IMG/VR virus record: IMGVR_UViG_3300048790_000078
Location: 22,260 to 86,259 of that record
DNA: 64,000 bases
Origin: a virus
Strand: one strand, 5' to 3'
A program made the position numbers and the translations under genes. This document shows positions 1-64,000 of the stretch, one piece after another. The notes beneath the pieces are model-generated. The model was given only the letters and a program-made list of their open reading frames with translations, ran no database searches and was not told where the DNA came from. Position 1 is the first letter of the stretch. Every line of letters starts with the position of its first letter.

Positions 1-3000
1 ACCGGTTGAGCTGGCGGATGTAAGGCGTCGGCGAAATGTTCAGCGCATCGCAGAAGATCCGCGCCAGCCATTCATCGAAGTCGTCCTTCAACATCGCGCC
101 CTTCGTCTCGAATGGCGAGGCTCCGGTGTGCGGGATGAACTTCACGCGGCGCCGCTTCGCGAGGTTGCCGGCAGCCTGATCGAAGATATCCTGGAATCGG
201 CCGATCTGCAGTTCAGTCCACGTCTCCGGGACCTGGATGATCATCTCCGGTGTGTTGCCGCTCGTGAAGTACTCGGTCTGGCTGACCATTCGATTGACGG
301 CCATCACGGCGTAATCGAGACAACTCTGAACAGGAGAATTCCCACACCAAGATGGCTTGCCGTTGCGACGAACATACACGATTCCGTTCGGCACGGTGAC
401 GCAATGTATCGTTCCTGCGTAATGAACGGTCTTGGCGGTGACCGACATCGCCGTCGAGTGACGCTCTGATACGACGAAACTTTCCCTACACGCTGACGTA
501 TATGGCTTTCCTCCATTTGGGAAAACGGTCTCGCATGGCGGTCTTCGACGAGTAGATGCCGAGAACCCCAGTTTTTGCGCGATCTCCACAAGGTCGGATT
601 CCAATTTATGGCTAACAGTCGTAGCTCTCCAGGCGCTTCGCGGGTGTTTCCCGCGCCCTGATTTACTCGGCCTTTTTTCCAGGCCGCCATCTCCGGCCAT
701 GTAAAACTCCCAGAAAATACGCAGCTGGCGGGCCGTTGCTCCCTTAACTGCCAACGGCACATACTTGTCCGCCGCCTTGCCGAACGCTGCAAAGTAGCGC
801 CCGACTTGCGCGTAACTGCAAATAAAGGCGTGCCCGTTGTAGCCGTCTTTCCCTGTGAGATTGATGCGCTTTAACAAAGCACTGAACACAGGGAACGCGG
901 GAGATTTGGCGTCTTGATTTATTTCGATTCCTCCGGCAGAGCGCAGATTTCCTTCTGCCAGATATGCGCCAATCAAAGCACAGAAGTCATCGCCGCTTAT
1001 CGAGAGAGACCGTTCCTTCGGTTTGGTTTTCGGGAAGTCGACCATTCCTATCTCGACGCCACCGGACCAGACTGACGTGACGGGAATCTTTCGGACTGGG
1101 TTGTTTCCCTTCTGGAGCTCGGCCGCAGTCATTATTTTTTCGTAACGGCGACTCGTCTCCAGCCTGCCTGTCGGAGCCTCCACGAGCATTCTGTGCTCCG
1201 GCGTCACCATGATGTCCATGGATCGAGCGGTAAAGTGAATCATCTCGCCGTCTCTGTCGTAATGGTGAATCGCGCTCGGGCGCTCCCATTCAAATTCTTT
1301 CGTGAGGGTGTTTCTGGTAGCTACCCGCTCCCCGTGCAGCAGATTCCGAAATAGTTGAAAACCTCTCGTCTCGGTCAGGATTTCCGTCTGATCGTCGTAA
1401 CACTGCCCGTAAAGGAATGGCGCGCGCGGGTTTTGCACCGAATAGAACAGCGGCATGCAGGTGCCGTCAACGCTCCGACCGTTCACGACGATCGTGTGAT
1501 ACCCATTCGTCTGGCACGACGGGCACTCGCCGGAGGTCATGTTCACCGATGGAGAATTACCGCACCACGCCGGTTTTCCGTTTCGACGCACATAGAGATT
1601 GCCATTCGGGACTGTCGCGCAATAGACCATGCCTGAGTAATCAACGGTGCTTATATCTGGCAGGCATGTCTCTTTTTGAGACCGGAAACCTACGACGTAG
1701 TGGACTCCGCGATTGATCACGCGGCGTTCACCGTCTTCGAAAATTTCACTCTGTGTCGCCGGCTCTGTCCTGATAGAAGCCGACTTTCCAAGCTTAAGGG
1801 CGATCTCCTGAATTTGATCCGCAAGGCGCTTGCTGCTGGTCGAACATCGATCACGTCCAGCGTGCCCATCACCGAGGTGGAAGAATCTCCAAAAAATTCC
1901 CAGTTGCCTGCGCGTTGCGTTCATAACAACGTCCGGAATCCACTTGTCGGTGGCGTGACCGAACTGCTTCAGATAGCGAATTAAGCTGACGGAATTGAAG
2001 ACGTATGAATTTTCAATCCTACGCGTCCTGTTGCCTGTCACTCGCTTCAGAAGTTCACCGTATTCGATGTCTCCGCGTCCGCCGTGGATTTGTGAAATAG
2101 CAACGACTGCGCCGCGAGGATCATCATTGCACGATCCCTCTGCCATGTAAGCCCCCATGAAGGCGCAGAAATCGTCTCCAGACATCGTGATCGGCAGGAT
2201 GTCTTTTGGTTGGCGCCGTCTTCCACGAACAGAAATTACGGTAACGGCTTGATGCGCGGCGGCGAGGCTCAGCCCACACTTGGCTGCGATCTGCGAATAC
2301 GAATCGCCGGCAGAGCGAAGATCCACGGCTTTCTGATCGACAACAAGCCGAGCGAAATGCTTGTCGTCTTCGCGGCGGGGGAATCGCTGCGGGCCAATTT
2401 CAGTGCCATCCCATCCCGCCGTAAGCGGTACCCGTGTTGAAACCGTATAGTTTGCAGCAAGATCATCGGCGCGCAAGAATAAACCCGTCGCAGTTCTTTC
2501 GGCTTGACGGAAGAGACTATGAGGAACCCGGGTCACCATCATCCGGTGGTTGGGCGTAACAAGCAAGTCAACAAAACGAGACCCGAAAGACTGCATCGGA
2601 CCGTCATACATGTACCCTGTCAAATCGGTAGGCGCTTGCCACTCCAGAGAGCCAGCAGCGTTTCTTGTCGCGAATTCATCACTTTTGCTGGCCGCACTCC
2701 ACGGTAGCCACCCGCGGCGTGTGAGAACTTCGCTGTCTTCCGAATAGCACCCCTTGATCTGCTGAGCATAGGCGGGGTTCGGCGCGTTCGGGGACCAGCC
2801 CTGTTCGTCCCACATCAATTTGATCGTGGCGCCGTCGAGAATGCGGAGTGATTTGCAGACCCTCTGATCGTCCATCACCGGCCAGATGGCGAGCGCGTCG
2901 ATCACGAGCACCTCTTCGAGCAGCATGCTCAGCCACGCCATCCAGTCATGCTCCTGGTCTGGCTTCTCAAAGAACCGCGTCAGGTATTGCACGCGGGGAT

Positions 3001-3445
3001 CGGCGGCCGACCGCTTGTCGAAGTCCTTCGACTTCTCGCCGGGCAGCTTATCAACCTTCCAGACCAGCGGGATCTTGACGATCTGCCGCTTCCGGCGGTT
3101 GATACAGAGGCGCATCACGTTGACAGCATCGGCGAACGCGCGAAGCTGCGGGAAGCTCGGGCCGCCCTGCTCTGTCCGAGGCTGAGAGTTCATGTTCAGC
3201 GTCATCGGATAGTCGGTCACGCGGGGAAGCGTGCCGGGAGGTGCCTGAGGCTTCAGCGGTTGCCCGGGCCCGAAGTATGACGCGCCGGTCACCGTGTCGA
3301 TGTAGTCGCGCGCCACGTCGATGAACGACACCGTCCGCGGGTCGACCTGCACGGTCAGGGCGTTAGCGGGGATCGACGGCAGCCCGGTCTTTGTTCCTTC
3401 GAAGGCGCCTGTGGCGGCATCGAGAGCTTTTGCGAGGATACTCAT
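1..3445 (-). CDS. Phage portal protein precursor with two inteins (3' end outside window)
   Basis: Manual translation from ATG 3445 (ATGA overlap with upstream ORF): MSILAKALD...FFEKPDQEHDWMAWLSMLLEEVLVIDALAI...LRILDGATIK...AYAQQIKG / ...PRAPFLYGQ / SPVQSCL...YFTSGNTP...DFDEWLARIFCDAL. Frame is consistent across both inteins, and the gene lies downstream of TerL. Absent from the ORF track because no stop falls inside the window. Confidence 0.88.
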   Translation of the reverse strand, partial: MSILAKALDAATGAFEGTKTGLPSIPANALTVQVDPRTVSFIDVARDYIDTVTGASYFGPGQPLKPQAPPGTLPRVTDYPMTLNMNSQPRTEQGGPSFPQLRAFADAVNVMRLCINRRKRQIVKIPLVWKVDKLPGEKSKDFDKRSAADPRVQYLTRFFEKPDQEHDWMAWLSMLLEEVLVIDALAIWPVMDDQRVCKSLRILDGATIKLMWDEQGWSPNAPNPAYAQQIKGCYSEDSEVLTRRGWLPWSAASKSDEFATRNAAGSLEWQAPTDLTGYMYDGPMQSFGSRFVDLLVTPNHRMMVTRVPHSLFRQAERTATGLFLRADDLAANYTVSTRVPLTAGWDGTEIGPQRFPRREDDKHFARLVVDQKAVDLRSAGDSYSQIAAKCGLSLAAAHQAVTVISVRGRRRQPKDILPITMSGDDFCAFMGAYMAEGSCNDDPRGAVVAISQIHGGRGDIEYGELLKRVTGNRTRRIENSYVFNSVSLIRYLKQFGHATDKWIPDVVMNATRRQLGIFWRFFHLGDGHAGRDRCSTSSKRLADQIQEIALKLGKSASIRTEPATQSEIFEDGERRVINRGVHYVVGFRSQKETCLPDISTVDYSGMVYCATVPNGNLYVRRNGKPAWCGNSPSVNMTSGECPSCQTNGYHTIVVNGRSVDGTCMPLFYSVQNPRAPFLYGQCYDDQTEILTETRGFQLFRNLLHGERVATRNTLTKEFEWERPSAIHHYDRDGEMIHFTARSMDIMVTPEHRMLVEAPTGRLETSRRYEKIMTAAELQKGNNPVRKIPVTSVWSGGVEIGMVDFPKTKPKERSLSISGDDFCALIGAYLAEGNLRSAGGIEINQDAKSPAFPVFSALLKRINLTGKDGYNGHAFICSYAQVGRYFAAFGKAADKYVPLAVKGATARQLRIFWEFYMAGDGGLEKRPSKSGRGKHPRSAWRATTVSHKLESDLVEIAQKLGFSASTRRRPPCETVFPNGGKPYTSACRESFVVSERHSTAMSVTAKTVHYAGTIHCVTVPNGIVYVRRNGKPSWCGNSPVQSCLDYAVMAVNRMVSQTEYFTSGNTPEMIIQVPETWTELQIGRFQDIFDQAAGNLAKRRRVKFIPHTGASPFETKGAMLKDDFDEWLARIFCDALNISPTPYIRQLNR
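338..1402 (-). mobile_element. Portal intein 2 (355 aa) with LAGLIDADG homing endonuclease
   Basis: N-term CYDDQTEILTETRGF, block B DIMVTPEH, motifs LIGAYLAEG and FWEFYMAGDG, C-term IHCVTVPNGIVYVRRNGKPSWCGN followed by Ser. Confidence 0.93.
1556..2749 (-). mobile_element. Portal intein 1 (398 aa) with LAGLIDADG homing endonuclease and an HTH-like insert
   Basis: N-term CYSEDSEVLTRRGW, block B VDLLVTPNH, LAGLIDADG-like FMGAYMAEG and FWRFFHLGDG, C-term VYCATVPNGNLYVRRNGKPAWCGN followed by Ser. Confidence 0.93.
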
Positions 3446-3648
3446 GCGGGTGTCAACTCCTGAAGGTCAGCATACGCCCGCTCCATTGCATGACGAGCAG
3501 AGAGCAAATCAGCGTGCCAATCGATATTGCCGTCGAATCGGCCGTTCCGCTCCACGAAGCGCGCCAGCCGCAACAGACGTGCCTTGGCATCGCGCGCGAT
3601 CTTCAGGGCCGAATCGTAGGTTAGCGTCTCAACACTGGGGTATCTCAT
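3442..3648 (-). CDS. Hypothetical protein
   Basis: ATGA-coupled on both sides in the minus-strand operon. Confidence 0.6.
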   Translation of the reverse strand: MRYPSVETLTYDSALKIARDAKARLLRLARFVERNGRFDGNIDWHADLLSARHAMERAYADLQELTPA

Positions 3649-3899
3649 GCGGCAACTCCAGCGAGAGAGAGAACGTCGAGCGTCGCCGGACAGGCAGGGG
3701 AGTCCTGTCGATGTTTGTCGGCAACGGCCTCTTGCGCCCCATGCAGCGTGGTCGGGATCCGGCTCAGCGGGATGTTGCCGCTGGCCTTGCAGTCGAGGCA
3801 GTTCCAGCGAACGTGCCGCTCGAACTCGCCGACATTGATCCGGCCGGGCTTCACAACCCGGTACGCGCTACCGTCTTCCATCACCCGAACGGTGTTCAT
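3645..3899 (-). CDS. Hypothetical Zn-ribbon protein
   Basis: CLDC...H...C motif; coupled to the next gene. Confidence 0.6.
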   Translation of the reverse strand: MNTVRVMEDGSAYRVVKPGRINVGEFERHVRWNCLDCKASGNIPLSRIPTTLHGAQEAVADKHRQDSPACPATLDVLSLAGVAA

Positions 3900-4402
3900 G
3901 GAGACTATGATAAATCAGGCCGGGATGCTGCTGGGACATACCCCTCCTTTGGTCCTTCAGACCAAGCTGCCCTGATAGCAGTTCTTTGAAAGGGAATTGG
4001 CGATTCTTCTTCCTGCCCTGTCCCGGACCATTTTCGGGAGGGCCGCAGCTTTACCTGAGTCGCTATCCCAGGTAACTGCCCGCGCCGTCCCCGCGCGTGC
4101 GTCGCAAGTCTGCCGGTGAACCGAAGTGTCCCGGATTGCGTCTGGATTGAAGAATCGGCATAAACCCAACTATTGCGGGATTAGCTATCACTTGTGATTG
4201 GTCCCCGCTTTCGCCCCAAGGAATCTCCATAAAGCGAAACCTTGCGGGTGGATCGCCCGCTCGACGAAGTGGGTTTAAGGGTGATGCGGTTGATTTCCCG
4301 CGTGCTGCTTCACTTCGAAATCATGATAGCATAGAGGTGCTGCTTCACAATTCCGCCCGGCCGCCAGCCTGATAACCTGGAACACGGCCGGGTTTCGTTT
4401 CT

Positions 4403-4597
4403 TTACGAGAGCGAGATCCAGAGATCTTTCTGGAAGTGGAGCGGACAACCGCAAGGGCATTTGCCTGTCAGGTAGGTTGCCACCCAGTACGCTTTGAATT
4501 CGTTCGGCGTATTCTCCTGAGGTTTCAGGTGGATGGCTTTCAGGCGGAACTCGATCTCGTTGCCGCGCAGCGCCTGTGGTTCCTTCGGCTTTCTCAT
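4403..4597 (-). CDS. Hypothetical protein (CPCGC motif)
   Basis: ATG 4597 overlaps the upstream stop. Confidence 0.5.
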   Translation of the reverse strand: MRKPKEPQALRGNEIEFRLKAIHLKPQENTPNEFKAYWVATYLTGKCPCGCPLHFQKDLWISLS

Positions 4598-4848
4598 CGA
4601 AGCGGTTTCACGCTGATGGCCACCAGCAGGATCGTCAGAACGCCGCCAGCGATCCACGCGGCTGGCACGGACCAGAAGTGAACTCCCCACGCAATCGCCC
4701 CGCACGCGGCCACCGTCGCGAAGTCTGTCAGCATGAACGTCACGAGCTTGACGATTCCCAGCCCGGCGGTTCGGGACCAGCTCCGGCAGAGAACGAGCAA
4801 GGACTGCAGCATCGGTACTACGGTGGCGGAAAGTTTCTTTGCGATCAT
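4594..4848 (-). CDS. Small membrane protein (about 2 TM)
   Basis: Hydrophobic segments; small TM genes are often found upstream of portals. Confidence 0.5.
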   Translation of the reverse strand: MIAKKLSATVVPMLQSLLVLCRSWSRTAGLGIVKLVTFMLTDFATVAACGAIAWGVHFWSVPAAWIAGGVLTILLVAISVKPLR

Positions 4849-4964
4849 TTTGTTCCTGTTCGAGTAGTTCCCATCGAGATCCGGATTCTGCCGCTTAACT
4901 ACGACGAAACCACCGGCTGCGTATGACCTGGAGAAATGAGCCGCCCGCATACGGCCCGAGCAAT

Positions 4965-5243
4965 CTACCCGAACTTGAAGTTTGCTGGCAACACCGGCCG
5001 CACCTTGCGGACTTCCACTGCGATCGGTCGGCCCTGCGATCCTTCCGACAGGCGGAACTCAACCTGGTCGCCTTCGAGGATACTGCCATGGTCCGCCACG
5101 TTCTTGCTGTGGCAGAACACCTCGGAGCCGTCAGGGAGAATAATGAAGCCGAAATTACGTTGTGGGTTTGGTTCGTTCCACTGAAACCACTTTACGGTTC
5201 CTCGGACACGAACTGCAGGATCGATGGATGTCGTTGAAGGCAT
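4965..5243 (-). CDS. Cold-shock domain protein
   Basis: GTVKWF...FGFI...EVFCHS...EGDQVEF...GRPIAVEV (RNP1/RNP2 motifs). Confidence 0.9.
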   Translation of the reverse strand: MPSTTSIDPAVRVRGTVKWFQWNEPNPQRNFGFIILPDGSEVFCHSKNVADHGSILEGDQVEFRLSEGSQGRPIAVEVRKVRPVLPANFKFG

Positions 5244-5269
5244 GCAGCTTTGAGAACCATGTTACACCG

Positions 5270-6805
5270 TCAGAGCATAAAAGTGGAATTAGTGGAGATA
5301 TCCTCGAATCCCGGTTGCTTGATTTCCGGTTCGTCGGAGAAGGGTTTGAAGACTCCGGAGACGGCCGTCTGGTTCTTGCGCGCGGCGGCATCGCTGTCGG
5401 CCTGCCCCTCATAGAACTTCATCAGCGCTTCAGCCGAAGATAGATCGAAGAGCTTCGATACTGCGTACACCAGCACGTCCAGCCTGTTCGGAGATCGCCC
5501 GAGACGCTGTTTGATCTCCGGCGTGGTATCGCCCTGTTTGACGGAGCACATCTCCTCTTCGAGCGCATAGAAGTTCCCGCAGTGAACGATCTTTGTCCCA
5601 TCGTTCTGCGTGTACAGCAGGCTGACGGGCTCGGCTCGGACTGCCTTCCCGTGCGAGGCGTTGACCATCTCGACCGGTGTGTTCGGGTTGGCATGCCGAA
5701 GGACTTCAAGGACCATCGCGCCGCCGTAGTTCTTTTCAGCGACCACCAGATCGGCGCCCCACTTGATCCTGAGATCCTCCACCTTGCGCGCCCAGGCGGC
5801 CGGTGGCCCGTTCATTGTGCCATCTTCGAGCACGTAACCTCGATCGTCGATTCCCTTGCCAACCACGATGATGCCGACGTCGTCACCCTGCCCGATCCCT
5901 TCACCTGACGTGCCCGATGGATCGACGGCAATGATGATCCGCCGCATCGGCACCGGAAGCGATTGCGGAGTCGCCTGGTTGCCGCGGGCGGCCGAGATCG
6001 CACTCAGCGTCCATAGGGCGCCGGCGAGTTCATCCTGATCCATCCCTTCGAGGAAGCGTAACCGCATTGCCAGCGGCATCGCGGCCAGCGACCGCATGTA
6101 CTCTTCCGAGAGGTGCGGATTGTCTTTCGGGTTCATCCGCAAGCTGGCGTATAGGGACCGGTCCAATCTGCGCTCGCGTTCCATCGGGTCAAGCCCGAGA
6201 TCGTACTCGACATATGACCAGTGGCTCTTGCCGACTGGGTTGAGATCGTCGTATTCCTTCTGCAGCAACCGGCCCTTTGGATTCTCCGACGTTGCCATGT
6301 CCGGATTGAAGACTTCCTGCGAAAGCCGGGTGCGCGTCTTCAGGATGGACTGGTAGGAGATCTGCGAGACTTCATTATGATGCAGCCCGACAAATTCACG
6401 GCCGAGGATCTTGTCCACGCGCTCTTTATCGTCGAGGCCGCCGATCCAGTATTCCGCTTTGTTCCAGAACTCCAGGCGCATCTCGCCGCGGGCGTTGACC
6501 TGCCGAATGTTTCCGTCAGCGGCGCTGAGGCCAGGGTAGAAGTTCGCGAGCACCTTGGGAATAGTGTCGAGCCACAAGCTGTTGACGGCATCGACCATGT
6601 GCAGCCGGAGACTTGCCTGCCGCGCGCTGGGGAAGTGAATGGCGCGGCCGATCATCTGGCGCACGATGATGGTTGTCTTCGTCGATCGCGCTCCACCCAC
6701 GAGCTTGATGTACCGCTTCGTCGGGTCGCGCATCAGCCCCAGAGCTTCGTTCTGCTTTGGGGTGATCTGAAAGATCGGCGACGCCGTGAGGTTCGGAGGC
6801 GTCAC
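5270..6805 (-). CDS. terL: Terminase large subunit
   Basis: Walker A GGARSTKT, Walker B-like HHNE, LNP coupling motif, RNase H-like IIIAVDPS...AEKNYGG...SPNRLD. Confidence 0.93.
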   Translation of the reverse strand: MTPPNLTASPIFQITPKQNEALGLMRDPTKRYIKLVGGARSTKTTIIVRQMIGRAIHFPSARQASLRLHMVDAVNSLWLDTIPKVLANFYPGLSAADGNIRQVNARGEMRLEFWNKAEYWIGGLDDKERVDKILGREFVGLHHNEVSQISYQSILKTRTRLSQEVFNPDMATSENPKGRLLQKEYDDLNPVGKSHWSYVEYDLGLDPMERERRLDRSLYASLRMNPKDNPHLSEEYMRSLAAMPLAMRLRFLEGMDQDELAGALWTLSAISAARGNQATPQSLPVPMRRIIIAVDPSGTSGEGIGQGDDVGIIVVGKGIDDRGYVLEDGTMNGPPAAWARKVEDLRIKWGADLVVAEKNYGGAMVLEVLRHANPNTPVEMVNASHGKAVRAEPVSLLYTQNDGTKIVHCGNFYALEEEMCSVKQGDTTPEIKQRLGRSPNRLDVLVYAVSKLFDLSSAEALMKFYEGQADSDAAARKNQTAVSGVFKPFSDEPEIKQPGFEDISTNSTFML

Positions 6806-6996
6806 TGCTTTGGACCGAACCGAGCCCGAAGATCCGCCATGTCGCTGGCCCGCTGCACACGTTTGGCCTTGTCGGTCGAGAGCTCCTCTCCTGTTCGGCG
6901 TGACTTCCAGATGCGCCGGATGCCGCCAGGTACGACATCCTCACGTACCACGTCCCAGCCGCGCGAGTGGAGGTAATCTGTCGTCGGCAGTTTCAT
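6802..6996 (-). CDS. Hypothetical protein
   Basis: 4-bp overlaps on both sides. Confidence 0.6.
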   Translation of the reverse strand: MKLPTTDYLHSRGWDVVREDVVPGGIRRIWKSRRTGEELSTDKAKRVQRASDMADLRARFGPKQ

Positions 6997-7427
6997 TGGC
7001 CTGCGATGAAGTTCTCAACCAGAGCCGTGGTCTCCGCGCTGGGCACGTACTCTTCGCAGTTCTGGATCCCAGCATGGCGGTAGCTCGGCGAGCCCATGCC
7101 GACCGTCACCTTCAGCCAGCCGTCGCCTGGCCGCATCTCGCTGGACAGAACATGCCTGCCGTCGAAATCAGCTTCCTCCTCGACTCCACCGAACCCGCCC
7201 TGATTGTCGATATAGAACGTCTGCCCGCGGTACACGACCTTCACCGCCTCGCGGATCTGCCCTTCCATCCCTTCGCACCACCAGCCCGGCTTCGCGGCGC
7301 CCATGACCACCTTGACCTTCGAGCATTCCGCTGGCTCACCGTTCCAGAACGTGTGCGACATGCGCGCGGCCCGGGAGAACGGCTTCACCCGCTTTGGCTT
7401 CTTGAGGAACATGCGACTGGCGCTCAT
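6993..7427 (-). CDS. Hypothetical protein
   Basis: Coupled ORF with typical codon usage. Confidence 0.65.
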   Translation of the reverse strand: MSASRMFLKKPKRVKPFSRAARMSHTFWNGEPAECSKVKVVMGAAKPGWWCEGMEGQIREAVKVVYRGQTFYIDNQGGFGGVEEEADFDGRHVLSSEMRPGDGWLKVTVGMGSPSYRHAGIQNCEEYVPSAETTALVENFIAGQ

Positions 7428-7491
7428 TGGCCAAAGCGCAAAAGAGGCCGGGGCCGCACCAGCCAGAACTTGTCAGGCGACACCGCAATTC

Positions 7492-7749
7492 TCATTTGTG
7501 CCCCGCGAAGAAGAGCGGCGGCGCCACCGCGTCAAAATTTCTCTTATGGATCTTCACCGTCCCTGCCGGCGTCGCCTCGCACGTCATCTGGAACCACTCA
7601 TCGATCGTGGACATGCCGTCGATCTCGGAGCCGGACTTCACCCGCATCATCCATCTCACCAGATTACCCTCGCGCGAAGTCACGGCCACCATGTCTTCGC
7701 CCTTGGTTAGCAGGTCGCCGGGCTGTGGGTCACGTCTTGAATCAGCCAT
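7492..7749 (-). CDS. Hypothetical protein
   Basis: RBS GAGGTGG upstream; RDPQPGD N-terminus. Confidence 0.6.
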   Translation of the reverse strand: MADSRRDPQPGDLLTKGEDMVAVTSREGNLVRWMMRVKSGSEIDGMSTIDEWFQMTCEATPAGTVKIHKRNFDAVAPPLFFAGHK

Positions 7750-7982
7750 TACTGACCACCTCTCGCTTTCAGGATCGCTTCGCTGGCCTCAAACGATTCG
7801 TCGGATTCCACCGTGGAGCACGTCGGACAGGGAATCCCGGCAGCGTATCCGTGCGGGCACTCGTTCGGCCCGCCGGCAGATTGCCATGGCACGAACTCTT
7901 TCGGGTCCACGCCGTCGATCGCCTTCGCGGCTACCGGGCGGGTTGGATCGAAGTCTTCCATCATCGATACCACCACGACCAC
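7749..7982 (-). CDS. Hypothetical Zn-binding protein
   Basis: CPHG...CPTC motif. Confidence 0.5.
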   Translation of the reverse strand: MVVVVSMMEDFDPTRPVAAKAIDGVDPKEFVPWQSAGGPNECPHGYAAGIPCPTCSTVESDESFEASEAILKARGGQ

Positions 7983-8224
7983 ACTGCGGTTCCTGCCACC
8001 ATGAGCGCTACGCCGTAAACCACAAACATGACGAACGCAGGTATCAGATGGTCAAACGTCCGATTGAACGGCTCCCACGTTGCATCGAAGGCGGCTGTCT
8101 GCCGATCGGTTCCACGCGCTTTATTGAAGGCATCTATGGCTTTGCCGTGATCCCTTACCGCACGGGCCCACAGCCACGGCCCTTGCAGGAACACGATTAC
8201 CTTTCTCATTATTCCCTCCACCAC
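7961..8224 (-). CDS. Hypothetical membrane protein
   Basis: C-terminal hydrophobic helix. Confidence 0.5.
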   Translation of the reverse strand: MVEGIMRKVIVFLQGPWLWARAVRDHGKAIDAFNKARGTDRQTAAFDATWEPFNRTFDHLIPAFVMFVVYGVALMVAGTAVWSWWYR

Positions 8225-8961
8225 TCAAACTCTGCGAGCGCCCACTCGCGAATCTGGGCAGCTATTTCCTCTTCGGTAGCGCCCTGATCGACCTCGATTT
8301 CATCATGGATTTTGCAACCCTGTAGGCGCATTGCGCAGCCCACCTTGATCTTAACGGTCGTCAGTTGTCCGGTTTCAGCGGACGACTCGGCGATGTTCGG
8401 TAAAGCCCGTGAGGTTAATCGCGGGTTGTATTCCGTCCACGGCCCGTCTGCGCATGGGCCAGGCACCGCTTCTTCGACCTCCTCGAACTCAGCGTCGATG
8501 ATCGTTTCGGCCGGACGCGGCGCGGCGGGCGCCGGTAGCGCGGCCAGCGGGCGATTGACCGATATGGGCGCGGCCTTTGCGACCGGCAACGCGCGAACAC
8601 GAGGCTCTTCGTCGCTCTCCTGGTAGCCGGAAAGGAACTTGAGCGCTGAGGCGATGCCGTCCAAATCCGCTATTTTCGTCGTATTTGCCGCGAGCTGCAT
8701 GTACTGCTGTGCGGTGCGATCCGATATCTTCGGGCAGTTCTGCTTCAGCCATGGAAGCCATTGACCGTGCTTGACTTGCTGTTTTGCCTCGATCAGCAAT
8801 TCGCCGACATGGACAGCGCGTTTCAGCGCTCCTTGAAAGAACTCTTCAACGCTGAAGTGCGCTGCGTTGATTCGCTCGGCCAGCGTCAACTTGGGTTCTG
8901 CCGCTGAGGACTCTCGCATCCGCCGCATTCGATCTGAAGTGGACTCGACAGCCTGCTTCAT
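8209..8961 (-). CDS. DUF3102-domain protein
   Basis: VGELLIEAKQQVKHGQWLPWLKQNC..SDRTAQQYMQLA. Confidence 0.8.
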   Translation of the reverse strand: MKQAVESTSDRMRRMRESSAAEPKLTLAERINAAHFSVEEFFQGALKRAVHVGELLIEAKQQVKHGQWLPWLKQNCPKISDRTAQQYMQLAANTTKIADLDGIASALKFLSGYQESDEEPRVRALPVAKAAPISVNRPLAALPAPAAPRPAETIIDAEFEEVEEAVPGPCADGPWTEYNPRLTSRALPNIAESSAETGQLTTVKIKVGCAMRLQGCKIHDEIEVDQGATEEEIAAQIREWALAEFEWWRE

Positions 8962-9239
8962 TTCGCCCCTTTGATCGCATCGATGTAGCCTGCCGTCTGG
9001 TCCGGCTTTTCAGCTTTCGGTTTGCGTCTCTTCGGGGCGAACACTTCACGCGCCGACGCCCTGACCAAAGCTTTCTTTCGAGCGCTCCGACCGCACGTCG
9101 CGACACCTGGACCGTTGAGGACTTCAGACAGGATATTGACGGCGAGCGTCGAATGCGGAATCCCGCGCTTCCCAGCTTCGTCCCGGAGGATGGCCAGATC
9201 CGATTCCGGCATCCGCATCTGTACTACAGGAGATGGCAT
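8958..9239 (-). CDS. Ribbon-helix-helix-like DNA-binding protein
   Basis: VVQMRMPESDLAILRDEAGKRGIPHSTLAVNIL. Confidence 0.6.
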   Translation of the reverse strand: MPSPVVQMRMPESDLAILRDEAGKRGIPHSTLAVNILSEVLNGPGVATCGRSARKKALVRASAREVFAPKRRKPKAEKPDQTAGYIDAIKGAK

Positions 9240-9279
9240 GCGTACAGCCTAACACCTTACCTGTAATACAAGCAAGCGC

Positions 9280-9924
9280 CTACCACTGCCCCTTATCGTC
9301 AGCGGGGCAAGACGCCATTTTAACGATTTGCACGTTCGTCTGGTTGATCTGCTGGTTCAGCGTCCGCGCGTCCACATTCACGCTCATCCCCTCCACGAAG
9401 CCCATCATCCGGCCGATCTGGTATTCGAGCGCACTCATCTCCTTCAGCAAGGCATTGTCCTGCCGGAGCTCGGGAACCGCGGTCTTGCCGACCATCCGCA
9501 TCTCGATCACCACGAAGCCGGTTGTGATCCCCGGCAGCTTGCGCAAGTTCGGCATCTCGCCCTGTTTGGCGCCTGTCAGCCGGCGGACCATCTCGTTGGC
9601 CGGATCCGAGTAGTTCGCGATCCTGTCGTCGCGGATCTGGCAGAGCGCCTTCCACCGGTTGTACTTCTCGCGGACCTGGCCGTCCTTGTGCGCGATCGCA
9701 ATCTCGGTGTTCGTGATGTCCGCTTCACCCCGAAGGCGCCGCGCGACGTCCGTCTGGAGTTCTGCAATTCTGGCAACAATTGCAGTCTTTTGTTGCAATT
9801 TCCAGGCACTTGCATGGGCAGCGTTGGCGCTGAACCCGGCAGCTATGTATGATTCTGCTGGAGTTAGCCCTTTTGCAATCCCGTTGCAAAAAAGCTCGTG
9901 ACGTTGCTTTTCAAGTACAGGCAC
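9280..9924 (-). CDS. terS: Terminase small subunit
   Basis: MPVLEKQRHELFCNGIAKGLTPAESYIAAGF...AWKLQQKTAIVARIAELQ, a TerS-type HTH N-terminus. Confidence 0.78.
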   Translation of the reverse strand: MPVLEKQRHELFCNGIAKGLTPAESYIAAGFSANAAHASAWKLQQKTAIVARIAELQTDVARRLRGEADITNTEIAIAHKDGQVREKYNRWKALCQIRDDRIANYSDPANEMVRRLTGAKQGEMPNLRKLPGITTGFVVIEMRMVGKTAVPELRQDNALLKEMSALEYQIGRMMGFVEGMSVNVDARTLNQQINQTNVQIVKMASCPADDKGQW

Positions 9925-9986
9925 GTCACCAGATTACCCTGGAGCGGTTTCTGGCGCATCGTCCATGCCGCATCCCTGACCGAAAA

Positions 9987-10319
9987 TCAGTCCGTACTAA
10001 CGCGATAGAAATACCGCGCGGTCACTGCCGCCCATGGCGCCGCGGCCTTGAATTCGGCCTTTGTGATCTGGCAAAGGATGTAGAACGGCTGGCTCTCGAA
10101 CGTGTAGGTACGCCGGCCGTCCGAGACCTGAAACTCCACCAGATAGACCTCCTGGCGCGCGTATATCGCGGATCGTTTGCGGTTACGTGGCGAGCCCACC
10201 ATCGACTGCAAGAGTTTCTGGTTGCTGGTGCATACCAGATACGGCATCCGGTTGAGGATCTCGATGGCCTTCTCGCGCGACATTTGCGGCGAGAGGGCTG
10301 TGGCTGCGGCGGCGCTCAT
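9987..10319 (-). CDS. Hypothetical protein
   Basis: ORF in the minus-strand operon. Confidence 0.55.
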   Translation of the reverse strand: MSAAAATALSPQMSREKAIEILNRMPYLVCTSNQKLLQSMVGSPRNRKRSAIYARQEVYLVEFQVSDGRRTYTFESQPFYILCQITKAEFKAAAPWAAVTARYFYRVSTD

Positions 10320-10328
10320 GCGTTCAGG

Positions 10329-10553
10329 TTAGCCGAAGAACTTGTCCAGTGTTTCGCCATCGGACACCTCTTTCTTCGTTTTCGGCCGGCGTCGCACTTC
10401 CAGACCGATATCCGGCACTGCTTCGGCGAGCACGGCCCACGTATTGCCGACCTTGATGCCGCGGAGCTTTCCTTGTCGGAGAAGACGCTTTATCGACTCC
10501 GTGGTCTTGCCTACGTTCCGGGCCGCCACGGTGATGCTGACGTAGTCAGGCAC
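10329..10553 (-). CDS. Excisionase/MerR-like HTH (HTH_17) protein
   Basis: YVSITVAARNVGKTTESIKRLLRQGKLRGIKVGNTWAV. Confidence 0.75.
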   Translation of the reverse strand: MPDYVSITVAARNVGKTTESIKRLLRQGKLRGIKVGNTWAVLAEAVPDIGLEVRRRPKTKKEVSDGETLDKFFG

Positions 10554-10696
10554 TGATCCGCGCTCCACTGAATACCGCCACGCGCTTAGAGGCATTGCAC
10601 AAAACAACAGTACATCACTATTTAGCGCCTTGCCGCAACAAAACATTCCAGGTTACACTCGGACTTGGACAACGAATCGAGAGGAGGGCCACCAAC

Positions 10697-10948
10697 GTGC
10701 AGGATCAAAACCGCGATATGCAAATCCATCCTTCCGTCCAGCCGTCCACCCCGCGATACGTTGTTCGAGTGTCGCGGGTGTTGACGTGCGCCTCCGATCG
10801 CGGCACGGTGCAGATCCTGTCTCAGCCGTCGCCGACAGCTGAGCGCGAGCTCACCATCCAGCACGAGGACTTCGCTACCTGCCGGAAGTGCTTCGGTGAA
10901 GCGGGTCACCACCTCGACTCTTGCCCGGCGGTGCTGCAATGCCTGTGA
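10697..10948 (+). CDS. Hypothetical Zn-finger protein
   Basis: GGAGG RBS then GTG; CRKC...H...C motif. Confidence 0.5.
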   Translation: MQDQNRDMQIHPSVQPSTPRYVVRVSRVLTCASDRGTVQILSQPSPTAERELTIQHEDFATCRKCFGEAGHHLDSCPAVLQCL

Positions 10949-11214
10949 AACCGGCCTGTACGACAGCCGAGCGGGTTTACGGGCCTTGCGCTTCCGGTGG
11001 CGGCGTCGAGGGCGCTCACTCCACCCCACCGGTCGCGCACGTTGTGGATGGGCACGCGTTCTGTCCTCAGTGCTGTCCGAACTGCGCCGCGCGGCCTTAA
11101 ACCTGCCGCACCAGAATCGCTGAGTTCCTTCAAAGGGCCGGGAACCGGCCTTCGGGCGCTAACGTGGGCGTTGTAATGCCGTGCGTGGCCTGAGAAGCAA
11201 GATGATTTGCGTGT

Positions 11215-11853
11215 TCACTCCGTCATTTGTTGGCTTCGGACAAATACCGCCGAATAATGCGTCATCTGCTGTGCCCATCCGCAGTGGTAGCAGGTCCAGT
11301 TTGAGATCCGGTACCCGCGGAGCCCCGCCAGCTTCTCCATCTGGAACCGGCATACCTCGGCATACCGCCTATGCAGGTGATCGTTACCGAAGTGGTCCAC
11401 GGCGCCTGTCTTTTGCAGCGATTTAGATTCCCAGCCTGATTTCCCGCAGAGATACTGCCGCAGCCCATCGGTAACCACCATGGCGAGGATCGGCGGAAAG
11501 GCCCGCGACGACGTGAAGAAGCCTTCGAGAAGAGGATTCGGATCACCCCATGGATCCACGTCGACGAAGTTGACCTGCAGGTGGGCCCCGGCGCCCTTTG
11601 CCACCGCGGCGACGCTGTCAGCCCGATAGACGGCCCAGCCCGGCCGCTGCTTTGCCAGCGCTTCGCACTTTTCCGGATCCTTCTCGATCACCACGCCGCT
11701 CTCCACGTCGCTGTAGCAGGCCTTCCAGATCTCTCCGAAGCCTCCGTTCGTCTCCATCACCACCGGACGCACCGGAAGCGCCCGGAGCGCGGCACGCCGC
11801 AGGTTCACTTTGAGCAGGATGGTCGCGTTGTCTTTTTTTGGCGCGGTCGGCAT
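11215..11853 (-). CDS. SAM-dependent methyltransferase-like protein
   Basis: VMETNGGFG (motif I-like), VIEKD, VDVDPWG (DxDPYG-like); coupled to a ParB gene. Confidence 0.6.
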   Translation of the reverse strand: MPTAPKKDNATILLKVNLRRAALRALPVRPVVMETNGGFGEIWKACYSDVESGVVIEKDPEKCEALAKQRPGWAVYRADSVAAVAKGAGAHLQVNFVDVDPWGDPNPLLEGFFTSSRAFPPILAMVVTDGLRQYLCGKSGWESKSLQKTGAVDHFGNDHLHRRYAEVCRFQMEKLAGLRGYRISNWTCYHCGWAQQMTHYSAVFVRSQQMTE

Positions 11854-12501
11854 TACTGGAGGCTGATCCCGCCAACCTCGGCGTTCTTCGCTCGGATGTA
11901 GGCCTGGCAGATCTCCATCACCGCCGCCGCCCTGGTCGACTGCCCGGCCAACCTGATGGCTTCCTCGAACGCTGCCAGCGATTGCATGTACACCACCACA
12001 TGCAGCATTTTATCCCGATCCGCGTTCCTCGAAGCATGCCCCGGGCCGGCGGCCGGGCCCCCAGCCGCGCCAGCGATCATCTCCCCGAGCTCCTCTGGGT
12101 CGAAGCCGGTTAACGACAAATCAAAGCCGATTTCACTCAGATCCGCCATTTCGCCGGCGAGCAGGCCGACGTCGAACTCTGCTTCGGAGTGGGATCGGTT
12201 TTCCATTATCCGAAGCCCACGGATCTTCTCCGGCGACAGCCCGCGCGCGACGTGCACCGGCACGGTCTTCAGCCCCAGCTTGATCGAAGCCAGCCTTCTG
12301 ACGTGCCCGATGACTATAACCCCGCTTTCCTCGACAACGATCGGCTGCACGAACCCGTAGGCCTGAATGCTGGCGGCCACCTTGTCGATTGCCGATTGCG
12401 GTATCACCCGCGCATTTTTCTTGTACGGGCGTTAGACGTTCGATCTCCCAGATCTCGATGGACAGATCGGCGGATGGGGACGGCGGGCGCGCGGCTGACA
12501 T
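11853..12501 (-). CDS. ParB/Srx N-terminal domain protein, apparent +1 frameshift near 12426
   Basis: IEIWEIERLTP|YKKNARVIPQSAIDKVAASIQAYGFVQPIVV...GHVRRLA is split across two frames at ACG CCC G TAC. Confidence 0.8.
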
Positions 12502-12687
12502 TCGACTTCCAGTATGTCCTGGTGATCATAGACGGCGCAAACCTGGAGGGTTCCAAAGTCTTCCATTGGGCGGGTTTTCCAATGGCGCGATGGCGGGTTA
12601 CCAAAGCAGGCCAGTTTCTACAAGCATAGGAGCCAATCCGTAGACGTACCGGCTCAAACCCACGCCAATTCACCTGTCGGACGGCTC

Positions 12688-12974
12688 CAAACCTATCAAA
12701 ACAAAGGGTTTACTGGAGTCCAAAATAAGGCTCTCAAGTCACTCATTCTAAAGGGTTTAGAGATTTCCACAGTTTCGGCTAGTTTTCCACATTTCGGGCG
12801 GAATTGTGCACAGGAAATCCACAGTCAGCAGGCTGAAAATCGCTTCTAAGTAACTCAAAACAAAGCGTTTAACAAAACTTGTGGATAACTCAGAATTCTA
12901 CAGCCAGGGCGGTTTTCATCCTCGGTTTCAGGGTATTCTATAAGAGTAGTAAGTAATACAAAACAAACGGGTTA
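12688..12974 (+). repeat. Four degenerate 25-bp direct repeats (12688-12712, 12735-12759, 12847-12871, 12950-12974)
   Basis: CAAACCTATCAAAACAAAGGGTTTA / CAAGTCACTCATTCTAAAGGGTTTA / TAAGTAACTCAAAACAAAGCGTTTA / TAAGTAATACAAAACAAACGGGTTA. Confidence 0.8.
12763..12888. promoter_or_regulatory. Cluster of five DnaA-box-like 9-mers
   Basis: ATTTCCACA 12763, TTTTCCACA 12783, TTGTGCACA 12804, AAATCCACA 12815, and perfect TTATCCACA on the minus strand at 12880-12888. Confidence 0.65.
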
Positions 12975-13427
12975 CGACACGCGGCGCGGCTTTTTTTGCG
13001 CGTCGGGACGGCCAGGACGGCGTCTAGTGACTCCTCGGCAATTTGATCTTTCACAATTCGACAACCAAAGCGAGACTAGGCGCATACGCGTCCTGTGGTC
13101 GCGGAAACCATTTCAACGGGTTTTAGATGTTGACGGGGAGAATATCTCACTAACCTATCGTCATAAGTCCTGGCAGTCTCCAGGCTGGCGAGCAGGGCCC
13201 TGGATTAGAGAACACCCAAACCAACAGAATCTCAGTCCCAAGACTTTGCGGACGTCCTGAGAGATTGTTTCCTGCCCTGGGAAGTGACCAACTGTAAAGA
13301 GCGTATTTGAGCCTAACAAGGGCGTATATAGGGTAGTTTCCCAAGCGGGAGATATCGGGCGGATTCTTCGTTCGGTCCTACAGACTATAGCCTGGCACGC
13401 GTCGCGCGGGTTTGTCGAGACAGATAT

Positions 13428-13456
13428 TTGACAACTAAATAGAGCTCTGAAATCAT
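13428..13456 (+). promoter_or_regulatory. Candidate sigma70 promoter for the early operon
   Basis: TTGACA-17 bp-AATCAT with an extended TG. Confidence 0.35.
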
Positions 13457-13875
13457 GGACTTAGAACGTATGAGTGCTTTTTGTCGCGGTTTGACAGAAT
13501 GACAAGGCGGCGACTCCATGAGGCGAGCAAACCTTCAAATCAGCGTATAGGCGAGAGCCTTTTGATTCCGACGAAATGATGTATCCCTCGCGGGTGTTTT
13601 CGGTTATGTTGCGAGCATTGAGAGACAGGAAAAGTTTACTCCCAATAGCCAATAGCCGGAGCCTTCATAGTTGCGTCAACAGTAATCAGCGCGAGATTTG
13701 ACGGCCGGTTGAGAGCCGGTCGAAATGTTCCAGGGCGGACGCATAAGGCGAAAGGCATCGCAGCGTCCAAACTGGAAAATGATCCGAGAAATTGCTACCT
13801 CCCCGTGGTTCGGATCGTAAACGTCAGCCGCGCGGCTTGACGGCCAAATGCAAACCCTCCCGAAAGGCAAAATCC

Positions 13876-14004
13876 ATGAAACGAAATATCGCAATAGCTA
13901 TGCAAGCCCGTGCTGCCAAAATCATCCGCCTGAATCAGATGCGGCGCAATTCCCGTGTAATCTCCAAGCATTCGGTCGTGCCAGCGACCCACGGAAAAGC
14001 GTAG
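13876..14004 (+). CDS. Small basic early protein
   Basis: GAAAGG RBS; TAG stop lies inside the octamer. Confidence 0.55.
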   Translation: MKRNIAIAMQARAAKIIRLNQMRRNSRVISKHSVVPATHGKA

Positions 14005-14139
14005 ACGCGCCATGCGGGCCGGATGGCCGGTCCGCTTTCAAATGTCCATCAAAACACCAGCTTCCCCGCAGCGATGGACGGGCAACGGAGCGTAGACGTT
14101 CCGGCAATGGTGAACCTTCCCGAAAGTGAACAAACGAAC

Positions 14140-14610
14140 ATGAAAACGACTGACCTGCAGTTCAAGAATGAAACCTCAGACAAGACCTATACCGTCGCGA
14201 TCGACGGCCTGGAGGTGCTCTACATCTTCGGCAAGCGCGAAGGAACGAAGACGACCATGTTCCAGATCGCGGATGACAAGGCGGAAGCCCGCCAGCTCCA
14301 TGACGATTGCGTCAAAGGCCTGCTGAAGAAAGGCTACACGCTGGCGGCCGGTTCGGTGGCGCCGAAGACTCCGACCGATATCGCGGAGTTCCGGCGGGCC
14401 GCGGCTCTGAAAGCATGGGCGACCATGCGCGCCAACGGCATCAAGCCGGCGGAAGCGAAAGTGAAACGCTCGGAACCCATGACGGCGGAGGAACGCTCGG
14501 ACGCAGCGAAGCGCGCCTGGATCACCATTCGGGCGAATCGCGAAGCGGCTGCCAAAGCGGTCAAGGCCGAGGCGCGCGCGGCGAAGAAGCTCGCGAAGGT
14601 CGCGGCGTAG
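14140..14610 (+). CDS. WGR-like domain protein with two AAxxAWxTxR helical repeats
   Basis: SDKTYTV...YIFGKREG...LLKKGY then RRAAALKAWATMRAN / RSDAAKRAWITIRAN. Confidence 0.7.
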   Translation: MKTTDLQFKNETSDKTYTVAIDGLEVLYIFGKREGTKTTMFQIADDKAEARQLHDDCVKGLLKKGYTLAAGSVAPKTPTDIAEFRRAAALKAWATMRANGIKPAEAKVKRSEPMTAEERSDAAKRAWITIRANREAAAKAVKAEARAAKKLAKVAA

Positions 14611-14630
14611 ACGTTTCGATCCTGTAGTGC

Positions 14631-14659
14631 CCGGGCGGTGAGTTTACCCGCCCGGTTTT
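14631..14659 (+). terminator. Intrinsic terminator-like hairpin
   Basis: CCGGGCGG...CCGCCCGG followed by TTTT. Confidence 0.6.
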
Positions 14660-14745
14660 CCAATGCCTGCAAAATCGCAGCCTTCCCGTGGCGCAGGTGA
14701 TCTGTTACCAATGCGAAACCTTCCGAAAGTGAGATCCATCCATCC

Positions 14746-14955
14746 ATGACCGCTTCAATGAAATCCCGCGCGGATCGCGCGACCATCGACCTGATTCGCA
14801 TGTCGGCGAGCAAGCTCGTAGACGACACGAAAATTCATCTGGTGACACCGCTTCGCCCGCCCATGAAGCCGGCGACGGCCACCATCGGCGAATGCCTGGC
14901 GTTTGCCGGCCGCCTGGGGCAGTTCTCCAGCGTCACGATTCAGGCGGTGCGCTGA
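14746..14955 (+). CDS. Hypothetical protein
   Basis: CCGAAAG leader motif; part of the operon. Confidence 0.6.
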   Translation: MTASMKSRADRATIDLIRMSASKLVDDTKIHLVTPLRPPMKPATATIGECLAFAGRLGQFSSVTIQAVR

Positions 14956-14956
14956 C

Positions 14957-15322
14957 ATGGCGATTTCCTCCTTCCGCTCCGAAAGCATTATCGAACTCCT
15001 GCAGTATGAGGGGATCAAGAACGAACGGGACTTCGCCAACTGGTGCGCGGAGCGCCGGCAAAAAGGCGAGTCCCGCTTCTCGACTCTGAAGCGGATCTTC
15101 GGCGAGGTCAACGCTCACCGGATCATGCGCGTGGTCGAGGTCGCAAGCTGGAAGCTCGTAGACGTTCGCAAGAAGCGCGCGGCGATCAAGCGTACTGCCA
15201 GAACCATAGCGGCCACGCGGCGCGACCTGAAGGGCATCCGGCGCCAACTGATTCCGGCCGATGAGCGGTTGGATCTCAACCTGGTCGATTACTACTACAC
15301 CCGCGAAATGGGCGGAGCGTAG
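14957..15322 (+). CDS. Hypothetical basic protein
   Basis: Coupled ORF. Confidence 0.65.
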   Translation: MAISSFRSESIIELLQYEGIKNERDFANWCAERRQKGESRFSTLKRIFGEVNAHRIMRVVEVASWKLVDVRKKRAAIKRTARTIAATRRDLKGIRRQLIPADERLDLNLVDYYYTREMGGA

Positions 15323-15327
15323 ACGTC

Positions 15328-15669
15328 ATGGCGATGCGTCCTTCGATCCGGCGGGAACTCAACAAAGCCCGCGAGCTGCTGCGCTTCATGCTGCGCGGCC
15401 AGCGCTGCTACTTCTGTCATGGCCCGCTCATCGAACCGGAGAAAGTGGTCCGGGACGGTGACGGGACGGCCGAACCGCTGGCCTTGGCGGTAACGATCCA
15501 TCACAAATCGGGTGACCACTCAGATAACAGCGCGGGCAATACCGTGCTGAGTCACTTCTCATGCCACAAAAGCCACCATGCAAAGCACATGGTCCGGGCC
15601 GGTGGCAAGTTCCACAAGCAGGGCGCGGCTGTTCTCGTAGACGCGCCAAAACGGAGGAAAGCAGCATGA
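15328..15669 (+). CDS. HNH-like Zn-binding nuclease
   Basis: CYFC...TIHHKSGDHSDNSAGNTVLSHFSCHKSHH. Confidence 0.7.
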   Translation: MAMRPSIRRELNKARELLRFMLRGQRCYFCHGPLIEPEKVVRDGDGTAEPLALAVTIHHKSGDHSDNSAGNTVLSHFSCHKSHHAKHMVRAGGKFHKQGAAVLVDAPKRRKAA

Positions 15670-16022
15670 CGAAACCATGGGAATGCCCGCTCTGCTTCTG
15701 CGAAGGGAAGCACGCCGATAGGTGTGAGGCTGGACACCTGACGAAACCTCCGGCCGCACCGACCGTTCACATGAACGGTACAGGCTGGAAGGATCTTTAC
15801 AGTCAGATGGAGGATGCCGCACAGGCGCTCAGCGCAGCAATCGTTACGATGCGCGCAGCCTGCCCGAATGGCCGGGACTACTATGTACAGTCCCCCGGCG
15901 CCACGGAGATCGCGCAGAACGAACACTGGGAACGCATCCGTAAAATCATGGCCGTCAAAACTGAGCTCGAACTGGTATGGATGGCGATCTCGGATCAGGA
16001 ACCGAAACGGAGGACAACGTAG
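15666..16022 (+). CDS. Hypothetical protein
   Basis: GGAGG RBS; PTVHMNGT...PNGRDYY. Confidence 0.65.
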   Translation: MTKPWECPLCFCEGKHADRCEAGHLTKPPAAPTVHMNGTGWKDLYSQMEDAAQALSAAIVTMRAACPNGRDYYVQSPGATEIAQNEHWERIRKIMAVKTELELVWMAISDQEPKRRTT

Positions 16023-16026
16023 ACGC

Positions 16027-16218
16027 ATGAACTTCACGCTCACCCTGAACCTGAATCCCGGCACCACGTATGCCGAAATCCAGCGGCAAGTGTTCATCGC
16101 AGCAAGCAAGCTGCCGGTGGATTCGAGCAAGCCGGGCGGCAAAGAAGAGATCCACTTCTTCTGGCCGGGCCGCGACGGAGCCGAAGACGTATCCGGCCAG
16201 TGGGTAATCGACAAGTGA
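16027..16218 (+). CDS. Hypothetical protein
   Basis: GGAGG RBS. Confidence 0.55.
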   Translation: MNFTLTLNLNPGTTYAEIQRQVFIAASKLPVDSSKPGGKEEIHFFWPGRDGAEDVSGQWVIDK

Positions 16219-16643
16219 AAACCCCGCGCATCATCTCTATTCGCCAGCCTTGGGCATGGGCGATAACCTCGGGCGATATCCCTGCGGACCTGCGGAAGGA
16301 TTTGGAGAACCGCAACTGGAAAACGAACTACCGCGGGCCGCTTCTGGTCCATGCCAGCCTGAAACCGGATCGGCGTATCCCCGAAGTGGTATCGTTTCTC
16401 GAAATGGCAACGGGCCTTGAACTGCCGGCGCCCGCGGATCTCCCGCTCGGCGGCATCGTTGGGCGGACCAATCTCGTAGACGTTGTGAGCAAATCGAAGT
16501 CGCACTGGTTCTTTGGCCGGTACGGCTTCGTTCTGCGCGACTCGAAACCTCTGCCGTTCATCCCCTGCAAAGGGCAGCTCGGCATCTATTACCCCGACAG
16601 CGAACTGCTGGTCGCACTTCGCAAGAAAGGAATCATCCGATGA
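16215..16643 (+). CDS. ASCH domain protein
   Basis: ISIRQPWAWAI...KDLENRNWKTNYRGPLLVHAS...PCKGQLG. Confidence 0.9.
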   Translation: MKTPRIISIRQPWAWAITSGDIPADLRKDLENRNWKTNYRGPLLVHASLKPDRRIPEVVSFLEMATGLELPAPADLPLGGIVGRTNLVDVVSKSKSHWFFGRYGFVLRDSKPLPFIPCKGQLGIYYPDSELLVALRKKGIIR

Positions 16644-16864
16644 CATCGCAAATGCCGGCGCTTCCAACCGATCTGCCGCTGTTCGCTGAGCCGGAATGTC
16701 CCTGCGGCTTCGCGCACGCCACACTGAAGCGCCTCATGCTGCGCGAGCGCCGCACGCTGGCCGAATGCCAGGCCAGTAACCATCCGGCAGCCGAAGACAT
16801 GGCCGCTGGCGTAGACGCCCGCTGCGCGAAGCTGCAATGGCATCTGGACGGTGGCTGCGCATGA
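16640..16864 (+). CDS. Hypothetical protein
   Basis: ATGA-coupled. Confidence 0.55.
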   Translation: MTSQMPALPTDLPLFAEPECPCGFAHATLKRLMLRERRTLAECQASNHPAAEDMAAGVDARCAKLQWHLDGGCA

Positions 16865-17147
16865 GCTACCCTGTCCATCCTGCGAGCTGACGGCCCCGCT
16901 GAGGACTGGCGGGATCGTTGGGCACGTTCTGGAGTGCTTCGGATGCGGGCGCAAGGTTTGCGTCCCGGTCGGCACGCCGGTATTCGATCTGGGAACGCAG
17001 CGGATCGTAGACGCTGCGCCTCCCGTCGAGCATACCGACTTCAGCTATCTCCGCTTCACCTGGCGGAAAGGCAAGGGCACTGTACGGCGCATGGTGTCCG
17101 GTAAAGATCGCGCCGCTCAACTCGATTACCTTCTGGAGGCTGCATGA
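16851..17147 (+). CDS. Zn-ribbon protein
   Basis: CPSC...CFGC. Confidence 0.6.
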   Translation: MAAHELPCPSCELTAPLRTGGIVGHVLECFGCGRKVCVPVGTPVFDLGTQRIVDAAPPVEHTDFSYLRFTWRKGKGTVRRMVSGKDRAAQLDYLLEAA

Positions 17148-17304
17148 ACTCGTTACCGATCTGGCGCATCTTTAACTACCTCGCGAAAACATGGTACGAC
17201 CTGCCGACCGCGCGGATGGATGAATTCGACGGCTGGTATCCTCCGGCCATAAGCGCCGTCTGGAGCATGGCCAACGCTCAGGAACTCGAAAGACGGGCAA
17301 CCTC

Positions 17305-17685
17305 ATGAACCGCGCCATCGTTCCCGAACCCATCCGCCAGGTGCTCGACTCGTTCCGCCACCTAGCAAGCAATCCGCCCCTGTATCGGGCCAGCGTAGAC
17401 GCGCTCAACTTCGCCGTGATGGAGATCGCGGCCGAGGTCGGGCCGTGTCCATCGTGCGGCGCGGACAGCGGGGTGAAACCGAACCGCTTCCCGCTGAAGG
17501 TCGAATCCGAACGCGGCTCTGAATACTGCGCCGTGTGCGGTGAGCCGGCGCGGGAGTTTCCGGTTCCGGTCCCTGTCGGCATGCCTTCGGACTTTGACCC
17601 GGAAGACTACCGCATCCGCCACGCGGAAGCCCGCGCCTACTTCTGCGGACTCGGCGAATCCCCCATGGAGCGCGACCGCCGATGA
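17305..17685 (+). CDS. Zn-ribbon protein
   Basis: CPSCG...CAVCG. Confidence 0.6.
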   Translation: MNRAIVPEPIRQVLDSFRHLASNPPLYRASVDALNFAVMEIAAEVGPCPSCGADSGVKPNRFPLKVESERGSEYCAVCGEPAREFPVPVPVGMPSDFDPEDYRIRHAEARAYFCGLGESPMERDRR

Positions 17686-17897
17686 ACGCCATCGGCCGCG
17701 ATTTCCTCGTCGCAATCGTCTTGATCGCCTTCGGTATCTGCATCCTCGCCAAAGGCAAACTGTAACCCGTCAACCGAAAGGACAAACGAAATGCTCGCAC
17801 TTCTAATGTCGATCCTGCTTCCGCTGCTTCCGCCAATCGGGCCGCCCTCGCCGATCGATCCCGGTCACGGCTTGCACGCCATCGGGCCTGCGCGGCC

Positions 17898-18137
17898 ATG
17901 CGTCAACTGTCGGCACCTGCGCTAACGGACATGGAAAGCCCAACACTGTCTGCCCGCGTGGTAGTCGTCACGCCCCTGCATCCGTACTGGGGCGAAACCT
18001 GCTACATCGTCCGAAGCCGTAAAAAACCGGACTGCTTTCTCTGCGAGGTCATCGGGCAACCGAAATGCCGCGCATGGTTCGCAGAGTACGACCTGATGGA
18101 CGAACGCAATTACAACGATCTTGCCGACCGGCAATAA
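17898..18137 (+). CDS. Hypothetical (SH3/KOW-like) protein
   Basis: Beta-rich small ORF upstream of the AAA gene. Confidence 0.45.
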   Translation: MRQLSAPALTDMESPTLSARVVVVTPLHPYWGETCYIVRSRKKPDCFLCEVIGQPKCRAWFAEYDLMDERNYNDLADRQ

Positions 18138-18147
18138 AAGGAGAACC

Positions 18148-19647
18148 ATGCCATCCACCCTGAACATCGCAAATTACGCCGATGCGGGCTTTCCCGCAGT
18201 GGCAATCGCAACCGCCGACGAAGACAGATCCATCGCCCACTGTCTCTCGCAACTGAACAGGCCGAACGCCTGGCGCATCGCGGCGTCCGGCGGCCTGCTC
18301 GACGCCCGCACCGGCCGGGCCGTAGACGAAAAGGGCAACTACACCACGGCCCTGCTGAAAATGCGCACGCTGAAGCAGAACGAAGCCCCGCAGTGCGTCC
18401 TGTTCATGCTGGACTACCAGCATGTCATCCGCAACGCGGCGGCGTACCGGGCGCTCCGGGACACCATGACAACCTGCAAAGCGCTCGGGGCAATGATCGT
18501 GCTCGTGTCTCCGGCATGGCAACTGCCGGCGGAACTGGAACACGATATCCCGGTCGTGAACGACGCGCTGCCATCGCGGGAAGAACTGAACGCATCGCTC
18601 ACGATCTGCGCAAACGGCGCGGGCGCAGTGGTCGATGACGCAACCCGCACGGCCATCCTCGACGCCGCTTCCGGCCTGACCCTGGGCGAAGCGGAAGGCG
18701 CGATCGCACTCAGCTTCAACGGCACCAGCTTCGATCCCGGACTGGTCACCGAAGAGAAGATGAAGCTGGTCCGGCAGTCCGGTTACCTCGAAGTCTCCGC
18801 ACCGGCGAACATCGCGGACCTGGGCGGGCTCGGCGGGTTCCGCAGCTACATCGAACAGGAAGTCGTTCCCGTGCTGCATGAACCGGACCTGAGAGTTCGC
18901 GGCGTGTTGCTGGTCGGAATTCCTGGCACGGGAAAGTCGCTTGCGGCCCGCGTCATGTCGGCGATGCTCAACCGCCCTATTCTCCGATGCGATATCGGGT
19001 CTCTCCAGGGGTCTCTGGTCGGCGAATCTGAACGCAAAATGGCCGCGATGTTCAAGCTGGCCGAAGCCGTCGCACCTATCACGTTATGGTTTGACGAGCT
19101 TGAGAAGGCAGTCGGCGGCTATGCGTCATCGGCCAATACCGATGGCGGCGTGAAGCTCGGGATGGTCGGCATGCTGCTTACCTTCCTGCAAGAACACCGA
19201 AGCGACATTATCGTAGTCGCGACGGTCAACGACTACCAGAAACTCCCCGCCGAACTGACACGCGCAGGCCGCTTCGATGAACGGTTCTTCGTGAACCTGC
19301 CATCGTGGGCGGAGCGGGTCGAGATCGCCGCAGTCCATCTCCGCAAATACGGAATCGCTGGCGGGACATGCGCGGAGCGCGCGGCGGACCTCAGCTCTGA
19401 ATGGACGGGCGCGGAGATCGAGCAATTGGTCCGCTCGGCTGCCCGGCGCACGCGGCGCGCCATCACACCGGAAGCTCTTGAAGCTTGCGCTCCAGACATT
19501 CGCCCGATCTCCAAAGTCCGAGGGCCGGAGATCGCAGCCCTTCGCGAATGGGGCACGGCGAACCTTCGCCTGGCAAACACGGTGGAAGCAACGCAGCCGG
19601 TAGCGTCGGGCCGGAAGATTGGTGCGCGCGTCGCAAAGGCAAGCTGA
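18148..19647 (+). CDS. AAA+ ATPase, Ycf46-like
   Basis: Walker A GIPGTGKS, GSLVGESE, Walker B LWFDELEK, SRH LPAELTRAGRFDE; degenerate N-terminal AAA domain. Confidence 0.9.
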   Translation: MPSTLNIANYADAGFPAVAIATADEDRSIAHCLSQLNRPNAWRIAASGGLLDARTGRAVDEKGNYTTALLKMRTLKQNEAPQCVLFMLDYQHVIRNAAAYRALRDTMTTCKALGAMIVLVSPAWQLPAELEHDIPVVNDALPSREELNASLTICANGAGAVVDDATRTAILDAASGLTLGEAEGAIALSFNGTSFDPGLVTEEKMKLVRQSGYLEVSAPANIADLGGLGGFRSYIEQEVVPVLHEPDLRVRGVLLVGIPGTGKSLAARVMSAMLNRPILRCDIGSLQGSLVGESERKMAAMFKLAEAVAPITLWFDELEKAVGGYASSANTDGGVKLGMVGMLLTFLQEHRSDIIVVATVNDYQKLPAELTRAGRFDERFFVNLPSWAERVEIAAVHLRKYGIAGGTCAERAADLSSEWTGAEIEQLVRSAARRTRRAITPEALEACAPDIRPISKVRGPEIAALREWGTANLRLANTVEATQPVASGRKIGARVAKAS

Positions 19648-19967
19648 TGATTTGCGACTTCTGTTCGGAACCTCAGCCTGCAATCGCCTTCGAATATCCC
19701 TGCCGGGACTTCGTAGCGCTGGACCCGGATGAAAACCATCTGGGCTTGGGGCTTGGAATGAATGGGTCGTGGCTGGCCTGTTCGTCCTGCTCGGAACTGA
19801 TCGAGCGCGGCATGCTGTCCGAACTGGCAACCCGCCAGCTTGCCGCCCGCGATGACCTGCCCGAAGATCTCGACTTCCAATGCGAGATCATCGGCCTGCT
19901 GGTGCAAACCTTCATGCGGTTCCAGTCTCTTCGCATGGGACCGCGCCGCGAACTTCAACCCGCATAA
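19647..19967 (+). CDS. Zn-binding hypothetical protein
   Basis: ICDFCS...WLACSSC. Confidence 0.65.
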   Translation: MICDFCSEPQPAIAFEYPCRDFVALDPDENHLGLGLGMNGSWLACSSCSELIERGMLSELATRQLAARDDLPEDLDFQCEIIGLLVQTFMRFQSLRMGPRRELQPA

Positions 19968-19992
19968 TCGAAACCGAAAGGAAACCTTCACC

Positions 19993-20976
19993 ATGAGCAC
20001 AATTAACGAACGGGCCATGCTCGTTACCCTGAACATCAGCATGTGGACTGCGGCGGTCGGAGATTCCGAAGCCGCGAAAGAAGCCATGCGCGCAATCGGC
20101 GCGGATGAGAAATTCGAATCGGGCTCCGAAACCGGACGCCTGACGAAGTTCCTCATCGATCCGAAAGCGCTCGCACCTGGCAATAAGCTGGCGGGCGCGG
20201 CGCGCAAACAGCACAAGAAACTGACGTCGCCGTACTCTGACGACAGCACGCGCATCATCGCAGGCGCGGGCTACCGGAAATACATGGACGGCATGGCGGA
20301 AGCCGAGCGGGACTTCTGGAACTGGTACCAGCACACGTTCAAGCCGGCGTACCCGGGACTGGTGGCCAAAGCGCGGACCACGCGCAAAGGCGACTTCCGG
20401 CTGAGCGAGTATCCCGATGCGCACCTGATCGATATCGACCGTGGGGAATGGCGGGACAGGACGCCATCGACCAAGCTCGATCGCAAGTTCGGATTCGCAG
20501 TCACCCCGGCGCCGGTCCCTGAAGCGAATCACTTCTCGAACCTGATCGGAGTCAGCGCGGCGGACATGGCTCTGATTCAGCAGTCGGCCATGAACGACGC
20601 CAACGCCCGCATCGAGCGCGCGGTGAACGACGTGTGGCAGCGGCTTCTGGTAGTGGTCGAAGCCATGGTGGAACGGCTCACCGTGTTCGGTACGCCGCTC
20701 GTAGACGAAAACGGACAGGAAACTGGCAAACGGGCTTTCTTCCTCGATACGCTCGTGACCAACATCACCGGGCTTCTCGATCTGGTCCCGATCCTGAACG
20801 TGACGGCGGATCCGGAGATCACGGCGACGGCGCGGGAGATCGAGCAGCGCCTGACGCAATACAGCCCGCAGGTGCTCAGGAGCTCGCCGCAGATCCGCAC
20901 TGACGTACTCAGGTCGGCAACTCAGATCATGAGCTCTATCCGCGGCACTCGCCGGATCGTTGCGAGGGCGGCGTAA
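19993..20976 (+). CDS. DUF3150-like protein
   Basis: AMLVTLNISMWT...YPD...KFGFAV...LNVTADPEI; located next to the AAA ATPase. Confidence 0.55.
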   Translation: MSTINERAMLVTLNISMWTAAVGDSEAAKEAMRAIGADEKFESGSETGRLTKFLIDPKALAPGNKLAGAARKQHKKLTSPYSDDSTRIIAGAGYRKYMDGMAEAERDFWNWYQHTFKPAYPGLVAKARTTRKGDFRLSEYPDAHLIDIDRGEWRDRTPSTKLDRKFGFAVTPAPVPEANHFSNLIGVSAADMALIQQSAMNDANARIERAVNDVWQRLLVVVEAMVERLTVFGTPLVDENGQETGKRAFFLDTLVTNITGLLDLVPILNVTADPEITATAREIEQRLTQYSPQVLRSSPQIRTDVLRSATQIMSSIRGTRRIVARAA

Positions 20977-21215
20977 TGGCGGCAATCGCAAAGGTGCGCA
21001 GCGGGGAACTGCGCACCGTGTACGACGATCGGTGGGCCGGCATCCTGTCGGCCATCGGCAAAGTCACCATCGAACGCGCGTCGGATGTCGAGTACGACCA
21101 CGGCGCGGGTGAATGGGTCGCAACGCATCACGCCACGGGCGTAGTCATAGCGCGTGGCGCAAACCGCAGCGAAGTTATCGCCGCCGAAGTTCGGTGGCTC
21201 GAAGAGAGGATCTGA
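20976..21215 (+). CDS. Conserved small protein of the AAA module
   Basis: LRTVYDD...IERASDVEYD...GEWVA...RSEVIAAEVRWLE. Confidence 0.65.
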   Translation: MAAIAKVRSGELRTVYDDRWAGILSAIGKVTIERASDVEYDHGAGEWVATHHATGVVIARGANRSEVIAAEVRWLEERI

Positions 21216-21722
21216 ATGTCGCACACCGTCAAAATCGCAATCGAGTTTCAGAACCGCACGGCGCTTTCCGCAGCCGTAGAAGCCATCGGGGGCACCGTCA
21301 GGGGCGAGGGCACTCACTACCTGTTCGCTGGGCAGGAGCAAGGCTTCTGCTTCGAGCTGCCAGGCTGGCGCTACCCGCTGGTACTCCGCAGCGACAACAC
21401 GCTGGCCTTCGATGACTATCACGGCTCCTGGGGCAACGTGAAGGACATCGACAAGCTGAAGGGCGCCTATGCCATCGAAGCCGCGCATCAGGCGGCATCG
21501 GAGCAAGGCTGGATCTCGGAGCGGCAGGCGGACGGCACTCTGCTGATCTATCACCCGTCCGGCGGGACGTTCACCGTAACGAACGAGGGCGTGATGGACG
21601 CAACCGGGTTTGTCGGGACCAGTTGCGACGTGGCCGCCGTCATCGAAGCTGCACTCGGTCCTGTGTCCGAACGGCAGAACAAAGCGGATTACTACGTGGA
21701 GTCGGTTCACATTCGAGAATAG
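21216..21722 (+). CDS. DUF1257 (Ycf35-like) fused to a DUF2997-like C-terminus
   Basis: MSHTVKIAIEFQNRTALSAAV...FDDYHGSWG...AYAIEAA; C-term GFVGTSC...IEAALG...KADYY. Confidence 0.65.
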   Translation: MSHTVKIAIEFQNRTALSAAVEAIGGTVRGEGTHYLFAGQEQGFCFELPGWRYPLVLRSDNTLAFDDYHGSWGNVKDIDKLKGAYAIEAAHQAASEQGWISERQADGTLLIYHPSGGTFTVTNEGVMDATGFVGTSCDVAAVIEAALGPVSERQNKADYYVESVHIRE

Positions 21723-21750
21723 AGCGCTTCCCCTTTCCGAAGGGGCCTGA

Positions 21751-21981
21751 ATGGCTCTGGCTCTGGCTCTGGCTATGGCTATGGCGATGGCTAAAAACTT
21801 CCAGCCGGGGGATTCCCGGCATCCTAACGCGCTTCAGGCAACGGCAGAGGCCCGCGCCATTGACGAACTCGACCACGTACTTTCGCTGCGGTTGGCCGGT
21901 GGCAGCTACAAGGCCATCGCCGAAGCGACCGGCTGGAGCGTTGCGAAAGTCCGGAAGGTATGCAAACAGGAGGACTGTTAA
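21751..21981 (+). CDS. Small HTH protein (true start probably near 21787)
   Basis: VLSLRLAGGSYKAIAEATGWSVAKVRKV. Confidence 0.65.
   Translation: MALALALAMAMAMAKNFQPGDSRHPNALQATAEARAIDELDHVLSLRLAGGSYKAIAEATGWSVAKVRKVCKQEDC
21753..21791 (+). repeat. Hexamer tandem repeat (GGCTCT)3(GGCTAT)2GGCGATGGC
   Basis: Read directly from the sequence. Confidence 0.9.
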
Positions 21982-22247
21982 TGCCGAAATCGAAACCGAA
22001 GGGACGCCGAGTTACATCGCTCCAGCGTGCTCAGGACTTGCGGATGTTCCTCGCCGCGATTCAGGAAGCCGGTGACCGCTATGGCTTCCGCATCGAATCG
22101 GAGGACGTTGGCCGCAATCTGGCCATCTTCGACGAACGCGAGGAGCGGCCGGCAACCTGGCCCGTGGTGGCCTTCGCCGAAAGCATCGGCGCAAAGGTCA
22201 AAGGGCTGAACATGCAGTCCATCATGCCAACGACCATGGAGGAGTGA
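21981..22247 (+). CDS. Hypothetical protein
   Basis: GGAGG RBS, TAATG overlap. Confidence 0.6.
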   Translation: MPKSKPKGRRVTSLQRAQDLRMFLAAIQEAGDRYGFRIESEDVGRNLAIFDEREERPATWPVVAFAESIGAKVKGLNMQSIMPTTMEE

Positions 22248-22254
22248 AAGCCCG

Positions 22255-22803
22255 ATGGAAACGACTCTGTACTACAGGGACGAAGAGAACAATTCCGACA
22301 AGTTCTACCGTGCCCGTCTCGATTTGATAGCCGCGACCGTCACTTTCACTTGGGGGCGGCGCGGCACGGTCGGACAATCGAAAACGGAGACGTTCGGTGG
22401 GGCCGCATGGAGGGCGGAGGAAGCCTACCGTTCAAAGCTGGCAGAGAAGCGGGCGAAGGGCTACCAGGAAGACTACCGCGACGTTTCCGGTGCCCGGCGG
22501 TGCTGCATCACCGGCTGCACCGTAACGGCTGAATCTCCAAGCGCCTATTGCAGCCGTCATCGTTCCGCTGCCGGGATTTCTCCGCCCAATCCAGTACCTT
22601 TTCATCGCCCGACTGGATCCCCGCCGCCGTCATTCGATCCGCCTCAGGTCCGCTCCAATTACCGCGTTCCTGCTCGGCCACTGCAACGAACGGCAGTTCC
22701 TGAACCACCCACTCCCGAACCCGCGCCGATCATGCTGTTTGGCGGTCGGCGCATCATCAAAGCAAACAGGTCACTGCAAAAGAAAGAGGACACGAACCCA
22801 TGA
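22255..22803 (+). CDS. WGR domain protein with Pro-rich tail
   Basis: NSDKFY...VTFTWGRRGTVGQ...EKRAKGY. Confidence 0.88.
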   Translation: METTLYYRDEENNSDKFYRARLDLIAATVTFTWGRRGTVGQSKTETFGGAAWRAEEAYRSKLAEKRAKGYQEDYRDVSGARRCCITGCTVTAESPSAYCSRHRSAAGISPPNPVPFHRPTGSPPPSFDPPQVRSNYRVPARPLQRTAVPEPPTPEPAPIMLFGGRRIIKANRSLQKKEDTNP

Positions 22804-24098
22804 CAACCACGACACCGATCAAATTCCTCCGCCTTGAAGCCTTCAGCGCTTCGGGAAGCAAGTTCTACTCCATCGAAATCAACGAAGACCCGGACTGGGT
22901 CGAGAAGACAGGCATCGCCACTCAGCGATTCACCGTGGACTTCAGCTACGGCGCAGTCGGCGGCTCGATCAAGAGCGGCACGAAGACTCCTAGGCCGGTC
23001 GCTCTCGACAAGGCCGAAGCCATCATGGACAAGCTGCGGATGGAGAAGCAGAACGGCGAGAGCCACTATCATTTCGTCGAAGAGCGCAACGCTGGAGTTC
23101 CGGCCTTCGCTCATCCCAGCCTCGACTGCCCGCCGGCCGCCGCATCGCGCTTCCCCGATTTGGCTGAACGCAAGTATGCCAACTACCAGATGAACAAAGC
23201 CGCGTTCGGTGCGATAGGGATTGACGCTCCGCCGAAACCGCTTCCGGCCTGCATCCCGCCGCGACTGCTCAACGACGTAGACCACGACGCCATCCTGAAC
23301 CTGACCAAGCTCGATAACTGGTGGGTCCAGATCAAGCACGACGGAGACCGGGTGCAATTGCACTGGGACCACGAAACGCAGTCCATCGTCCTATACTCCG
23401 GCCGGTCGGCAAAGACCAGGGCATGCCCGGCGGCCATCGCGGAGGCCTGCGCTGGCATCACCGATGAATCCTTCGTCCTTGACGGCGAGCTCGTCGGCGA
23501 AACGCTCTGGGTCTTCGATCTCCTGAAGTCTCGCTCCAAGGTCCACACGTTCGACCTGATCGCGGCCGAGGCGTCGTACAAGGACCGCTACGCACTGCTC
23601 ATCCGGTCACTGGCAAGCTGGTCCCGGCAATCTCCCCGCTTCGCTGCCGGTGCTATCCGGCTGGTGATCGCGGCGCAAACCTACGAAGAGAAGGCCGAAC
23701 TAATCCTGAAGGCGAAAGAGGAGCACGCCGAAGGCGTCGTGTTCGTAAATAACCGGGCTCCATACCGCGCCGGGCGCCCGAACCGCGGCGGGGACAATCT
23801 CCGCTGGAAGTTCATCGCATCCGGCTCTTTCATCGTCCACTCGCACAACATGGACAAGGGGAAGATGTCGATCGACGTCGCGCTCTATGACGGCACCGTA
23901 ATCGGCACCTGTTCTGTGATCGGCAAGGAGGTTCCTGCAATCGGTGCGATCTGCGAAATCGCCTACCTTTACTGCCTTGAAAAGCTGGTGCAGGCCCGGC
24001 TGAAAGGCGTCCGCACCGACGTTCCACGCATCGCCTGTAACCGCCGCCAGTTGAAGTTTCGGGACGGGATCGACCCGTCGAAAGGACGTGCGCGATGA
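22800..24098 (+). CDS. WGR-like domain plus ATP-dependent polynucleotide ligase
   Basis: SGSKFY...FSYGAVG N-terminus; motif I QIKHDGDR, III VLDGEL, IIIa VFDLL, IV EGVVF, V RWKF. Confidence 0.85.
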   Translation: MTTTTPIKFLRLEAFSASGSKFYSIEINEDPDWVEKTGIATQRFTVDFSYGAVGGSIKSGTKTPRPVALDKAEAIMDKLRMEKQNGESHYHFVEERNAGVPAFAHPSLDCPPAAASRFPDLAERKYANYQMNKAAFGAIGIDAPPKPLPACIPPRLLNDVDHDAILNLTKLDNWWVQIKHDGDRVQLHWDHETQSIVLYSGRSAKTRACPAAIAEACAGITDESFVLDGELVGETLWVFDLLKSRSKVHTFDLIAAEASYKDRYALLIRSLASWSRQSPRFAAGAIRLVIAAQTYEEKAELILKAKEEHAEGVVFVNNRAPYRAGRPNRGGDNLRWKFIASGSFIVHSHNMDKGKMSIDVALYDGTVIGTCSVIGKEVPAIGAICEIAYLYCLEKLVQARLKGVRTDVPRIACNRRQLKFRDGIDPSKGRAR

Positions 24099-24589
24099 AG
24101 ATGCTCTTGAAGTGCGTCTGCAGCAACGAATTCAGCGATGGATACGACTACGCCGTCGTGGACCTCGACCCGGACCTGGCCAACCTGCTCCTGCAACGGA
24201 TCGAGATGTTCCAGATGCTGACCGCTCACCCGGCGTTCTTTATCTCGTCGCCGGCTGCCGCCAATTCTCTGTATGAGATGCGCTTCCATGACTGCTCGGT
24301 CCAGTACCTCAACGATGAATGCACGATGACCGACGATGATTCGCCAACGGTCGATGATATCGATTTCGGCGAAAAGGAATTCACTCAACTGCCGGACGGC
24401 TTCGAGATCCGCGAGGACTGGCACGCCCGCTCCGAAGGTGACTACATGGTCATCCGCAATCAGGGTGTGACCGAACCACGCTTTGAAGTCTGCTGGGTCT
24501 GCCGCCCGAAACACACCTCGGACCATGTTGAGACGGCAGATCTCGACCTGGAAACCATCAAGATCGCAGCGAAAGGACAGAACCTGTGA
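24095..24589 (+). CDS. Acidic hypothetical protein
   Basis: ATGA-coupled; Asp/Glu-rich. Confidence 0.7.
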   Translation: MKMLLKCVCSNEFSDGYDYAVVDLDPDLANLLLQRIEMFQMLTAHPAFFISSPAAANSLYEMRFHDCSVQYLNDECTMTDDDSPTVDDIDFGEKEFTQLPDGFEIREDWHARSEGDYMVIRNQGVTEPRFEVCWVCRPKHTSDHVETADLDLETIKIAAKGQNL

Positions 24590-25209
24590 AATTCCAACTG
24601 ACCGTCAACATCGATTCGGACCCGCTCAACCACGTCAACGACGTGCTCGGGGCCATGCACGAGGTCTCCATGGATCTCGAAGACCTGCGCGGCGAACCTC
24701 TGCCGCCAACCGGCACGGTCAAGTATCCGCTCGGCAAGGACCGCGCCACATGGACGTTCCGGGCGCCGCTGGCCGCTGGGTCGTCCTTCCCGCTTGACCA
24801 GCAGGCCATCTTCACCGCCAACGCCATGGACAACATGGCGACCGCACTTCGCGAACATGCCAACGACTTGCGGGCTAGTTCTCCTGGTGAGCCGAACTTC
24901 ACGGCGCGGGAAGCCTGTACGGTCCTCGCGGCACTGCGCTGCTTTCAGGAGATCGTTGCTGCGGCGAAGCCTGGCTTCAACAAAGACGTGATCTTCAATG
25001 CGTCGGCCGTCATCGCCATGGAGCACTTTGAAGACGCCGAACCTCTGACGCTCGACGAAATCGATTCGCTCTGCGAACGCATCAACGTGGAGTGGACAAG
25101 CCCGTTCGACCGCATCCGCCGATGCCTTAAATGCAATGAGACCTACCTGCTGCCGACCGATGGCGATCCTCACCGATGCCCGAAAGAGGACGCCGATGCC
25201 ACGGTATAG
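24586..25209 (+). CDS. Hypothetical protein
   Basis: TVLAALRCFQ...EPLTLDEIDSLCERIN. Confidence 0.7.
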   Translation: MKFQLTVNIDSDPLNHVNDVLGAMHEVSMDLEDLRGEPLPPTGTVKYPLGKDRATWTFRAPLAAGSSFPLDQQAIFTANAMDNMATALREHANDLRASSPGEPNFTAREACTVLAALRCFQEIVAAAKPGFNKDVIFNASAVIAMEHFEDAEPLTLDEIDSLCERINVEWTSPFDRIRRCLKCNETYLLPTDGDPHRCPKEDADATV

Positions 25210-25465
25210 ACTCCTCTGGGAGATCGACATCGAAGCTGGCACGCCGGAGCAAGCTGCTCGCCAGGCTCTGGCCATACAGCGCGATCCGCAATCGACGGCC
25301 ACGGCGTTCACGGTCCGCATGGTCGGGCCTTGCCCAAGCTGCCATGCCATGGCTGTTCACAAAGCTAAATGCAACACGCTGGCGAAGCTGTTCGGCTCGG
25401 GAACCGATAACGAACTGGAGCTTGCACCATCGATTCCTGTGGAGGTTGCCGATGCCAAAGCGTGA
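25196..25465 (+). CDS. Hypothetical protein
   Basis: YRLLWEIDIEAGTPEQAARQALAIQRDP. Confidence 0.65.
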   Translation: MPRYRLLWEIDIEAGTPEQAARQALAIQRDPQSTATAFTVRMVGPCPSCHAMAVHKAKCNTLAKLFGSGTDNELELAPSIPVEVADAKA

Positions 25466-25673
25466 CCACACCCCGCACATCAACGGAGACCGAGCCCGCT
25501 GCGCCTGCACAAAGTGGCAAGGGCTGTTCCGCGGGCCGGATGAAGCTGCTGGCGTTTTCACCCTGCGCGCGTCCGATGCTCACCGGGAGCACGTCGAGCG
25601 CGCCCGCCAGATGGTCGAGCAAACGGAACTATTCGGCCAGCAACCGGACCTGTTCGGCCAGGAGGCTGCATGA
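25452..25673 (+). CDS. Small protein with tandem QxxLF motifs
   Basis: GGAGG RBS; C-term QTELFGQQPDLFG. Confidence 0.6.
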   Translation: MPKRDHTPHINGDRARCACTKWQGLFRGPDEAAGVFTLRASDAHREHVERARQMVEQTELFGQQPDLFGQEAA

Positions 25674-25909
25674 AAATGACACGTCGAAACCAGGCCCGGT
25701 TCGTCCGGGAGCTATGCGACAGTATTCGCCATAGCGTCATCGAACTGATCGGATCCGGCGCGATTCCCGACACATGGAATGGCGCTGAACTTCGGGTTCT
25801 GCTCGCCGGTAAGTTCGCGGAATCGGCCAGTATGGTTCCCGATCTGCTCGACAAGCGCACTGCGCGCCGCCGGCAGTTCGACAACGATGTTCTCACGAGG
25901 AACCTATGA
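25670..25909 (+). CDS. Hypothetical protein
   Basis: IPDTWNGAELR motif; coupled. Confidence 0.65.
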   Translation: MKMTRRNQARFVRELCDSIRHSVIELIGSGAIPDTWNGAELRVLLAGKFAESASMVPDLLDKRTARRRQFDNDVLTRNL

Positions 25910-26208
25910 CGGACCTGCAACCCGAAGCGATTCGTGGTGGCACAACACCGGAAGACCTGCTCGTGCAGGCCTGCGCTGCCCAGCACTACTTCTGGGATCT
26001 GCTCGGGGCACTCGAAGACGCCTTGGGCGGAATTGAGATTTCTGCCGATCAGGATCTCGACAACGTGACCATCGAAAGCCTTATCGCAGCGGCGGACGAT
26101 GACGAAGAGGATGACGAACCTGCCGAAGAGTTCTGCGAGTGCGGACGTGCTCCGGCAGACTGCACCTATACTCTCGACAACCTGGTCCATGGAGACAGAA
26201 CGGAATGA
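25906..26208 (+). CDS. Very acidic small protein
   Basis: DDDEEDDEPAEE; coupled. Confidence 0.6.
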   Translation: MTDLQPEAIRGGTTPEDLLVQACAAQHYFWDLLGALEDALGGIEISADQDLDNVTIESLIAAADDDEEDDEPAEEFCECGRAPADCTYTLDNLVHGDRTE

Positions 26209-26411
26209 CGCCCCGCGAGGCTCTCCATGCGGCACTGAAGCGCGGCGGCAATGCCGACATCCTGGCTGCTGCCGCATACCACCTCGCAGTGGTCGACAAG
26301 CCCGGATTCGCAGAGCACGCCCGCAGCGTAGTTGGTTCCTCGGCCGCACAGTGGACGTTCGGCCTGTTCGTTCTGAAAGAAGAGGAGACAAATGCAACAG
26401 CAGCTTGTTGA
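26205..26411 (+). CDS. Hypothetical protein
   Basis: ATGA-coupled. Confidence 0.5.
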   Translation: MTPREALHAALKRGGNADILAAAAYHLAVVDKPGFAEHARSVVGSSAAQWTFGLFVLKEEETNATAAC

Positions 26412-27183
26412 CAAGTACGCTCCGCGCCGTATCGGAGACTTCGTTGGGCTTGCAGCGCCGAAGGCGATGTTCTCGCGTCTGGTGGCCGATCCATACCAGT
26501 CATCCTGGTTGAGCCTGGGAAATCCTGGGGTCGGCAAAACGGCCATGTCATTCGCGGCGGCGCACGCGATGAAAGCGGCCATCCACCACGTCCCCGCCCG
26601 CCAGTGCGATCTCGAAGAGGTGGACCGCATCTGCCGGATGTGCGCGGGCTATCCCATGATCGGCGAACGCTGGGTCGTAATTATCGACGAAGCGGACGTG
26701 ATCACCGGGCCGGCGCAACTCGCCCTGCTCTCCGTCCTCGACGGCACGGCTGGCCTGAAGGACGTCGTCTTTCTCATGACTGCCAACTCGACGAAGCTCC
26801 TCCATGACCGCTTCCTTAGCCGAGTGCGGACACTCCACTTCAACGCGCCGTCAGACGATGAGGTCGCGGAGTTCCTTCAGCGGGTCTTCAAGGCGGAACG
26901 CGGCAAGGGCAGACCGGACTTCACCGCGATCGCCGCGGCCGCCCGGGGGAATGTCCGATCAGCGTTAATGACACTCGAAACTGAGCTTCTGGTTCCGGGC
27001 TCTTTCGTCCCACTTCCACCCGCACCTATCCCGATGGTTTCCGCGACTACATCCGCCGCCGGATCATCCAATAACCATGCGCAACCCAGTGAAATCACAG
27101 AGTTACAGCAGCGGCGCTCAGACGCAGCCAAAAGAGCATGGGCGAGCAGTCCGAAGCTGCAAGCGTTAAGAAAGCGAGCGTAA
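26392..27183 (+). CDS. Clamp-loader/RarA-clade AAA+ ATPase
   Basis: LVDKYAPRRIGDFVG, GNPGVGKT, VIIDEAD, FLSRV, GNVRSAL. Confidence 0.85.
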   Translation: MQQQLVDKYAPRRIGDFVGLAAPKAMFSRLVADPYQSSWLSLGNPGVGKTAMSFAAAHAMKAAIHHVPARQCDLEEVDRICRMCAGYPMIGERWVVIIDEADVITGPAQLALLSVLDGTAGLKDVVFLMTANSTKLLHDRFLSRVRTLHFNAPSDDEVAEFLQRVFKAERGKGRPDFTAIAAAARGNVRSALMTLETELLVPGSFVPLPPAPIPMVSATTSAAGSSNNHAQPSEITELQQRRSDAAKRAWASSPKLQALRKRA

Positions 27184-27214
27184 AATCCAGAAATTCCCCG
27201 CCGAAATTGATACA

Positions 27215-27790
27215 ATGGCCCAATACACAATGAGGGTCATAAAACGCAACGAAGAATTTGTATACCAGGCCGTCATCAACGGAGACCTGGAGATCCGCGA
27301 AGACGGGACGATTTGGAGACTGAGAAAACGCAGCGGGCAGAAAACCGGCGGCGCTGTCAGTTATCCATGTAAGCCTGTACGTGCGGAAAGACCATTCGGG
27401 CCATACCTCCAGGTGCGCGCCATGATCGACGGCAAGCGCCTAAGCGCACTCGCTCACAGACTGGTTTACAAGCATTTCAAAGGACCGATACCTGAAGGCC
27501 TCACAATCAACCATGAGGACGGAAAGAAGCGCAATAACAGGCCGGATAACTTAGAAAAGGCAACAGATTCAGAGCAACAGATTCACGCCACTAGGGTATT
27601 AAAAGTAAGCCACGCCGCTCACCAAGACGGTCCTCAAAATTACATGTGCAAACTCACAACTGCACAAGTGGAAGAAATCAAACGCCGCCGCCTTGGCGGA
27701 GAAAAACTTAACTCTATTGCTGCGGACTTCGATGTCCGCTTCCAGCAAATCTCAAGAATCGCGCGCGGAGACAGGCGCGCTAAAGCATAA
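27215..27790 (+). CDS. HNH homing endonuclease with C-terminal HTH
   Basis: AHRLVY...INHEDGKKRNNRPDNLE...KLTTAQVEEI; lower GC than neighbours. Confidence 0.88.
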   Translation: MAQYTMRVIKRNEEFVYQAVINGDLEIREDGTIWRLRKRSGQKTGGAVSYPCKPVRAERPFGPYLQVRAMIDGKRLSALAHRLVYKHFKGPIPEGLTINHEDGKKRNNRPDNLEKATDSEQQIHATRVLKVSHAAHQDGPQNYMCKLTTAQVEEIKRRRLGGEKLNSIAADFDVRFQQISRIARGDRRAKA

Positions 27791-27804
27791 ACAGGAGAAC
27801 ATCA

Positions 27805-28779
27805 TTGCCGAACAAAACAATCATCGCGTGGGCCTCGTATACCGTGAATCCATCTCACGGATGTTCAAAGCCTGCCGCCGCTCCACTCGAAGCTATCCTC
27901 GATCTTAACGCCTTCGATACGACCCTCAAAGACCGCCTTTATCCGCACGGCATTCCGCTCAAATGGGGCAAGCCGGACACCAGCCTCGAATGTAGTAGAT
28001 GTTATGCAGAATTACTCAGCAACCGCCGCGGCTGGACTCCGAAGCCATGGCTCGAAGCGAACGCCGAAGAGAACCTGACGCTCCGGCCTGAACGCTTTCG
28101 GGAGTTCACCAAGGTAAAGGTGAAGGACGTCACGCTTCCACCATCGCAACGCGAGCGCTTCTTCGTGTGCAGCATGTCCGACGTGTTCCATAAACTCATC
28201 CCGGACGAACACATCCACCGCATGCTCGACGCCATGGCTGCCACACCGCACATCTACCAGGTGCTGACGAAGCGCCCTGAACGCGCCTACAACTTTCCGC
28301 ACTCTTGGCCGGCAAACATCTGGCTCGGCACCACCTGCGGGCACCCGATCACGAAATGGCGTCTCGAATACCTTCGCCGCTCACTGGCGAAGACCCGCTT
28401 CGTGAGCATGGAGCCGCTTCTCGATTCCATGCTGCCTCTCGACCTTACCGGAATCGACCAACTCATCATCGGCGGAGAATCCGGTGCCGGCTACCGCAAA
28501 ATGGAAATGTCCTGGGCCCGCGAGATGCGCGATCTGTGCGCGGAGACTAAGACTGCGTACTTCTATAAACAGGACGCGGCCTTCGTTACGGAGCGCCGAT
28601 GCTACCTCATGGAAACGGACGGGCGATGCCTCCAGTACCGGCAGTTCCCCGGCGAGCTCACCGCTCCGGTAGAAGTTCAGCCAGACAATGCTGCCTACCA
28701 TCGCACTCTGTTTCCGAACTGGAGACCAGGCGCCGCGCCCGCCGCGCAGCCGGCGGATCTCTTCCCGGTGCTGCCATGA
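27805..28779 (+). CDS. DUF5131 / phage Gp37-Gp68 radical-SAM-like protein
   Basis: IAWASYTVNPSHGCSK...ECSRCYA, FVCSMSDVFH, VLTKRPER, SMEPLL, IGGESG. Confidence 0.9.
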   Translation: MPNKTIIAWASYTVNPSHGCSKPAAAPLEAILDLNAFDTTLKDRLYPHGIPLKWGKPDTSLECSRCYAELLSNRRGWTPKPWLEANAEENLTLRPERFREFTKVKVKDVTLPPSQRERFFVCSMSDVFHKLIPDEHIHRMLDAMAATPHIYQVLTKRPERAYNFPHSWPANIWLGTTCGHPITKWRLEYLRRSLAKTRFVSMEPLLDSMLPLDLTGIDQLIIGGESGAGYRKMEMSWAREMRDLCAETKTAYFYKQDAAFVTERRCYLMETDGRCLQYRQFPGELTAPVEVQPDNAAYHRTLFPNWRPGAAPAAQPADLFPVLP

Positions 28780-28888
28780 ACCGGGCCGAGCATCTTCAAT
28801 GGGCGAAAGACCGCGCCCTTGCCTACCTCCCGCACGATCCGGCCAACGCCTGGGCGTCATTCGCTTCCGACATCGAACCGGACGAACC

Positions 28889-29200
28889 ATGAACGACGAA
28901 AGCGAAGTCTTCACCGAGCAACTGCAGGCCGCCCGGATCGCGCAGATGGCGGACTGGGTCCATGTTCTGCCGCGCGTCCCTGCCAGCGTCACAGGAATCG
29001 AAATGCTGGTCACCTACGATGACGCCGGGCAGATCAAAGTCAGCGTCGGCTTGGACCGGCGGGACGAATACCTGCACGCTGGCCTGCAAGACGAACCGGC
29101 GCCGCCGAAACCGCGAACGTACTGGATCGCCTCAGCGACCATGCTGGGCGCTGTCGTTCTCGGCACCGTTATCGGATTCTGGCTGGAACAGGTTTTGTAA
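28889..29200 (+). CDS. Membrane-anchored hypothetical protein
   Basis: C-terminal TM helix. Confidence 0.55.
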   Translation: MNDESEVFTEQLQAARIAQMADWVHVLPRVPASVTGIEMLVTYDDAGQIKVSVGLDRRDEYLHAGLQDEPAPPKPRTYWIASATMLGAVVLGTVIGFWLEQVL

Positions 29201-29201
29201 C

Positions 29202-30023
29202 ATGGCCAAATCCGTCCATCCACCCGCTCCGCTCACCAGCCTGGCAAAACTCATTGAGTCCGTCAGCTACCGGCGGCACAACCATGAAGTGTTTTCGGAC
29301 TTCGTTGAGATGTCCGCGATCGCCATCAGCAATGCCGTGGACCTCGGCCAGCGCGAGAAGCGCGAAGCCGACTACATGCGCATCGTCAAGAAGTACGAAC
29401 CGCAGGAGATCGAGAAGTTTCCGGAGATGCTGGCCTCTCTGGTCACTGCGCTCGACGTTCACGAGGACGGCCTGTCGGACGTGCTCGGCAAGACCTATCA
29501 CGATCTGGAGCTTCACAACAAATGGGTCGGGCAATACTTCACCCCGTTAGAGATCTGCCGCATGATAGCGAAGATGACCATCGGCGACAACGGGCCCACG
29601 CTTCCCGAATGCGGTTACCTGACCGTCATGGAGCCAGCGGCGGGCAGCGGCGCCATGGTCCTTGCCTTCGCAGCGGAGATGAAGGCGGCGGGCCTCAACT
29701 ACCAGACCCAGCTTCACGTCACCGCCGTCGACGTCGATCTGAAGTGCTGCGCAATGACCTATATTCAACTCTCTCTATTGCATATCCCGGCCGTGATCGT
29801 CCACGGCAATTCGCTCAGCCTGGAAGAATGGAGTCGGTGGTACACGCCGGCTCACATCCTCAATCGGTGGGATTATAAGCTCCGCCGTAAGCGCGAGACT
29901 GACCCTCTAGCTACACTCCTGCCGAACGATGAAGGCATTGCGCCGAAATCGTTCAGCCTGCAGGAGGAACCGACAATCACGCTTCCCGTGGCTGACAAGC
30001 GCGGGCAGTTCTCACTGTTTTGA
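29202..30023 (+). CDS. N6-adenine DNA methyltransferase-like (HsdM-like, lacking NPPY/DPPY)
   Basis: GQYFTP, MEPAAGSGAM, AVDVD, IVHGNSL. Confidence 0.8.
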   Translation: MAKSVHPPAPLTSLAKLIESVSYRRHNHEVFSDFVEMSAIAISNAVDLGQREKREADYMRIVKKYEPQEIEKFPEMLASLVTALDVHEDGLSDVLGKTYHDLELHNKWVGQYFTPLEICRMIAKMTIGDNGPTLPECGYLTVMEPAAGSGAMVLAFAAEMKAAGLNYQTQLHVTAVDVDLKCCAMTYIQLSLLHIPAVIVHGNSLSLEEWSRWYTPAHILNRWDYKLRRKRETDPLATLLPNDEGIAPKSFSLQEEPTITLPVADKRGQFSLF

Positions 30024-30033
30024 AAGGACCACC

Positions 30034-30317
30034 ATGAAACGCCTCGCCGTTCTCTTCTTCTGGCCGTCGCGCTGCTGCTGGCCGCCCCGCGCTATCGCCA
30101 CACCTACCCGCGCAGCCGCGCTGTCACCCGCGAGTTCCAGCGTCTGAATCCGTGCCCGTCAACAGGCAAGAGGTACGGCGCATGCCCGGGCTATGTGAAA
30201 GACCACGTTCGCGCCCTGTGCAAAGGCGGATCCGATGCACCATGGCAAATGCAGTGGCAGTCAGTCGAACAAGCCAAGATTAAGGACCGCTGGGAGCGGA
30301 GCATTTGCCGCCGATGA
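30034..30317 (+). CDS. Small HNH-type protein with signal-like N-terminus (frameshift near 30058)
   Basis: MKRLAVL|LLAVALLLA...NPCPSTGKRYGACPGYVKDHVRALCKGGSD..MQWQ...KDRWE. Confidence 0.65.
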
Positions 30318-30947
30318 ACGCCTGAGCGGTGGTCGCGATTGAACATTGGCAATTGACTGTTCGAGCGTGTAACCGCGCCGCCGATAATATCCGTGAAGCC
30401 GAAAGTAACCTAGATGGAGTCGATTGGCTAATTGCTTTAGCGTCATCGTCTCGCCGAGATAAGTGACAATCACGTTTTTGGAAGTGTTCTGCCCTTGCTC
30501 TTCCCTTGTTGCCCAGCGGACGTTTCCCGGCTCGTAATTGCCGTCTTTGTTTGGCCATCGATCTAGCGAATGTAGCGGCGTTGGCCGCTGGCCGACATAG
30601 GACAAGAAGGCCGTAAAGTTTTCCACCCATTCCTGACACATCGTTATTCCGCGTCCGCCGTAACGGTGATACTCGTTGTGCTTAGGATAGAAGCAGCGCT
30701 GTTTCGCCCCTGCCCAAGATTGATATTCCAATTGGTGCGTGTTCTTGATTGCATTCGGCCTCAAGGCCCCGCACGGTTGGCATGATCTGCTCTTCCCTGA
30801 GCGCAAATCGTTCGTGCCTACCTCCTTAACGGTTCCGCATTCGCACCTGCACAGCCATCGCACCCTCTTCTTCTGCGCTGTCCTCTCGATAACGAACCAC
30901 TTCCCGAACGTCTGCCCTGTTACGTCAATAAAGTTGTCTCTGCCCAT
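30261..30947 (-). CDS. HNH homing endonuclease, inverted within the operon
   Basis: WLCRCECG...YGGRGI...SLDRWPNKDGNYEPGNVRWAT. Confidence 0.88.
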   Translation of the reverse strand: MGRDNFIDVTGQTFGKWFVIERTAQKKRVRWLCRCECGTVKEVGTNDLRSGKSRSCQPCGALRPNAIKNTHQLEYQSWAGAKQRCFYPKHNEYHRYGGRGITMCQEWVENFTAFLSYVGQRPTPLHSLDRWPNKDGNYEPGNVRWATREEQGQNTSKNVIVTYLGETMTLKQLANRLHLGYFRLHGYYRRRGYTLEQSIANVQSRPPLRRSSAANAPLPAVLNLGLFD

Positions 30948-30979
30948 AGGAATGAGTATATACTAACCATACCGCATAT

Positions 30980-31147
30980 ATGCGAACAAAATTACTTATC
31001 TCTCTCGAAAAAGAACTCCTGGACCGGATCGAAGAGCACCGGTACAAAAACCGCATACCCAGCCGCGCTGAGGCGATGCGCTCGCTCATGGTGACAGCCC
31101 TCGACAAGGCTGCGCCGCCTCCAACAAAAAGGAAGGTCCGCAAATGA
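30980..31147 (+). CDS. CopG-like ribbon-helix-helix protein
   Basis: Manual translation MRTKLLISLEKELLDRIEEHRYKNRIPSRAEAMRSLM. Confidence 0.75.
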   Translation: MRTKLLISLEKELLDRIEEHRYKNRIPSRAEAMRSLMVTALDKAAPPPTKRKVRK

Positions 31148-31812
31148 AACGATCAGACCGCCGCTTTTATTACGAGACCCCGCAGCACCTCACAGATGCC
31201 GCGCTGTCCATCTGCGTAGAACTCGACCGGGAGTATCCGTACCTGGCCGAGTTCCACCTCGAAAACGACGGCACTTACCGGCTGTTCAGCCTGCACACCG
31301 TCAGCCGTTCAATCGCCAACACCGGCAAGGAGTATGTTGGCAAAACCGGCTGGGACGTGGCATGGATCGAGCGCGACGGAACCTACGCCTACCATCAGTC
31401 GAGCGGCGGCGGCGGGCTGCGTCACAAGGTCAGCGGGATCTACTGGCGGCATCCGGACATGCCGCACATGGTCCGCGAAGAGACGGCGACGTATTGCGAT
31501 AAGGCTTTCAGGAAGCGCAACAAGACCCGGCGTTTGCGGCGGATTCCGGATGACCTGCTGCGAGACCATTACGGGAGAGGCAAGTACGACTGCCTCATGG
31601 AAATGCTGGAAAGCACTGCCATCGACAGCGACGTGTATTATTGCGCGATCTGCGAACAGGACCTGCCGGATCGGCCGGAATCTCTCTGCCAGCATGTCTG
31701 GTGGTGCGACGAAACCGGTGCGCTTCGCGGGCCCGGCTCTGACGAATACACGGAACCATGCGAGGACGAAGACTGCTACGATTGCTCGCGCGCAAAGGAA
31801 CGGGCGGCATGA
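31144..31812 (+). CDS. Cys-rich hypothetical protein
   Basis: Several CxxC motifs at the C-terminus. Confidence 0.7.
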   Translation: MKRSDRRFYYETPQHLTDAALSICVELDREYPYLAEFHLENDGTYRLFSLHTVSRSIANTGKEYVGKTGWDVAWIERDGTYAYHQSSGGGGLRHKVSGIYWRHPDMPHMVREETATYCDKAFRKRNKTRRLRRIPDDLLRDHYGRGKYDCLMEMLESTAIDSDVYYCAICEQDLPDRPESLCQHVWWCDETGALRGPGSDEYTEPCEDEDCYDCSRAKERAA

Positions 31813-32096
31813 GGAAGACTCCGCAAGCGCGCCGCTACAAATGCCGCAACGCTGGGTGCTCAAACCACTACGATGACATCATCGGCGGCGATACCGCATT
31901 CGGCAATCACAAGGCCGGCGCCGTCTGCATCCCGTGCCTGTACGCGGACCAGATGGTCAGCCACGGCCAGACCATCGAACAGGTCGAAGCCGTCCCTCTC
32001 CTGATGGCGCAATTCTCCGGGCTGTTGGCGAGGACAGGCTGGACGTGGGAGCATGTCAAAGAGTCCCACAAGCGAATGGCTGGAGCCGTCCAATGA
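31809..32096 (+). CDS. Zn-binding hypothetical protein
   Basis: CRNAGC...CIPC. Confidence 0.6.
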   Translation: MRKTPQARRYKCRNAGCSNHYDDIIGGDTAFGNHKAGAVCIPCLYADQMVSHGQTIEQVEAVPLLMAQFSGLLARTGWTWEHVKESHKRMAGAVQ

Positions 32097-32560
32097 GCGC
32101 CGACCGTGTACCCGTCCCGATATTCTATGGCGACATCGGGAACGGCAAGATCAATCTCGGTGATGATCGCGCCTTTTTTTCAAACCTCCTGAAAGCCCTT
32201 GAAGGCAAAGAGATCGCCATCGCAATGTGGGAACGGTTCGACCCCGAAGATATCCTGCAACTCAGGGGATATTTTCATGGGTATGTTCTCCCCGCTATTG
32301 CCCTGGCCAGCGGGGAAAATAAAATCACGCCAGAGGTTTTGGATCGGGTGAAACGCGGGCTGAAAATTCTCTTCCTCACTGACCCGGCGACAGGCAAAGT
32401 CCCGAGCACGGAGAGCCTCAAGAAGGGCCAGTATTGGCAGTTCATTGAGAACTGTCGGCAGTACTCAGCTGAGACCCTGTGCCACTACATCGACGACCCG
32501 GACAGGGCGCGGCTCCAGCGTGCGGTCAACAGGCGGACGCCACCGGAGGTCGCATCGTGA
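32093..32560 (+). CDS. NinB/YbcN-like protein
   Basis: QLRGYFHG...PSTESLKKGQYWQFIENCRQYSA. Confidence 0.5.
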   Translation: MSADRVPVPIFYGDIGNGKINLGDDRAFFSNLLKALEGKEIAIAMWERFDPEDILQLRGYFHGYVLPAIALASGENKITPEVLDRVKRGLKILFLTDPATGKVPSTESLKKGQYWQFIENCRQYSAETLCHYIDDPDRARLQRAVNRRTPPEVAS

Positions 32561-32958
32561 AGGACTGCACGCCTCACGCCGACCCAATGGAGCTTTGGCG
32601 CAAAGGCGTTCCCTTGCGCGAGATTCCGATCTGCATCACCACGCCGATCTGCCAGCGGTGCCAGCGTTGCATCGTTCATTGCCTTTGTCCGCCGCCTGCC
32701 GAACGCGCGACCACTGACGAATGGAAGCGCAACGGCAGAGGCAATCTGGTGCTCAAGTCATGAAGGCCGTGGTCACGAAGCGCGGGCGAGGACAGCGCGG
32801 CGGCTGCACGAAGCTCGACGACCCGAGCAGGATGCCGTGGCCGGCGGATTACTTCGAGACCCGGCCACCATCCTGCGGCAGCTCCCTCGACGGATTGGGA
32901 CCGCCGCCGGAACCGATTCCCCAGCGCAGACCACGAACACGGAAAGGACGATCTCTCA

Positions 32959-33246
32959 ATGGCGATGAGCCCATGCAAATGCGGTAAGAACCGATGGGAA
33001 TACCGGCTCGACGAAACCGACTACCGAATCCACGCGACATGCAAAGCATGCAAACGAGTGGTTTCATTCCTCAGCAAGAAGGGCAAGAAACTCGCCTCCG
33101 GCTGGGTTCCGCCGCCGCTGACCAAAGGCGTTCACGCCCACGACTACAAAGCAATCGAACACGGCCCGGGCCCGGACGCTACCGGTGACGAGCTCTGGCC
33201 ACCATGGATTCCGTTCAGCGATCGCGTTGGAGTTCCTGCTCAATGA
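32959..33246 (+). CDS. Zn-ribbon protein
   Basis: CKCG...CKAC. Confidence 0.55.
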   Translation: MAMSPCKCGKNRWEYRLDETDYRIHATCKACKRVVSFLSKKGKKLASGWVPPPLTKGVHAHDYKAIEHGPGPDATGDELWPPWIPFSDRVGVPAQ

Positions 33247-33420
33247 CAGGCCGGACACTACGCGATCATCTGAATCTGGTTCCTGACTCATGGCTCGATC
33301 TTGAGGTGGAACTGTCGGTCGCCTCAGTGGAACGCCCGCTGCAGCACGTCCAGCTTCACGAAGAGTTCGACGAAAGCCAACCATTCGGCACCGTCATTTC
33401 GACGCGCCGGGTGCTTCAGC

Positions 33421-34261
33421 TTACGGACGTTTGACCAGCGGTATAACCTGGCTGGCCAACAGATACGGCGCGTTCTCGTCGAACCCATGCGCCCGCATCC
33501 ACGCGACCCGCTGCCCGACTTCGAAGGTTACGACAAGGTAGTAGTTGCCATCGAGCGCTGCCGAACTGCGGTCCTTTGCGACTGCTTCGGAACTCCGCTC
33601 TGAACGGGCTCGCCGTTGCGATCTCCTGCAACTGGTCAATGACCGGCTGCGCGGCGGCCTGTTCCTGCGCGAAGATCCCCGCGATCTCCGGCAACCGGCC
33701 AAACTCGATCTCCATGTCGATCCGCGTCATCCCCGCCTCGGCCAAGTCCAGCGACCCATCGGCAATCATGGCGAGGAACGGGTCTTTATCGAACTGGCCT
33801 TGTGACTGACGATTGTTGAGCTGGACGTTCATCTCCCGCTCGGTCTTCTCGTCGACGTCGATCGCCATGACCCCGACGATGTAGGACTGGCTCCCTTCGA
33901 GCTCATCGAGGATCGACAATCTCTGATGACCGCCTACGACTAGGCCGCTGCGCCTGTTCCATGTGATCGGCGTGACGCAGCCAACCGTCTCCAGCTTCTT
34001 CTTGAGCAAGCCACGCGCGTATGAGCTGATGCGGCGCGGGTTCCACGGGGCTCCTTGAATTTGATCCCTGCGGATTTCCATATAGACGCCGCTCTGGTGC
34101 TCGGTGCGCGACAGGACGACTTCCGGCTTGGGCGGCTTCGGCGCTTTGACATTGCGCTCCTTGCGCGAAGCATTCGGGTTTGGTGGCGCCTTCTCGCGCT
34201 TCTCCCGTACTTTCTTCTCGGCCCGCTCCGGCCTGACGTTCGGATTTCGTTCAGCCACCAA
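33421..34261 (-). CDS. ParB/Srx domain protein (apparent frameshift near 33618)
   Basis: APWNPRRIS...ITWNRRSGLVVGGHQRL...EREMNVQLNN; C-terminus ...YYLVVTFE continues in another frame to 33421. Confidence 0.85.
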
Positions 34262-34967
34262 AGAACTCCTTGCTCGACCAGAAACGGCCGCCCGGATCCA
34301 GCCCGACAGATTCCAGCCAGGCGTTTCGCTCGGCAGTAGAAGGCCACACCACCATCAGCGCGTCCGTCTCTTCTTTCGGCGGTGCTGCGGTATGCGTGGC
34401 CTGCTTCTCGCTGTGGATGGCCACCACGGCTTCGACAGGCGCCAGCGGCCCGGCACCCGCCGCCGGCAACGTCGCGCCCGGGAACATCGCCGCCAGATCC
34501 TCCTCGCCCATGCCGACTTCTTCGAGGTCTAGCCCTTCGGCCACCATCTGCAGCAGCGCTTCGCTGAAGTTGCCCTGCGCTGCCGCGTTGTTCATGAAGA
34601 CGTTGAGCGCCCGCTCCTGCTTCTCTGACAGCCGGACCACGGCGACACCGACCAGGTAGTCGTTCTTCAGCGGGAGGTCTTCAAAGGGCGGTTCGTAGTG
34701 GTTGAGATCGTCCAGGATGCTCAGACGCAAATGACCCGAGACCAGTACCCCGCTCCGCTCATTCCAGCAAAGGGTCTCGACAAGCCCGTTCTTCTCGATC
34801 TGCTTCTTCAGCAGCCGCCGGGACTTCTCTGTGACCAAGCGCGGATTGTATGCTGCGGTGCGGATCGTGGAGCGCTGGATCTCCCTGTAGGAGAACGTCT
34901 GGTGTTTGCTTTTTGCTGACCCGCTTGGGGCGCTCGGGGCGGTTTCGTTTGGCAAGCTCTCGCTCAA
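34251..34967 (-). CDS. ParB/Srx domain protein
   Basis: AAYNPRLV...LCWNERSGVLVSGHLRL...ERALNVFMNN. Confidence 0.85.
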   Translation of the reverse strand: MSESLPNETAPSAPSGSAKSKHQTFSYREIQRSTIRTAAYNPRLVTEKSRRLLKKQIEKNGLVETLCWNERSGVLVSGHLRLSILDDLNHYEPPFEDLPLKNDYLVGVAVVRLSEKQERALNVFMNNAAAQGNFSEALLQMVAEGLDLEEVGMGEEDLAAMFPGATLPAAGAGPLAPVEAVVAIHSEKQATHTAAPPKEETDALMVVWPSTAERNAWLESVGLDPGGRFWSSKEFFGG

Positions 34968-35610
34968 TTTCTTTTTGTCTCTGTAATTCCAGTGCTCGAT
35001 CTGCCTGTGCTGCGGCGCCCGGAAAGACTTGTAGCACCCGGTCGTAGTCCGAAGGCCAGTTCTCCCTCAAGTAGAGCATACTGCTCGGGAGCACGTTCAC
35101 GCCAACGCTGCGGCCGTAAGACAGGTTCGGGATGATGATGCCGGACCGTGACAGGTAGGCTTTTACGTCCTTCTCGGACCAGTCCTTGATCGGAGCGAAG
35201 CGCTTTTCTTTCGCGTTGATGCCGTCGACATACATCGAGAGGATGCCGCGGCGCTCCAGTGAATCGCGGGACTTATAGCCGTATCCGATCCACTCGCAGC
35301 CGGACTCGCGCTTCGCCATGGCTTCGACTTCTTTAACAGAGACGGCGGGGACGTCGACCGGCGATCGGAAGATGCCGTTGCGGAGGTAGTTAGAGGTATT
35401 CCAGTGCTGATACTGGCGGACTTTGACGTGGAAAGTGTCGGCGGCGTACTCACACCAGAACCGGGAGAAGTCCAGGCCAGGTATGAAAAACATGTACATG
35501 CAGGAAAACCTGCGGCCAGCATCTTTGAGTATCTGGCAACAGGCCAAACTGTCCTTCCCGCCGCTGTAGCTGATCAAAAGCTCATCGGCGGCAGGAAGGA
35601 TACTCGGCAT
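34759..35610 (-). CDS. PAPS-reductase-like PP-loop protein
   Basis: ISYSGGKDS, GYKSRDSLERR, APIKDWS; the long 3' overlap with the ParB gene is suspect. Confidence 0.85.
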   Translation of the reverse strand: MPSILPAADELLISYSGGKDSLACCQILKDAGRRFSCMYMFFIPGLDFSRFWCEYAADTFHVKVRQYQHWNTSNYLRNGIFRSPVDVPAVSVKEVEAMAKRESGCEWIGYGYKSRDSLERRGILSMYVDGINAKEKRFAPIKDWSEKDVKAYLSRSGIIIPNLSYGRSVGVNVLPSSMLYLRENWPSDYDRVLQVFPGAAAQADRALELQRQKEIERELAKRNRPERPKRVSKKQTPDVLLQGDPALHDPHRSIQSALGHREVPAAAEEADREERACRDPLLE

Positions 35611-35622
35611 GCTTGAAGTTTA

Positions 35623-35808
35623 CTACTCGTGGGAGCCGGCGGTCGCAGCCTTTGCGGCGGAAGCCAGACGGCTCGCAGCCCGGAGACGCGCAGGGCTATA
35701 ACGCCCACCACCAGCAGCGGCGGCACGCCGGACACCGGCACCAGCCTGTTTCGTAGCAGCCCGGCCAGCGGCTCGTCCGCGGGCGGCAGCACTTACTTTT
35801 TTAGCCAT
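35623..35808 (-). CDS. Small Ala/Arg/Gly-rich basic peptide (61 aa)
   Basis: AAAGGAA RBS; MAKKVSAAARGRAAGRAATKQAGAGVRRAAAAGGGRYSPARLRAASRL. Confidence 0.7.
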   Translation of the reverse strand: MAKKVSAAARGRAAGRAATKQAGAGVRRAAAAGGGRYSPARLRAASRLASAAKAATAGSHE

Positions 35809-35926
35809 AAGTCGATAGTTCCTTTCAGGAATGAGATGTGGACGGATGGCCGAAACTGGTTTCAGCATAGCAAACATTATGGTCCCGCGAAATCAAATCG
35901 TTCGCGACCCTGATTCTATTGGTGAT

Positions 35927-36637
35927 TTAATAGTCCGGATCGTCAGGAGTCAGCAGACCGCGAGAGGGAAGCTTCGCTGGAACGATCTTCGCTGGCGGTG
36001 CGATCGGCGGCGCTTCGGACGGTTCCTCGGCGGCGAACAGGCCTTCCTGGACTGCTTCCTCGTCGAACGTGGCGATCGTGATCTCCACCCTGGGCCGCGC
36101 GGAGTCCTTCAGAAGCCGGCTGCCGTCCGTGGATTTGATCTGTGAATCGTCCAGGATGATGCCCATACCTTCTCGGCTCTGCCTCCCTTGGTGGAGCGGC
36201 CGTCGACACTCCGAGCACTTCACCCCGGCGACCGTTGGTGAGAGCGTCTTCTTTTTGCATACCGCGCAGGGGAAGGCGTACATCGGTGCCTGCAGTCCGT
36301 CTGCGATCGCGTCGTAATACCCGAACAAATCGCCCACTGCGGCCTTCCTGAAGATCAACATCTTGACCGAAACAGGGACATCGATCGGCAGCTTTACGCC
36401 AGCCTTCTGCAAGGCAAATCGGATCGCAGGAGCCTGAAGGATTGCTTCGTCCAGCCACTTCTTGAAAGCGTCAGACGGCAACAGCTTATTGAATCCGCTG
36501 GCCCGGCCAACCTCTTGACCGCATTCCGAGCACTTCCGGTATTCCTCGGTGCGCTTGCCCGGAATATGCACAATGTTCGGACTGTTTTTTTTGGTCCGTG
36601 GAATTCCTTCGACAACCAGACGGCAAATCTCGCTCAT
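35927..36637 (-). CDS. RusA-like Holliday junction resolvase with Zn-ribbon inserts
   Basis: EGIPRTKKNS...DLFGYYDAIADGL...GIILDDSQI...PRVEITI. Confidence 0.75.
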   Translation of the reverse strand: MSEICRLVVEGIPRTKKNSPNIVHIPGKRTEEYRKCSECGQEVGRASGFNKLLPSDAFKKWLDEAILQAPAIRFALQKAGVKLPIDVPVSVKMLIFRKAAVGDLFGYYDAIADGLQAPMYAFPCAVCKKKTLSPTVAGVKCSECRRPLHQGRQSREGMGIILDDSQIKSTDGSRLLKDSARPRVEITIATFDEEAVQEGLFAAEEPSEAPPIAPPAKIVPAKLPSRGLLTPDDPDY

Positions 36638-36852
36638 GAAGCCTCGGTAACGCAAGCGGTCGCTTCAGTTCCGTTCTCTTCATTTTCCTGGTGCTGCCAG
36701 AACTGTGCTAGCGCGGCCTGTTTCCGTAGCTCCGTAAGCTCGGCGAGAAGATCGTTTATTTCTTCCGTGTTCGAGTGTGAGCCTTGAATGTGGCCAAACA
36801 GCCACGAAAGAAAGCACGCGACCAGCCACGCGATACCAACGATTACTTGCAC
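36634..36852 (-). CDS. TM plus coiled-coil small protein
   Basis: Hydrophobic N-terminus, heptad C-terminus. Confidence 0.45.
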   Translation of the reverse strand: MQVIVGIAWLVACFLSWLFGHIQGSHSNTEEINDLLAELTELRKQAALAQFWQHQENEENGTEATACVTEAS

Positions 36853-37043
36853 GCGCGCTCCACGGCTACGATGCGGGTCTGGCACATGCCGAGATCGATA
36901 GCGTGACGGATCAGCCGGTGCTTCATGGCGTAGATTGCCGCGTTGCAGTCGGTCATGTTCCGCCGCTGGTCGTGACTGACCCGGGCGAAGCTGTTCAGCT
37001 TGGCGACCGCCGGAAGTGCTTCGAGGATCTGACGCTCGGTCAC
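36843..37043 (-). CDS. Hypothetical protein
   Basis: GTGA coupling. Confidence 0.5.
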   Translation of the reverse strand: MTERQILEALPAVAKLNSFARVSHDQRRNMTDCNAAIYAMKHRLIRHAIDLGMCQTRIVAVERACK

Positions 37044-37270
37044 AGTTTGAGTTTCTCCTTTGAGTGCTTCGGGCAGACATCCGTATCCGGTTCCGTGTGC
37101 ACCGCGCAGCCACCACATAGCGGCTTGTCGCATGTCTTCCCGCCGCCCATTGGGAAGTCGCACAGCTTGTCACCGGGCTTGCCACAGACCGAGCACGGCT
37201 TACTCCGACTACGACCGCCGCAGACGATTGCAAACTTCCCGTTGGCAAAGCCAACCGTTCGGCACGGCAT
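37040..37270 (-). CDS. Cys-rich Zn-finger protein
   Basis: CSVC...CDFP...TCDKPLCGGC...CPKH. Confidence 0.75.
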   Translation of the reverse strand: MPCRTVGFANGKFAIVCGGRSRSKPCSVCGKPGDKLCDFPMGGGKTCDKPLCGGCAVHTEPDTDVCPKHSKEKLKL

Positions 37271-37452
37271 CAGATCTCCTCGCTGGCTTTCTCAGCCTTA
37301 AGCAAATCGATGGCCCGCGAAGCCTCCGCGACCGTCAGTTCGTCGGCATAGGACTTTCCGGGGAACCGAAGCTGAATCCAGCCGCGCCGCTGCGCACTGG
37401 TGTCGTAACCGCAATCAACGAAGAGGATGGCCAGGAACTCGGCCTGTGTCAT
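37270..37452 (-). CDS. Hypothetical protein
   Basis: ELTVAEASRAIDLLK motif. Confidence 0.6.
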   Translation of the reverse strand: MTQAEFLAILFVDCGYDTSAQRRGWIQLRFPGKSYADELTVAEASRAIDLLKAEKASEEI

Positions 37453-37457
37453 CTTGC

Positions 37458-38243
37458 TCAAAGCTCTACGACCTCCGTTCTCCTGTCCTGCGCGGCGATC
37501 GTCAGGCTGGCGTTCGACCCGCGCCGCAACAGCGCTTCCTGTGCCCGCTCCCGAACTGCCGCCGGATCGTTGCAAGTTCGACTCAAATGGGCCAACATGA
37601 CGTGGCGCACAGCCCGCCCCAGGTCACCGCGGAGGTACTCTTCGGTGTCGCCGTTCGACAGATGCCCGAGCTCGCCAGAGACCCGCAGCTTGACGTTGTG
37701 CGGGTGCGGTCCGGCCATCAGCATCGCCAGATCGTGATTGGACTCGATCATCAGTGCGTCGATACTGCGGAAGGTCCAGCGGAGCGCGTCCGGGATGTAC
37801 CCGAGGTCTGTCGCTACCCCGATCTTCGCGTGGTTCGATTCGACGATGAAGCCCACGGCGTCAACGCAGTCGTGCGGAACACTCCATGGCTGGATCCGCA
37901 GATCGCCAACCTCGAACGCCTTACCCGCCTCGAAGTACCGCACCGGCGGCCGCTCCAGATCGCCCCACTTGATGAGCGCATTGGTCGCCTCGGTCACATA
38001 CACCGGAAGCGCCACGCCTCTGCTGATGCAGTGCCGGACAGCCCGCACTACTCCTGAGACATGATCGGTGTGCGCGTGCGACAGAACGATCCCGGACAGG
38101 CCTTCAATGGTCTCGCCGATCTCGCGGAGTCGCGCTGCCAGCGTCTTCATGGGTAGGCCGTTGTCTATGAGGATCTTCGTGGTGCCGCTCGACAAGAACG
38201 TCGCGTTGCCGGCCGACCCGCTCGCGAGAGAACATAGTCTCAC
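37458..38243 (-). CDS. MBL-fold metallohydrolase, YycJ/WalJ-like nuclease
   Basis: LASGSAGN, SHAHTDH, VPHD, ATDLG, IESNHD, GHLSN, LAHLS. Confidence 0.9.
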   Translation of the reverse strand: MRLCSLASGSAGNATFLSSGTTKILIDNGLPMKTLAARLREIGETIEGLSGIVLSHAHTDHVSGVVRAVRHCISRGVALPVYVTEATNALIKWGDLERPPVRYFEAGKAFEVGDLRIQPWSVPHDCVDAVGFIVESNHAKIGVATDLGYIPDALRWTFRSIDALMIESNHDLAMLMAGPHPHNVKLRVSGELGHLSNGDTEEYLRGDLGRAVRHVMLAHLSRTCNDPAAVRERAQEALLRRGSNASLTIAAQDRRTEVVEL

Positions 38244-38461
38244 AAGGCCGCCGCCTTCGATGTATGGAATGGCGGGTTGGGTATTTCCTCAACCGTGCAG
38301 CGGAAGAACCGGCAAAGCTCTGACTCCAGTTCCGCGGTGTCGTTGGTCGCAGCAATCCAGCCACGCGCCTGCATGTCCCTGATCGGGTACTCGAAGAGCA
38401 ACCTGTCCGGTAGCTGCCGCTTGCAGGGCTGCGCGAGACAGAAGTGGGTACCTTCAGCCAT
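38240..38461 (-). CDS. Hypothetical protein
   Basis: Coupled ORF. Confidence 0.55.
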   Translation of the reverse strand: MAEGTHFCLAQPCKRQLPDRLLFEYPIRDMQARGWIAATNDTAELESELCRFFRCTVEEIPNPPFHTSKAAAL

Positions 38462-38798
38462 TTCCGTTCTCTCCGTACATGTCCGCCCGCATCTCTGCGG
38501 CGGCTTTCTGGATCTCTTCCTTCGTGTCTTCCTTTAATCGTTCTGCAGGCGGCATGTAATCGTTGTACGCTTTGCGGAACGCCGGGTCGCAGAACTGAAG
38601 TACCAGCTTGCAGTCTCGAATAAACTGCTGCTTCCCTGCTTCGTCGAGAGAGGCGAAGTAGCTCATGGACCGCTCGTACTCGGTCGGATCGGCCTTACGG
38701 CGCCGCCCGGCGTCAATACGCTTCTTGCGGACCTTCCGGGGCTTTACTGTGCCGGTAGCTTCGAGGAGCGGGTGTGGTTGAGTTTCAGTGTCGGTCAT
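38454..38798 (-). CDS. Hypothetical basic protein
   Basis: RKKRIDAGRRR motif. Confidence 0.6.
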   Translation of the reverse strand: MTDTETQPHPLLEATGTVKPRKVRKKRIDAGRRRKADPTEYERSMSYFASLDEAGKQQFIRDCKLVLQFCDPAFRKAYNDYMPPAERLKEDTKEEIQKAAAEMRADMYGENGNG

Positions 38799-38935
38799 TT
38801 TGTGTCAAACCTCGTCTGACAGCGCGGGCATTTCATGGACCCGCCTGGTTTCCGCGTCTTCCAAACGTGCTTGCAGGACGGTGACGGACAGGTGGCTATC
38901 TCGGCCTGTCCCATCTGCTTTAACTTGGGCTTCAT
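38795..38935 (-). CDS. 46-aa Zn-ribbon protein
   Basis: Manual translation MKPKLKQMGQAEIATCPSPSCKHVWKTRKPGGSMKCPRCQTRF; ATGA overlap. Confidence 0.65.
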   Translation of the reverse strand: MKPKLKQMGQAEIATCPSPSCKHVWKTRKPGGSMKCPRCQTRFDTK

Positions 38936-38944
38936 GCTTTGACT

Positions 38945-38973
38945 AGACTACGGTAGAGTGGTCAACTTGTCAA
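38945..38973 (-). promoter_or_regulatory. Sigma70 promoter
   Basis: TTGACA-17 bp-TAGTCT, 10 bp before ATG 38935. Confidence 0.6.
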
Positions 38974-39338
38974 GCGCCGCGAAGCAACTCGAACAGAGCG
39001 AAGTGCGCCGCCGCTTCCTTCTCTCGTGAGAAGCCGTAGCGTTTCTCAAAGTCTGGCCAGCCAATCGAATGCTGCTGTTCATGATGAAACCTGCACAAAG
39101 GGACCGCCCCGCTATCTGTGCCCTTCAAGCCCTTCCCCGCGCTCGGACCATGGGCGGGGTCAATCGGGTAGCTATGGTACTCGCCTTCGCCCGACACGAG
39201 ACATTCCCGCTCCTTCAGCCAATCGAGATACGGACGGCACCTGAAGACGGTGGTTCGCCGCGGCTTCGCGCGCTTCGCCCGTATCGGCTTCGTCGCCTTT
39301 GGCATCGGAGTGCGCCGGAGTGGACCGCCGCGCTTCAC
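38970..39338 (-). CDS. DUF968-like putative HNH nuclease
   Basis: YLDWLKERECLVSG...DPAH...VPLCRFHHEQQHSIG. Confidence 0.75.
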   Translation of the reverse strand: MKRGGPLRRTPMPKATKPIRAKRAKPRRTTVFRCRPYLDWLKERECLVSGEGEYHSYPIDPAHGPSAGKGLKGTDSGAVPLCRFHHEQQHSIGWPDFEKRYGFSREKEAAAHFALFELLRGA

Positions 39339-39613
39339 CGGATAGACTCCAGGTGTCCACGTCCAGCTTGCGTGATGCGCCATCCCCAACTACTGCTGCC
39401 GGACGTCCACTCCACGTAACCGCTACCTGCAAGACGCCTGAGTATCCTGGACGCGCTCCCGCCGAAACCCTGGGATGTCATTTGAACGCCTGGCCATATT
39501 TCCATCCCAATGGCATTTGCCGGAATCAGTTCGCGTCTGTCTTTTGTCGCAAGATACGTCAGGGCACGCAATGTGGCAGTGGCGAGATCCACTGGATATC
39601 CAACGCGCCTCAC
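39335..39613 (-). CDS. Winged-helix-like protein
   Basis: SRILRRLAGSGYVE...WRITQAGR. Confidence 0.55.
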   Translation of the reverse strand: MRRVGYPVDLATATLRALTYLATKDRRELIPANAIGMEIWPGVQMTSQGFGGSASRILRRLAGSGYVEWTSGSSSWGWRITQAGRGHLESIR

Positions 39614-39948
39614 AACACCGTCTCCCAGAGCGCCCGCGCCGGCCGCTTCTTGTCTGGCTCCAGATTCACCTTGGGGCGCTTGAAACAACCTGTCGCCGCC
39701 GACTTCGCCTCTTCCATCGTCTTCCCCACCGCGAACGCATACGGGCCGTGTTTGGCCGGGTAGAACAGGTGCTCCCTGTAGGCGCCAAATGTGCCCGGCG
39801 TTTGCTTTACTCCCATCGGCCAATCTTGTGGAGCATCTTCCGGGATCTCATGGACGTACACCACGAACTCGCCGCTGCAGAAATACTGCACGCCGGAAGA
39901 ATCCGACCCGGTTGACCAGTCGATGAAGGTTGCCCGCTCAGTCTGCAT
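39610..39948 (-). CDS. Hypothetical protein
   Basis: GGAG RBS; overlaps the dnaB stop. Confidence 0.55.
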   Translation of the reverse strand: MQTERATFIDWSTGSDSSGVQYFCSGEFVVYVHEIPEDAPQDWPMGVKQTPGTFGAYREHLFYPAKHGPYAFAVGKTMEEAKSAATGCFKRPKVNLEPDKKRPARALWETVL

Positions 39949-42607
39949 GTTGCCACTCCTGTTGCTCTGGTGGAATATCCCCGAGATCTTCCGCTCTGCT
40001 CTCGAACTTTTGCATTGCTGCCATCCACGCGAGATCGATCGTCCCAACGCTTCCGTTGCGCTGCTTTGCGAGAATAAGTTCTGCCAGCCCGCGAAGATCT
40101 TCGCGATCTTTTTTGTACATCTCCTCGCGAAAGATGAACGCCACTAGGTCAGCATCCTGCTCCAGTGAGTTGTGGACATAGATGTCGTTGGCTACATAGT
40201 TTTCATTTCCCGGTACCGTCAAATCGAACGTCTCCTGAACACCGGACGGCTCTACTGAGACCACCTCATCCCAGTAGATATCGCTGGCTGCTAGCTTTCC
40301 GAGTCGTTCGCATCCAGATGCCGATGCGAACTTTGCGGCCCGCTCACGGCTCATGTTTTGATGGTGGGTAGAAACTCCAGAATAAGAACAACCTGACAAC
40401 TCCGCCAGTTGCCGCGAATCGAGTCCTTTGGAACGCATCGCTGCGTCCACCTCAGTCCACATAGAGGCAGGGATAATGTCGCGATTCGTATTGTGCTCGA
40501 TCATGTCCAGATGCTCGACGATAAGCTCCAGTTGACGCTTGTGTCTCTCGCTCATGGCACCTATAGAGTTGGCGAACCGTGTCATGTCCGGCTTCCCGCT
40601 GAGGGTAACGTGATAATTCACAAGGCCTTTTTTCTGCGGTACAGGAACAGTCCTTGCATTGATAGACAACCTCAGCAGCGCCGATTGAATCTGGCAGGCC
40701 AGCTTCTGACTGCTGGTGGAGTAATAAACATTCGGCCCGTCGTCGAATGAAATACAGCCATCCGTTGACCATAGATGAGCAAGAAACTTTGCGATGGCCG
40801 TTACTGGCTGCATAAATATAGCTTCCGGCATCTTCTTGTCCGGCGCCCTCAACCCGAACAGTCCCATCGGTTCAAGCCACGCCCGCACAGGCGTCATACG
40901 GCCACGTGCTAACCGAAATGAAGCTGACAGGTAAACCTGTATCCATGTTCTCTCCCGTGAAATGCGCGGAGAGATACGGTCGCCAAACATTCGGCTGGCG
41001 CACGCTGCCACCATATCGGCGAGTTCTGGATGCGGGGTCGTGTACTGCACAATATGCCGCGGAAGGGTACATCCATTACCGATCAGATGCCCGAGGAGCA
41101 TCAACTCGTCGTCAGACATCGTTTGAGACTGCGAGCATGCTCTTGTAACGCGAGGCACGCCAATTCTCGTCCCCGTAGTGATTTCATCAAGCCTGAGCCA
41201 CCCCTGGAAGCCCATAAATTTCTGGTTGGCGGTAGCGACAATGGAGCGCCCGAGCTGAGTAGTAAGTCTGAAAGTTGGCTTCATCCCTGTGCTGAACGCC
41301 CGCACAGCAATGCCACACTCCTGCTTTAGCGTATCCTTCCCGCTCGTCAAAACAGGTAAAGGCCCCATGTTTAGCGTTGAGGATATTTCGAGGCGCGCGC
41401 CTGATGAGGCGACCGTCACAAGAGACGCTCCTGCCAGACAGCCAGACTCCTTCAGGTCAATCAGCCGCGGCCGCATGTCGCCGGTCCGCTTCTCGCTCTC
41501 CCTGCTCACCTGGGACAGCGCCACGATCGCCATGTCGAGCTGGTCCGACCCGGTGAGCATCTTCAGCCCGCGGGAGATCTTTGAGACCTCCTGGTTCCGG
41601 CTCTCGCCCTTGCCTGCCATCAACTGCAGGTAGTCGATCACCGCCAGGCAGAACTTGATCTTGTTTTTCTGCTGGCACTGCCGGACCTTCGCGTGGAAGT
41701 CCATCACCGTAAGATTCGAGGAATCGTCCACGTAAAGCGGGGTGTCGACGATCCGGTTGGCGGCCTCGCGTAGCTTCGCGATTTCCTGCTGATTTAGATA
41801 CCCGGCCCGGAGCCGGTGCGAGTCGATCCGCGCCACACTGCACAATAACCGCAGCATGAGGCTTTCGGTGGACATCTCCAGCGCGAAGACGGCCACAGGC
41901 TCGTTATACCGCGATGCCACGTTCCATGCCATGTTCAGGGAGAAGGCACTTTTGCCAGCGCCGGGTCTTGCGGCCAACAGCATCAGTTCGCCGCTTCGCA
42001 GCCCGCCGGTCATCTCGTCGAACTTCGCGAAGCCGATCTGGCGGCCGTTCTCTCGGGTATGCGGTTGGACGAAGCTCTGAAGTCCGCCCGGGAATCCGCG
42101 GAGGTACTCGCCGGCCGAGACAAGGCCGCCGCCGGCCTTCTGCCGTCCCTCTCCGATCCCCATGAACGCTTCCCCGGCGCCAGCGAGGATCTCGTCTGGT
42201 GACTCCTGAGCCAGCAAGGCCCGGTTCCGGATGTGCTCCGAGGTGTGGATGATCCGCCGGAGCGAGGCCTTGTCCTTGATGATTTTGATGTAGCTCGACA
42301 GGTCGCGGACGTGGGGCATGCCCTCTTCCATCGAGAGGAGCCCCGACAGCCCGCCGGCGGATTCCAGTTCTTTGTGCCGCATCAACTCTTCGGCGATTTC
42401 GACGCGGCCGATCTTCTCCCCGCGCTCGGCCAGATCCACCAGGCGGGCGAAGATCAGACGATGCGCGTTCAGGGAAAACAAGTCCGCATGCAGTTCACCG
42501 GCAATCTCGCTGAATCGTTCGCCGTCGATCAGGACAGATGCGAGGACGAACTGTTCAGCCTGACGGCTCTCGGGGAGTCCGCGATCTAATTCGATGTCAG
42601 GCCGCAT
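39938..42607 (-). CDS. dnaB: Replicative DNA helicase DnaB precursor containing an intein
   Basis: AARPGAGKS, FALEMS, VIDYLQL, ALSQVSR, LKESG|...|SLEQDAD, AKQRNG. Confidence 0.96.
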   Translation of the reverse strand: MRPDIELDRGLPESRQAEQFVLASVLIDGERFSEIAGELHADLFSLNAHRLIFARLVDLAERGEKIGRVEIAEELMRHKELESAGGLSGLLSMEEGMPHVRDLSSYIKIIKDKASLRRIIHTSEHIRNRALLAQESPDEILAGAGEAFMGIGEGRQKAGGGLVSAGEYLRGFPGGLQSFVQPHTRENGRQIGFAKFDEMTGGLRSGELMLLAARPGAGKSAFSLNMAWNVASRYNEPVAVFALEMSTESLMLRLLCSVARIDSHRLRAGYLNQQEIAKLREAANRIVDTPLYVDDSSNLTVMDFHAKVRQCQQKNKIKFCLAVIDYLQLMAGKGESRNQEVSKISRGLKMLTGSDQLDMAIVALSQVSRESEKRTGDMRPRLIDLKESGCLAGASLVTVASSGARLEISSTLNMGPLPVLTSGKDTLKQECGIAVRAFSTGMKPTFRLTTQLGRSIVATANQKFMGFQGWLRLDEITTGTRIGVPRVTRACSQSQTMSDDELMLLGHLIGNGCTLPRHIVQYTTPHPELADMVAACASRMFGDRISPRISRERTWIQVYLSASFRLARGRMTPVRAWLEPMGLFGLRAPDKKMPEAIFMQPVTAIAKFLAHLWSTDGCISFDDGPNVYYSTSSQKLACQIQSALLRLSINARTVPVPQKKGLVNYHVTLSGKPDMTRFANSIGAMSERHKRQLELIVEHLDMIEHNTNRDIIPASMWTEVDAAMRSKGLDSRQLAELSGCSYSGVSTHHQNMSRERAAKFASASGCERLGKLAASDIYWDEVVSVEPSGVQETFDLTVPGNENYVANDIYVHNSLEQDADLVAFIFREEMYKKDREDLRGLAELILAKQRNGSVGTIDLAWMAAMQKFESRAEDLGDIPPEQQEWQHAD
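40169..41440 (-). mobile_element. DnaB intein (424 aa) with LAGLIDADG domain
   Basis: CLAGASLV... to ...FDLTVPGNENYVANDIYVHN|S at the ESG/SLEQ site. Confidence 0.95.
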
Positions 42608-43067
42608 GTGCGCGTGGACTCCTATAGGCGACAGCCTCCGTCAACGCCCTCTCGGGTGTCCAGCCTTTTTTTATCCTCAGCCTGATGACATATGCCGGGA
42701 TCGCTACACGATCAGACCAGTCAGCAATACATAAGTTCTCGCCGTTGTGCTCTATAAGGCGATTGGCCTTTGTATTGCGATTCTGTTGGCTTGGTGTAGC
42801 CCACCGGACGTTTCCAGGTTCATAATTTCCTGCTTTGTTTGGGAATCTATCCAAACTGTGGAGGGAAGTTGGCTTGCGACCAACTGCGGCAAGAAAAGAC
42901 GTAAAACAGACCCTCCACTCTTCGCAGACAATTACGCCCGCGCCGCCATAGCGATTGTAGGCACAATGCTTTGTGTTGTAGCACCGAGCCTTCATTGACA
43001 GCCATGCAATATACTCTCGGCTGTAACCTGAACTATGCACACTTTCACCGTGCTTTCTGATAAACAA
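42597..43067 (-). CDS. HNH homing endonuclease
   Basis: AWLSMKARC...YGGAG...SLDRFPNKAGNYEPGNVRWAT; low GC. Confidence 0.85.
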   Translation of the reverse strand: MFIRKHGESVHSSGYSREYIAWLSMKARCYNTKHCAYNRYGGAGVIVCEEWRVCFTSFLAAVGRKPTSLHSLDRFPNKAGNYEPGNVRWATPSQQNRNTKANRLIEHNGENLCIADWSDRVAIPAYVIRLRIKKGWTPERALTEAVAYRSPRAHAA

Positions 43068-43096
43068 CCAGTCCCCGCTTCCGGCTTATAGCCTGA

Positions 43097-43231
43097 TTAA
43101 ATTGCCGCCACTTCAGTGAACCGCTCCCCGTCGAGGATGATCGATCCGAGGAGGAACCGCTCGGCGTCGAGCGCCTGCGGAAGTCCGCGATCCAGCGGAG
43201 AGGTGTCCGACGGTGCTCCGTTCCTGCTCAT
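43097..43231 (-). pseudogene. Orphan 5' fragment of dnaB (44 aa)
   Basis: LDRGLPQALDAERFLLGSIILDGERFTEVA aligns with the DnaB N-terminus LDRGLPESRQAEQFVLASVLIDGERFSEIA. Confidence 0.85.
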
Positions 43232-43944
43232 CGGGCATGCCTGTTCGTACTTGTCCAGGTATCTTCCGCGCCATCCTTGTGCGCGGCCACCCACTCGCGC
43301 ATGTAGCGGCACAGTTCGATGTGCCATTCGACCTGACGGTTCCGATAATCACCAGCCTTGAATCGCCCGCTGGTCATATCGGCGTGATGCGCCATCTTCA
43401 GATACTCGTGGATCTCGCCGGTCCAGTTCGCCATCAGCAGATAGAGCCAGCGGGGAGTGAGCGTAATCGCCAGTTTATCGGCGACACAAAGCCGGGAGAA
43501 CGGGAGTCCGAGGCGCTTCGCAAAATACCGCGAATGGAGCAAGCTGAAATCGTGCCAGCGATAACGCGGCCGACGCAACAGCGTGAATGAGTTCTCGCAT
43601 ATAACGATCTCCCATCCGGCGATCAGCAACGCATTGAATTCCTGAGTGTTTACGCGCCACGGAACACCCTTCCCGCCGTGCGACCATTCCATCCACTCGA
43701 AATCGTATGGCCTTCTGTCGAACAGGCTCTGCATGATTCTTGCCCCTACAGTCGGGTGCTCCTCGCCTTCCGGGCCGTCCATGTTCGGCTTGCAGAGATA
43801 GCCGATGTCATGGACAAAGAATGCCACCCACAAGCGCGGATCGAACGGGAAGCCGTAGAGCCTCCACCATGCCGCCGCGACGAACCACGGGTGCAGGAAA
43901 AAGCAGTGCGCCCCGAATAAAACTGACTTTGTTCCGACTCTCAT
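43228..43944 (-). CDS. HD-like domain protein
   Basis: H...VHDIGY...EEH...LLHSR...VADK. Confidence 0.6.
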   Translation of the reverse strand: MRVGTKSVLFGAHCFFLHPWFVAAAWWRLYGFPFDPRLWVAFFVHDIGYLCKPNMDGPEGEEHPTVGARIMQSLFDRRPYDFEWMEWSHGGKGVPWRVNTQEFNALLIAGWEIVICENSFTLLRRPRYRWHDFSLLHSRYFAKRLGLPFSRLCVADKLAITLTPRWLYLLMANWTGEIHEYLKMAHHADMTSGRFKAGDYRNRQVEWHIELCRYMREWVAAHKDGAEDTWTSTNRHAR

Positions 43945-44131
43945 CGCTCTGGCACCCACGCCGCCGTCTCCGAATCCCATTTCACAAACCTGCCTCCCTT
44001 TCCGTCGTACACCGGCTTACTACAGTCGGCCTTCGCTTCGTGCTCCGCGACCTGCTTCAGCGCTTCCTCTGCCGTTGCAGCCTCAAACGTGCGGCAACAG
44101 GTCCGGCAGTGCATCTGGTGACTTCCGCCGT

Positions 44132-44377
44132 TCACGGCTGCACCCTGACTTTCCGCTTGTAGTCCACCATCCACGACCGGCAGGAACTGGCAGGGCGGGC
44201 TGGCCAGATGAAATCGAACTCCTTGAGGTCCACGGGCGGATCCAGCGCGTCGCCTTGGATGAATCGGAACGGGTACCTCGACTGTGGCCGGATGTCGATC
44301 CCGGTCACGTCGAACCCGGCGCGATGCAGGCCCATACCGGCCCCGCCAGCGCAGCAGAAAAGATCGAGTGCCATCAC
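44132..44377 (-). pseudogene. Truncated or frameshifted C5-cytosine DNA methyltransferase
   Basis: ALDLFCCAGG (motif I); ASPPCQ (motif IV) lies in a shifted frame and later motifs are absent. Confidence 0.75.
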
Positions 44378-44778
44378 AGTCCCTTCCTCCCCACCAGCGC
44401 CCGCTCACATACCGCGATCTCGGAAGGGTGAACGCTGAGCACGCCGCCGGAATACGGCCCACTGATGAACTCCACCTGGAAGTTTGCCGAATCGTTCCGG
44501 TCGGCGACAAAGCCCTCCGATTCCCCGACGCGAACCAGGTCACCGATGTTGAACGACACGCCCCGGTATTTCTTCGTGTGCTCGAATGCGGGCGTGTTGC
44601 GCGGCGCTCCAAGCATACGCACATTCACGTCCATCAGCTTGATATCCGGCCACGGCTCCCGAACGTGAATCCAGTGCCGGTACCGCGCTTTGGATCGGGT
44701 CAGTGCGTGGACGGTCGTTTCTCCCCAATCGGAGCCCTTGACGGAACACGCGAATGCTCTCAGTTTCAGTTCGCTCAC
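44374..44778 (-). CDS. Hypothetical protein
   Basis: Coupled on both sides. Confidence 0.65.
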   Translation of the reverse strand: MSELKLRAFACSVKGSDWGETTVHALTRSKARYRHWIHVREPWPDIKLMDVNVRMLGAPRNTPAFEHTKKYRGVSFNIGDLVRVGESEGFVADRNDSANFQVEFISGPYSGGVLSVHPSEIAVCERALVGRKGL

Positions 44779-45329
44779 AGTGCTTTCCTTCCCACCAAAC
44801 CCCGCACGATCTCCCCTGCTTCCCCAGGCGGCAACTCTCGGGACCGCGGATCGCGTACAGGTTCAAGCCGCGGCGCCACACGGCCACCAGCGGCTTCCGG
44901 CAGACCATCCGGGTAATGTTCCGACCATTCTGGCGGAGGAAGCGCGTCCAGTGGCTTGTTGCCCATCGCGCAAAAGGCCCACCGGAATTCCTTCATTCCG
45001 GGCCACTTGTCGTACAGCCGAACGAACCGGCGAACGAAGTCCATCGCCTGCTTTTGGGTTTCGCACATCGCACACACCTCGGCCCCGATCAACGGCACCG
45101 CCTGCACCAGTGAATACCCGTAATTGCCGGCTATCATCTCAGCGACCAACGTCCCGTACTCGCTCGGGAGAACTGCAGGTTTTGCTACCGGCGGTTCGGC
45201 CGCCTGCTTCGCCAGCCCAACCAGCGCCACGCCACGGGGACACGAGCACCGCGCCATCCCGCCCTTCTCGGATTCCACCCAGTAGCCGCCGGCAGCGGCG
45301 CATCGTTCACACGGTTCAGGTAACGTCAT
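44775..45329 (-). CDS. Hypothetical protein downstream of the initiator (possible helicase-loader position)
   Basis: CERC...CSC motif; TAATG coupling. Confidence 0.6.
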   Translation of the reverse strand: MTLPEPCERCAAAGGYWVESEKGGMARCSCPRGVALVGLAKQAAEPPVAKPAVLPSEYGTLVAEMIAGNYGYSLVQAVPLIGAEVCAMCETQKQAMDFVRRFVRLYDKWPGMKEFRWAFCAMGNKPLDALPPPEWSEHYPDGLPEAAGGRVAPRLEPVRDPRSRELPPGEAGEIVRGLVGRKAL

Positions 45330-46117
45330 TATTTCTCCCCTAGCGCCATTTTCGTCAGCATGTTGTTTTCGTTCCTGCGCACCAACCGGTCCGGGACGTT
45401 CTGAAACAGGGATCCTGTTCCGTTCCGCGCAATCGCCGATTCGACGGCCTTCGGATCGTCTTCCCACCGGCGGTTATTGATCCACGTTGAGGCGTGTATC
45501 GGACGCTCCATCGATGCAATCTTCACGGACTGCAATCGAAGACCGGCGATCACAGCGTCGCGCTCATCCGGTTTGATCTTTCGGGCATCGGCTTTCCCGC
45601 GCGCCTTGTTTTCCTTGACAGGCCATGAGGGCCAGAAAACGCCATCAAACCATTGATCTGATTCGGCTTGCATGGAAGGTTTTCTTTTCTGTTTAAGATC
45701 AAAAACAGAACCTTCAGAATCAGACTCAAACGGGCGTATGTGATCGGACGAACTATCGTCCGTATGTACGTCCGTATCATCGGATGTTGAACGGTCCCTG
45801 CGTCTTCGTACAGCATCCGAAGCCTGCTCACTCTTCGATATTGCGCGCGTTCTCTCTATCTCTTGTCGCGAGTTGTAAAGCCTTTCTTGACCACTGAAAC
45901 AGACAACCACACGCGGCCACAGCTTTGCAAATTCTTTCACCGGTATACGGAGAACGCGGGCGATTTCCTCGGGATTGGTCGGCAGTCCGTCATTCGTCCA
46001 TGATGCGTTCAGGCAGCGATGGAAGAGTCCCAGTTCGGCCAGCGACATGGCTGCGTATTTAGCGTCTGCCTCGGCGTCCTTTGGGAACCATCGGAAGTAT
46101 GGGAGTTCCTTCGCCAT
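45329..46117 (-). CDS. DUF1376/YdaU-family replication initiator
   Basis: LPYFRWFPKD...MSLAELGLFHRCL..SW...GLP...LYNSRQEIE; C-term FWPSWPVK...HASTWINNRRWED. Confidence 0.8.
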   Translation of the reverse strand: MAKELPYFRWFPKDAEADAKYAAMSLAELGLFHRCLNASWTNDGLPTNPEEIARVLRIPVKEFAKLWPRVVVCFSGQERLYNSRQEIERTRAISKSEQASDAVRRRRDRSTSDDTDVHTDDSSSDHIRPFESDSEGSVFDLKQKRKPSMQAESDQWFDGVFWPSWPVKENKARGKADARKIKPDERDAVIAGLRLQSVKIASMERPIHASTWINNRRWEDDPKAVESAIARNGTGSLFQNVPDRLVRRNENNMLTKMALGEK

Positions 46118-46677
46118 TACTCGGCAGCCTCTTCTTTTCGCCGCTTCAAAATTCCAGAGACGTATCTTGCAAATCCGTCCCGGCCGTCGAAGTACCTCTT
46201 GCTGTCTCTCCACGCCGCTTTTTGGATAGCCCCTTCTACCTCGTCAACCCCGTACTCCCGAATCCAGCGGAGTATTGTGGATGTCTGCGGGGCGTCGTAA
46301 TAAATTCTGGCGTGTTCTGTCCAGTACGCCAGAACATTATCAGCGATCTCCTTGTAGAGGTCGTCCAGAACCTTCTTGGATTCCAGGTAAATGCGGGCTT
46401 CGGAAATCTCCTGCTGGACCGCCAGGAGTTGCATATTCGCGTCAGGTCGAACGGTCACCGCTCCTAAGACACGGTCGCTCTTTCCTGCGTTGCAATCGAC
46501 ACACGACGTCGTGAGGTTCTCTTCTGTATCCTCGCCGCCCTTACTCAGCGGGTGGATATGGTCCAGTTGAAGAACCGCATCGGGCGGCCTTAGTCCACAG
46601 TACTGGCAAGTGAAAAGATCACGTTCAAAGATTGCAAAGCGGGCGCGCTTTGACCTGGAGGTTCTTGCTTTCGGCAT
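46117..46677 (-). CDS. HNH (McrA-like) endonuclease
   Basis: RFAIFERDLFTCQYCG...LDHIHPLSKGG...SCVDCNAGK. Confidence 0.88.
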   Translation of the reverse strand: MPKARTSRSKRARFAIFERDLFTCQYCGLRPPDAVLQLDHIHPLSKGGEDTEENLTTSCVDCNAGKSDRVLGAVTVRPDANMQLLAVQQEISEARIYLESKKVLDDLYKEIADNVLAYWTEHARIYYDAPQTSTILRWIREYGVDEVEGAIQKAAWRDSKRYFDGRDGFARYVSGILKRRKEEAAE

Positions 46678-46943
46678 CAGCCGGCCACCACGTGTGTGGC
46701 TGCGGCTCCCGGCGCCTCCATACTGCGCTGAACCGTCTGGATGGCGCTCTGGAACAACCAGCGCTTCTCAATCGGCCGCTGCTTGTCCGGGGTGTCCTTG
46801 CACTCTCGCCAGGCGTTACGGATAGCGCGTTTCAGTTCCTGGGGGATTGGGGCGAAGTGGGTCTTGCAGAAAAACCCCTCGGCCATCACAGTGCAGCCAG
46901 GGTAATTGCAACGAGGTTTCGGCGGTGACTTCGGTTTCTTCAA
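46677..46943 (-). CDS. Hypothetical protein
   Basis: AAGGAGG RBS; CNYPGC..FCKTHF. Confidence 0.65.
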   Translation of the reverse strand: MKKPKSPPKPRCNYPGCTVMAEGFFCKTHFAPIPQELKRAIRNAWRECKDTPDKQRPIEKRWLFQSAIQTVQRSMEAPGAAATHVVAG

Positions 46944-47076
46944 GCAATCCCTCCTTGGGATTCAGAGGCATCGGGCCGGGCAAGGAGTTCCGACCCGATT
47001 CGCGCCTCAGTCTTTGCGGACAGCAACGACCGCAAACTTAGTCTACCGCGCTCCACTCCTCAGAGCAAGCGCCGGC

Positions 47077-47964
47077 TCAACGTCTATCGATAACGATTCC
47101 AGCCGATGCTGCCCGCACGTCACAGGAATTGCATAGCGGCCCCGTGGGCACTACCATCACGCCTTTCTTTCCGTCCGGGCGCGTTCCCCAGCGGTGATGC
47201 TTACCGCACGCTTTGGCAATCACCGCGAGCCTGTCAATCTCCGTCGCCACGTCAGGCGCGTAGCGGCGAATCATCGTCAGTTCGTCCACCCGCGCGAACG
47301 CTCCACAGAAACACTCCCCAGACATCGCCAGCGGACTTTCCTTAATCGGATTACGCGGGAGGTCTTCGGCGCTCATGTACGCCGCCTGATCCGCCTGGGT
47401 GAAGTTGTGGCAAGGCGCGGTCCAGTATCGGCGCTTGTTGGCGATCCGCCGCGTTACCGGAAACAGCAACTCGTTTCGCATGTAATCCGAGTCCTTGATC
47501 GTTTCCTCGCCAATCTTCAGCGGTTCGACGCTGCCCATGCGGCGCGTGCTTTCTTCGGAACGGCATCCGGTTATCAGCGCAACTTTCTGCTTCGGGAACA
47601 ACTTCATGATCTTCCGAACGGCGCGCTCTTTGATTCGGTTATAAACCCATGCGTGGCGACCGGGGCCGGGAAATCCGCGATCTCGGACGAACTTCTCGTA
47701 CGTCTCAGTTTCGCTCTTGAACACGTGCAAGTTCCAACCGAACTCGTCGCAGGTTTCCTCAACGTGCCGCCGCGTGGCAAACGATCCAATTCCGGTGTCG
47801 ATGTGGTAAACGTCACCGGTGAACTTCTGGTGCGTGCTGGCGATCTTCACCGCCGTCAGAGAATCGTGTCCGCCGGAATAGAGCGGAACCATGACATCGG
47901 CACCGCGTTCAAAAGCCTCATCGATCACTGCCATCGAACTCTCCAGTAAAGCCTGTTCTGTCAT
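47077..47964 (-). CDS. PAPS-reductase family PP-loop protein
   Basis: LYSGGHDS, HIDTG, GFPGP, ITGCRSEESTRR, SGECFCG. Confidence 0.88.
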   Translation of the reverse strand: MTEQALLESSMAVIDEAFERGADVMVPLYSGGHDSLTAVKIASTHQKFTGDVYHIDTGIGSFATRRHVEETCDEFGWNLHVFKSETETYEKFVRDRGFPGPGRHAWVYNRIKERAVRKIMKLFPKQKVALITGCRSEESTRRMGSVEPLKIGEETIKDSDYMRNELLFPVTRRIANKRRYWTAPCHNFTQADQAAYMSAEDLPRNPIKESPLAMSGECFCGAFARVDELTMIRRYAPDVATEIDRLAVIAKACGKHHRWGTRPDGKKGVMVVPTGPLCNSCDVRAASAGIVIDRR

Positions 47965-48032
47965 TGCCCCATGTCCTTTACATTCGACGGGCGGCAACGG
48001 ACTCCCCGCAACCGCCCGCCATCCCTGCAACC

Positions 48033-48287
48033 TCAGACCGCCGGATCATCGCCGGGGCCTGAATTACCAGGTTTCTTATAGCTCAACCACCTCGCGACCA
48101 GATACTCCGCGAATTCATCACCCGGCTTGAGGGCGCGCCCGTCCCCCAGCGTAATCGAACCGCCGTTTTCATCGCTGTAGAGGACATACTCGACAACTTT
48201 TCCGTTCAGCAGCACAACAGACTGCCCGCGGTCGCCCGGCGGCGGAAGCTCCATAACATCGCCGGTAATCAGGTTTTTCATCTTCAT
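48033..48287 (-). CDS. Hypothetical protein
   Basis: Operon ORF. Confidence 0.5.
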   Translation of the reverse strand: MKMKNLITGDVMELPPPGDRGQSVVLLNGKVVEYVLYSDENGGSITLGDGRALKPGDEFAEYLVARWLSYKKPGNSGPGDDPAV

Positions 48288-48324
48288 TGCGTCCACCACT
48301 CCACCACTAGCATACGGACAGGCA

Positions 48325-48912
48325 TTACTGCAGCACCGCCCAGTGCCGTTGCTCGTGAAAGGCTTCCGGATTGCCGCCCATGTCCGGATGCACCGCTTTC
48401 GCCGCGAGCCGGTAGGCGCCCTGTAAATCGCCTCTGACCTGCTTCTCCGCCCAGCCTGTCTGCTGAGACAGGAAAGCCACCGCCCTTGCTCGGCTATCGC
48501 CCGCCGGCGGCAGCGCCGCGAACCCGCGGTACTGCTCATTGTTGCGGGTGACGCCGTAGCGGTCCACCATGCGCAGCGCCTGGAGCGACAGCGCGATCGC
48601 GCGGAGGTTATCCTCCCAGCCATTGAATCGGTCGCACGGGAACGACATCTGCCCGCTAGAGCCCATGAACGTCACAATCACGCCAGGCTGAGATGGACGC
48701 GCTGCCGACCTCGGCCACCCATCGTTGCGGATATCTTCGCGCTTCAGATGCGCCTGAATCAGGATGTCCGTTGCCTTCAGGTGCTTCAGTTCAGTTTCTA
48801 GGAGATCCAGCGTGCTGGCGTATGCCGCCCGGAACGGAGCGTGCTTCCGCTTCCAACTCGGCGTCGGGACTCCGGGCCACTGGTCGACAGCGACGAAACA
48901 GGCGTCGATCAC
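48325..48912 (-). CDS. Phage protein with C-terminal J-like domain
   Basis: PCDRF..WEDNLRAIALSLQALRMVDRYG...AYRLAAKAVHPDMGG. Confidence 0.8.
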   Translation of the reverse strand: MIDACFVAVDQWPGVPTPSWKRKHAPFRAAYASTLDLLETELKHLKATDILIQAHLKREDIRNDGWPRSAARPSQPGVIVTFMGSSGQMSFPCDRFNGWEDNLRAIALSLQALRMVDRYGVTRNNEQYRGFAALPPAGDSRARAVAFLSQQTGWAEKQVRGDLQGAYRLAAKAVHPDMGGNPEAFHEQRHWAVLQ

Positions 48913-49079
48913 GGCTTTGATGTCCTTCCTCTGGGAACATGCTGGTCAATAAGGCTTTCCAGCCACGGTTCTGGCTTTTGCTTTGCCAGCGCTGCCGCCG
49001 CCCTGATGCGAAACTCCAAGGTGCGCGACACTCTGGGACGCCAATAATCCGGCTTCTCTTCTGTTTTCTTAGCTGCCAT
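48909..49079 (-). CDS. Small RHH-like regulator, first gene of the leftward arm
   Basis: Manual translation MAAKKTEKKPDYWRPRVSRTLEFRIRAAAALAKQKPEPWLESLIDQHV; GTGA overlap; starts about 7 nt after the -10 box. Confidence 0.6.
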   Translation of the reverse strand: MAAKKTEEKPDYWRPRVSRTLEFRIRAAAALAKQKPEPWLESLIDQHVPRGRTSKP

Positions 49080-49085
49080 GCGAAC

Positions 49086-49130
49086 ATGATACGACTACCG
49101 TTGACATTTTGTCCAGAAAACCCTTATGAT
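49086..49130. promoter_or_regulatory. Overlapping divergent sigma70 promoters
   Basis: Plus: TTGACA(49101)-18-TATGAT(49125). Minus: TGGACA(49115)-18-TATCAT(49091). Located at the strand switch. Confidence 0.7.
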
Positions 49131-49195
49131 GCTTTCGTGAGCACCAATCCATCCACCACACCTCGGCCGTCCTGGCCACCGAAGGAAAACACAAC

Positions 49196-49798
49196 ATGAA
49201 AATGAAGCTTTCAAATGTCTCCATCACCGGAATCGCGGTCGTGAACTCCAAAAAGAACTCCGGCGGCGCGGTCTGCCGGATCCAGATGTCGGTAAACCTG
49301 ACGAAGTCGGCCCGCAAGGCTCTGGGAATCGGAGACGAACAGGAATGGCCGCCATCGCCTGAGTCCGCAGGGAAGATCCGCGCGAGCTTCGACGCGACCC
49401 GCCTGGTTCTCAAGGCGAAGCAGGGCAACACGCTCGGGGAGCCGGAAGAGCTCGATATCGCAATCACGCTGGCGGACGGCTGGCGGTGGAAAATGGAAGA
49501 CCCGAAAGACGAAACCAACACCACGGTCGAATACACTTTCTCGGCCCGCACTGCGGATGAAGCTGCAGCGCTGCTGGCGGTCGGGTATAAGTTTTCCGCA
49601 TCCTCTGCGGACTCGACGGGCGAGCTCTTCTATAACAAGCCTGGCGACGGCACGCAGGTCGATATGTCGAACGAGGATGAGGATTCCGCCCAGCCGCTTC
49701 TCGACGGCGCGGAAGCTGCGGAAGAAGGCGACGGCGAAGGTATCCACACCATGAAGCGGGGCCGCGGGCGCCCTCGCAAGGACGCAACAGTTCAGTAA
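49196..49798 (+). CDS. Hypothetical protein with acidic linker and C-terminal AT-hook
   Basis: KRGRGRPRK. Confidence 0.75.
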   Translation: MKMKLSNVSITGIAVVNSKKNSGGAVCRIQMSVNLTKSARKALGIGDEQEWPPSPESAGKIRASFDATRLVLKAKQGNTLGEPEELDIAITLADGWRWKMEDPKDETNTTVEYTFSARTADEAAALLAVGYKFSASSADSTGELFYNKPGDGTQVDMSNEDEDSAQPLLDGAEAAEEGDGEGIHTMKRGRGRPRKDATVQ

Positions 49799-49897
49799 GG
49801 GTTCGTAGCTGGAGCCGTGGCCGATTCGCAAGGCTGCCGCTGATGGCCGGGAAGCGAGACGGATACCGAAGACCTCAGGACCGTACCTTGCCATTTT

Positions 49898-50254
49898 CAG
49901 AGCGAACGCGGGGCGGCGCGTAATCCGCCCGGCAAATACTTATGAAAAACGACGGACACAGGGAGCGGCACGAACTCCTGCACAAGAATCTCGACGAGCT
50001 TATCGCGGACTGGATTCGCCACAATCCCGGCAAGATCCCGTCAACCTCGACCATCATGGATCTCATGAATTGGTCGCACAAACAAACTCTCAACCCAACC
50101 GAGTTATAGGACAGACACCATGAGCGAACAGGACGAACGTCAGCAAACCGCCGTAGTGCGGCAGGAATTCAATGCGGTGGTGGAGAGCCAGTTTCACGAG
50201 ACTGCCGCCAGCGCGATCGCAGAGCGAACGCGGGGCGGCGCGTAATCCGCCCGG
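49898..50254 (+). repeat. Perfect 35-bp direct repeat (49898-49932, 50220-50254) containing a GGGCGG/CCGCCC hairpin
   Basis: CAGAGCGAACGCGGGGCGGCGCGTAATCCGCCCGG occurs twice. Confidence 0.92.
49942..50109 (+). CDS. Small hypothetical protein
   Basis: Manual translation MKNDGHRERHELLHKNLDELIADWIRHN... Confidence 0.65.
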   Translation: MKNDGHRERHELLHKNLDELIADWIRHNPGKIPSTSTIMDLMNWSHKQTLNPTEL

Positions 50255-50287
50255 TGAACCAATGGTTCAGGTTCAAAGGAGAATTTC

Positions 50288-50875
50288 GTGCCGCGCGAAC
50301 GTATTCAGATCGGTTCGAGGAAATGTCAGCAGTGCGGCGGCGTCTTCCCTGTCTTCGACGACTGCGAGAACCAGAAGTTCTGCAATCACAAGTGCATGGG
50401 AGTCCATTATCGAACCGCCAATATCATTCACGGCCACGCGGCGGGCGGGGTGATCAGTCCTGAATATGCAACATGGGCATCGATGCTTGCCCGGTGCTTC
50501 GATGAAAATTCAACGAGTTATCCGCGATACGGAGGGCGCGGAATAACGGTCTGCGAGCGCTGGTGGGACTTCCAGAACTTTCTTGCCGACGTTGGATTGA
50601 AGCCATCGCCCGAGCTTTCCATCGACCGCTTCCCCGATAACAATGGAAACTACGAACCGGGCAACGTGCGATGGGCCACAAAGAAACAGCAGGCCCGTCA
50701 CCGGCGAAGTTCTCGCCTCATAACCGCATTCGAACAAACGCTCACTCTGGTGGAGTGGTGCGAAATCAAAAACATTCCCATTCAGACGTTATGGAACAGG
50801 CTCGACCGTGGCATTGCGCCCGAGATCGCCTTGACCATAAAGCGTCATCAGAAGGTCAGGAGCCTTTTAGCATGA
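50288..50875 (+). CDS. HNH homing endonuclease
   Basis: YATWASMLARC...YGGRGITVCERW...SIDRFPDNNGNYEPGNVRWAT. Confidence 0.88.
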   Translation: MPRERIQIGSRKCQQCGGVFPVFDDCENQKFCNHKCMGVHYRTANIIHGHAAGGVISPEYATWASMLARCFDENSTSYPRYGGRGITVCERWWDFQNFLADVGLKPSPELSIDRFPDNNGNYEPGNVRWATKKQQARHRRSSRLITAFEQTLTLVEWCEIKNIPIQTLWNRLDRGIAPEIALTIKRHQKVRSLLA

Positions 50876-52056
50876 GCGAACAGAACACAGAAACCACGGA
50901 AACAACGCAGGAAATCCAAACAACCCAACCGCAACCCCGGCGAACCGAGGTTATCGTTCCGGACATGCTCAGCATGGTCACTGGATCCCGTGCCGATGAA
51001 CGAGACCAGCTTATCCTGATGCGGGCGAAATTCGATTACGCCCAGCGCATCGCCAAACTGTTCGCCGTCTCGGGGTGCTTCGCAGACGTAAAAGACACAC
51101 GCGAAGAGGTTGCCATCGCCAAGGCATTGGTCAAAATCAAGCTGGGCGAGAGCATGGGCTTCACCGAAGCGGAAGCGATGAGTGGGATCGACATTATCCA
51201 GGGGCGCGTTGCGGTCGGCGCCAATCTCCGCGCTGCCAGGATGCAGCGGTCCGGCTTCTCGTGGCCGCAGATGATCGTCAACGACAAGGGGTGCTGGATA
51301 CCGCTGATGTTCAAAGGCGAACCGCTGATGCACCAGAAGGTCGATGAAGACGGCCAGACCGTCATCGTGAACGGCGCGCCCGTGATGGTTCAGGTAGTTG
51401 TATCTTTCACGCTGAAGGATGCACAGCTCGCGGGGCTGTCGGCGAAGGACAACTACAAGAAAGACCCCAGTTCGATGTTCTTCGCCCGTGCCATCACCCG
51501 CGCTCAGCGGAGGTATGGGCCCGGGGTTCTCGGCATCGATATTCTGGACACCTACGAAGCTGGCGACCTGATCGAGACCACGGAACCCGTTTCGCGCCCG
51601 GACAACAGGGAATCCCCACAAGAGCACAGCGCCAGGATTCACCAGAAGATCCACGAGCAGGCCGAGGAGGCCCGCAAACAAGCCGAGCAGCCGACCACGA
51701 AGGCCGACGACAAGCCGGCGGCGGCCGAGACGAAAGCGCCCGCCGCTGAGACGAAACCTGCAGCAACTGAACCGGAGCGCGCTGCTGGCGAGACGAAGAC
51801 GGGAAAGGGCTGGCCGAGCCGGCCGGAGATGATGTCAGCCTTCCGGTATTTGATCCAGCAACTCGACGAAAAAGAGGTTTGGCAGATCTTCGGCGCCAAC
51901 TCCATCGCCGAGGAAGGCGAGCTCGACCCGGCAGGCTCCAATGACACCATGCGTGCCTTTGAAGCGCTGAAGGCGGCAGTGGCGGCGAAGAACAAGCCTG
52001 CGGATGAGCCGGAGACTCTGTTCGGGAACCGCAATCGGACTGGGAGGAAATCATGA
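50872..52056 (+). CDS. Single-strand annealing protein (RecT/Redbeta-like)
   Basis: LVKIKLGESMGF...IDIIQGR...VSFTLKDAQLAGL...YKKDPSSMFFARAI. Confidence 0.65.
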   Translation: MSEQNTETTETTQEIQTTQPQPRRTEVIVPDMLSMVTGSRADERDQLILMRAKFDYAQRIAKLFAVSGCFADVKDTREEVAIAKALVKIKLGESMGFTEAEAMSGIDIIQGRVAVGANLRAARMQRSGFSWPQMIVNDKGCWIPLMFKGEPLMHQKVDEDGQTVIVNGAPVMVQVVVSFTLKDAQLAGLSAKDNYKKDPSSMFFARAITRAQRRYGPGVLGIDILDTYEAGDLIETTEPVSRPDNRESPQEHSARIHQKIHEQAEEARKQAEQPTTKADDKPAAAETKAPAAETKPAATEPERAAGETKTGKGWPSRPEMMSAFRYLIQQLDEKEVWQIFGANSIAEEGELDPAGSNDTMRAFEALKAAVAAKNKPADEPETLFGNRNRTGRKS

Positions 52057-53546
52057 GCGAGCTTTTCATCAAGAAGATCCGCGTCACCAACGCGCGGTGT
52101 GTCAAAGAGGCCGTTTTGAACTTCGGCCCGAAAGTGCCCGGACAGGGGCAGTTCGAGGAGATCGTCGGAGAGAACGCTGCCGGCAAAACCACTCTGAAAG
52201 AGATGATCGACAAGATCTGGCGCGGAGGTAAAGACCCGACGCTGGTCCGCAACGGCGCCGACGTCGCCGAGGGATCGATCCTGCTCTCTGACGGCCACCT
52301 GTCGGTCCGGACGCACACCCGCACCGAATCCACGTTGACAATAATCGGGCCGGAAGGCGTCAAGGTCGAGGGCGGTCCCGTCACATGGCTGAAGCGGTTG
52401 GGCCCGTGGTTCTCGCGTGACCCTGTCGCATTCGACGACGCGGATCCGAAAAAGCGGCTGGAGATGCTGCTGGAGATGGCGACGGACGTGACGTTCGAGC
52501 CGGCGGAGATCGGGAAGTGTTTGGGGCGGGAAGTGGCGAAGACCATTCCCGCCCCGGCCGATGTGATCGACCTGAAGGAGTTCGGAAAGTTTCACCAGTC
52601 GGTAGTTGACCGGCGGGCGGCCACCGGAAGGCAGCAGAAGGAGAAGGCTGGGTTTATCGAGACGCTGCGCAAGACGCTGGTGGCGCCGGAAGGTGCTCCG
52701 GTAGACTGGGCGGCGCGGCTGGCGGAAGTCGAGCGGCAGATCGCGGCGATCGCGAAGACCGAGGACTCTGAGATCTCCGCAATCGGGCGCGCGGCGGCCG
52801 TGAAGCGGCTGGAACTGAATGCCGACATCCGCAAACTGGACGATAAGGCTCAGTCGGACTTCGCGACCATGCTCGCCAGTGCCCGCTCTGGCGATACCAA
52901 CAATCCGGAATGGGACGAAGACGAACCTGCCGTGATGGCCACTCTCCGGATGCTGGCGTCACGGTACCAGGCTCTGAATCTCCTCAACGAAGGCGAGGCG
53001 GAATCGGTCCAGGCGGCAAAGGACCGCGCTTCTGCGGCGCGCGAGGCTCTGGCTGCAGCAAAGGCCGAAGCCCGCGCCGGTGCCGACACCCAGCTCAGGG
53101 AACAGGGGACGCTGGCGGGGATCGATAAGACCACGACCGAGTGTCAGGCTCTGAGCGCGCTGTACGACAGCCTGGACAACGCCGCGCATGCTCTCGATAA
53201 GCTCCGGAAGTCGAAGGTCGACAAGGCTCTCCTGAAAGGCATGGAGGTCCGGGCCGATGGCCTGATCTACATGAACGGTATCGACTGGGATGCGGAGAAT
53301 ACAGCCACCAGGCTGTTCAACTCGATCGCGCTCTGCACCCGGGCGACCGGCGATATCTGGGATGGGTTCGTTTGCATCGACGGCGGGGAGAGGTTCGGGC
53401 CGAAGCGGAAAGAGGAGATCCGGCAGGCTGTAATCAGGAGCGGGGTTCAGGCGGTGATGTTCACCGTGGCCAGTCCGGAGTGGATTGCCGAGCACGGGCC
53501 AGACATGCAGAGCGTCCGCGGCGGGTTCCTGACGGTAGCGAAGTAA
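52053..53546 (+). CDS. SMC/Rad50-like coiled-coil ATPase
   Basis: IRVTNARCVK, Walker A GENAAGKT, long coiled coil, Walker B-like VCIDGGE. Confidence 0.8.
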   Translation: MSELFIKKIRVTNARCVKEAVLNFGPKVPGQGQFEEIVGENAAGKTTLKEMIDKIWRGGKDPTLVRNGADVAEGSILLSDGHLSVRTHTRTESTLTIIGPEGVKVEGGPVTWLKRLGPWFSRDPVAFDDADPKKRLEMLLEMATDVTFEPAEIGKCLGREVAKTIPAPADVIDLKEFGKFHQSVVDRRAATGRQQKEKAGFIETLRKTLVAPEGAPVDWAARLAEVERQIAAIAKTEDSEISAIGRAAAVKRLELNADIRKLDDKAQSDFATMLASARSGDTNNPEWDEDEPAVMATLRMLASRYQALNLLNEGEAESVQAAKDRASAAREALAAAKAEARAGADTQLREQGTLAGIDKTTTECQALSALYDSLDNAAHALDKLRKSKVDKALLKGMEVRADGLIYMNGIDWDAENTATRLFNSIALCTRATGDIWDGFVCIDGGERFGPKRKEEIRQAVIRSGVQAVMFTVASPEWIAEHGPDMQSVRGGFLTVAK

Positions 53547-53893
53547 GCGGGCTTGCCGCCGATAGAGAGCAGGGAGAAGGAGATGATGACTGAATTGTTT
53601 TTGGCGATGAGTCTTTTACTGGACGGAGATATCCCGGTTGATCCCCGCCAAATGGCCACGGGAGATCGAGCTTGTGTTTTCCCTGTCCACTCATCCAGGG
53701 AGTCGAACATATGGGTTAGTCCAGGCGCTGTGTACCGACGAAACGATGGCTGTATTTTCACGTTGCAAAAAACCGGATTCGGTTGGAGAATTTTCACTAA
53801 AGGGATACCGATCAAGGTAATCGGGACTACGCCGGATTCCGAATTCGCATCGTTTGGATGGCTGAAACTTGGGCCGCACGCTGAGGTAATCCA

Positions 53894-54205
53894 ATGACCG
53901 ACTCGAAACCCCTGAGCCTGCGCGACCAGGCGATACTGACGGCCAACGCGCTGGATAACGTGGCGATGGAACTGGAACGAAACTGGCCGAACAAGGCGGA
54001 AGTTCTCCGCTCCCACGCTATGGACCTGCGGGCGATCGCCGAAGCGGAGAAGTCCGATATCGAGCGCCTGAAGGCCAGCCATGCGGATCTGCTGAAGGCC
54101 CTGAAAGCAAAGCGTGAGTGGCACGAAAACTACTACGGCGAAGACCCTGTAACCGACATCTTGGTCGATACGGCCATCGCCAACGCGGAGGCGCTGAATG
54201 CCTGA
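53894..54205 (+). CDS. Hypothetical protein
   Basis: GAGG RBS. Confidence 0.6.
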   Translation: MTDSKPLSLRDQAILTANALDNVAMELERNWPNKAEVLRSHAMDLRAIAEAEKSDIERLKASHADLLKALKAKREWHENYYGEDPVTDILVDTAIANAEALNA

Positions 54206-54399
54206 GATGACGCCTGAACAGGTAGCCGACGCCATCGCGAATTCAATTTTCGCGGGCAGTTGACCGTTCAGGGAGCGAACGGAGCGCATGTGAAGTACAA
54301 GCAGAAGGGATGCGGAAACCTGGTATTCTTGATGCCGATTCGGGATTGGGAAGTCTGGATGAAAGTCGATACCACGACGCTGCTGAAACGAGGCACTGA

Positions 54400-54723
54400 A
54401 TGACTGAACCGCTTTTCAACGCCGCCCGACTGGCTATGATAGACACCAAAATCGCACCTGGTCGCAATGGAGTAATACCTGGGGGCAGAAAGATAATCCG
54501 CGACCTCCGCGCGTCACAGAAGGAACTGGTGGAGGCGCTGAGAAAGGCGGTGTCTGCTGCATCTTATGCCGTTCGGCTGGCCGAGGATACGCTGGCCTGC
54601 GGGAACTCCCCCAATCCCGCTGTCAAAGCGGACTGGGCCGGTACCGTCGCTCACATGTATGCCGCGATGAACTTTGTAACCGAGGCCCGTTCGGCCCTCC
54701 GCAATGCAGGGGTGGCCGAATGA
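54400..54723 (+). CDS. Hypothetical protein
   Basis: ELVEALR...ARSAL. Confidence 0.55.
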   Translation: MTEPLFNAARLAMIDTKIAPGRNGVIPGGRKIIRDLRASQKELVEALRKAVSAASYAVRLAEDTLACGNSPNPAVKADWAGTVAHMYAAMNFVTEARSALRNAGVAE

Positions 54724-54998
54724 GCCGCAAAGTGAAGTACAGCGGCCCGCAGCCTGGCGGTACGTACAGGCCGAATCCAGCGCCCGTGGTCATCAAGCCG
54801 GGGCAGGTATGGCGGGACAAGGACAAGCGGCGGGAGGAAGATGGAATCGTGCGAACGTTCCGCGTTACCGGCGTAAAATTCGACGGGCGATGGATCGAAT
54901 GCAGAAACCCTGGGACCGGGCGCGTATATGGGTTTGCCGCGAAGCGCTTTGGCTCCGGTCGCGCCAACGATAGCTTTGAACTGGTGGAGGACGTGTAA
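54720..54998 (+). CDS. SH3-like hypothetical protein
   Basis: IKPGQVWRDKDKR. Confidence 0.65.
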   Translation: MSRKVKYSGPQPGGTYRPNPAPVVIKPGQVWRDKDKRREEDGIVRTFRVTGVKFDGRWIECRNPGTGRVYGFAAKRFGSGRANDSFELVEDV

Positions 54999-55088
54999 TG
55001 ATCGTCGGGATGGGAGCGGGACTTAAGTATCTCGTCTGCATGGCAGCGGGCGCTATCAGGGCTATACGGGACAGGAGGAGGACACGCA

Positions 55089-55289
55089 ATGTATGACGCC
55101 GTGATCGCGGTGGGACTAATCGCATTCATCGCAGGAGTTGTCGGAGTCGGAGTCGGAGTCGGAATAGGCACATTTCGGGAGTGGGTAGATCATCGCCAGT
55201 TTTGCGATTGCAAACAGTGCGGTATATGGCGCGAGGGGTTGGCTGCTAAGGCCAAAAAGAAGGAGGGCCGACCGTGGATGAAATCCTGA
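55089..55289 (+). CDS. Small membrane protein
   Basis: GGAGG RBS, TM helix, CDCKQC. Confidence 0.55.
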   Translation: MYDAVIAVGLIAFIAGVVGVGVGVGIGTFREWVDHRQFCDCKQCGIWREGLAAKAKKKEGRPWMKS

Positions 55290-55795
55290 CCGACGAGAAA
55301 CTCGCGGCGCTGAAAGCGGAATTGAAGTCCGCTCACGATACCCACGATGCCCGCATGAAAGACAAGAATGCCGAAATCCTGAAGGCGCACATCGCCGCGA
55401 CCGCAGTGTACCTGTCGTCGCCCGCGATGAAGACCTTCGCAGACCTGAAGACATCGAAGGCCGGGACCGTTCTTGCGATGCTCCAGGATGGCGCGATCTC
55501 GCGCGGCAAGGCGTGCGAGGTGCTGGCGCTCCTGGCGCATGGGGTTGGCTGGGATGATATCCCGCTGCCAGTTGAGAGTGGTCGCCAGTTCGGCGAGGAT
55601 GAGGTTCCGGCGGATGTATGCGCGGCGTTGAAGGAGTCCATGCGCCTGATCGCCAGCGGGGAGAAGCGCCTGGTGATGTATGGCGGAAACGGGTGCCTGA
55701 CCGACCTTTGCGATCACTGGGATGACGGGACGTGCAGCATGAAGGAACCGTACTGTCGGATCGGAAGGACTTTAGGTGCGACATCCCAACGATGA
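55274..55795 (+). CDS. Hypothetical protein
   Basis: Operon ORF. Confidence 0.65.
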   Translation: MDEILTDEKLAALKAELKSAHDTHDARMKDKNAEILKAHIAATAVYLSSPAMKTFADLKTSKAGTVLAMLQDGAISRGKACEVLALLAHGVGWDDIPLPVESGRQFGEDEVPADVCAALKESMRLIASGEKRLVMYGGNGCLTDLCDHWDDGTCSMKEPYCRIGRTLGATSQR

Positions 55796-56164
55796 GGATC
55801 CATCACCCTGCGTCCGGTAGATCGTCGGGAACTTCGCTTCCGGTTCGATCTCGGTGAGGTGCGAATACGTCACGCGGATGTTCTGAGTGGGGATGGTATC
55901 GCCATGAGCGAATTCGATTTCTGGAATCATCTGCAAATCAACCTTTCTAATTGCGCGAGTTTCGTCATCATTCGGTCGGAGGGTTATGCGACGGGCGGCG
56001 GCGCGAAGACGGTAGCGATCTCTGTGATCAGGGCGTCGAAGTTATTCGGCTGCGGAAGGGTCGAGGCTCCTCCGGCGGCGGTCGCGGCATATGCTTGGTC
56101 GGCGATGATCGCCATCTGGAGAGCTTTCATGAGGAAATTCTGAATCGACGATGGTTTCATGCCT

Positions 56165-56611
56165 TCATCTTCCCACAATCAGCCGCGCGTTGCCGACGAA
56201 CCCGACGCCGATTGGCGCCGCCAGCCCAAGGTCTACCAGCCCCGTCGCCCGCTCCCATGGATCACGGTAGCGCCAGCGCTGAAAGGCCGGCAAGAACTCC
56301 AGCGCCTCCTGCCCGATGCCGAACGCGAGAATCGCCGCTTTCGCAGCGGTGAACTTCGGCACGTTGAGCACGCACGGCTTCAGCAGGAATACTGCGTTCT
56401 GTTCGCACAGCGGCCCGCCAGGCGATCCGTACCTGATGGTGGTCACGTAGTCCCCGGCAGAGAACATCTGAAGCGCTGCGTTGGCCGTGCGGCGGAATGT
56501 GACGTCGTTCGGTGCATGGTGGTAGATGTGCGCGATGGCCGAGAGCGGGATCGAGACGGTCTGGGCCTGAGCGGAGAAGCAGGCGAGAAGGGCGGCGAGC
56601 AAGGGCTTCAT
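56165..56611 (-). CDS. Exported or membrane protein with signal peptide
   Basis: MKPLLAALLACFSAQA|QTVSI. Confidence 0.6.
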   Translation of the reverse strand: MKPLLAALLACFSAQAQTVSIPLSAIAHIYHHAPNDVTFRRTANAALQMFSAGDYVTTIRYGSPGGPLCEQNAVFLLKPCVLNVPKFTAAKAAILAFGIGQEALEFLPAFQRWRYRDPWERATGLVDLGLAAPIGVGFVGNARLIVGR

Positions 56612-56747
56612 GTGTCCAGGATACCGCGATTCAGTTCGCAAGGAATCCTTGACCGCTGGACGCGGAAATGTCACCGCGCCGGTCCCGTCCCGCCGGTCAC
56701 CCGCACGTCCTGGTTCCGGGCGCTTGCGGTGATGCAGAGGGACGGTC

Positions 56748-58913
56748 TCAATTTATCACCGTATAACTGAAGCAAGCTGGGTTTGTTACCGGTGCTGAGC
56801 TTGTGATGGTAAAGCTGACCCCCGCTGTACGAGCGCTCACCCCGAATAATGCTGGCTCCGTGGCGTTGCAGGTAACTCCCAGTTTAGCTCCGAGGCTGGC
56901 ATCGAATGTTACCAAAATTTGTGAATTGGCCGTGACTACTGAAGTGTTTACGGTCACCGTTGTTGCGGAAGCGGTGACCACTACAGATCCTGACGGAGCG
57001 TTCGCGCACGCTGCTGGCGAGGCAGAAGATGAACAATTGGAACTGGTCAATAAAAAAGGGGCGGATGGTAGCGTGATGTTTGAGGCAGGTTTCAGCGCTA
57101 CCATAAAAGCTGCGAACGGATCAGCCGAAGTATTGTCATTTGATACAGCGTTGGTGCTCCCGGCTATTCCCTGAACTTTATACTCTGTCAGAACCTGATT
57201 GGACAAGAATCTTTGAATCGCAGTGAACCCGCTCCCCGCGCTGTTCACGCCATTGTAAACAAGGGTGAACCCGAAAATTAAATCGTTATTGATGGCATTC
57301 GGGGCGATTGGGGTGTAGACGTTTCCCGTCCCCGTTCCACTCGTAGAACTGTTATTGGCGCTTTTTGTTGCGGCCTCAATAGAGGTGCACGACTTAGCAC
57401 CAACGATTTCGACCGCGAACATCCTCGGGTAGTTGGTGGACGTTGCTGCCGTGAGAGTCACAGTATTGCTGGCGGTCGAAAATGTATTTGATGCACAGAA
57501 AATCTCCGCGACGGTCGCGCTTCCATTGATGGCCGTGACGGCGCCTGCACCCGCATCGGCATATGTGTTTGTCGCGGTGTCGGCCACGCTGATTGTGTTG
57601 TTATTGGAATTTGATCCGCCGCTTAGAATGACGCTTCCGGGTGTAAGCGGATTGGTGAAAGTACATGCCAGATTAGGGCTTCCAGTTCCTGCCGGAGCCG
57701 TATTACTGCATGAATTGACGACCTGAAAACCATAGCCAACGGAAGCATTCAGAGCGGAGGTCGGGAAGATATTCCCAGTAGTATCCTGCTGAAATGGACT
57801 CAGCGAAGATAACGCCGCTCCGGTATTATTCGCGGGGATTGGCCCATACGCTACAGCCACCCCGGAACGCGGAACCCATCCGTTCGCGTTAAGCCCAATC
57901 GAAACCGGAGCGCTCCACGTTCCTGAATTTCCCGGCCACGAAGGGCTCTCGCTCCATGCCATTCCTGTCCCGGCATTTGACTGATCCATGTACATCCGGT
58001 AAGCTGTTGCGCCTGCCGATGTTGTGTATGTAACCAAAGACCCAGCTTCGACTGCCCCCCAATTTCCCCAGTTGGAGGCAGTTAAAGAGCACCCTGCTGT
58101 CGGCCCGGTGCATGTGAAATACACCAGTTGCTGCGTCCCGCTATTGTTGTTTTTGGCAACTAAAATGTAAGCGCCGCCGATGATGTACATCGAGCCATCG
58201 ATGTAATTTGTCCCCGTGATCGCATTTGGATTTCCACCTACAGTGCTTGTTCCCTGGGGGTTGACGGTTGACGTTCCGGCCCCAAAAGAGGAGAACGGAT
58301 TTGCCGCGGATGAAGTCACGGGAAGAGAATAAATCTCCATCGTGTTCATGGAGGCATTCCCCGCGCTGAGCATTACGTAGATACTTCCGTCTGCGTCTAT
58401 AAAAGGCTTAGGTGCCCAAAAGTCAACCGCTCCGGTGATAGTCGGCGTGACGGTAGCATAGGCACTCCAGTGAAGACCATCCGTACTGTTAGCGATCCCG
58501 AAATAGGCGTTATTCGACGTTGTATCGGTACACGATGCCGTGTCGGCGGTGTAAAACAGCCACCACTGATTATAAAGAAACAGGATGTCAGGGTCGCGCA
58601 GGGCAACTGTTGGAGTATAGGTAGGCCCGTCTCCCAGAAGCGTGAAGTTATGCCCGTCCGTAGAAATGGACAGGTGCATCTTGCATGAGCCAGGCTCTCC
58701 ACTGACCGATCCGTCGAAAGTCGGAAGCAGGATCATTTGAGTAGAGATCCACGCGGCGGAACTCGAAGACTGACCTACCACGACAGCCCCCGCGCTCGGA
58801 CTTACCGTTACCAGGGTGGGACCGATCCCCGAGGAGGCGGAACTTCCGATTTGGGCGTCCTGGCCGAGAAGCGCGGCGGCCGAAAGCAGAACTGCGACGA
58901 TAAGGCTTCTCAT
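56748..58913 (-). CDS. Signal-peptide protein with GH43/GH32-like beta-propeller and Ser/Thr-rich C-terminal domains
   Basis: MRSLIVAVLLSAAALLG|Q; LRDPDI, FWAPKPF, YIDG, AVEAG; STDG Asp-box-like motifs. Confidence 0.75.
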   Translation of the reverse strand: MRSLIVAVLLSAAALLGQDAQIGSSASSGIGPTLVTVSPSAGAVVVGQSSSSAAWISTQMILLPTFDGSVSGEPGSCKMHLSISTDGHNFTLLGDGPTYTPTVALRDPDILFLYNQWWLFYTADTASCTDTTSNNAYFGIANSTDGLHWSAYATVTPTITGAVDFWAPKPFIDADGSIYVMLSAGNASMNTMEIYSLPVTSSAANPFSSFGAGTSTVNPQGTSTVGGNPNAITGTNYIDGSMYIIGGAYILVAKNNNSGTQQLVYFTCTGPTAGCSLTASNWGNWGAVEAGSLVTYTTSAGATAYRMYMDQSNAGTGMAWSESPSWPGNSGTWSAPVSIGLNANGWVPRSGVAVAYGPIPANNTGAALSSLSPFQQDTTGNIFPTSALNASVGYGFQVVNSCSNTAPAGTGSPNLACTFTNPLTPGSVILSGGSNSNNNTISVADTATNTYADAGAGAVTAINGSATVAEIFCASNTFSTASNTVTLTAATSTNYPRMFAVEIVGAKSCTSIEAATKSANNSSTSGTGTGNVYTPIAPNAINNDLIFGFTLVYNGVNSAGSGFTAIQRFLSNQVLTEYKVQGIAGSTNAVSNDNTSADPFAAFMVALKPASNITLPSAPFLLTSSNCSSSASPAACANAPSGSVVVTASATTVTVNTSVVTANSQILVTFDASLGAKLGVTCNATEPALFGVSARTAGVSFTITSSAPVTNPACFSYTVIN

Positions 58914-59398
58914 TGTTCTATCCACCTGACGAAGGTATCCCCGCTGATGGTCCCGGTGAGCGGAGTCACCGAAACGCTGATGTTCTGGACGGTCGCGAGT
59001 CCGCGGGTCATGAACATGTTGGCGATGTTGAACGGCTGATTGCTGGTGAACGTGTAGCATCCCGCCGTCACACCGCCGCTGGAGTTGCTCGCCGTGTAGA
59101 CCTTGGTGGCTGAGATCGGAGCGCCAAAGAGTTGCTTCGGGCCCCCGGTATCCAGCGTGGTTGTAGCGGCCGTGCCGTTGTTGATGAAGCAGGCCTTAGC
59201 CGATTGCCCTGGCGTCAGGCTGATGCCGAGGTAGGCCCCGACCCACTGCCTGTTGGCGCCCGCCGGCAGTTGCAGCGTCAGTGTCTCTCCGGCCGAGGAG
59301 GCGAACGAGTCGTCGTAGGAGTACTGATTCGGCGGAGGAATCGTGCCTTGCGCCAGCAACGCGAGCGCGGTGAACGTCAGGATGAGCAATCGCTTCAT
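58910..59398 (-). CDS. Signal-peptide beta-sandwich protein
   Basis: MKRLLILTFTALALLA|QG; ATGA-coupled. Confidence 0.7.
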   Translation of the reverse strand: MKRLLILTFTALALLAQGTIPPPNQYSYDDSFASSAGETLTLQLPAGANRQWVGAYLGISLTPGQSAKACFINNGTAATTTLDTGGPKQLFGAPISATKVYTASNSSGGVTAGCYTFTSNQPFNIANMFMTRGLATVQNISVSVTPLTGTISGDTFVRWIEQ

Positions 59399-59443
59399 GC
59401 GAACAGTCTACCAATTCAGGACGTCTCCGTGGAGGTATGTCCT

Positions 59444-61915
59444 TTATTGGAGCACTCCGTTTACCCATGTGTACGTGCTGTTTGAGCATCCGCTCGGGAT
59501 GCCTGCCATGATCGTCGAGCAGTTCGTGACGTTCGTGGTTCCTGTGTACCCGGCCACCATCGCCGGGATAGAAAGGACGTTACCGGACTCCTGAAGCCCT
59601 GTGCCGACCGTGATCGCGCCTGTGTCGCCGCCGAGTGATGAGACGCCGGAGCTGCCACCGCCCATACAGTTCCAGTTTCCGTGATCGTATTGAGCAACCG
59701 TCCCAGTGCCACCCGTGACGCAAGCGCCTCCGGTAAATCCATCCTGTGAATTCTTGCAGTCAGTACAGTAAGCGAGAGCCCCGTCGCCGGGGACGCCAAG
59801 GCTGGAAAAGGCATAGTGGGTAAGCGCCAACTGCCCGTCCATGTTCACGTTTCCGTATAGATGAGTCGCTCCTGTAGACGTGGAAATGTGCATCAACTTT
59901 ACATATGTTTGACTGGTGCCTGCGGGCTTGCGATAGATAGAAAAGCTGTCGGCGTCTGAAAACGTCGCATCGTCATACCCTCCGATGTCCACTGCCCATG
60001 ATGGAAGGGCGCTGTTAGCCGGGACGCCTCCTGTGGTAGACGCTTTGGTTTCGTTTGCGGCCAGCCAAAGGCCATTGTAGTTACTTGCCGAGCCGCCGTT
60101 TGAGTGAAGCGCGCTGCCGAGTCCTGACGTAAAGGGGAACTGGATGTGAGAGGATGCTGCGGTACCAAAGCTAAAATCAAGCGAGTCCCACGCCATATTC
60201 AAAGATGTGAAAAACATCGACTGACTCGGACGATAGAAAGTGAATGTTTTAGCGACATTGAGAGCCGTGAAATCCATGACCCAGTCCCCGCCACCGTTGA
60301 GCTTAACAGCGATCTTATCGGTCGCTGCTGAGCCAAGGGAGAAAGGTCCGATGTCGAACTCATTCACTGCCGGGGTCTGGGTCACTCCCCCAGATCGCTC
60401 GCCAATTATCCCTATATCCGGCAGGAAACAGCTTGCCCCGTTGTTCCCGATCTGAGTCGGTGGCGACGATGCGTACAACGATCCGTTCAGGCAATTCGTA
60501 TAGCTGGCCTGTGTTCCGCCAACCACAGTCATTTCGTAAGGCAGTTGACCGTTCGTACTCGCGGTCGTGACGACGTTGGTGTTGTACTCCATGTACACGT
60601 CATCAAGCTGCAAGTTGCTTCCGCCGTCGTACAGAATACCGTCCGCGCCGCCGTCGATAAAGCCGCCGCTGATCTTGGTTCCAGCCGAGTTGCGCACGAT
60701 CACGTTCGACACGTAGCCCTTGACGCCGGTCCCGCGCATACGTGCATCGTTGCCGCCCGCATTGCCTGAACCAGGCCCATCGAATGACACCCCGAATGAT
60801 CCGGTCCATGTCTTTTGGTTGTAGAAATTCTCAATGGTCGAATCGACAATCTGGTTGCGATAGGTGACCGCTGTCGGCGTCCCGACCGCGTCCATATACA
60901 TCCAGATTCCTTGCCACATGTTGTTCATGTAGACATCTTTGATGATGCAGAACTGGGTATGCGTGGTCGTGGCATCGCTTGTGATCTCGATACCTTGATA
61001 CTGTGTTCCGCCGACCCCCTGGAAAGTGGCTCCGAGGACTTTGTTGCTGGAACCGAGGATAGTGAATACCCACTGGTTCGCGCAAATAGGGTTTATTACC
61101 GCTCCATACCCGCTGATCGTAATTGGCGCATTGGCGTTGGGCGTTCTGATCGTGACGGCGCAGATCGAATAGTTTCCGGCTGGCATCAGGATTGTTCCAC
61201 CGGAAATCTGAAGGCTATTGATAGCGGTCTGCAATGCCTGAGTGTCCGTTCCTGAGAAGTCTTTCACGCTGACGATATCCCGCATCTTCGCCTGAGCGCT
61301 ACGGGCCACGACAGCACCTGTCCCCTGCTGCACGAAAGTCTGAGAGTTGACCGAGCCGTTCGCTGTCGCCGTGACGGTCCAGTAATCGGTCGCTGAGTGC
61401 CCCGTTGTCGCCGCCCATGTGATCGTGACGCCATCACTGCCCGTCACCGTACCGCCCGATGTCCACGCCGCCGGGCAGCTTCCGACTGGAACCGAGAACT
61501 GCGTTGCGCTGACTCGCAGAACTGAAGCGTTCGCCACGTTGTAGCCGGATGGCGCTGCGCCGGTAACGGTCGCCTGCGCGCCGGTGAGCAGCCCATGAGA
61601 CGCTGCCGTGAAGGTGATCCGGCTTGCGGTACATGACGCCGCGGTGACCGTGCCTGCCGGATAGGTCATCGCCTGAGCTGCGCCTGTGACGTTGACCGCC
61701 GCGGTGGCCGTCCCGCCGTCGCGGGAGAACGTCACGGTGTCTGGCGTCCCCGACGCGGCAATCGTGGCCGTGTAGTAGTGGTTCGCCGCCGGGCTGGTGA
61801 ACGTCCCGCCGGAGGTCGCATCGTTCAGGCCGCTGCCTGTGAATACCGGCGGCCCGATGCTCACTGTCTGGGCGAGAGCGCAAGAGGAAACGAGGATAAG
61901 AAGTAGGGCTTTCAT
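59444..61915 (-). CDS. Tailspike-like beta-helix (pectate-lyase fold) protein with signal peptide
   Basis: MKALLLILVSSCALA|Q; RSAQAKMRDIVSVKDF..DTQALQTAIN..GGTILMPAGNY followed by beta-helix repeats. Confidence 0.8.
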   Translation of the reverse strand: MKALLLILVSSCALAQTVSIGPPVFTGSGLNDATSGGTFTSPAANHYYTATIAASGTPDTVTFSRDGGTATAAVNVTGAAQAMTYPAGTVTAASCTASRITFTAASHGLLTGAQATVTGAAPSGYNVANASVLRVSATQFSVPVGSCPAAWTSGGTVTGSDGVTITWAATTGHSATDYWTVTATANGSVNSQTFVQQGTGAVVARSAQAKMRDIVSVKDFSGTDTQALQTAINSLQISGGTILMPAGNYSICAVTIRTPNANAPITISGYGAVINPICANQWVFTILGSSNKVLGATFQGVGGTQYQGIEITSDATTTHTQFCIIKDVYMNNMWQGIWMYMDAVGTPTAVTYRNQIVDSTIENFYNQKTWTGSFGVSFDGPGSGNAGGNDARMRGTGVKGYVSNVIVRNSAGTKISGGFIDGGADGILYDGGSNLQLDDVYMEYNTNVVTTASTNGQLPYEMTVVGGTQASYTNCLNGSLYASSPPTQIGNNGASCFLPDIGIIGERSGGVTQTPAVNEFDIGPFSLGSAATDKIAVKLNGGGDWVMDFTALNVAKTFTFYRPSQSMFFTSLNMAWDSLDFSFGTAASSHIQFPFTSGLGSALHSNGGSASNYNGLWLAANETKASTTGGVPANSALPSWAVDIGGYDDATFSDADSFSIYRKPAGTSQTYVKLMHISTSTGATHLYGNVNMDGQLALTHYAFSSLGVPGDGALAYCTDCKNSQDGFTGGACVTGGTGTVAQYDHGNWNCMGGGSSGVSSLGGDTGAITVGTGLQESGNVLSIPAMVAGYTGTTNVTNCSTIMAGIPSGCSNSTYTWVNGVLQ

Positions 61916-61920
61916 GGGTT

Positions 61921-64000
61921 TTACGCTGGAATTGGCCAGTCAATCGTTGGCGTCGACGTTGCGCGCGTGTTGCCGGTCGCGTCGGTCTGGAAAGAGATCA
62001 CGCATTCAGTGTTCGCTGGGCTCGCCGACGTGTTCAGCGTCCCCTGGATGAAGTAGCCGTTGGACGGCGTCACGCTGAGCGAGTGGCCTTGCTGCTGCCA
62101 CCAGGTCGGGCTGGAGTCCGGACTATTGCCGGTGTTCGCTGCCGCCAGCGATACGTAAAGCTGCGCGACGTTCGAGCCGCCAGGTGCGAAGTGAACGAAT
62201 ACGCCGGCCGCATACGTGGTCCCGACTGCCCATGCTGGCGCACTCGGGTCTTCCTGGCTGATAAGGGACCAGTTTGTCAGGATGCCCGCGCCGGTGCTGT
62301 AGTTGATCGGCTGGCCGAGGATCGTGTCCTGGGTGAGCACCAGCAGGTTAGTTCCCTTTGAGGCATCCGGCGTTGCCACACCGTTGACAATAGGGACGTT
62401 GTAGTAGGGGCTCGGTGGCGCGACCGTGCCGCTCTGGCCGAAGATGTACGTCTCCTGCATTGGCGACAGTTCAAAGTCCGACAGGTTGCCCAGCGAATCG
62501 GCCGATTGGAGAACCAGCAGCGAACTGACGCCGCTCTGGTTCGGGACTGGCACGGTCACGACGTTCGCGAGCGTTGGGTAGGTGTATGGCGTCCCCGAAA
62601 TGACCACCGTGTTAAGGGCCAGCGTCAGGTCCGATGAGCCGTTCACGACTACGCTCGGGGTGTCTTTGAACCCAAGCGGAGAAGGGTAGAGGATAACGAA
62701 GTCCGTCGTCGCGTCCGGCGTCACGGCCCACATGCCTTCAATCGTTATCGAGGTGCTCGTGTTCGATGCGATCTTGTTGTAAATCTGCCCCGCGCCGGTT
62801 CCGCCGACCGCTATGATGATGTTGCCTTTGTCCTGGTTGACAGCCAGGCCGGAAGGCGCGTAACTGCTCACGAAGTTCGGATCGGTGAAGCTGTTCGAGG
62901 TGATGCTCTGGGGCATGATGCGGCACACCCAAACGTCCCCGGACGGAACGGACGAAGACAGAATTCCGGCGGTCACGAACACGCTCAGATCGGTGTCCAG
63001 CGTCAGGACAGAGGCTGGTCCGGCCGTGTTGCTCACGATGCCGACTTCGAGGAGCGGGATGAAGTCGATCAGGCCGCCAGGTGCCAGAGCGTAAAGCTTC
63101 AGCCGATACCCAGCCAACTGATTGAGCGTCAGGTTCGCGCTGCTGAACGTGACAGTGAACGATCCATACGATGTCGCAATGTCGCCGAAGATTCCGCCAT
63201 GCGAGATCTGGAACGCGGTCATGCGGAGGTGGTCTTCTACCTCGTCGAGCGGGCCGTAACCGTCCCCTGGCCCAAACGGTGCCAGCGAACTGAGCGTAAT
63301 CGTCGCTGGCGCTCCACCGATTCCGCCGTTGCCGCTCACAAAGCTCAACTGGTCGATGTTTGGGCCGGAGTACACCCGATAGCCGTAATTGCTCGGGTCC
63401 CATGACGGCGTAATCACGACTTTAGAGCTACCGCTCGCCACAACGACCGTCGTCAATGCGAAGTTGGTTTCGATCCCATTGGTATCGTATCCAGACAAGG
63501 CCACGAGGTAGGTGCCGGCCGCGATGCTTCCGCCTCCGATAACTGCCGTGCTGGTGATCTTCGGTGCGCGGATCGCAGTCGTCGCCGTGTTCTTGGGAGG
63601 AATAAAGGCTGATGCAATCCCGACGCTGACGCTCGGGTCGGAGTTCTGGACACTCGACTGCATCAGGGTCATCCCGGGAGTCAGGCCGAGAAGGCTTGGG
63701 TCCTCGTTCAGGTTGAACGCTCCGACAGGCTGAGGCGGTAGAGGGAACCGTGTCTGTGTGCCTCTCACGGTGAACGGATACGCCGTCACGCTGGAGATGT
63801 TCTCATGCTGCTGGCCTGCCTGGTTGAACGCCGGAAACTTGAACCAGAACGTCTTGCCGATGTCGCCGGGCTGCAGTTGGTATTCGTACTGATTCCCATC
63901 TGCGATCAGAGTGAATGGCGCGTTGGAGGCATGCGGAACGTCGAACGTTCCGAAAACCCCGCGGCGCATGTACTTCGCCCCGCCGCCGGACTCGAAGTCG
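61921..64000 (-). CDS. Tail/host-specificity protein, C-terminal part (5' end outside window)
   Basis: RRGVFGT...IGKTFWFKFPAFN; CBM5/12-like AWAVGTTYAAG...LYVSL...PDSSPTWW. Confidence 0.75.
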   Translation of the reverse strand, partial: DFESGGGAKYMRRGVFGTFDVPHASNAPFTLIADGNQYEYQLQPGDIGKTFWFKFPAFNQAGQQHENISSVTAYPFTVRGTQTRFPLPPQPVGAFNLNEDPSLLGLTPGMTLMQSSVQNSDPSVSVGIASAFIPPKNTATTAIRAPKITSTAVIGGGSIAAGTYLVALSGYDTNGIETNFALTTVVVASGSSKVVITPSWDPSNYGYRVYSGPNIDQLSFVSGNGGIGGAPATITLSSLAPFGPGDGYGPLDEVEDHLRMTAFQISHGGIFGDIATSYGSFTVTFSSANLTLNQLAGYRLKLYALAPGGLIDFIPLLEVGIVSNTAGPASVLTLDTDLSVFVTAGILSSSVPSGDVWVCRIMPQSITSNSFTDPNFVSSYAPSGLAVNQDKGNIIIAVGGTGAGQIYNKIASNTSTSITIEGMWAVTPDATTDFVILYPSPLGFKDTPSVVVNGSSDLTLALNTVVISGTPYTYPTLANVVTVPVPNQSGVSSLLVLQSADSLGNLSDFELSPMQETYIFGQSGTVAPPSPYYNVPIVNGVATPDASKGTNLLVLTQDTILGQPINYSTGAGILTNWSLISQEDPSAPAWAVGTTYAAGVFVHFAPGGSNVAQLYVSLAAANTGNSPDSSPTWWQQQGHSLSVTPSNGYFIQGTLNTSASPANTECVISFQTDATGNTRATSTPTIDWPIPA

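Follow-up and report, generated by a model that had tools for sequence, protein, structure and literature searches.

The octamer CGTAGACG was present 15 times as an exact match on the + strand and not once on the - strand of an uncultured peat phage, both in the 64-kb window (the whole stretch of DNA that was analysed) and in the viral record from which it was taken, a linear fragment of 86,259 bp that is an estimated 76% complete. It is strongly supported that CGTAGACG is a selected nucleotide word and is not driven by the encoded proteins. Our preferred reading, which we put forward tentatively, is that the word serves as a per-message RNA tag on the immediate-early transcripts, where a sequence-specific RNA-binding or RNA-cutting factor would read it for coordinated processing or shut-off, in a manner similar to RegB.

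Dinucleotide shuffles of both strands of the 64 kb gave an expectation of 1.6 copies and a maximum of 5, as compared with the 15 seen. The word was the most enriched octamer in the genome, with a p-value of ~2e-14 relative to ~200 other loci that were put through the identical scan. Variants with one mismatch were not enriched: 54 were identified beside the 15 exact copies, versus an expected ~52 (54.0 for 0 to 1 mismatches minus 1.6 for the exact word). The flanks were not conserved, apart from a weak preference for G or T on the 5' side and for non-G on the 3' side, and their comparison revealed no partner element upstream or downstream of the copies. It was also noted that the outer bases of the word are symmetric (CGT..ACG), such that the asymmetry is confined to the centre.

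All copies were located within 12.6-20.7 kb, which corresponds to the first 8 kb beside a non-coding hub. The 14 copies in the early operon were on the sense strand of a single transcription unit; no other gene contained the word on either strand, and the 12.6 kb of + strand operon that follow copy 15 were free of it. A previous description of this DNA, here called the sequence-only reading, had listed 15 + strand coordinates, each of which was exact, and no reverse complements, in agreement with the counts for the window and the record. The drop in density away from the hub and the restriction to the first 8 kb that it described were borne out, as was the strict polarity. Nine copies were placed inside genes, 4 at TAG stops, 1 inside a putative ribozyme (ribozyme 2, see below) and 1 in intergenic DNA (12639). 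The hub and the copies along the operon were as follows.

12431-12439, + strand, degenerate look-alike CGTTAGACG, found by eye; it has a one-base insertion and lies beyond the mismatch scan
12527-12534, + strand, degenerate look-alike CATAGACG, on the same strand as copy 1, also in the mismatch scan
12639..12646, + strand, copy 1, intergenic, not within the + strand genes, with the hub repeats to its right
12688..12974, + strand, four direct repeats of ~25 nt (..CAAAACAAAGSGTTTA), repeat family D1, in the 1.2-kb non-coding hub
13876..14004, + strand, g1, 42 amino acids, with its TAG stop in copy 2 (14000-14007)
14140..14610, + strand, g2, WGR-like by eye, with its TAG stop in copy 4 (14606-14613)
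14817..14824, + strand, copy 5, Val-Asp codons of g3 (14746-14955)
15157..15164, + strand, copy 6, Val-Asp codons of g4 (14957-15322)
15318..15325, + strand, copy 7, TAG stop of g4, between GGAG and the ATG of g5 (15328)
15328..15669, + strand, g5, weakly HNH-like, in which copy 8 (15636-15643) encodes Val-Asp and is located 30 nt 5' of the g6 start
16018..16025, + strand, copy 9, TAG stop of g6 (15666-16022), between GGAGG and the ATG of g7 (16027)
16215..16643, + strand, g8, ASCH (PUA-like), which holds copy 10 (16475-16482)
16810..16817, + strand, copy 11, Val-Asp codons of g9 (16640-16864)
17006..17013, + strand, copy 12, Val-Asp codons of g10 (16851-17147)
17394..17401, + strand, copy 13, Val-Asp codons of g12 (17305-17685)
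18321..18328, + strand, copy 14, Val-Asp near the N-terminus of a Ycf46-type AAA ATPase (18148-19647)
20700..20707, + strand, copy 15, Val-Asp codons of a gene that ends at 20976

The GC content falls to 0.53 at the hub repeats, which could represent promoters of early genes or elements of an origin. The g2 protein gave no match in a Pfam search. The g5 protein matched a PHROG HNH family (E 2e-4) and Pfam HNH under the cut-off (E 0.045), and is a candidate for a DNA-level reader of the word. The g8 protein matched phrog_3193 (E 4e-45), its homologues in cultured phages carry the ASCH annotation, and it is a candidate for an RNA-level reader. Weak zinc-ribbon hints in g12 are treated as leads only.

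The nucleotide word persisted when codon usage was taken into account. Shuffles of synonymous codons in the early genes yielded a mean of 3.2-4.0 copies and a maximum of 8, versus 14 observed, and 0 of 2000 shuffles reached 14, such that the word remained significant in the codon-preserving comparison that had been proposed as a check. Val-Asp pairs were written GTA-GAC in 9 of 12 cases in the early genes versus 1 of 9 in the later + strand genes, GTA being a minority Val codon, and all 4 TAG stops of the early genes were within the word, which was used in two reading frames and additionally in a non-coding RNA. The sequence-only reading had correctly counted nine copies as in-frame Val-Asp pairs and four at stop codons, and its proposal that selection acts on the nucleotides and not on the protein is backed by the synonymous-codon shuffles.

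The head of the same operon contained a feature that is a new observation of the present analysis: a putative HDV-like ribozyme is located 5' of each of the first three early genes (13781, 14044, 14664).

13781..13855, + strand, HDV-like ribozyme 1, predicted cut 5' of 13781, followed by g1
14044..14114, + strand, HDV-like ribozyme 2, RF02682 34.7 bits, E 8.5e-5, folded
14631..14659, + strand, terminator-like hairpin (8 G+C-rich pairs, then TTTT) that separates g2 from ribozyme 3, fold z -2.7
14664..14718, + strand, HDV-like ribozyme 3, minimal, without P4, followed by g3 (14746-14955)

Ribozyme 1 scored 33.8 bits (E 1.4e-4) against Rfam RF02682, with P1, P3 and P4 recovered by the fold, and ribozyme 3 scored 17.5 bits against RF02682 and 47.6 bits under a model built in the present analysis; the RF02682 scores of all three are lower than the gathering score of 44. 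P1 and P3 were 100% paired in the three elements, with changes on both sides (compensatory) at 8 of 10 pairs, as compared with 25-37% pairing when the alignment was slid as a control. The P2 pairs could be read directly (UUGC/GCAA, CACCA/UGGUG and UCGCA/UGCGA), and the hallmarks of the HDV-like class were present, namely P1, P3, a C-rich L3, the P2 pseudoknot and an unpaired C 5' of the P2 3' strand. In the predicted fold of ribozyme 2, copy 3 (14091-14098) formed the UAGA apical loop and two closing pairs of the P4 helix. A gene start at 14023 for g2 was rejected; the true start is at 14140, and the copy at 14091 is located upstream of it, in the ribozyme, and is non-coding. The pieces that the ribozymes are predicted to release each contain the word, at 14000 in the first, at 14091 and 14606 in the second and from 14817 onwards in the third. 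The operon would in this respect be built for RNA processing, by way of three putative HDV-like ribozymes.

All three elements have the nested double-pseudoknot layout of the theta and minimal HDV-like ribozymes of tailed phages (PMC10879173; RF02682, RF00094), including P1, P2, P3, the C-rich L3 and C-A-A before the P2 3' strand. Whereas the published theta ribozymes adjoin tRNA genes (PMC10879173), the three elements described here are located 5' of protein genes at the head of the early operon, have Rfam scores below gathering and in one case carry the octamer on P4.

Copies were present in 10 of the 12 first early genes, and the 12 clustered copies were more evenly spaced than expected by chance (CV 0.42, P 0.002), at about one per gene. 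Such spacing could also be explained if the copies were promoters, one per early gene, that are used by a sigma factor or RNA polymerase specific to the phage. Phage promoters can be as short as ~8 bp, an example being the T4 late promoter TATAAATA. A search for a close relative of the phage returned none; in distant relatives, polar words that resemble promoters follow T-runs in intergenic gaps. However, two copies sit between a Shine-Dalgarno sequence and an ATG, 2 nt (15318) and 1 nt (16018) from the start codon and as the only copies at a distance of 10 nt or less, so that transcripts from there would be without a ribosome site, and a transcript from the copy inside ribozyme 2 would be without half of the ribozyme. 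Given also that a partner element was absent on either side and that no RNA polymerase gene was identified among the proteins scanned, we find the promoter explanation hardly credible.

The RNA tag is the reading that we prefer. In this model CGUAGACG would be the recognition tag on the immediate-early messages. Rightward transcription would start from the non-coding hub, the transcript would be cut by the three HDV-like ribozymes ahead of g1, g2 and g3, and nearly every early cistron, as well as each ribozyme-released RNA piece, would carry at least one exact word. A sequence-specific RNA-binding or RNA-cutting factor would read the word anywhere in the message, whereby the whole early class would be controlled together; the factor might be an enzyme of the host or one of the early proteins of the phage, for example the g8 ASCH protein. 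The most likely action would be that the early messages are cut or inactivated once they are no longer needed, in the way that T4 RegB acts at GGAG. We infer that RNA rather than DNA is what is read, that shut-off or processing is the outcome, and that the reader is a factor of this type.

Four mechanisms had been offered in the sequence-only reading, of which the RNA-decay tag gains weight from the three HDV-like ribozymes in the same operon and from the copy on the loop of one of them, while the Chi-like option received no support (see below). The presence of the word in 10 of the 12 first genes is the pattern expected if every cistron needs one, and its strict exactness, with near-variants not enriched, fits with enzymes that have a fixed short RNA target. 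The ASCH gene is located in the middle of the cluster, and a ribonuclease specific for single strands is known among ASCH proteins (PMC5615036). RegB inactivates T4 early messages by cutting GGAG (PMC1702504, PMC3014915), and the proposed situation is similar in that a short sense-strand word is found on many early messages and one factor inactivates the class. The T4 word differs in that it has 4 nt, is mostly part of ribosome-binding sites and requires ribosomal protein S1. When the early and middle genes were scanned against Pfam and PHROGs, homologues of RegB and of other known sequence-specific endoribonucleases were not identified, and the ASCH family is widespread among phages that are not known for such words. 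The predicted RNA accessibility of the 8-mer was the same as background. In the assembled contigs of one metatranscriptome, the library of which may contain DNA, there was no consistent start or stop at the word.

With the exception of the ribozyme context, everything that supports the RNA tag would be expected just as much if an oriented site in the DNA were read during transcription. Furthermore, copy 12639 and the look-alikes at 12431 and 12527 are located to the left of the hub repeats, upstream of the presumed start of + strand transcription; this counts against the RNA tag and is a better match to a DNA-level signal. An array of oriented DNA-binding sites with which a phage protein blocks or silences rightward early transcription, as a short intragenic version of stoperators, is possible, if on the unlikely side. 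Bound monomers would be one-way blocks to RNA polymerase, densest just past the early promoters, and would turn the early class off. The strict polarity relative to transcription and the clustering immediately downstream of the hub are as expected for such roadblocks, and small zinc-ribbon-like and HNH-like proteins are encoded in the array. However, Pfam and PHROGs, by which many small proteins were unmatched, gave no sign of a repressor-type gene, an integrase or a helix-turn-helix protein near the hub or array, and a roadblock has no need of a spacing of about one copy per gene.

The stoperators of the Cluster A mycobacteriophages, which are read by an L5 gp71-type repressor (PMC9283540, PMC6550527), are many short asymmetric words oriented with transcription; they function in one orientation, number more than 20 and are bound by monomers (PMC9283540). 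They control a whole class of genes, the role that is here proposed for the word, and the orientation of the word likewise follows transcription (15:0, with 14 copies sense in one operon). In contrast, stoperators are 13-mers (PMC9283540) that are located genome-wide in promoters and short intergenic spaces of temperate phages with a known reader, whereas the word is an invariant 8-mer that tolerates no variant, is missing from the genome beyond the first 8 kb and has 10 of its 15 copies not in intergenic gaps but within genes or a ribozyme.

The start-associated sequences (SAS/ESAS) of Cluster K mycobacteriophages (PMC3203893) are also non-palindromic with symmetric outer bases and an asymmetric centre, and like the word they are found in a single orientation and only in the non-structural part of the genome. 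At times both SAS and the word take in the stop codon of the gene upstream, and both are absent or rare in the host, for the word as judged from candidate host genomes. SAS differ in that they are 13 bp long, contain the ribosome-binding GGAG and are located 3-7 bp before starts; the word has no Shine-Dalgarno character, GGAG lies outside it and nine copies are in the middle of genes.

A signal read during elongation, either as exposed non-template strand or as nascent RNA, could act by pausing the polymerase or loading an antiterminator, as in ops/RfaH, nut boxA and the T7 class II pause sites, and we consider this improbable. Eight nt is the length of the non-template strand exposed in the transcription bubble, the copies are promoter-proximal and strictly on the sense strand, and CG-TAGA-CG, like the ops element, is able to fold into a mini-hairpin. 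However, known elongation elements are found 1-2 per operon, versus 15 copies here, copy 12639 is upstream of the presumed promoters, and NusG-, RfaH-, N- or Q-like genes were not recognised in the Pfam and PHROGs scans.

We assign a similarly low likelihood to the copies being sites at which one strand of the virion or replicating DNA is nicked, as in T5, tf and phiKMV; here the HNH-like g5 would nick, WGR proteins would sense and the ATP-dependent ligase of the operon would seal. The sites are exact and on a single strand, the weak HNH gene is within the cluster, the g2 protein is WGR-like by eye, and a WGR protein (22255-22803) and the ligase (22800-24098) are encoded downstream of the array. 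Known phage nick sites, such as those of T5 and tf, are genome-wide and not crowded into 4 kb, which counts against nicking, and genes for HNH, WGR and ligase proteins are common among phages without nicks.

It is very improbable that the copies constitute a terminal cluster of Chi-like sites that tames a host nuclease of the RecBCD or AddAB type entering at the hub-side DNA end, with CGTCTACG on the - strand as the active word. The precedents are lambdoid phage LLS and Pseudomonas phage MD8, in which 20 of 23 and 32 of 32 sites, respectively, are in one orientation and clustered at that end (PMC12315714), and the geometry is alike in that an exact octamer in a single orientation is densest by the packaging-gene junction, on its non-terminase side, and thins outward. 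However, Chi is the host's own over-represented word, whereas CGTAGACG/CGTCTACG was not over-represented in the candidate hosts tested: not in 5 genomes with relatives of the phage AAA gene, and in 151 Acidobacteriota genomes it ranged from near absence to at most ~4x the reversed-word control. Across these 156 candidate genomes the range was ~0.01 to ~4x, and a word this ordinary or depleted leaves the Chi-like option of the sequence-only reading without support. In addition, whichever sense frame is considered, the word is composed of rare codons. A second word, GCTGGCCT, which has a GCTGG core, was polar over the whole phage (15:2) and, in some of these genomes in which CGTAGACG is not enriched, was present at a Chi-like frequency of ~1 per 4-5 kb, or 6-8x the control.

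The octamer CGTAGACG was present in 15 exact copies on the + strand and in none on the − strand of the window, and the same ratio of 15:0 was obtained for the full IMG/VR record of 86,259 bp, the completeness of which is estimated at 76%, so that the strand-polarized array described in the sequence-only reading was borne out in both. Dinucleotide-preserving shuffles yielded 1.6 expected copies for the 2 strands together and a maximum of 5, as compared to the 15 seen, and a third-order Markov model ranked CGTAGACG above all other octamers of the genome in over-representation. When about 200 other loci were scanned in a uniform way, its enrichment was equalled solely by an evident promoter motif in a different phage group. 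The signal was sharply confined to 8 letters: variants with one mismatch occurred at chance frequency, and the flanks were unconserved except for a weak G/T before and a non-G after the octamer.

The array is located at the head of a long rightward operon. The genes to the left of 12.4 kb are transcribed leftward and include those for a ParB-N-domain protein and the small and large terminase. Next to them is a non-coding hub with a reduced G + C content, beyond which all genes from 13.85 to about 33.3 kb are directed rightward. The operon opens with a dozen small orphan genes, followed by genes for a Ycf46-type AAA ATPase, a WGR protein, an ATP-dependent ligase, a clamp-loader-like ATPase, a DUF5131 protein, and a methyltransferase. 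Twelve copies of CGTAGACG were located at 14.0 to 17.4 kb and one each at 18.3 and 20.7 kb, with no copies in the 12.6 kb of the early operon that follow, while the copy at 12639 was located to the left of the hub repeats, which may represent early promoters or origin repeats.

Features of the hub (window positions)
12.65-13.85 kb, non-coding hub
12688-12974, + strand, 4 direct repeats of about 25 nt (..CAAAACAAAGSGTTTA), with spacings of 47, 112, and 103 nt
13218-13599, segment matched by a metatranscriptome contig

The phage sample originated from a peat metagenome, and a contig of 382 nt from the peat metatranscriptome of another study was 99% identical to the hub at 13218-13599. The match hints that the hub is transcribed but shows no more than this, and the contig was the deepest of those in that run that were located wholly on the stretch and matched it closely; no evidential weight attaches to parts of the stretch that lack such contigs. 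The hub may be the source of an abundant leader or non-coding transcript, which the first of the predicted ribozymes described below would release.

In our own gene model, on which the tally of frames rests, 9 of the 15 copies were read in frame as Val-Asp (GTA-GAC), 4 contained the TAG stop codon of a gene, one was located within a ribozyme and one was intergenic, with both of the former counts in agreement with those made by eye. The third frame, CGT-AGA-CGN, was not used by any copy. The codon GTA accounted for 23 of the 133 Val codons in the early genes, and 9 of these 23 were inside the octamer; likewise, GTA-GAC encoded 9 of the 12 Val-Asp pairs in the early genes, as compared to 1 of 9 in the later genes on the same strand. 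Only 4 of 15 early genes ended in TAG, all inside the octamer. Shuffling of synonymous codons within or across the early genes produced means of 3.2 to 4.0 copies and a maximum of 8, as compared to 14 observed, and none of 2,000 shuffles attained 14, with the copies in the shuffled sequences being largely those at stop codons, which the procedure barely touches. Furthermore, 10 of the first 12 genes carried a copy, and the 12 clustered copies were spaced more evenly than under uniform placement (CV 0.42, P = 0.002). The codon test and the even spacing therefore show that the nucleotide word itself is selected, with about one copy for each gene, which upholds the earlier suggestion that the word rather than the protein is selected. 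A chance origin of the array is excluded.

A scan with Rfam identified 2 matches to the HDV-like family RF02682 at the head of the operon, with scores of 33.8 and 34.7 bits (E-values between 1e-4 and 1e-6, according to the search space used), both of which were below the gathering score of 44, and a third, weak match of 17.5 bits that was without P4.

Predicted ribozymes, boxes, and start codons (window positions, all + strand)
13781-13855, ribozyme 1 (33.8 bits)
13856-13866, box CCYTCC(C)GAAAG
13876, ATG of g1, the first early gene
14044-14114, ribozyme 2 (34.7 bits)
14116-14126, box CCYTCC(C)GAAAG
14140, ATG of g2
14664-14718, ribozyme 3 (17.5 bits)
14719-14729, box CCYTCC(C)GAAAG
14746, ATG of g3

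The 3 matches had an ungapped core of 36 nt in common, consisting of a P1 helix of 7 pairs, 9 bases with the 5′ strand of P2 among them, and a P3 helix of 3 pairs that encloses a UYCCCGY loop. All P1 and P3 positions were paired across the 3 ribozymes, with two-sided, compensatory changes in 8 of the 10 pairs, whereas only 25% to 37% were paired in a control in which the partners were slid. The P2 pseudoknot could be read directly as UUGC/GCAA, CACCA/UGGUG, and UCGCA/UGCGA, each preceded by C-A-A. A covariance model built from the core matched these 3 sites and no others in the window, and no convincing ribozymes were identified with this model in about 230 other loci. One match, in locus L216, was not confirmed by Rfam, and 2 loci recovered by a pattern scan for a ribozyme with a downstream box were missed by the covariance model and taken as chance.

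The box located after each ribozyme contains an anti-Shine-Dalgarno-like CCUCC or CUUCC and precedes the start codon by 10 to 17 nt. The start of g2, previously placed at 14023, was moved to 14140, downstream of ribozyme 2. Since the order of ribozyme, box, and ATG is repeated at g1, g2, and g3, each of the first 3 cistrons is headed by an HDV-like ribozyme, for which we infer self-cleavage. A terminator-like hairpin was located between g2 and ribozyme 3. In the predicted fold of ribozyme 2, the copy of CGTAGACG at 14091-14098 makes up the tip of helix P4, with its 2 closing pairs and a UAGA loop. The placement of HDV-like ribozymes ahead of protein genes, where an early operon begins, adds to the uses known for this ribozyme class in phages.

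The polarity, exactness, frame independence, presence of one copy per gene, and promoter-proximal gradient of the array fit a tag on RNA and an oriented site on DNA that is read in the course of transcription alike. The operon is visibly organized around RNA processing, and judging from the predicted folds a copy would lie on each piece released by the ribozymes, with one copy on a ribozyme loop. By analogy with RegB, a message-inactivating nuclease (PMC1702504), one site per cistron would be what a similar nuclease needs, but it would be unnecessary for oriented DNA sites that act as a stoperator-like roadblock. Such a roadblock could better account for the exact copy at 12639 and for 2 degenerate copies, which are located to the left of the hub repeats, in a part with no evident rightward transcript, and it has a proven precedent in the stoperators (PMC9283540). 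Weighing the RNA-processing context against these copies and this precedent, we therefore rank an RNA tag first, if only tentatively, and place a roadblock second, as a possible but rather doubtful explanation. A function as an elongation-control signal or as a nick site is in each case considered unlikely.

A broader version of the RNA-tag reading, about as doubtful as the roadblock, is an undescribed system of early-gene control, in which every immediate-early message bears an 8-nt code for a dedicated, sequence-specific RNA reader, perhaps the ASCH protein whose gene lies in the array, alongside cutting by the ribozymes. The array would then be an instance of a wider, unrecognized class of "early-region word arrays", with different words in unrelated phages.

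That the copies serve as promoters is the least credible of the alternatives, since they are without a partner element comparable to a −35 box, with no conserved column from −20 to +27 and no partner seen by eye in the flanks to −30. Moreover, 2 copies separate a Shine-Dalgarno sequence from its ATG, and one is inside a ribozyme. Several RNA partners and structures were also rejected. The sequence GUAGACG resembles the substrate strand for HDV P1 in both its length and its leading G, but its complement, with G-U pairs allowed, was located beside no HDV-like core in 86 kb that could act in trans. Neither was a complement to the octamer, with or without wobble pairs, found on the + strand of the hub, where a phage antisense RNA would need one. 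Local folds varied between the copies, which argues against a common hairpin, and the accessibility of the 8-mer did not differ from the background; the central UAGA was slightly more open (P = 0.017), for which the A/U content may account. A fixed gap of 140 nt between 3 copies and the next ATG was judged a coincidence because the intervening ribozymes vary in length and offset.

The geometry of the array resembles that of the terminal, one-orientation Chi clusters in phages LLS and MD8 (PMC12315714), which raises the question of whether CGTAGACG is a Chi-like site of the host. However, the octamer is read as rare codons whichever sense frame is taken, and it was not over-represented in 5 genomes with relatives of the phage AAA gene. 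In 151 Acidobacteriota genomes, a sample that includes the unpublished genomes G029 and G054, on neither of which any specific claim depends, its frequency varied between nearly zero and a maximum of about 4 times that of the reversed-word control. A different word, GCTGGCCT, was the second most enriched octamer of the phage, with 15 copies on the + strand and 2 on the − strand of the whole record, regardless of gene direction.

Positions of GCTGGCCT, examples (phage record G000, window coordinates)
3780, 7782, 15477, 19772, 21401, 26749, 29078, 29429, 54591, 60503, 63810

In some Acidobacteriota genomes, such as G108, G063, and G126, GCTGGCCT occurred about once per 4 to 5 kb, 6 to 8 times as often as the control, and in long same-strand runs, and CGTAGACG was unenriched in the genomes where GCTGGCCT attained this Chi-like frequency. 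GCTGGCCT may be the Chi-like word of the host and a clue to its identity. Since these are candidate host genomes, the Chi reading for CGTAGACG was lowered to very improbable. It was also noted that the E. coli Chi word GCTGGTGG was distributed 11:2 by strand within 20 kb of a Bryobacteraceae MAG contig (L142).

Searches for a reader with relaxed Pfam thresholds, PHROGs, and a protein atlas provided weak leads only, in the weakly HNH-like g5 and in g12 with hints of a zinc ribbon; g4 had no match. A further candidate reader, likewise no more than a lead, is g8, an ASCH (PUA-like) protein. One member of the ASCH family is a single-strand RNase (PMC5615036). The protein encoded by g2 (14140-14610, + strand) was not recognized by Pfam; by eye, its N-terminus is WGR-like and is followed by 2 basic KAWxTxRAN repeats.

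No match to cultured phages was obtained in a megablast search with 9 kb, and protein searches with the AAA ATPase, the ParB-like protein, and TerL recovered only distant relatives in IMG/VR (at most 37% identity) and a few MAG contigs with 50% to 58% identity. AAA homologs with 57% to 75% identity exist, mostly on contigs of 2 to 15 kb. None of the relatives found in the nucleotide and protein-seeded searches was close enough to share the early operon, and an unbiased word scan of their loci revealed no comparable array; the strongest words there were tandem repeats, protein repeats, and promoter-like intergenic elements. Two or more copies of CGTAGACG were present in at least 119 IMG/VR loci in a two-copy pattern scan. 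Among the matches listed, the top loci, with 4 to 6 copies, contained the word mostly antisense in large genes, as the complement of the sense codons GTC-TAC (Val-Tyr). This antisense placement in common codons was attributed to a codon effect and not to a similar array, whereas the copies studied here are on the sense strand and in rare codons.

Other words were noted along the way. A 92-kb phage of high G + C content (G159, the record behind locus L326) contained 20 copies of CGTCTACG on one strand, spread genome-wide, as compared to one copy of a control word; 4 of the 5 copies in the part examined read Val-Tyr in the sense frame, and this array may be no more than codon-pair bias. The IMG/VR relatives identified by the AAA gene (loci L014-L025) contained 7 to 12 copies of the polar motif cGGTGGCGTTA..N..TGG, always on the gene strand and in intergenic gaps directly after T-runs, which looks like a phage-specific promoter. 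In L009 and L011, GGTTGAAT was present in 7 copies on one strand, several of which were located right before start codons.

Oriented word arrays have been described in phage genomes since the 1990s, in the form of stoperators, SAS sites, and terminal Chi clusters. To our knowledge, a reader has been established for only some of them, and the function of the SAS sites is still open. The array shares with the stoperator, SAS, Chi, and RegB systems that a short, oriented word marks a whole class of genes, but it falls outside the stoperator and SAS families in site length, position, and distribution. Particular to the array is the combination of an invariant 8-mer, mostly intragenic and in rare codons, with ribozyme-headed cistrons. 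The case is unusually clean, with an invariant word that defies codon usage, at about one per early gene in an operon with 3 ribozymes. The array therefore offers a compact test bed of 4 kb, easily cloned, in which to learn what reads such words and whether it does so on RNA or on DNA. If a new reader specific for 8 nt of RNA or DNA were involved, it would also be a useful tool.

Elsewhere in the window, an intein that includes a LAGLIDADG endonuclease domain splits the DnaB-type helicase (39938-42607, − strand). Two PAPS-reductase-like proteins (34759-35610 and 47077-48030, both − strand) were encoded in addition to the ParB-N-domain protein (11853-12407, − strand), a pairing that we take to recall IbrA/IbrB-like or DNA-modification modules.

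Follow-up and report, generated by a model that had tools for sequence, protein, structure and literature searches.

Introduction

Tailspikes and tail fibres are textbook products of cytoplasmic assembly and normally carry no signal peptide. The virion tailspike depolymerases, such as K64-1 S2-4, the NTUH-K2044-K1-1 K1 lyase and the tailspikes of Pam1, Sf6 and HK620, are leaderless and assemble in the cytoplasm, and their genes stand at the end of the tail block. The receptor-binding protein g3p of filamentous phages is exported by means of a cleavable Sec leader and also forms part of the virion; filamentous phages, however, assemble at the membrane, and tailed phages do not. Secreted endolysins and exclusion lipoproteins (T5 Llp, lambda Bor) also have cleavable Sec leaders and act in or beyond the periplasm, and these are small proteins of unrelated fold.

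On the bacterial side, WceF of Pantoea stewartii is an exported tailspike-fold glycanase, encoded in an exopolysaccharide (EPS) cluster, that cuts the cell's own EPS (PMC7949094); it has a Tat leader and is exported folded. RbmB of Vibrio cholerae, chromosomal like WceF, is a polysaccharide lyase that has been crystallised bound to Vibrio polysaccharide. In phages of Porphyromonas gingivalis, five genes of unknown function encode proteins whose predicted cleavage exposes a Gln, which was read as an adaptation to host secretion (PMC10367356) under the Q-rule of Bacteroidetes (PMC5837995).

Here we describe four consecutive genes, A to D, in a 64,000-nucleotide window of a phage contig. Like the virion depolymerases they stand at the end of a tail block, with a beta-helix in A and a beta-sandwich at the end of C; unlike them, all four bear leaders, none has a recognised particle-binding N-terminal domain, and the putative catalytic body of C is a GH43-like propeller rather than a beta-helix. 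The leaders appear to be of Sec type, with the twin-arginine (RR) motif absent from all four, in contrast to that of WceF, and the genes lie in a phage late operon, whereas those of WceF and RbmB are chromosomal. The P. gingivalis proteins belong to Bacteroidota prophages; those studied here include large tailspike-type enzymes of a phage with a likely acidobacterial host, in a design that recurs over more than 1,000 clusters. A and C are likewise unlike the small endolysins and exclusion lipoproteins. The conventional state is represented by Tunturi_3 (PMC11924767; PP885686.1), a cultured phage of the same likely host phylum whose tail fiber protein is matched by part of the gene upstream of A: 0 of its 27 inspected structural-region proteins has a leader.

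Genomic setting and candidate roles of the cassette

The contig, from an uncultured phage of peat, is linear, 86 kb long and about 76% complete. In the ORF list, A, B, C and D are consecutive minus-strand genes at the end of the late operon (Table 1), and all four N-termini quoted in the earlier note, a leader followed by Gln, are present there. The gene upstream has a frame that stays open up to the contig end at 63999. Its residues 578-638 resemble a protein of Tunturiibacter phage Tunturi_3 that is annotated as a tail fiber protein (42.6% identity, E 5e-4), its PHROG matches are to unknown-function families only, an IMG/VR scan found no relatives of it, and a PDB sequence search gave nothing usable. 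Its earlier description as a tail protein survives as a weak tie to tail fibres.

Table 1. Features of the cassette and its upstream neighbour, in window positions
Feature	Length or residues	Position	Strand	Content
Tail-fibre-like gene	682 aa from first ATG	61921..63969	-	No leader
Gene A	823 aa	59444..61915	-	Leader, GLNDATSGG/TTGH repeat domain, right-handed beta-helix (fold level), Cys-containing C-terminal part
A signal peptide (predicted)	1-15	61871..61915	-	MKALLLILVSSCALA then QTVSI, cut between ALA and Q
A motif at start of beta-helix	205-220	61256..61303	-	RSAQAKMRDIVSVKDF
Gene B	162 aa	58910..59398	-	Leader; small beta-rich protein, 2 Cys
B leader (predicted)	1-16	59351-59398	-	MKRLLILTFTALALLA then QG
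Gene C	721 aa	56748..58913	-	Leader, GH43-like propeller, middle domain, C-terminal domain
C leader (predicted)	1-17	58863-58913	-	MRSLIVAVLLSAAALLG then QD
C GH43-like propeller	about 60-390	57744-58736	-	Fold level
C middle domain	391-609	57087-57743	-	Matches a domain present three times in P0014
C C-terminal domain	617-721	56751..57065	-	Tailspike-type beta-sandwich, four invariant Cys
Gene D	148 aa	56165..56611	-	Leader; DUF5658-like
D leader (predicted)	1-16	56564-56611	-	MKPLLAALLACFSAQA then QTVSI

Since the assembly of tail proteins is as a rule intracellular, export leaders on tailspike-type proteins are odd. The reading that we prefer, at slightly less than even confidence, is that A-D are Sec/signal-peptidase-I substrates of an Acidobacteriota phage and act as free or envelope-located enzymes; what we observe are the leaders and their conservation, the fold matches, the three settings in which the body of A is found and the viral spread of the C-terminal-domain family, and from these we infer export, cleavage, disulfides, the substrate, and a free rather than virion-bound state. 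The proteins would be made late in infection alongside the structural genes, pass unfolded through SecYEG, be cut after the small residue that precedes Gln, and fold with disulfides in the oxidising periplasm. From there the enzymes may act on the capsule, exopolysaccharide or receptor of the very cell that is infected and, once it has lysed, on the matrix around it, and progeny would thereby escape without trapping or re-adsorption. Against this, Sec reaches the periplasm only, with no outer-membrane route evident, and A-D occupy the position of tailspike genes.

That position, behind the tail-fibre-like gene where the late operon ends, fits a second account, which we consider somewhat unlikely: A, C and their many leader-bearing, fibre-like relatives would be the receptor-binding or depolymerase spikes of the virion, exported, oxidatively folded, capped with pyro-Glu and docked on spike-less particles only on rupture of the inner membrane at lysis, perhaps with B as a co-exported helper in assembly. 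The charged-residue content of A-C (6-9%), close to that of the exposed tail-fibre-like protein (9%), also speaks for docking. No leaderless paralogue able to act as the virion's own spike was seen on the contig, from which about 24% of the genome is missing, and this counts against the free-enzyme reading. On the other hand, particles awaiting such spikes would be non-infectious before lysis, the fibres of the cultured Acidobacteriota phage Tunturi_3 are leaderless, and literature searches yielded no precedent among tailed phages; to our knowledge, periplasmic spike maturation has none. The cassette may mean either that these phages secrete a battery of enzymes destructive to matrix or receptor, or that tail assembly takes place partly outside the cytoplasm.

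Searches with Phage_lysozyme, Amidase_2 and SLT found no endolysin on the contig, which at about 76% completeness may lack the lysis genes.

Leaders as predicted Sec signals

All four leaders have the same plan: a basic stretch, a hydrophobic stretch, small residues and then Gln. Every start of every ORF on the 86-kb contig was scanned with a crude von Heijne-style rule of our own, which asks for a short basic n-region, an uncharged hydrophobic h-region 7-15 residues long and a small residue at both -3 and -1, and which also placed the cleavage sites. Genome-wide, the five best-scoring real genes, all of which conform to the rule, were A, B, C, D and one 481-aa gene of the head module; four neighbouring leader genes among roughly 110 genes are far beyond chance. 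Lipobox-like strings occur in A (VSSC, Cys12) and D (LLAC, Cys11), with both Cys very near the N-terminus; that of A is not kept in its homologues, whereas the Ala/Ser-Gln junction is. Homologues in the A, B and C-terminal-domain families retain leaders, in function though not in sequence.

The hydrophobic N-termini might instead not be export signals, the true starts lying downstream or the segments serving as a membrane tether or as a pro-peptide cut by a phage protease, which we regard as highly improbable. All four ATGs lack a Shine-Dalgarno-like motif in front of them, a feature that this account can claim, although about half of the phage's other genes also lack one. The public gene call begins C at residue 60, within a long ORF (56748-59060); the internal ATG at 58913, however, overlaps the stop codon of B (ATGA), which fixes the start of C, couples B and C translationally and keeps the leader, and D likewise starts with its leader, at the ATG at 56611. 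In A, codon 18 is an in-frame GTG; initiation there would yield a protein without the leader, its start nearly coinciding with that of a leaderless prophage homologue. We rejected this isoform: the GTG is without a ribosome-binding motif, and a Bryobacteraceae homologue has GTC in its place. Further against this account, leaders are kept as such in homologues that have diverged and in some hundred representatives of the family, and the enrichment of Gln at +1 is position-specific.

By sequence, the leaders appear to lack no feature of a cleavable Sec/SPase-I signal, a conclusion that we consider supported. Export and oxidative folding of A-D are predicted on good support, from leader conservation, the C-terminal-domain family, the three settings of A and the preference for Gln(+1). 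Since signal peptides occur on only 5% of prophage CAZymes (PMC13507307), the leaders found here are not background.

Host and the residue at +1

Gln occupies position +1 in all four cassette genes and in the 481-aa protein. The same residue follows the predicted cleavage site in 12/40 predicted signal peptides of two Acidobacteriota genomes, against a background of 3.8% (p 1.7e-8), and in 42/77 of those on viral loci. Acidobacteriota are the most likely hosts, as indicated by the cellular and prophage homologues of A, the neighbours of D, the Tunturi_3 match and a GC content of 0.59. The leaders seem to follow a host-type Gln(+1) pattern, which the counts support, and the rule described as Bacteroidetes-specific is suggested to extend to Acidobacteriota. 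An E. coli control for Gln(+1) contained just 2 predicted leaders in 50 kb.

Gene A

The tailspike-signature motif that the earlier note reported in the 823-aa protein is present, at the start of the beta-helix; the helix itself is upheld at the level of the fold and by weak Pfam matches only. An AF2 model of A has a mean pLDDT of 46, with residues 215-340 near 80, and is too poor for judging disulfide geometry. This low-confidence model matches RbmB, AlgE4 and the tailspikes of HK620, Pam1 and CBA120, and a PDB sequence search gave nothing usable. For residues 183-330, matches were found on 13 viral contigs and in Pseudomonas phage MR4, there to a 'putative lyase superfamily protein'.

Each of the homologues P0002 (the closest), P0004, P0005 and P0010 has a leader followed by Gln, and in alignment A1 of the family Q16 and V18 are invariant and the hydrophobic cores divergent. 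The N-terminal 190 residues of A are conserved, and the C-terminal parts vary between homologues. Such a pattern is that of a virion-anchored spike and favours docking over the free enzyme. Residues 16-190 form a repeat module that is also seen within large phage structural-like proteins. Conversely, no Pfam, PHROG or NCBIfam matches were found in the N-terminal parts of the cassette proteins, and BLASTP of mature N-termini of family members against Tunturi_3 fibre N-termini gave no support to the idea of an anchor domain; the lack of a recognised particle-binding domain after the leaders speaks for free enzymes and against docking.

The body of A occurs in three settings. Its closest cellular relative (L014) is a leader-bearing Bryobacteraceae gene amid epimerase, glycosyltransferase and sugar-transferase genes, a locus of exopolysaccharide synthesis. 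The likeness to WceF holds for this homologue, with its EPS locus and leader, whereas A itself belongs to the late operon of a phage. Within the tail module of a Terriglobia prophage (L015), the homologue is leaderless and starts, with MSLNVTIGTP, exactly at the mature N-terminus of A. The third setting is the late operon of this phage, with a leader. The prophage copy argues for docking; the cellular copy, an ordinary exported enzyme, argues against it, and the WceF precedent (PMC7949094) and the RbmB fold match favour the preferred free-enzyme reading.

Gene C and its C-terminal domain

The GH43-like propeller proposed earlier for the ~720-aa protein is supported only at the level of the fold: 10/10 rows of ESM Atlas structural neighbours are GH43-type (TM 0.40-0.77 by target; Atlas model pTM 0.48). 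Pfam GH43 (PF04616) aligns with no more than residues 108-200 and reaches 17 bits, where the cut-off is 32.2 (E 0.0039), which leaves C outside the Pfam family, and Pfam K1-lyase_C is also below its cut-off (E 3.8e-5). The strings RDPD (106-109), WAPK (166-169) and VEAGS (288-292) resemble motifs of the GH43 family, whose catalytic triad is Asp/Asp/Glu. PDB sequence searches with C and with a profile of its C-terminal domain gave nothing usable, an IMG/VR scan found no relatives of whole C, and a word-based homologue search returned C itself only.

The C-terminal domain was modelled by AF2 at pLDDT 92.7 (alignments A2 and A4 of the family). Its best structural match is the C-terminus of the K64-1 depolymerase S2-4 (Z 10.1, rmsd 2.5 Å, 76 aligned residues, 32% identity), followed by the K1 lyase (Z 7.7), the Pam1 tailspike (Z 6.8, 36% identity) and the Sf6 tailspike. 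A domain otherwise known from the distal end of virion tailspikes favours docking and weighs against free enzymes. A sorting role of the T9SS CTD or PEP-CTERM kind is not supported: none of five proteins gave an NCBIfam match at E<=0.1, and the structure search led to tailspike C-termini. On these models we read A, with its beta-helix, and C, with its GH43-like propeller and tailspike-type end, as putative polysaccharide-cutting enzymes of tailspike ancestry.

Searches with the C-terminal domain gave 1,794 representative matches, 1,202 of them at E<=1e-10. About 80-90% of the more than 1,000 protein clusters with this domain are also leader-bearing. Of the family members, 105/143 have leaders by the crude rule, 102/127 have a strongly hydrophobic N-terminal window, and on viral contigs a leader is found in at least 34 of the 44 complete ORFs with the domain. 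The domain occurs on 48 viral contigs, was not found in cultured phages, and gave weak matches in only three of 301 Acidobacteriota genomes. By tblastn of 20 of this phage's proteins against every locus retrieved, contigs that share it are otherwise unrelated phages.

The viral distribution and tailspike type of this domain count against a further possibility, that the phage took these genes from a host, as secreted glycoside hydrolases, and carries them as auxiliary cargo, for instance to use hemicellulose or to convert the cell surface in lysogeny, with no part in adsorption or egress. Four points favour such cargo: a GH43 fold is characteristic of enzymes that act on arabinan and xylan, A has its relative in a bacterial locus, the third-position GC of C, lower than in neighbouring genes, and the absence of Shine-Dalgarno-like motifs in A-D hint at acquisition, and two studies report glycoside hydrolases in soil viruses (PMC6172770; PMC13507307). 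We judge it improbable, given also that A-D are co-oriented and translationally coupled at the end of a late structural operon and that locus L103 has the same cassette layout after a tail-fibre gene.

On L103, two leader-bearing, collagen-like fibre genes with a homologue of B between them come right after a classical tail-fibre gene. On L054, genes of this kind lie between virion structural genes, the sole locus with such neighbours; PHROG annotation of the neighbours on L043 and L065 gave homing endonucleases only. L103 and L054 both speak for docking and against the free-enzyme reading. At the scale of the family, a further prospect, in our view an unlikely one, is that many soil and peat phages form a large class, so far undescribed, whose receptor-binding spikes and fibres pass through Sec, gain periplasmic disulfides and pyro-Glu ends with a B-like helper, and are mounted at lysis on particles already complete in other respects. 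The assembly of tailed phages would then involve a second compartment, one outside the cytoplasm.

The leader-bearing tailspike-type design recurs in more than 1,000 clusters of metagenomic proteins and on dozens of contigs from viruses. It bears on how phages enter and leave slime-producing soil bacteria such as Acidobacteria, on whether peat viral glycoside hydrolases are to be read as carbon-cycling cargo or as infection machinery, and on which phage enzymes are naturally suited to oxidising, acidic extracellular conditions.

Cysteines

The Cys pairs quoted in the earlier note are present (C717/C720 and C799/C810 in A; C268/C275 and C627/C636 in C). The many closely spaced pairs that it describes are no enrichment, the Cys density of 1.2-2.0% being not above that of the phage's cytoplasmic proteins. 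In mature form, B (2), C (12), D (2) and the 481-aa protein (8) each have an even number of Cys, and A has an odd one (13), and the count for the middle region is even in 77/102 leader-bearing members of the C-terminal-domain family. The even counts and the four invariant Cys in the C-terminal domain of C would fit disulfide bonding. Leader-bearing and leaderless family members do not differ in Cys enrichment, and leaderless members retain the same four Cys, so that the Cys argument alone does not demand the periplasm. Periplasmic oxidation is then not obligatory, which counts against docking.

Genes B and D

In the B homologues P0164 (58% identity) and P0165 (53% identity), the leader is retained, again with Gln after it. 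B occupies the usual place of a tail-fibre assembly gene, in line with docking, and is possibly a small co-exported partner, perhaps an assembly helper. D had been grouped with the glycosidase-like genes, an assignment that its ESM Atlas neighbours do not bear out: these clusters, DUF5658 or hypothetical, are most frequent among Acidobacteriota and point to a DUF5658-like protein. The mature N-terminus of D, QTVSI, is identical to that of A.

A cassette of genes with predicted signal peptides closes the late operon

The viral contig is a single sequence of 86,259 bp, classed in IMG/VR as linear and about 76% complete, with the window forming its right-hand 64 kb. The minus-strand late operon comprises terminase, an intein-bearing portal, the head protease, the major capsid protein (PHROG 13692) and a head-tail adaptor. 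It then passes the contig junction to a 682-aa tail-fibre-like gene, still open at the contig end (window 63970-63999; contig 1-220), and to genes A-D, which stop at 56165, where they meet convergent early genes. Neither a tape-measure gene nor an endolysin turned up on the roughly 76% complete contig; the tail and lysis genes probably lie within the absent 24% or so of the genome. A Shine-Dalgarno-like motif occurs at none of A-D or the upstream tail-fibre-like gene, although roughly half the remaining genes checked have one, and the third-position GC of C (0.55) is the lowest among the large genes; both features hint at separate acquisition.

Coordinates of the leader-bearing genes (window positions unless stated; slash, predicted cleavage site)
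Gene	Position	Strand	Length	Remarks
A	59444-61915	minus	823 aa	
B	58910-59398	minus	162 aa	
C	true start ATG 58913	minus	721 aa	start overlaps B stop as ATGA
D	true start ATG 56611, end 56165	minus	148 aa	
Fifth leader-bearing protein	G000 (whole contig) 12669-14114 (L030:12669-14114), outside window	minus	481 aa	PASA/QT

The four signal-peptide N-termini claimed in the earlier note were borne out: each has one or two basic residues, an uncharged hydrophobic core and small residues at -3 and -1, followed by Gln, with predicted junctions ALA/QT (A), LLA/QG (B), LLG/QD (C) and AQA/QT (D). When all potential starts of the contig's ORFs (60 aa or longer) were scored with a simple von Heijne-type rule, the top five places among real genes went to A-D and to a 481-aa S/T-rich protein of the head module. 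Four neighbouring leader genes among about 110 genes are not a chance occurrence. All four leaders lack a twin-arginine motif, and those of A and D hold lipobox-like strings that, unlike the small-residue/Gln junction, are not kept in homologues. Export of A-D is strongly backed by these sequence features. The mature N-terminus QTVSI is identical in A and D (window 56564-56611, 61853-61915), with unrelated leader cores; the DNA of the two N-terminal regions is only loosely similar, making a recent duplication unlikely.

We favour a reading in which A-D would leave the cytoplasm, fold oxidatively and act on polysaccharides as enzymes that are free or located in the envelope, rather than as virion parts, since a Sec leader takes a protein out of the tail-building compartment and a particle-binding domain is not recognisable. 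They would attack the capsule, exopolysaccharide or receptor of the infected cell itself and, once it has lysed, the matrix around it; escape would be eased and re-adsorption prevented. The main rival, which remains serious, is periplasmic folding of A-D followed by docking onto particles at lysis. It draws on the placement of the genes within the tail module, on the location of B, where fibre-assembly genes usually lie, and on charged residues being as scarce as in the exposed tail-fibre-like protein.

In the literature searched, no tailed phage was described as having Sec leaders on proteins of tailspike or fibre type, and one survey states that phage DGR target proteins, unlike bacterial ones, are without such signals (PMC6199706). 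Among prophage carbohydrate-active enzymes, signal peptides are rare (5%; PMC13507307), so the cassette is not background. Each component, whether the signal peptide, the body (beta-helix or GH43-like) or the tailspike C-terminal domain, is of a known kind; their combination, its cassette form and its breadth are new.

Protein A has leader-bearing and leaderless relatives

Protein A had no match in Pfam, PHROG or NCBIfam. Its residues 183-330, which open with the motif RSAQAKMRDIVSVKDF, match tailspike-like or lyase-like genes from 13 viral contigs and two cultured phages. The beta-helix proposed earlier for A stands at the level of the fold, but on a poor AF2 model (pLDDT 46 overall, about 80 at residues 215-340), which retrieves the right-handed beta-helices of RbmB, AlgE4, GH87 enzymes and the HK620, Pam1, Dettilon and CBA120 tailspikes. 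The match of this poor overall model to RbmB, a polysaccharide lyase, and the precedent of WceF, an exported tailspike-fold glycanase (PMC7949094), argue for free enzymes. Within the A family, the N-terminal part is conserved and the C-terminal part variable, a pattern that favours docking onto particles instead.

The N-terminal module and beta-helix of A were found in three settings. In the first, a Bryobacteraceae MAG from SPRUCE peat (L014), the homologue is 50% identical over the helix, and its leader ends in ALA/QTVAF; its neighbours encode an epimerase, a methyltransferase, a glycosyltransferase and a sugar transferase, which identifies an exopolysaccharide locus rather than a prophage. 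The nearest cellular relative of A is an ordinary exported enzyme of an exopolysaccharide locus, a further argument for the free-enzyme reading. In the second, a Terriglobia prophage (L015), the homologue follows capsid and tail genes and lacks a leader, beginning MSLNVTIGTP..GLNDVTSGG at the exact position of the mature A start. The third comprises this phage and its metagenomic relatives, in which A carries a leader. The cultured Acidobacteriota phage Tunturi_3, whose annotated tail fiber protein weakly matches the gene upstream of A, has leaders on none of its 27 structural-region proteins. Together with the leaderless prophage copy, this marks the leader as an added, selected feature.

The C-terminal domain of protein C belongs to a viral family

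Protein B is small and beta-rich, with two conserved cysteines. Protein D resembles DUF5658 or hypothetical clusters, commonest in Acidobacteriota. Protein C has weak GH43 and K1-lyase_C matches; the GH43-like propeller suggested earlier has support at the level of the fold, in that the structural neighbours of the ESM Atlas model are all GH43-type. The middle domain of C (391-609) occurs three times, alternating with Ig-like repeats, in a 1,576-aa metagenomic protein (P0014).

The last 105 residues of C form a separate domain, which tells more than any other piece of the cassette and which an exhaustive HMMER search found in 1,794 representative proteins (1,202 at E<=1e-10). Nearly all matches are limited to this domain, at 60-73% identity and always at the extreme C-terminus of highly varied bodies, and four cysteines are invariant in the alignments. 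The structure closest to the AF2 model of the domain (pLDDT 92.7) is the C-terminal domain of S2-4, a depolymerase of Klebsiella phage K64-1 (Z 10.1, rmsd 2.5 Å, 76 aligned residues, 32% identity), followed by K1 lyase (Z 7.7), the Pam1 tailspike (Z 6.8, 36% identity), an R-pyocin fibre, and the LKA1 and Sf6 tailspikes. These matches indicate that C descends from tailspikes. The tailspike fold fits docking onto particles, and it weakens the view that A-D are purely carbon-processing cargo. A 249-aa metagenomic protein without a leader (P0089) joins a lysozyme-like N-terminus (WEG..P.AY.D..G) to the same domain, which may be a binding module used by lysis enzymes too.

Leaders recur among homologues, as the earlier note had asked to be checked: all four full-length homologues of A (P0002, P0004, P0005 and P0010, with differing hydrophobic cores) and both homologues of B have a leader followed by Gln, and most of the C-terminal-domain family also has a leader. 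In that family, 105 of 143 Met-starting representatives pass the crude rule, 63 of the 105 with Gln at the predicted +1 position, and many failures are obvious leaders with a mis-called start; a simple hydrophobic-window test gave 102 leader-like, 9 not and 16 ambiguous. By this sequence record, the leaders are a family trait and not a local accident.

The domain occurs on 48 IMG/VR contigs (median GC 0.56). A search of 301 Acidobacteriota species genomes gave only three weak matches, and the domain was found neither in the two MAGs carrying relatives of A nor in the cultured phages searched. This distribution points to a viral family, which also speaks against carbon-processing cargo. The contigs have no other gene in common with this phage, so the domain is a mobile module. 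The carrier gene often has further large genes with leaders as neighbours (four on L048, three on L054, three on L061 and two on L065), and those on the viral contig L054 are flanked by virion structural protein genes. A cassette like A-D recurs on L103, a JGI contig found via B, in the order classical tail-fibre ORF, leader-bearing collagen-like protein, B homologue with leader, second such collagen-like protein and fourth leader-bearing gene; leaders on collagen-like fibres favour docking.

Cysteine content

The cysteine pairs quoted earlier are present, but cysteine density is not above that of the phage's cytoplasmic proteins. Even cysteine parity is a classical mark of disulfide-bonded exported proteins. 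The mature counts are even in B (2), C (12), D (2) and the 481-aa protein (8) and odd in A (13); in the C-terminal-domain family, 77 of 102 leader-bearing members have an even count in the middle region. Leaderless members, including the lysozyme-like P0089, retain all four domain cysteines, which argues against obligatory periplasmic oxidation and, to that extent, against folding in the periplasm before docking.

Host and glutamine at +1

Several clues point to an acidobacterial host: the relatives of A, the neighbours of D, the Tunturi_3 match and a GC of 0.59. Gln at +1, the 'Q-rule', has been described as Bacteroidetes-specific (PMC5837995) and noted for five unknown genes of P. gingivalis phages (PMC10367356). 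In a small sample of 400 kb from two Acidobacteriota genomes (G181, G191; L083-L102), taken with a crude predictor and without a proper control phylum, Gln occupied +1 in 12 of 40 predicted leaders (background 3.8%; p 1.7e-8), compared with 1-4 at each position from +2 to +10. For the 48 viral loci, the count was 42 of 77 predicted leaders. Within the limits of this sample and predictor, the phage leaders resemble the native substrates of the host signal peptidase, and the Bacteroidetes Q-rule may extend to Acidobacteriota.

A fifth leader-bearing protein

The 481-aa protein adjoins the prohead protease on its upstream side, has 4.8% charged residues and gave no match in Pfam or PHROG. In the Terriglobia prophage, a leader-bearing protein (FG/QQ) immediately follows the capsid gene. 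Beside the 481-aa gene and outside the window lies a 373-aa minus-strand ORF (G000 14189-15310), the start of which appears TnpB/OrfB-like by eye only.
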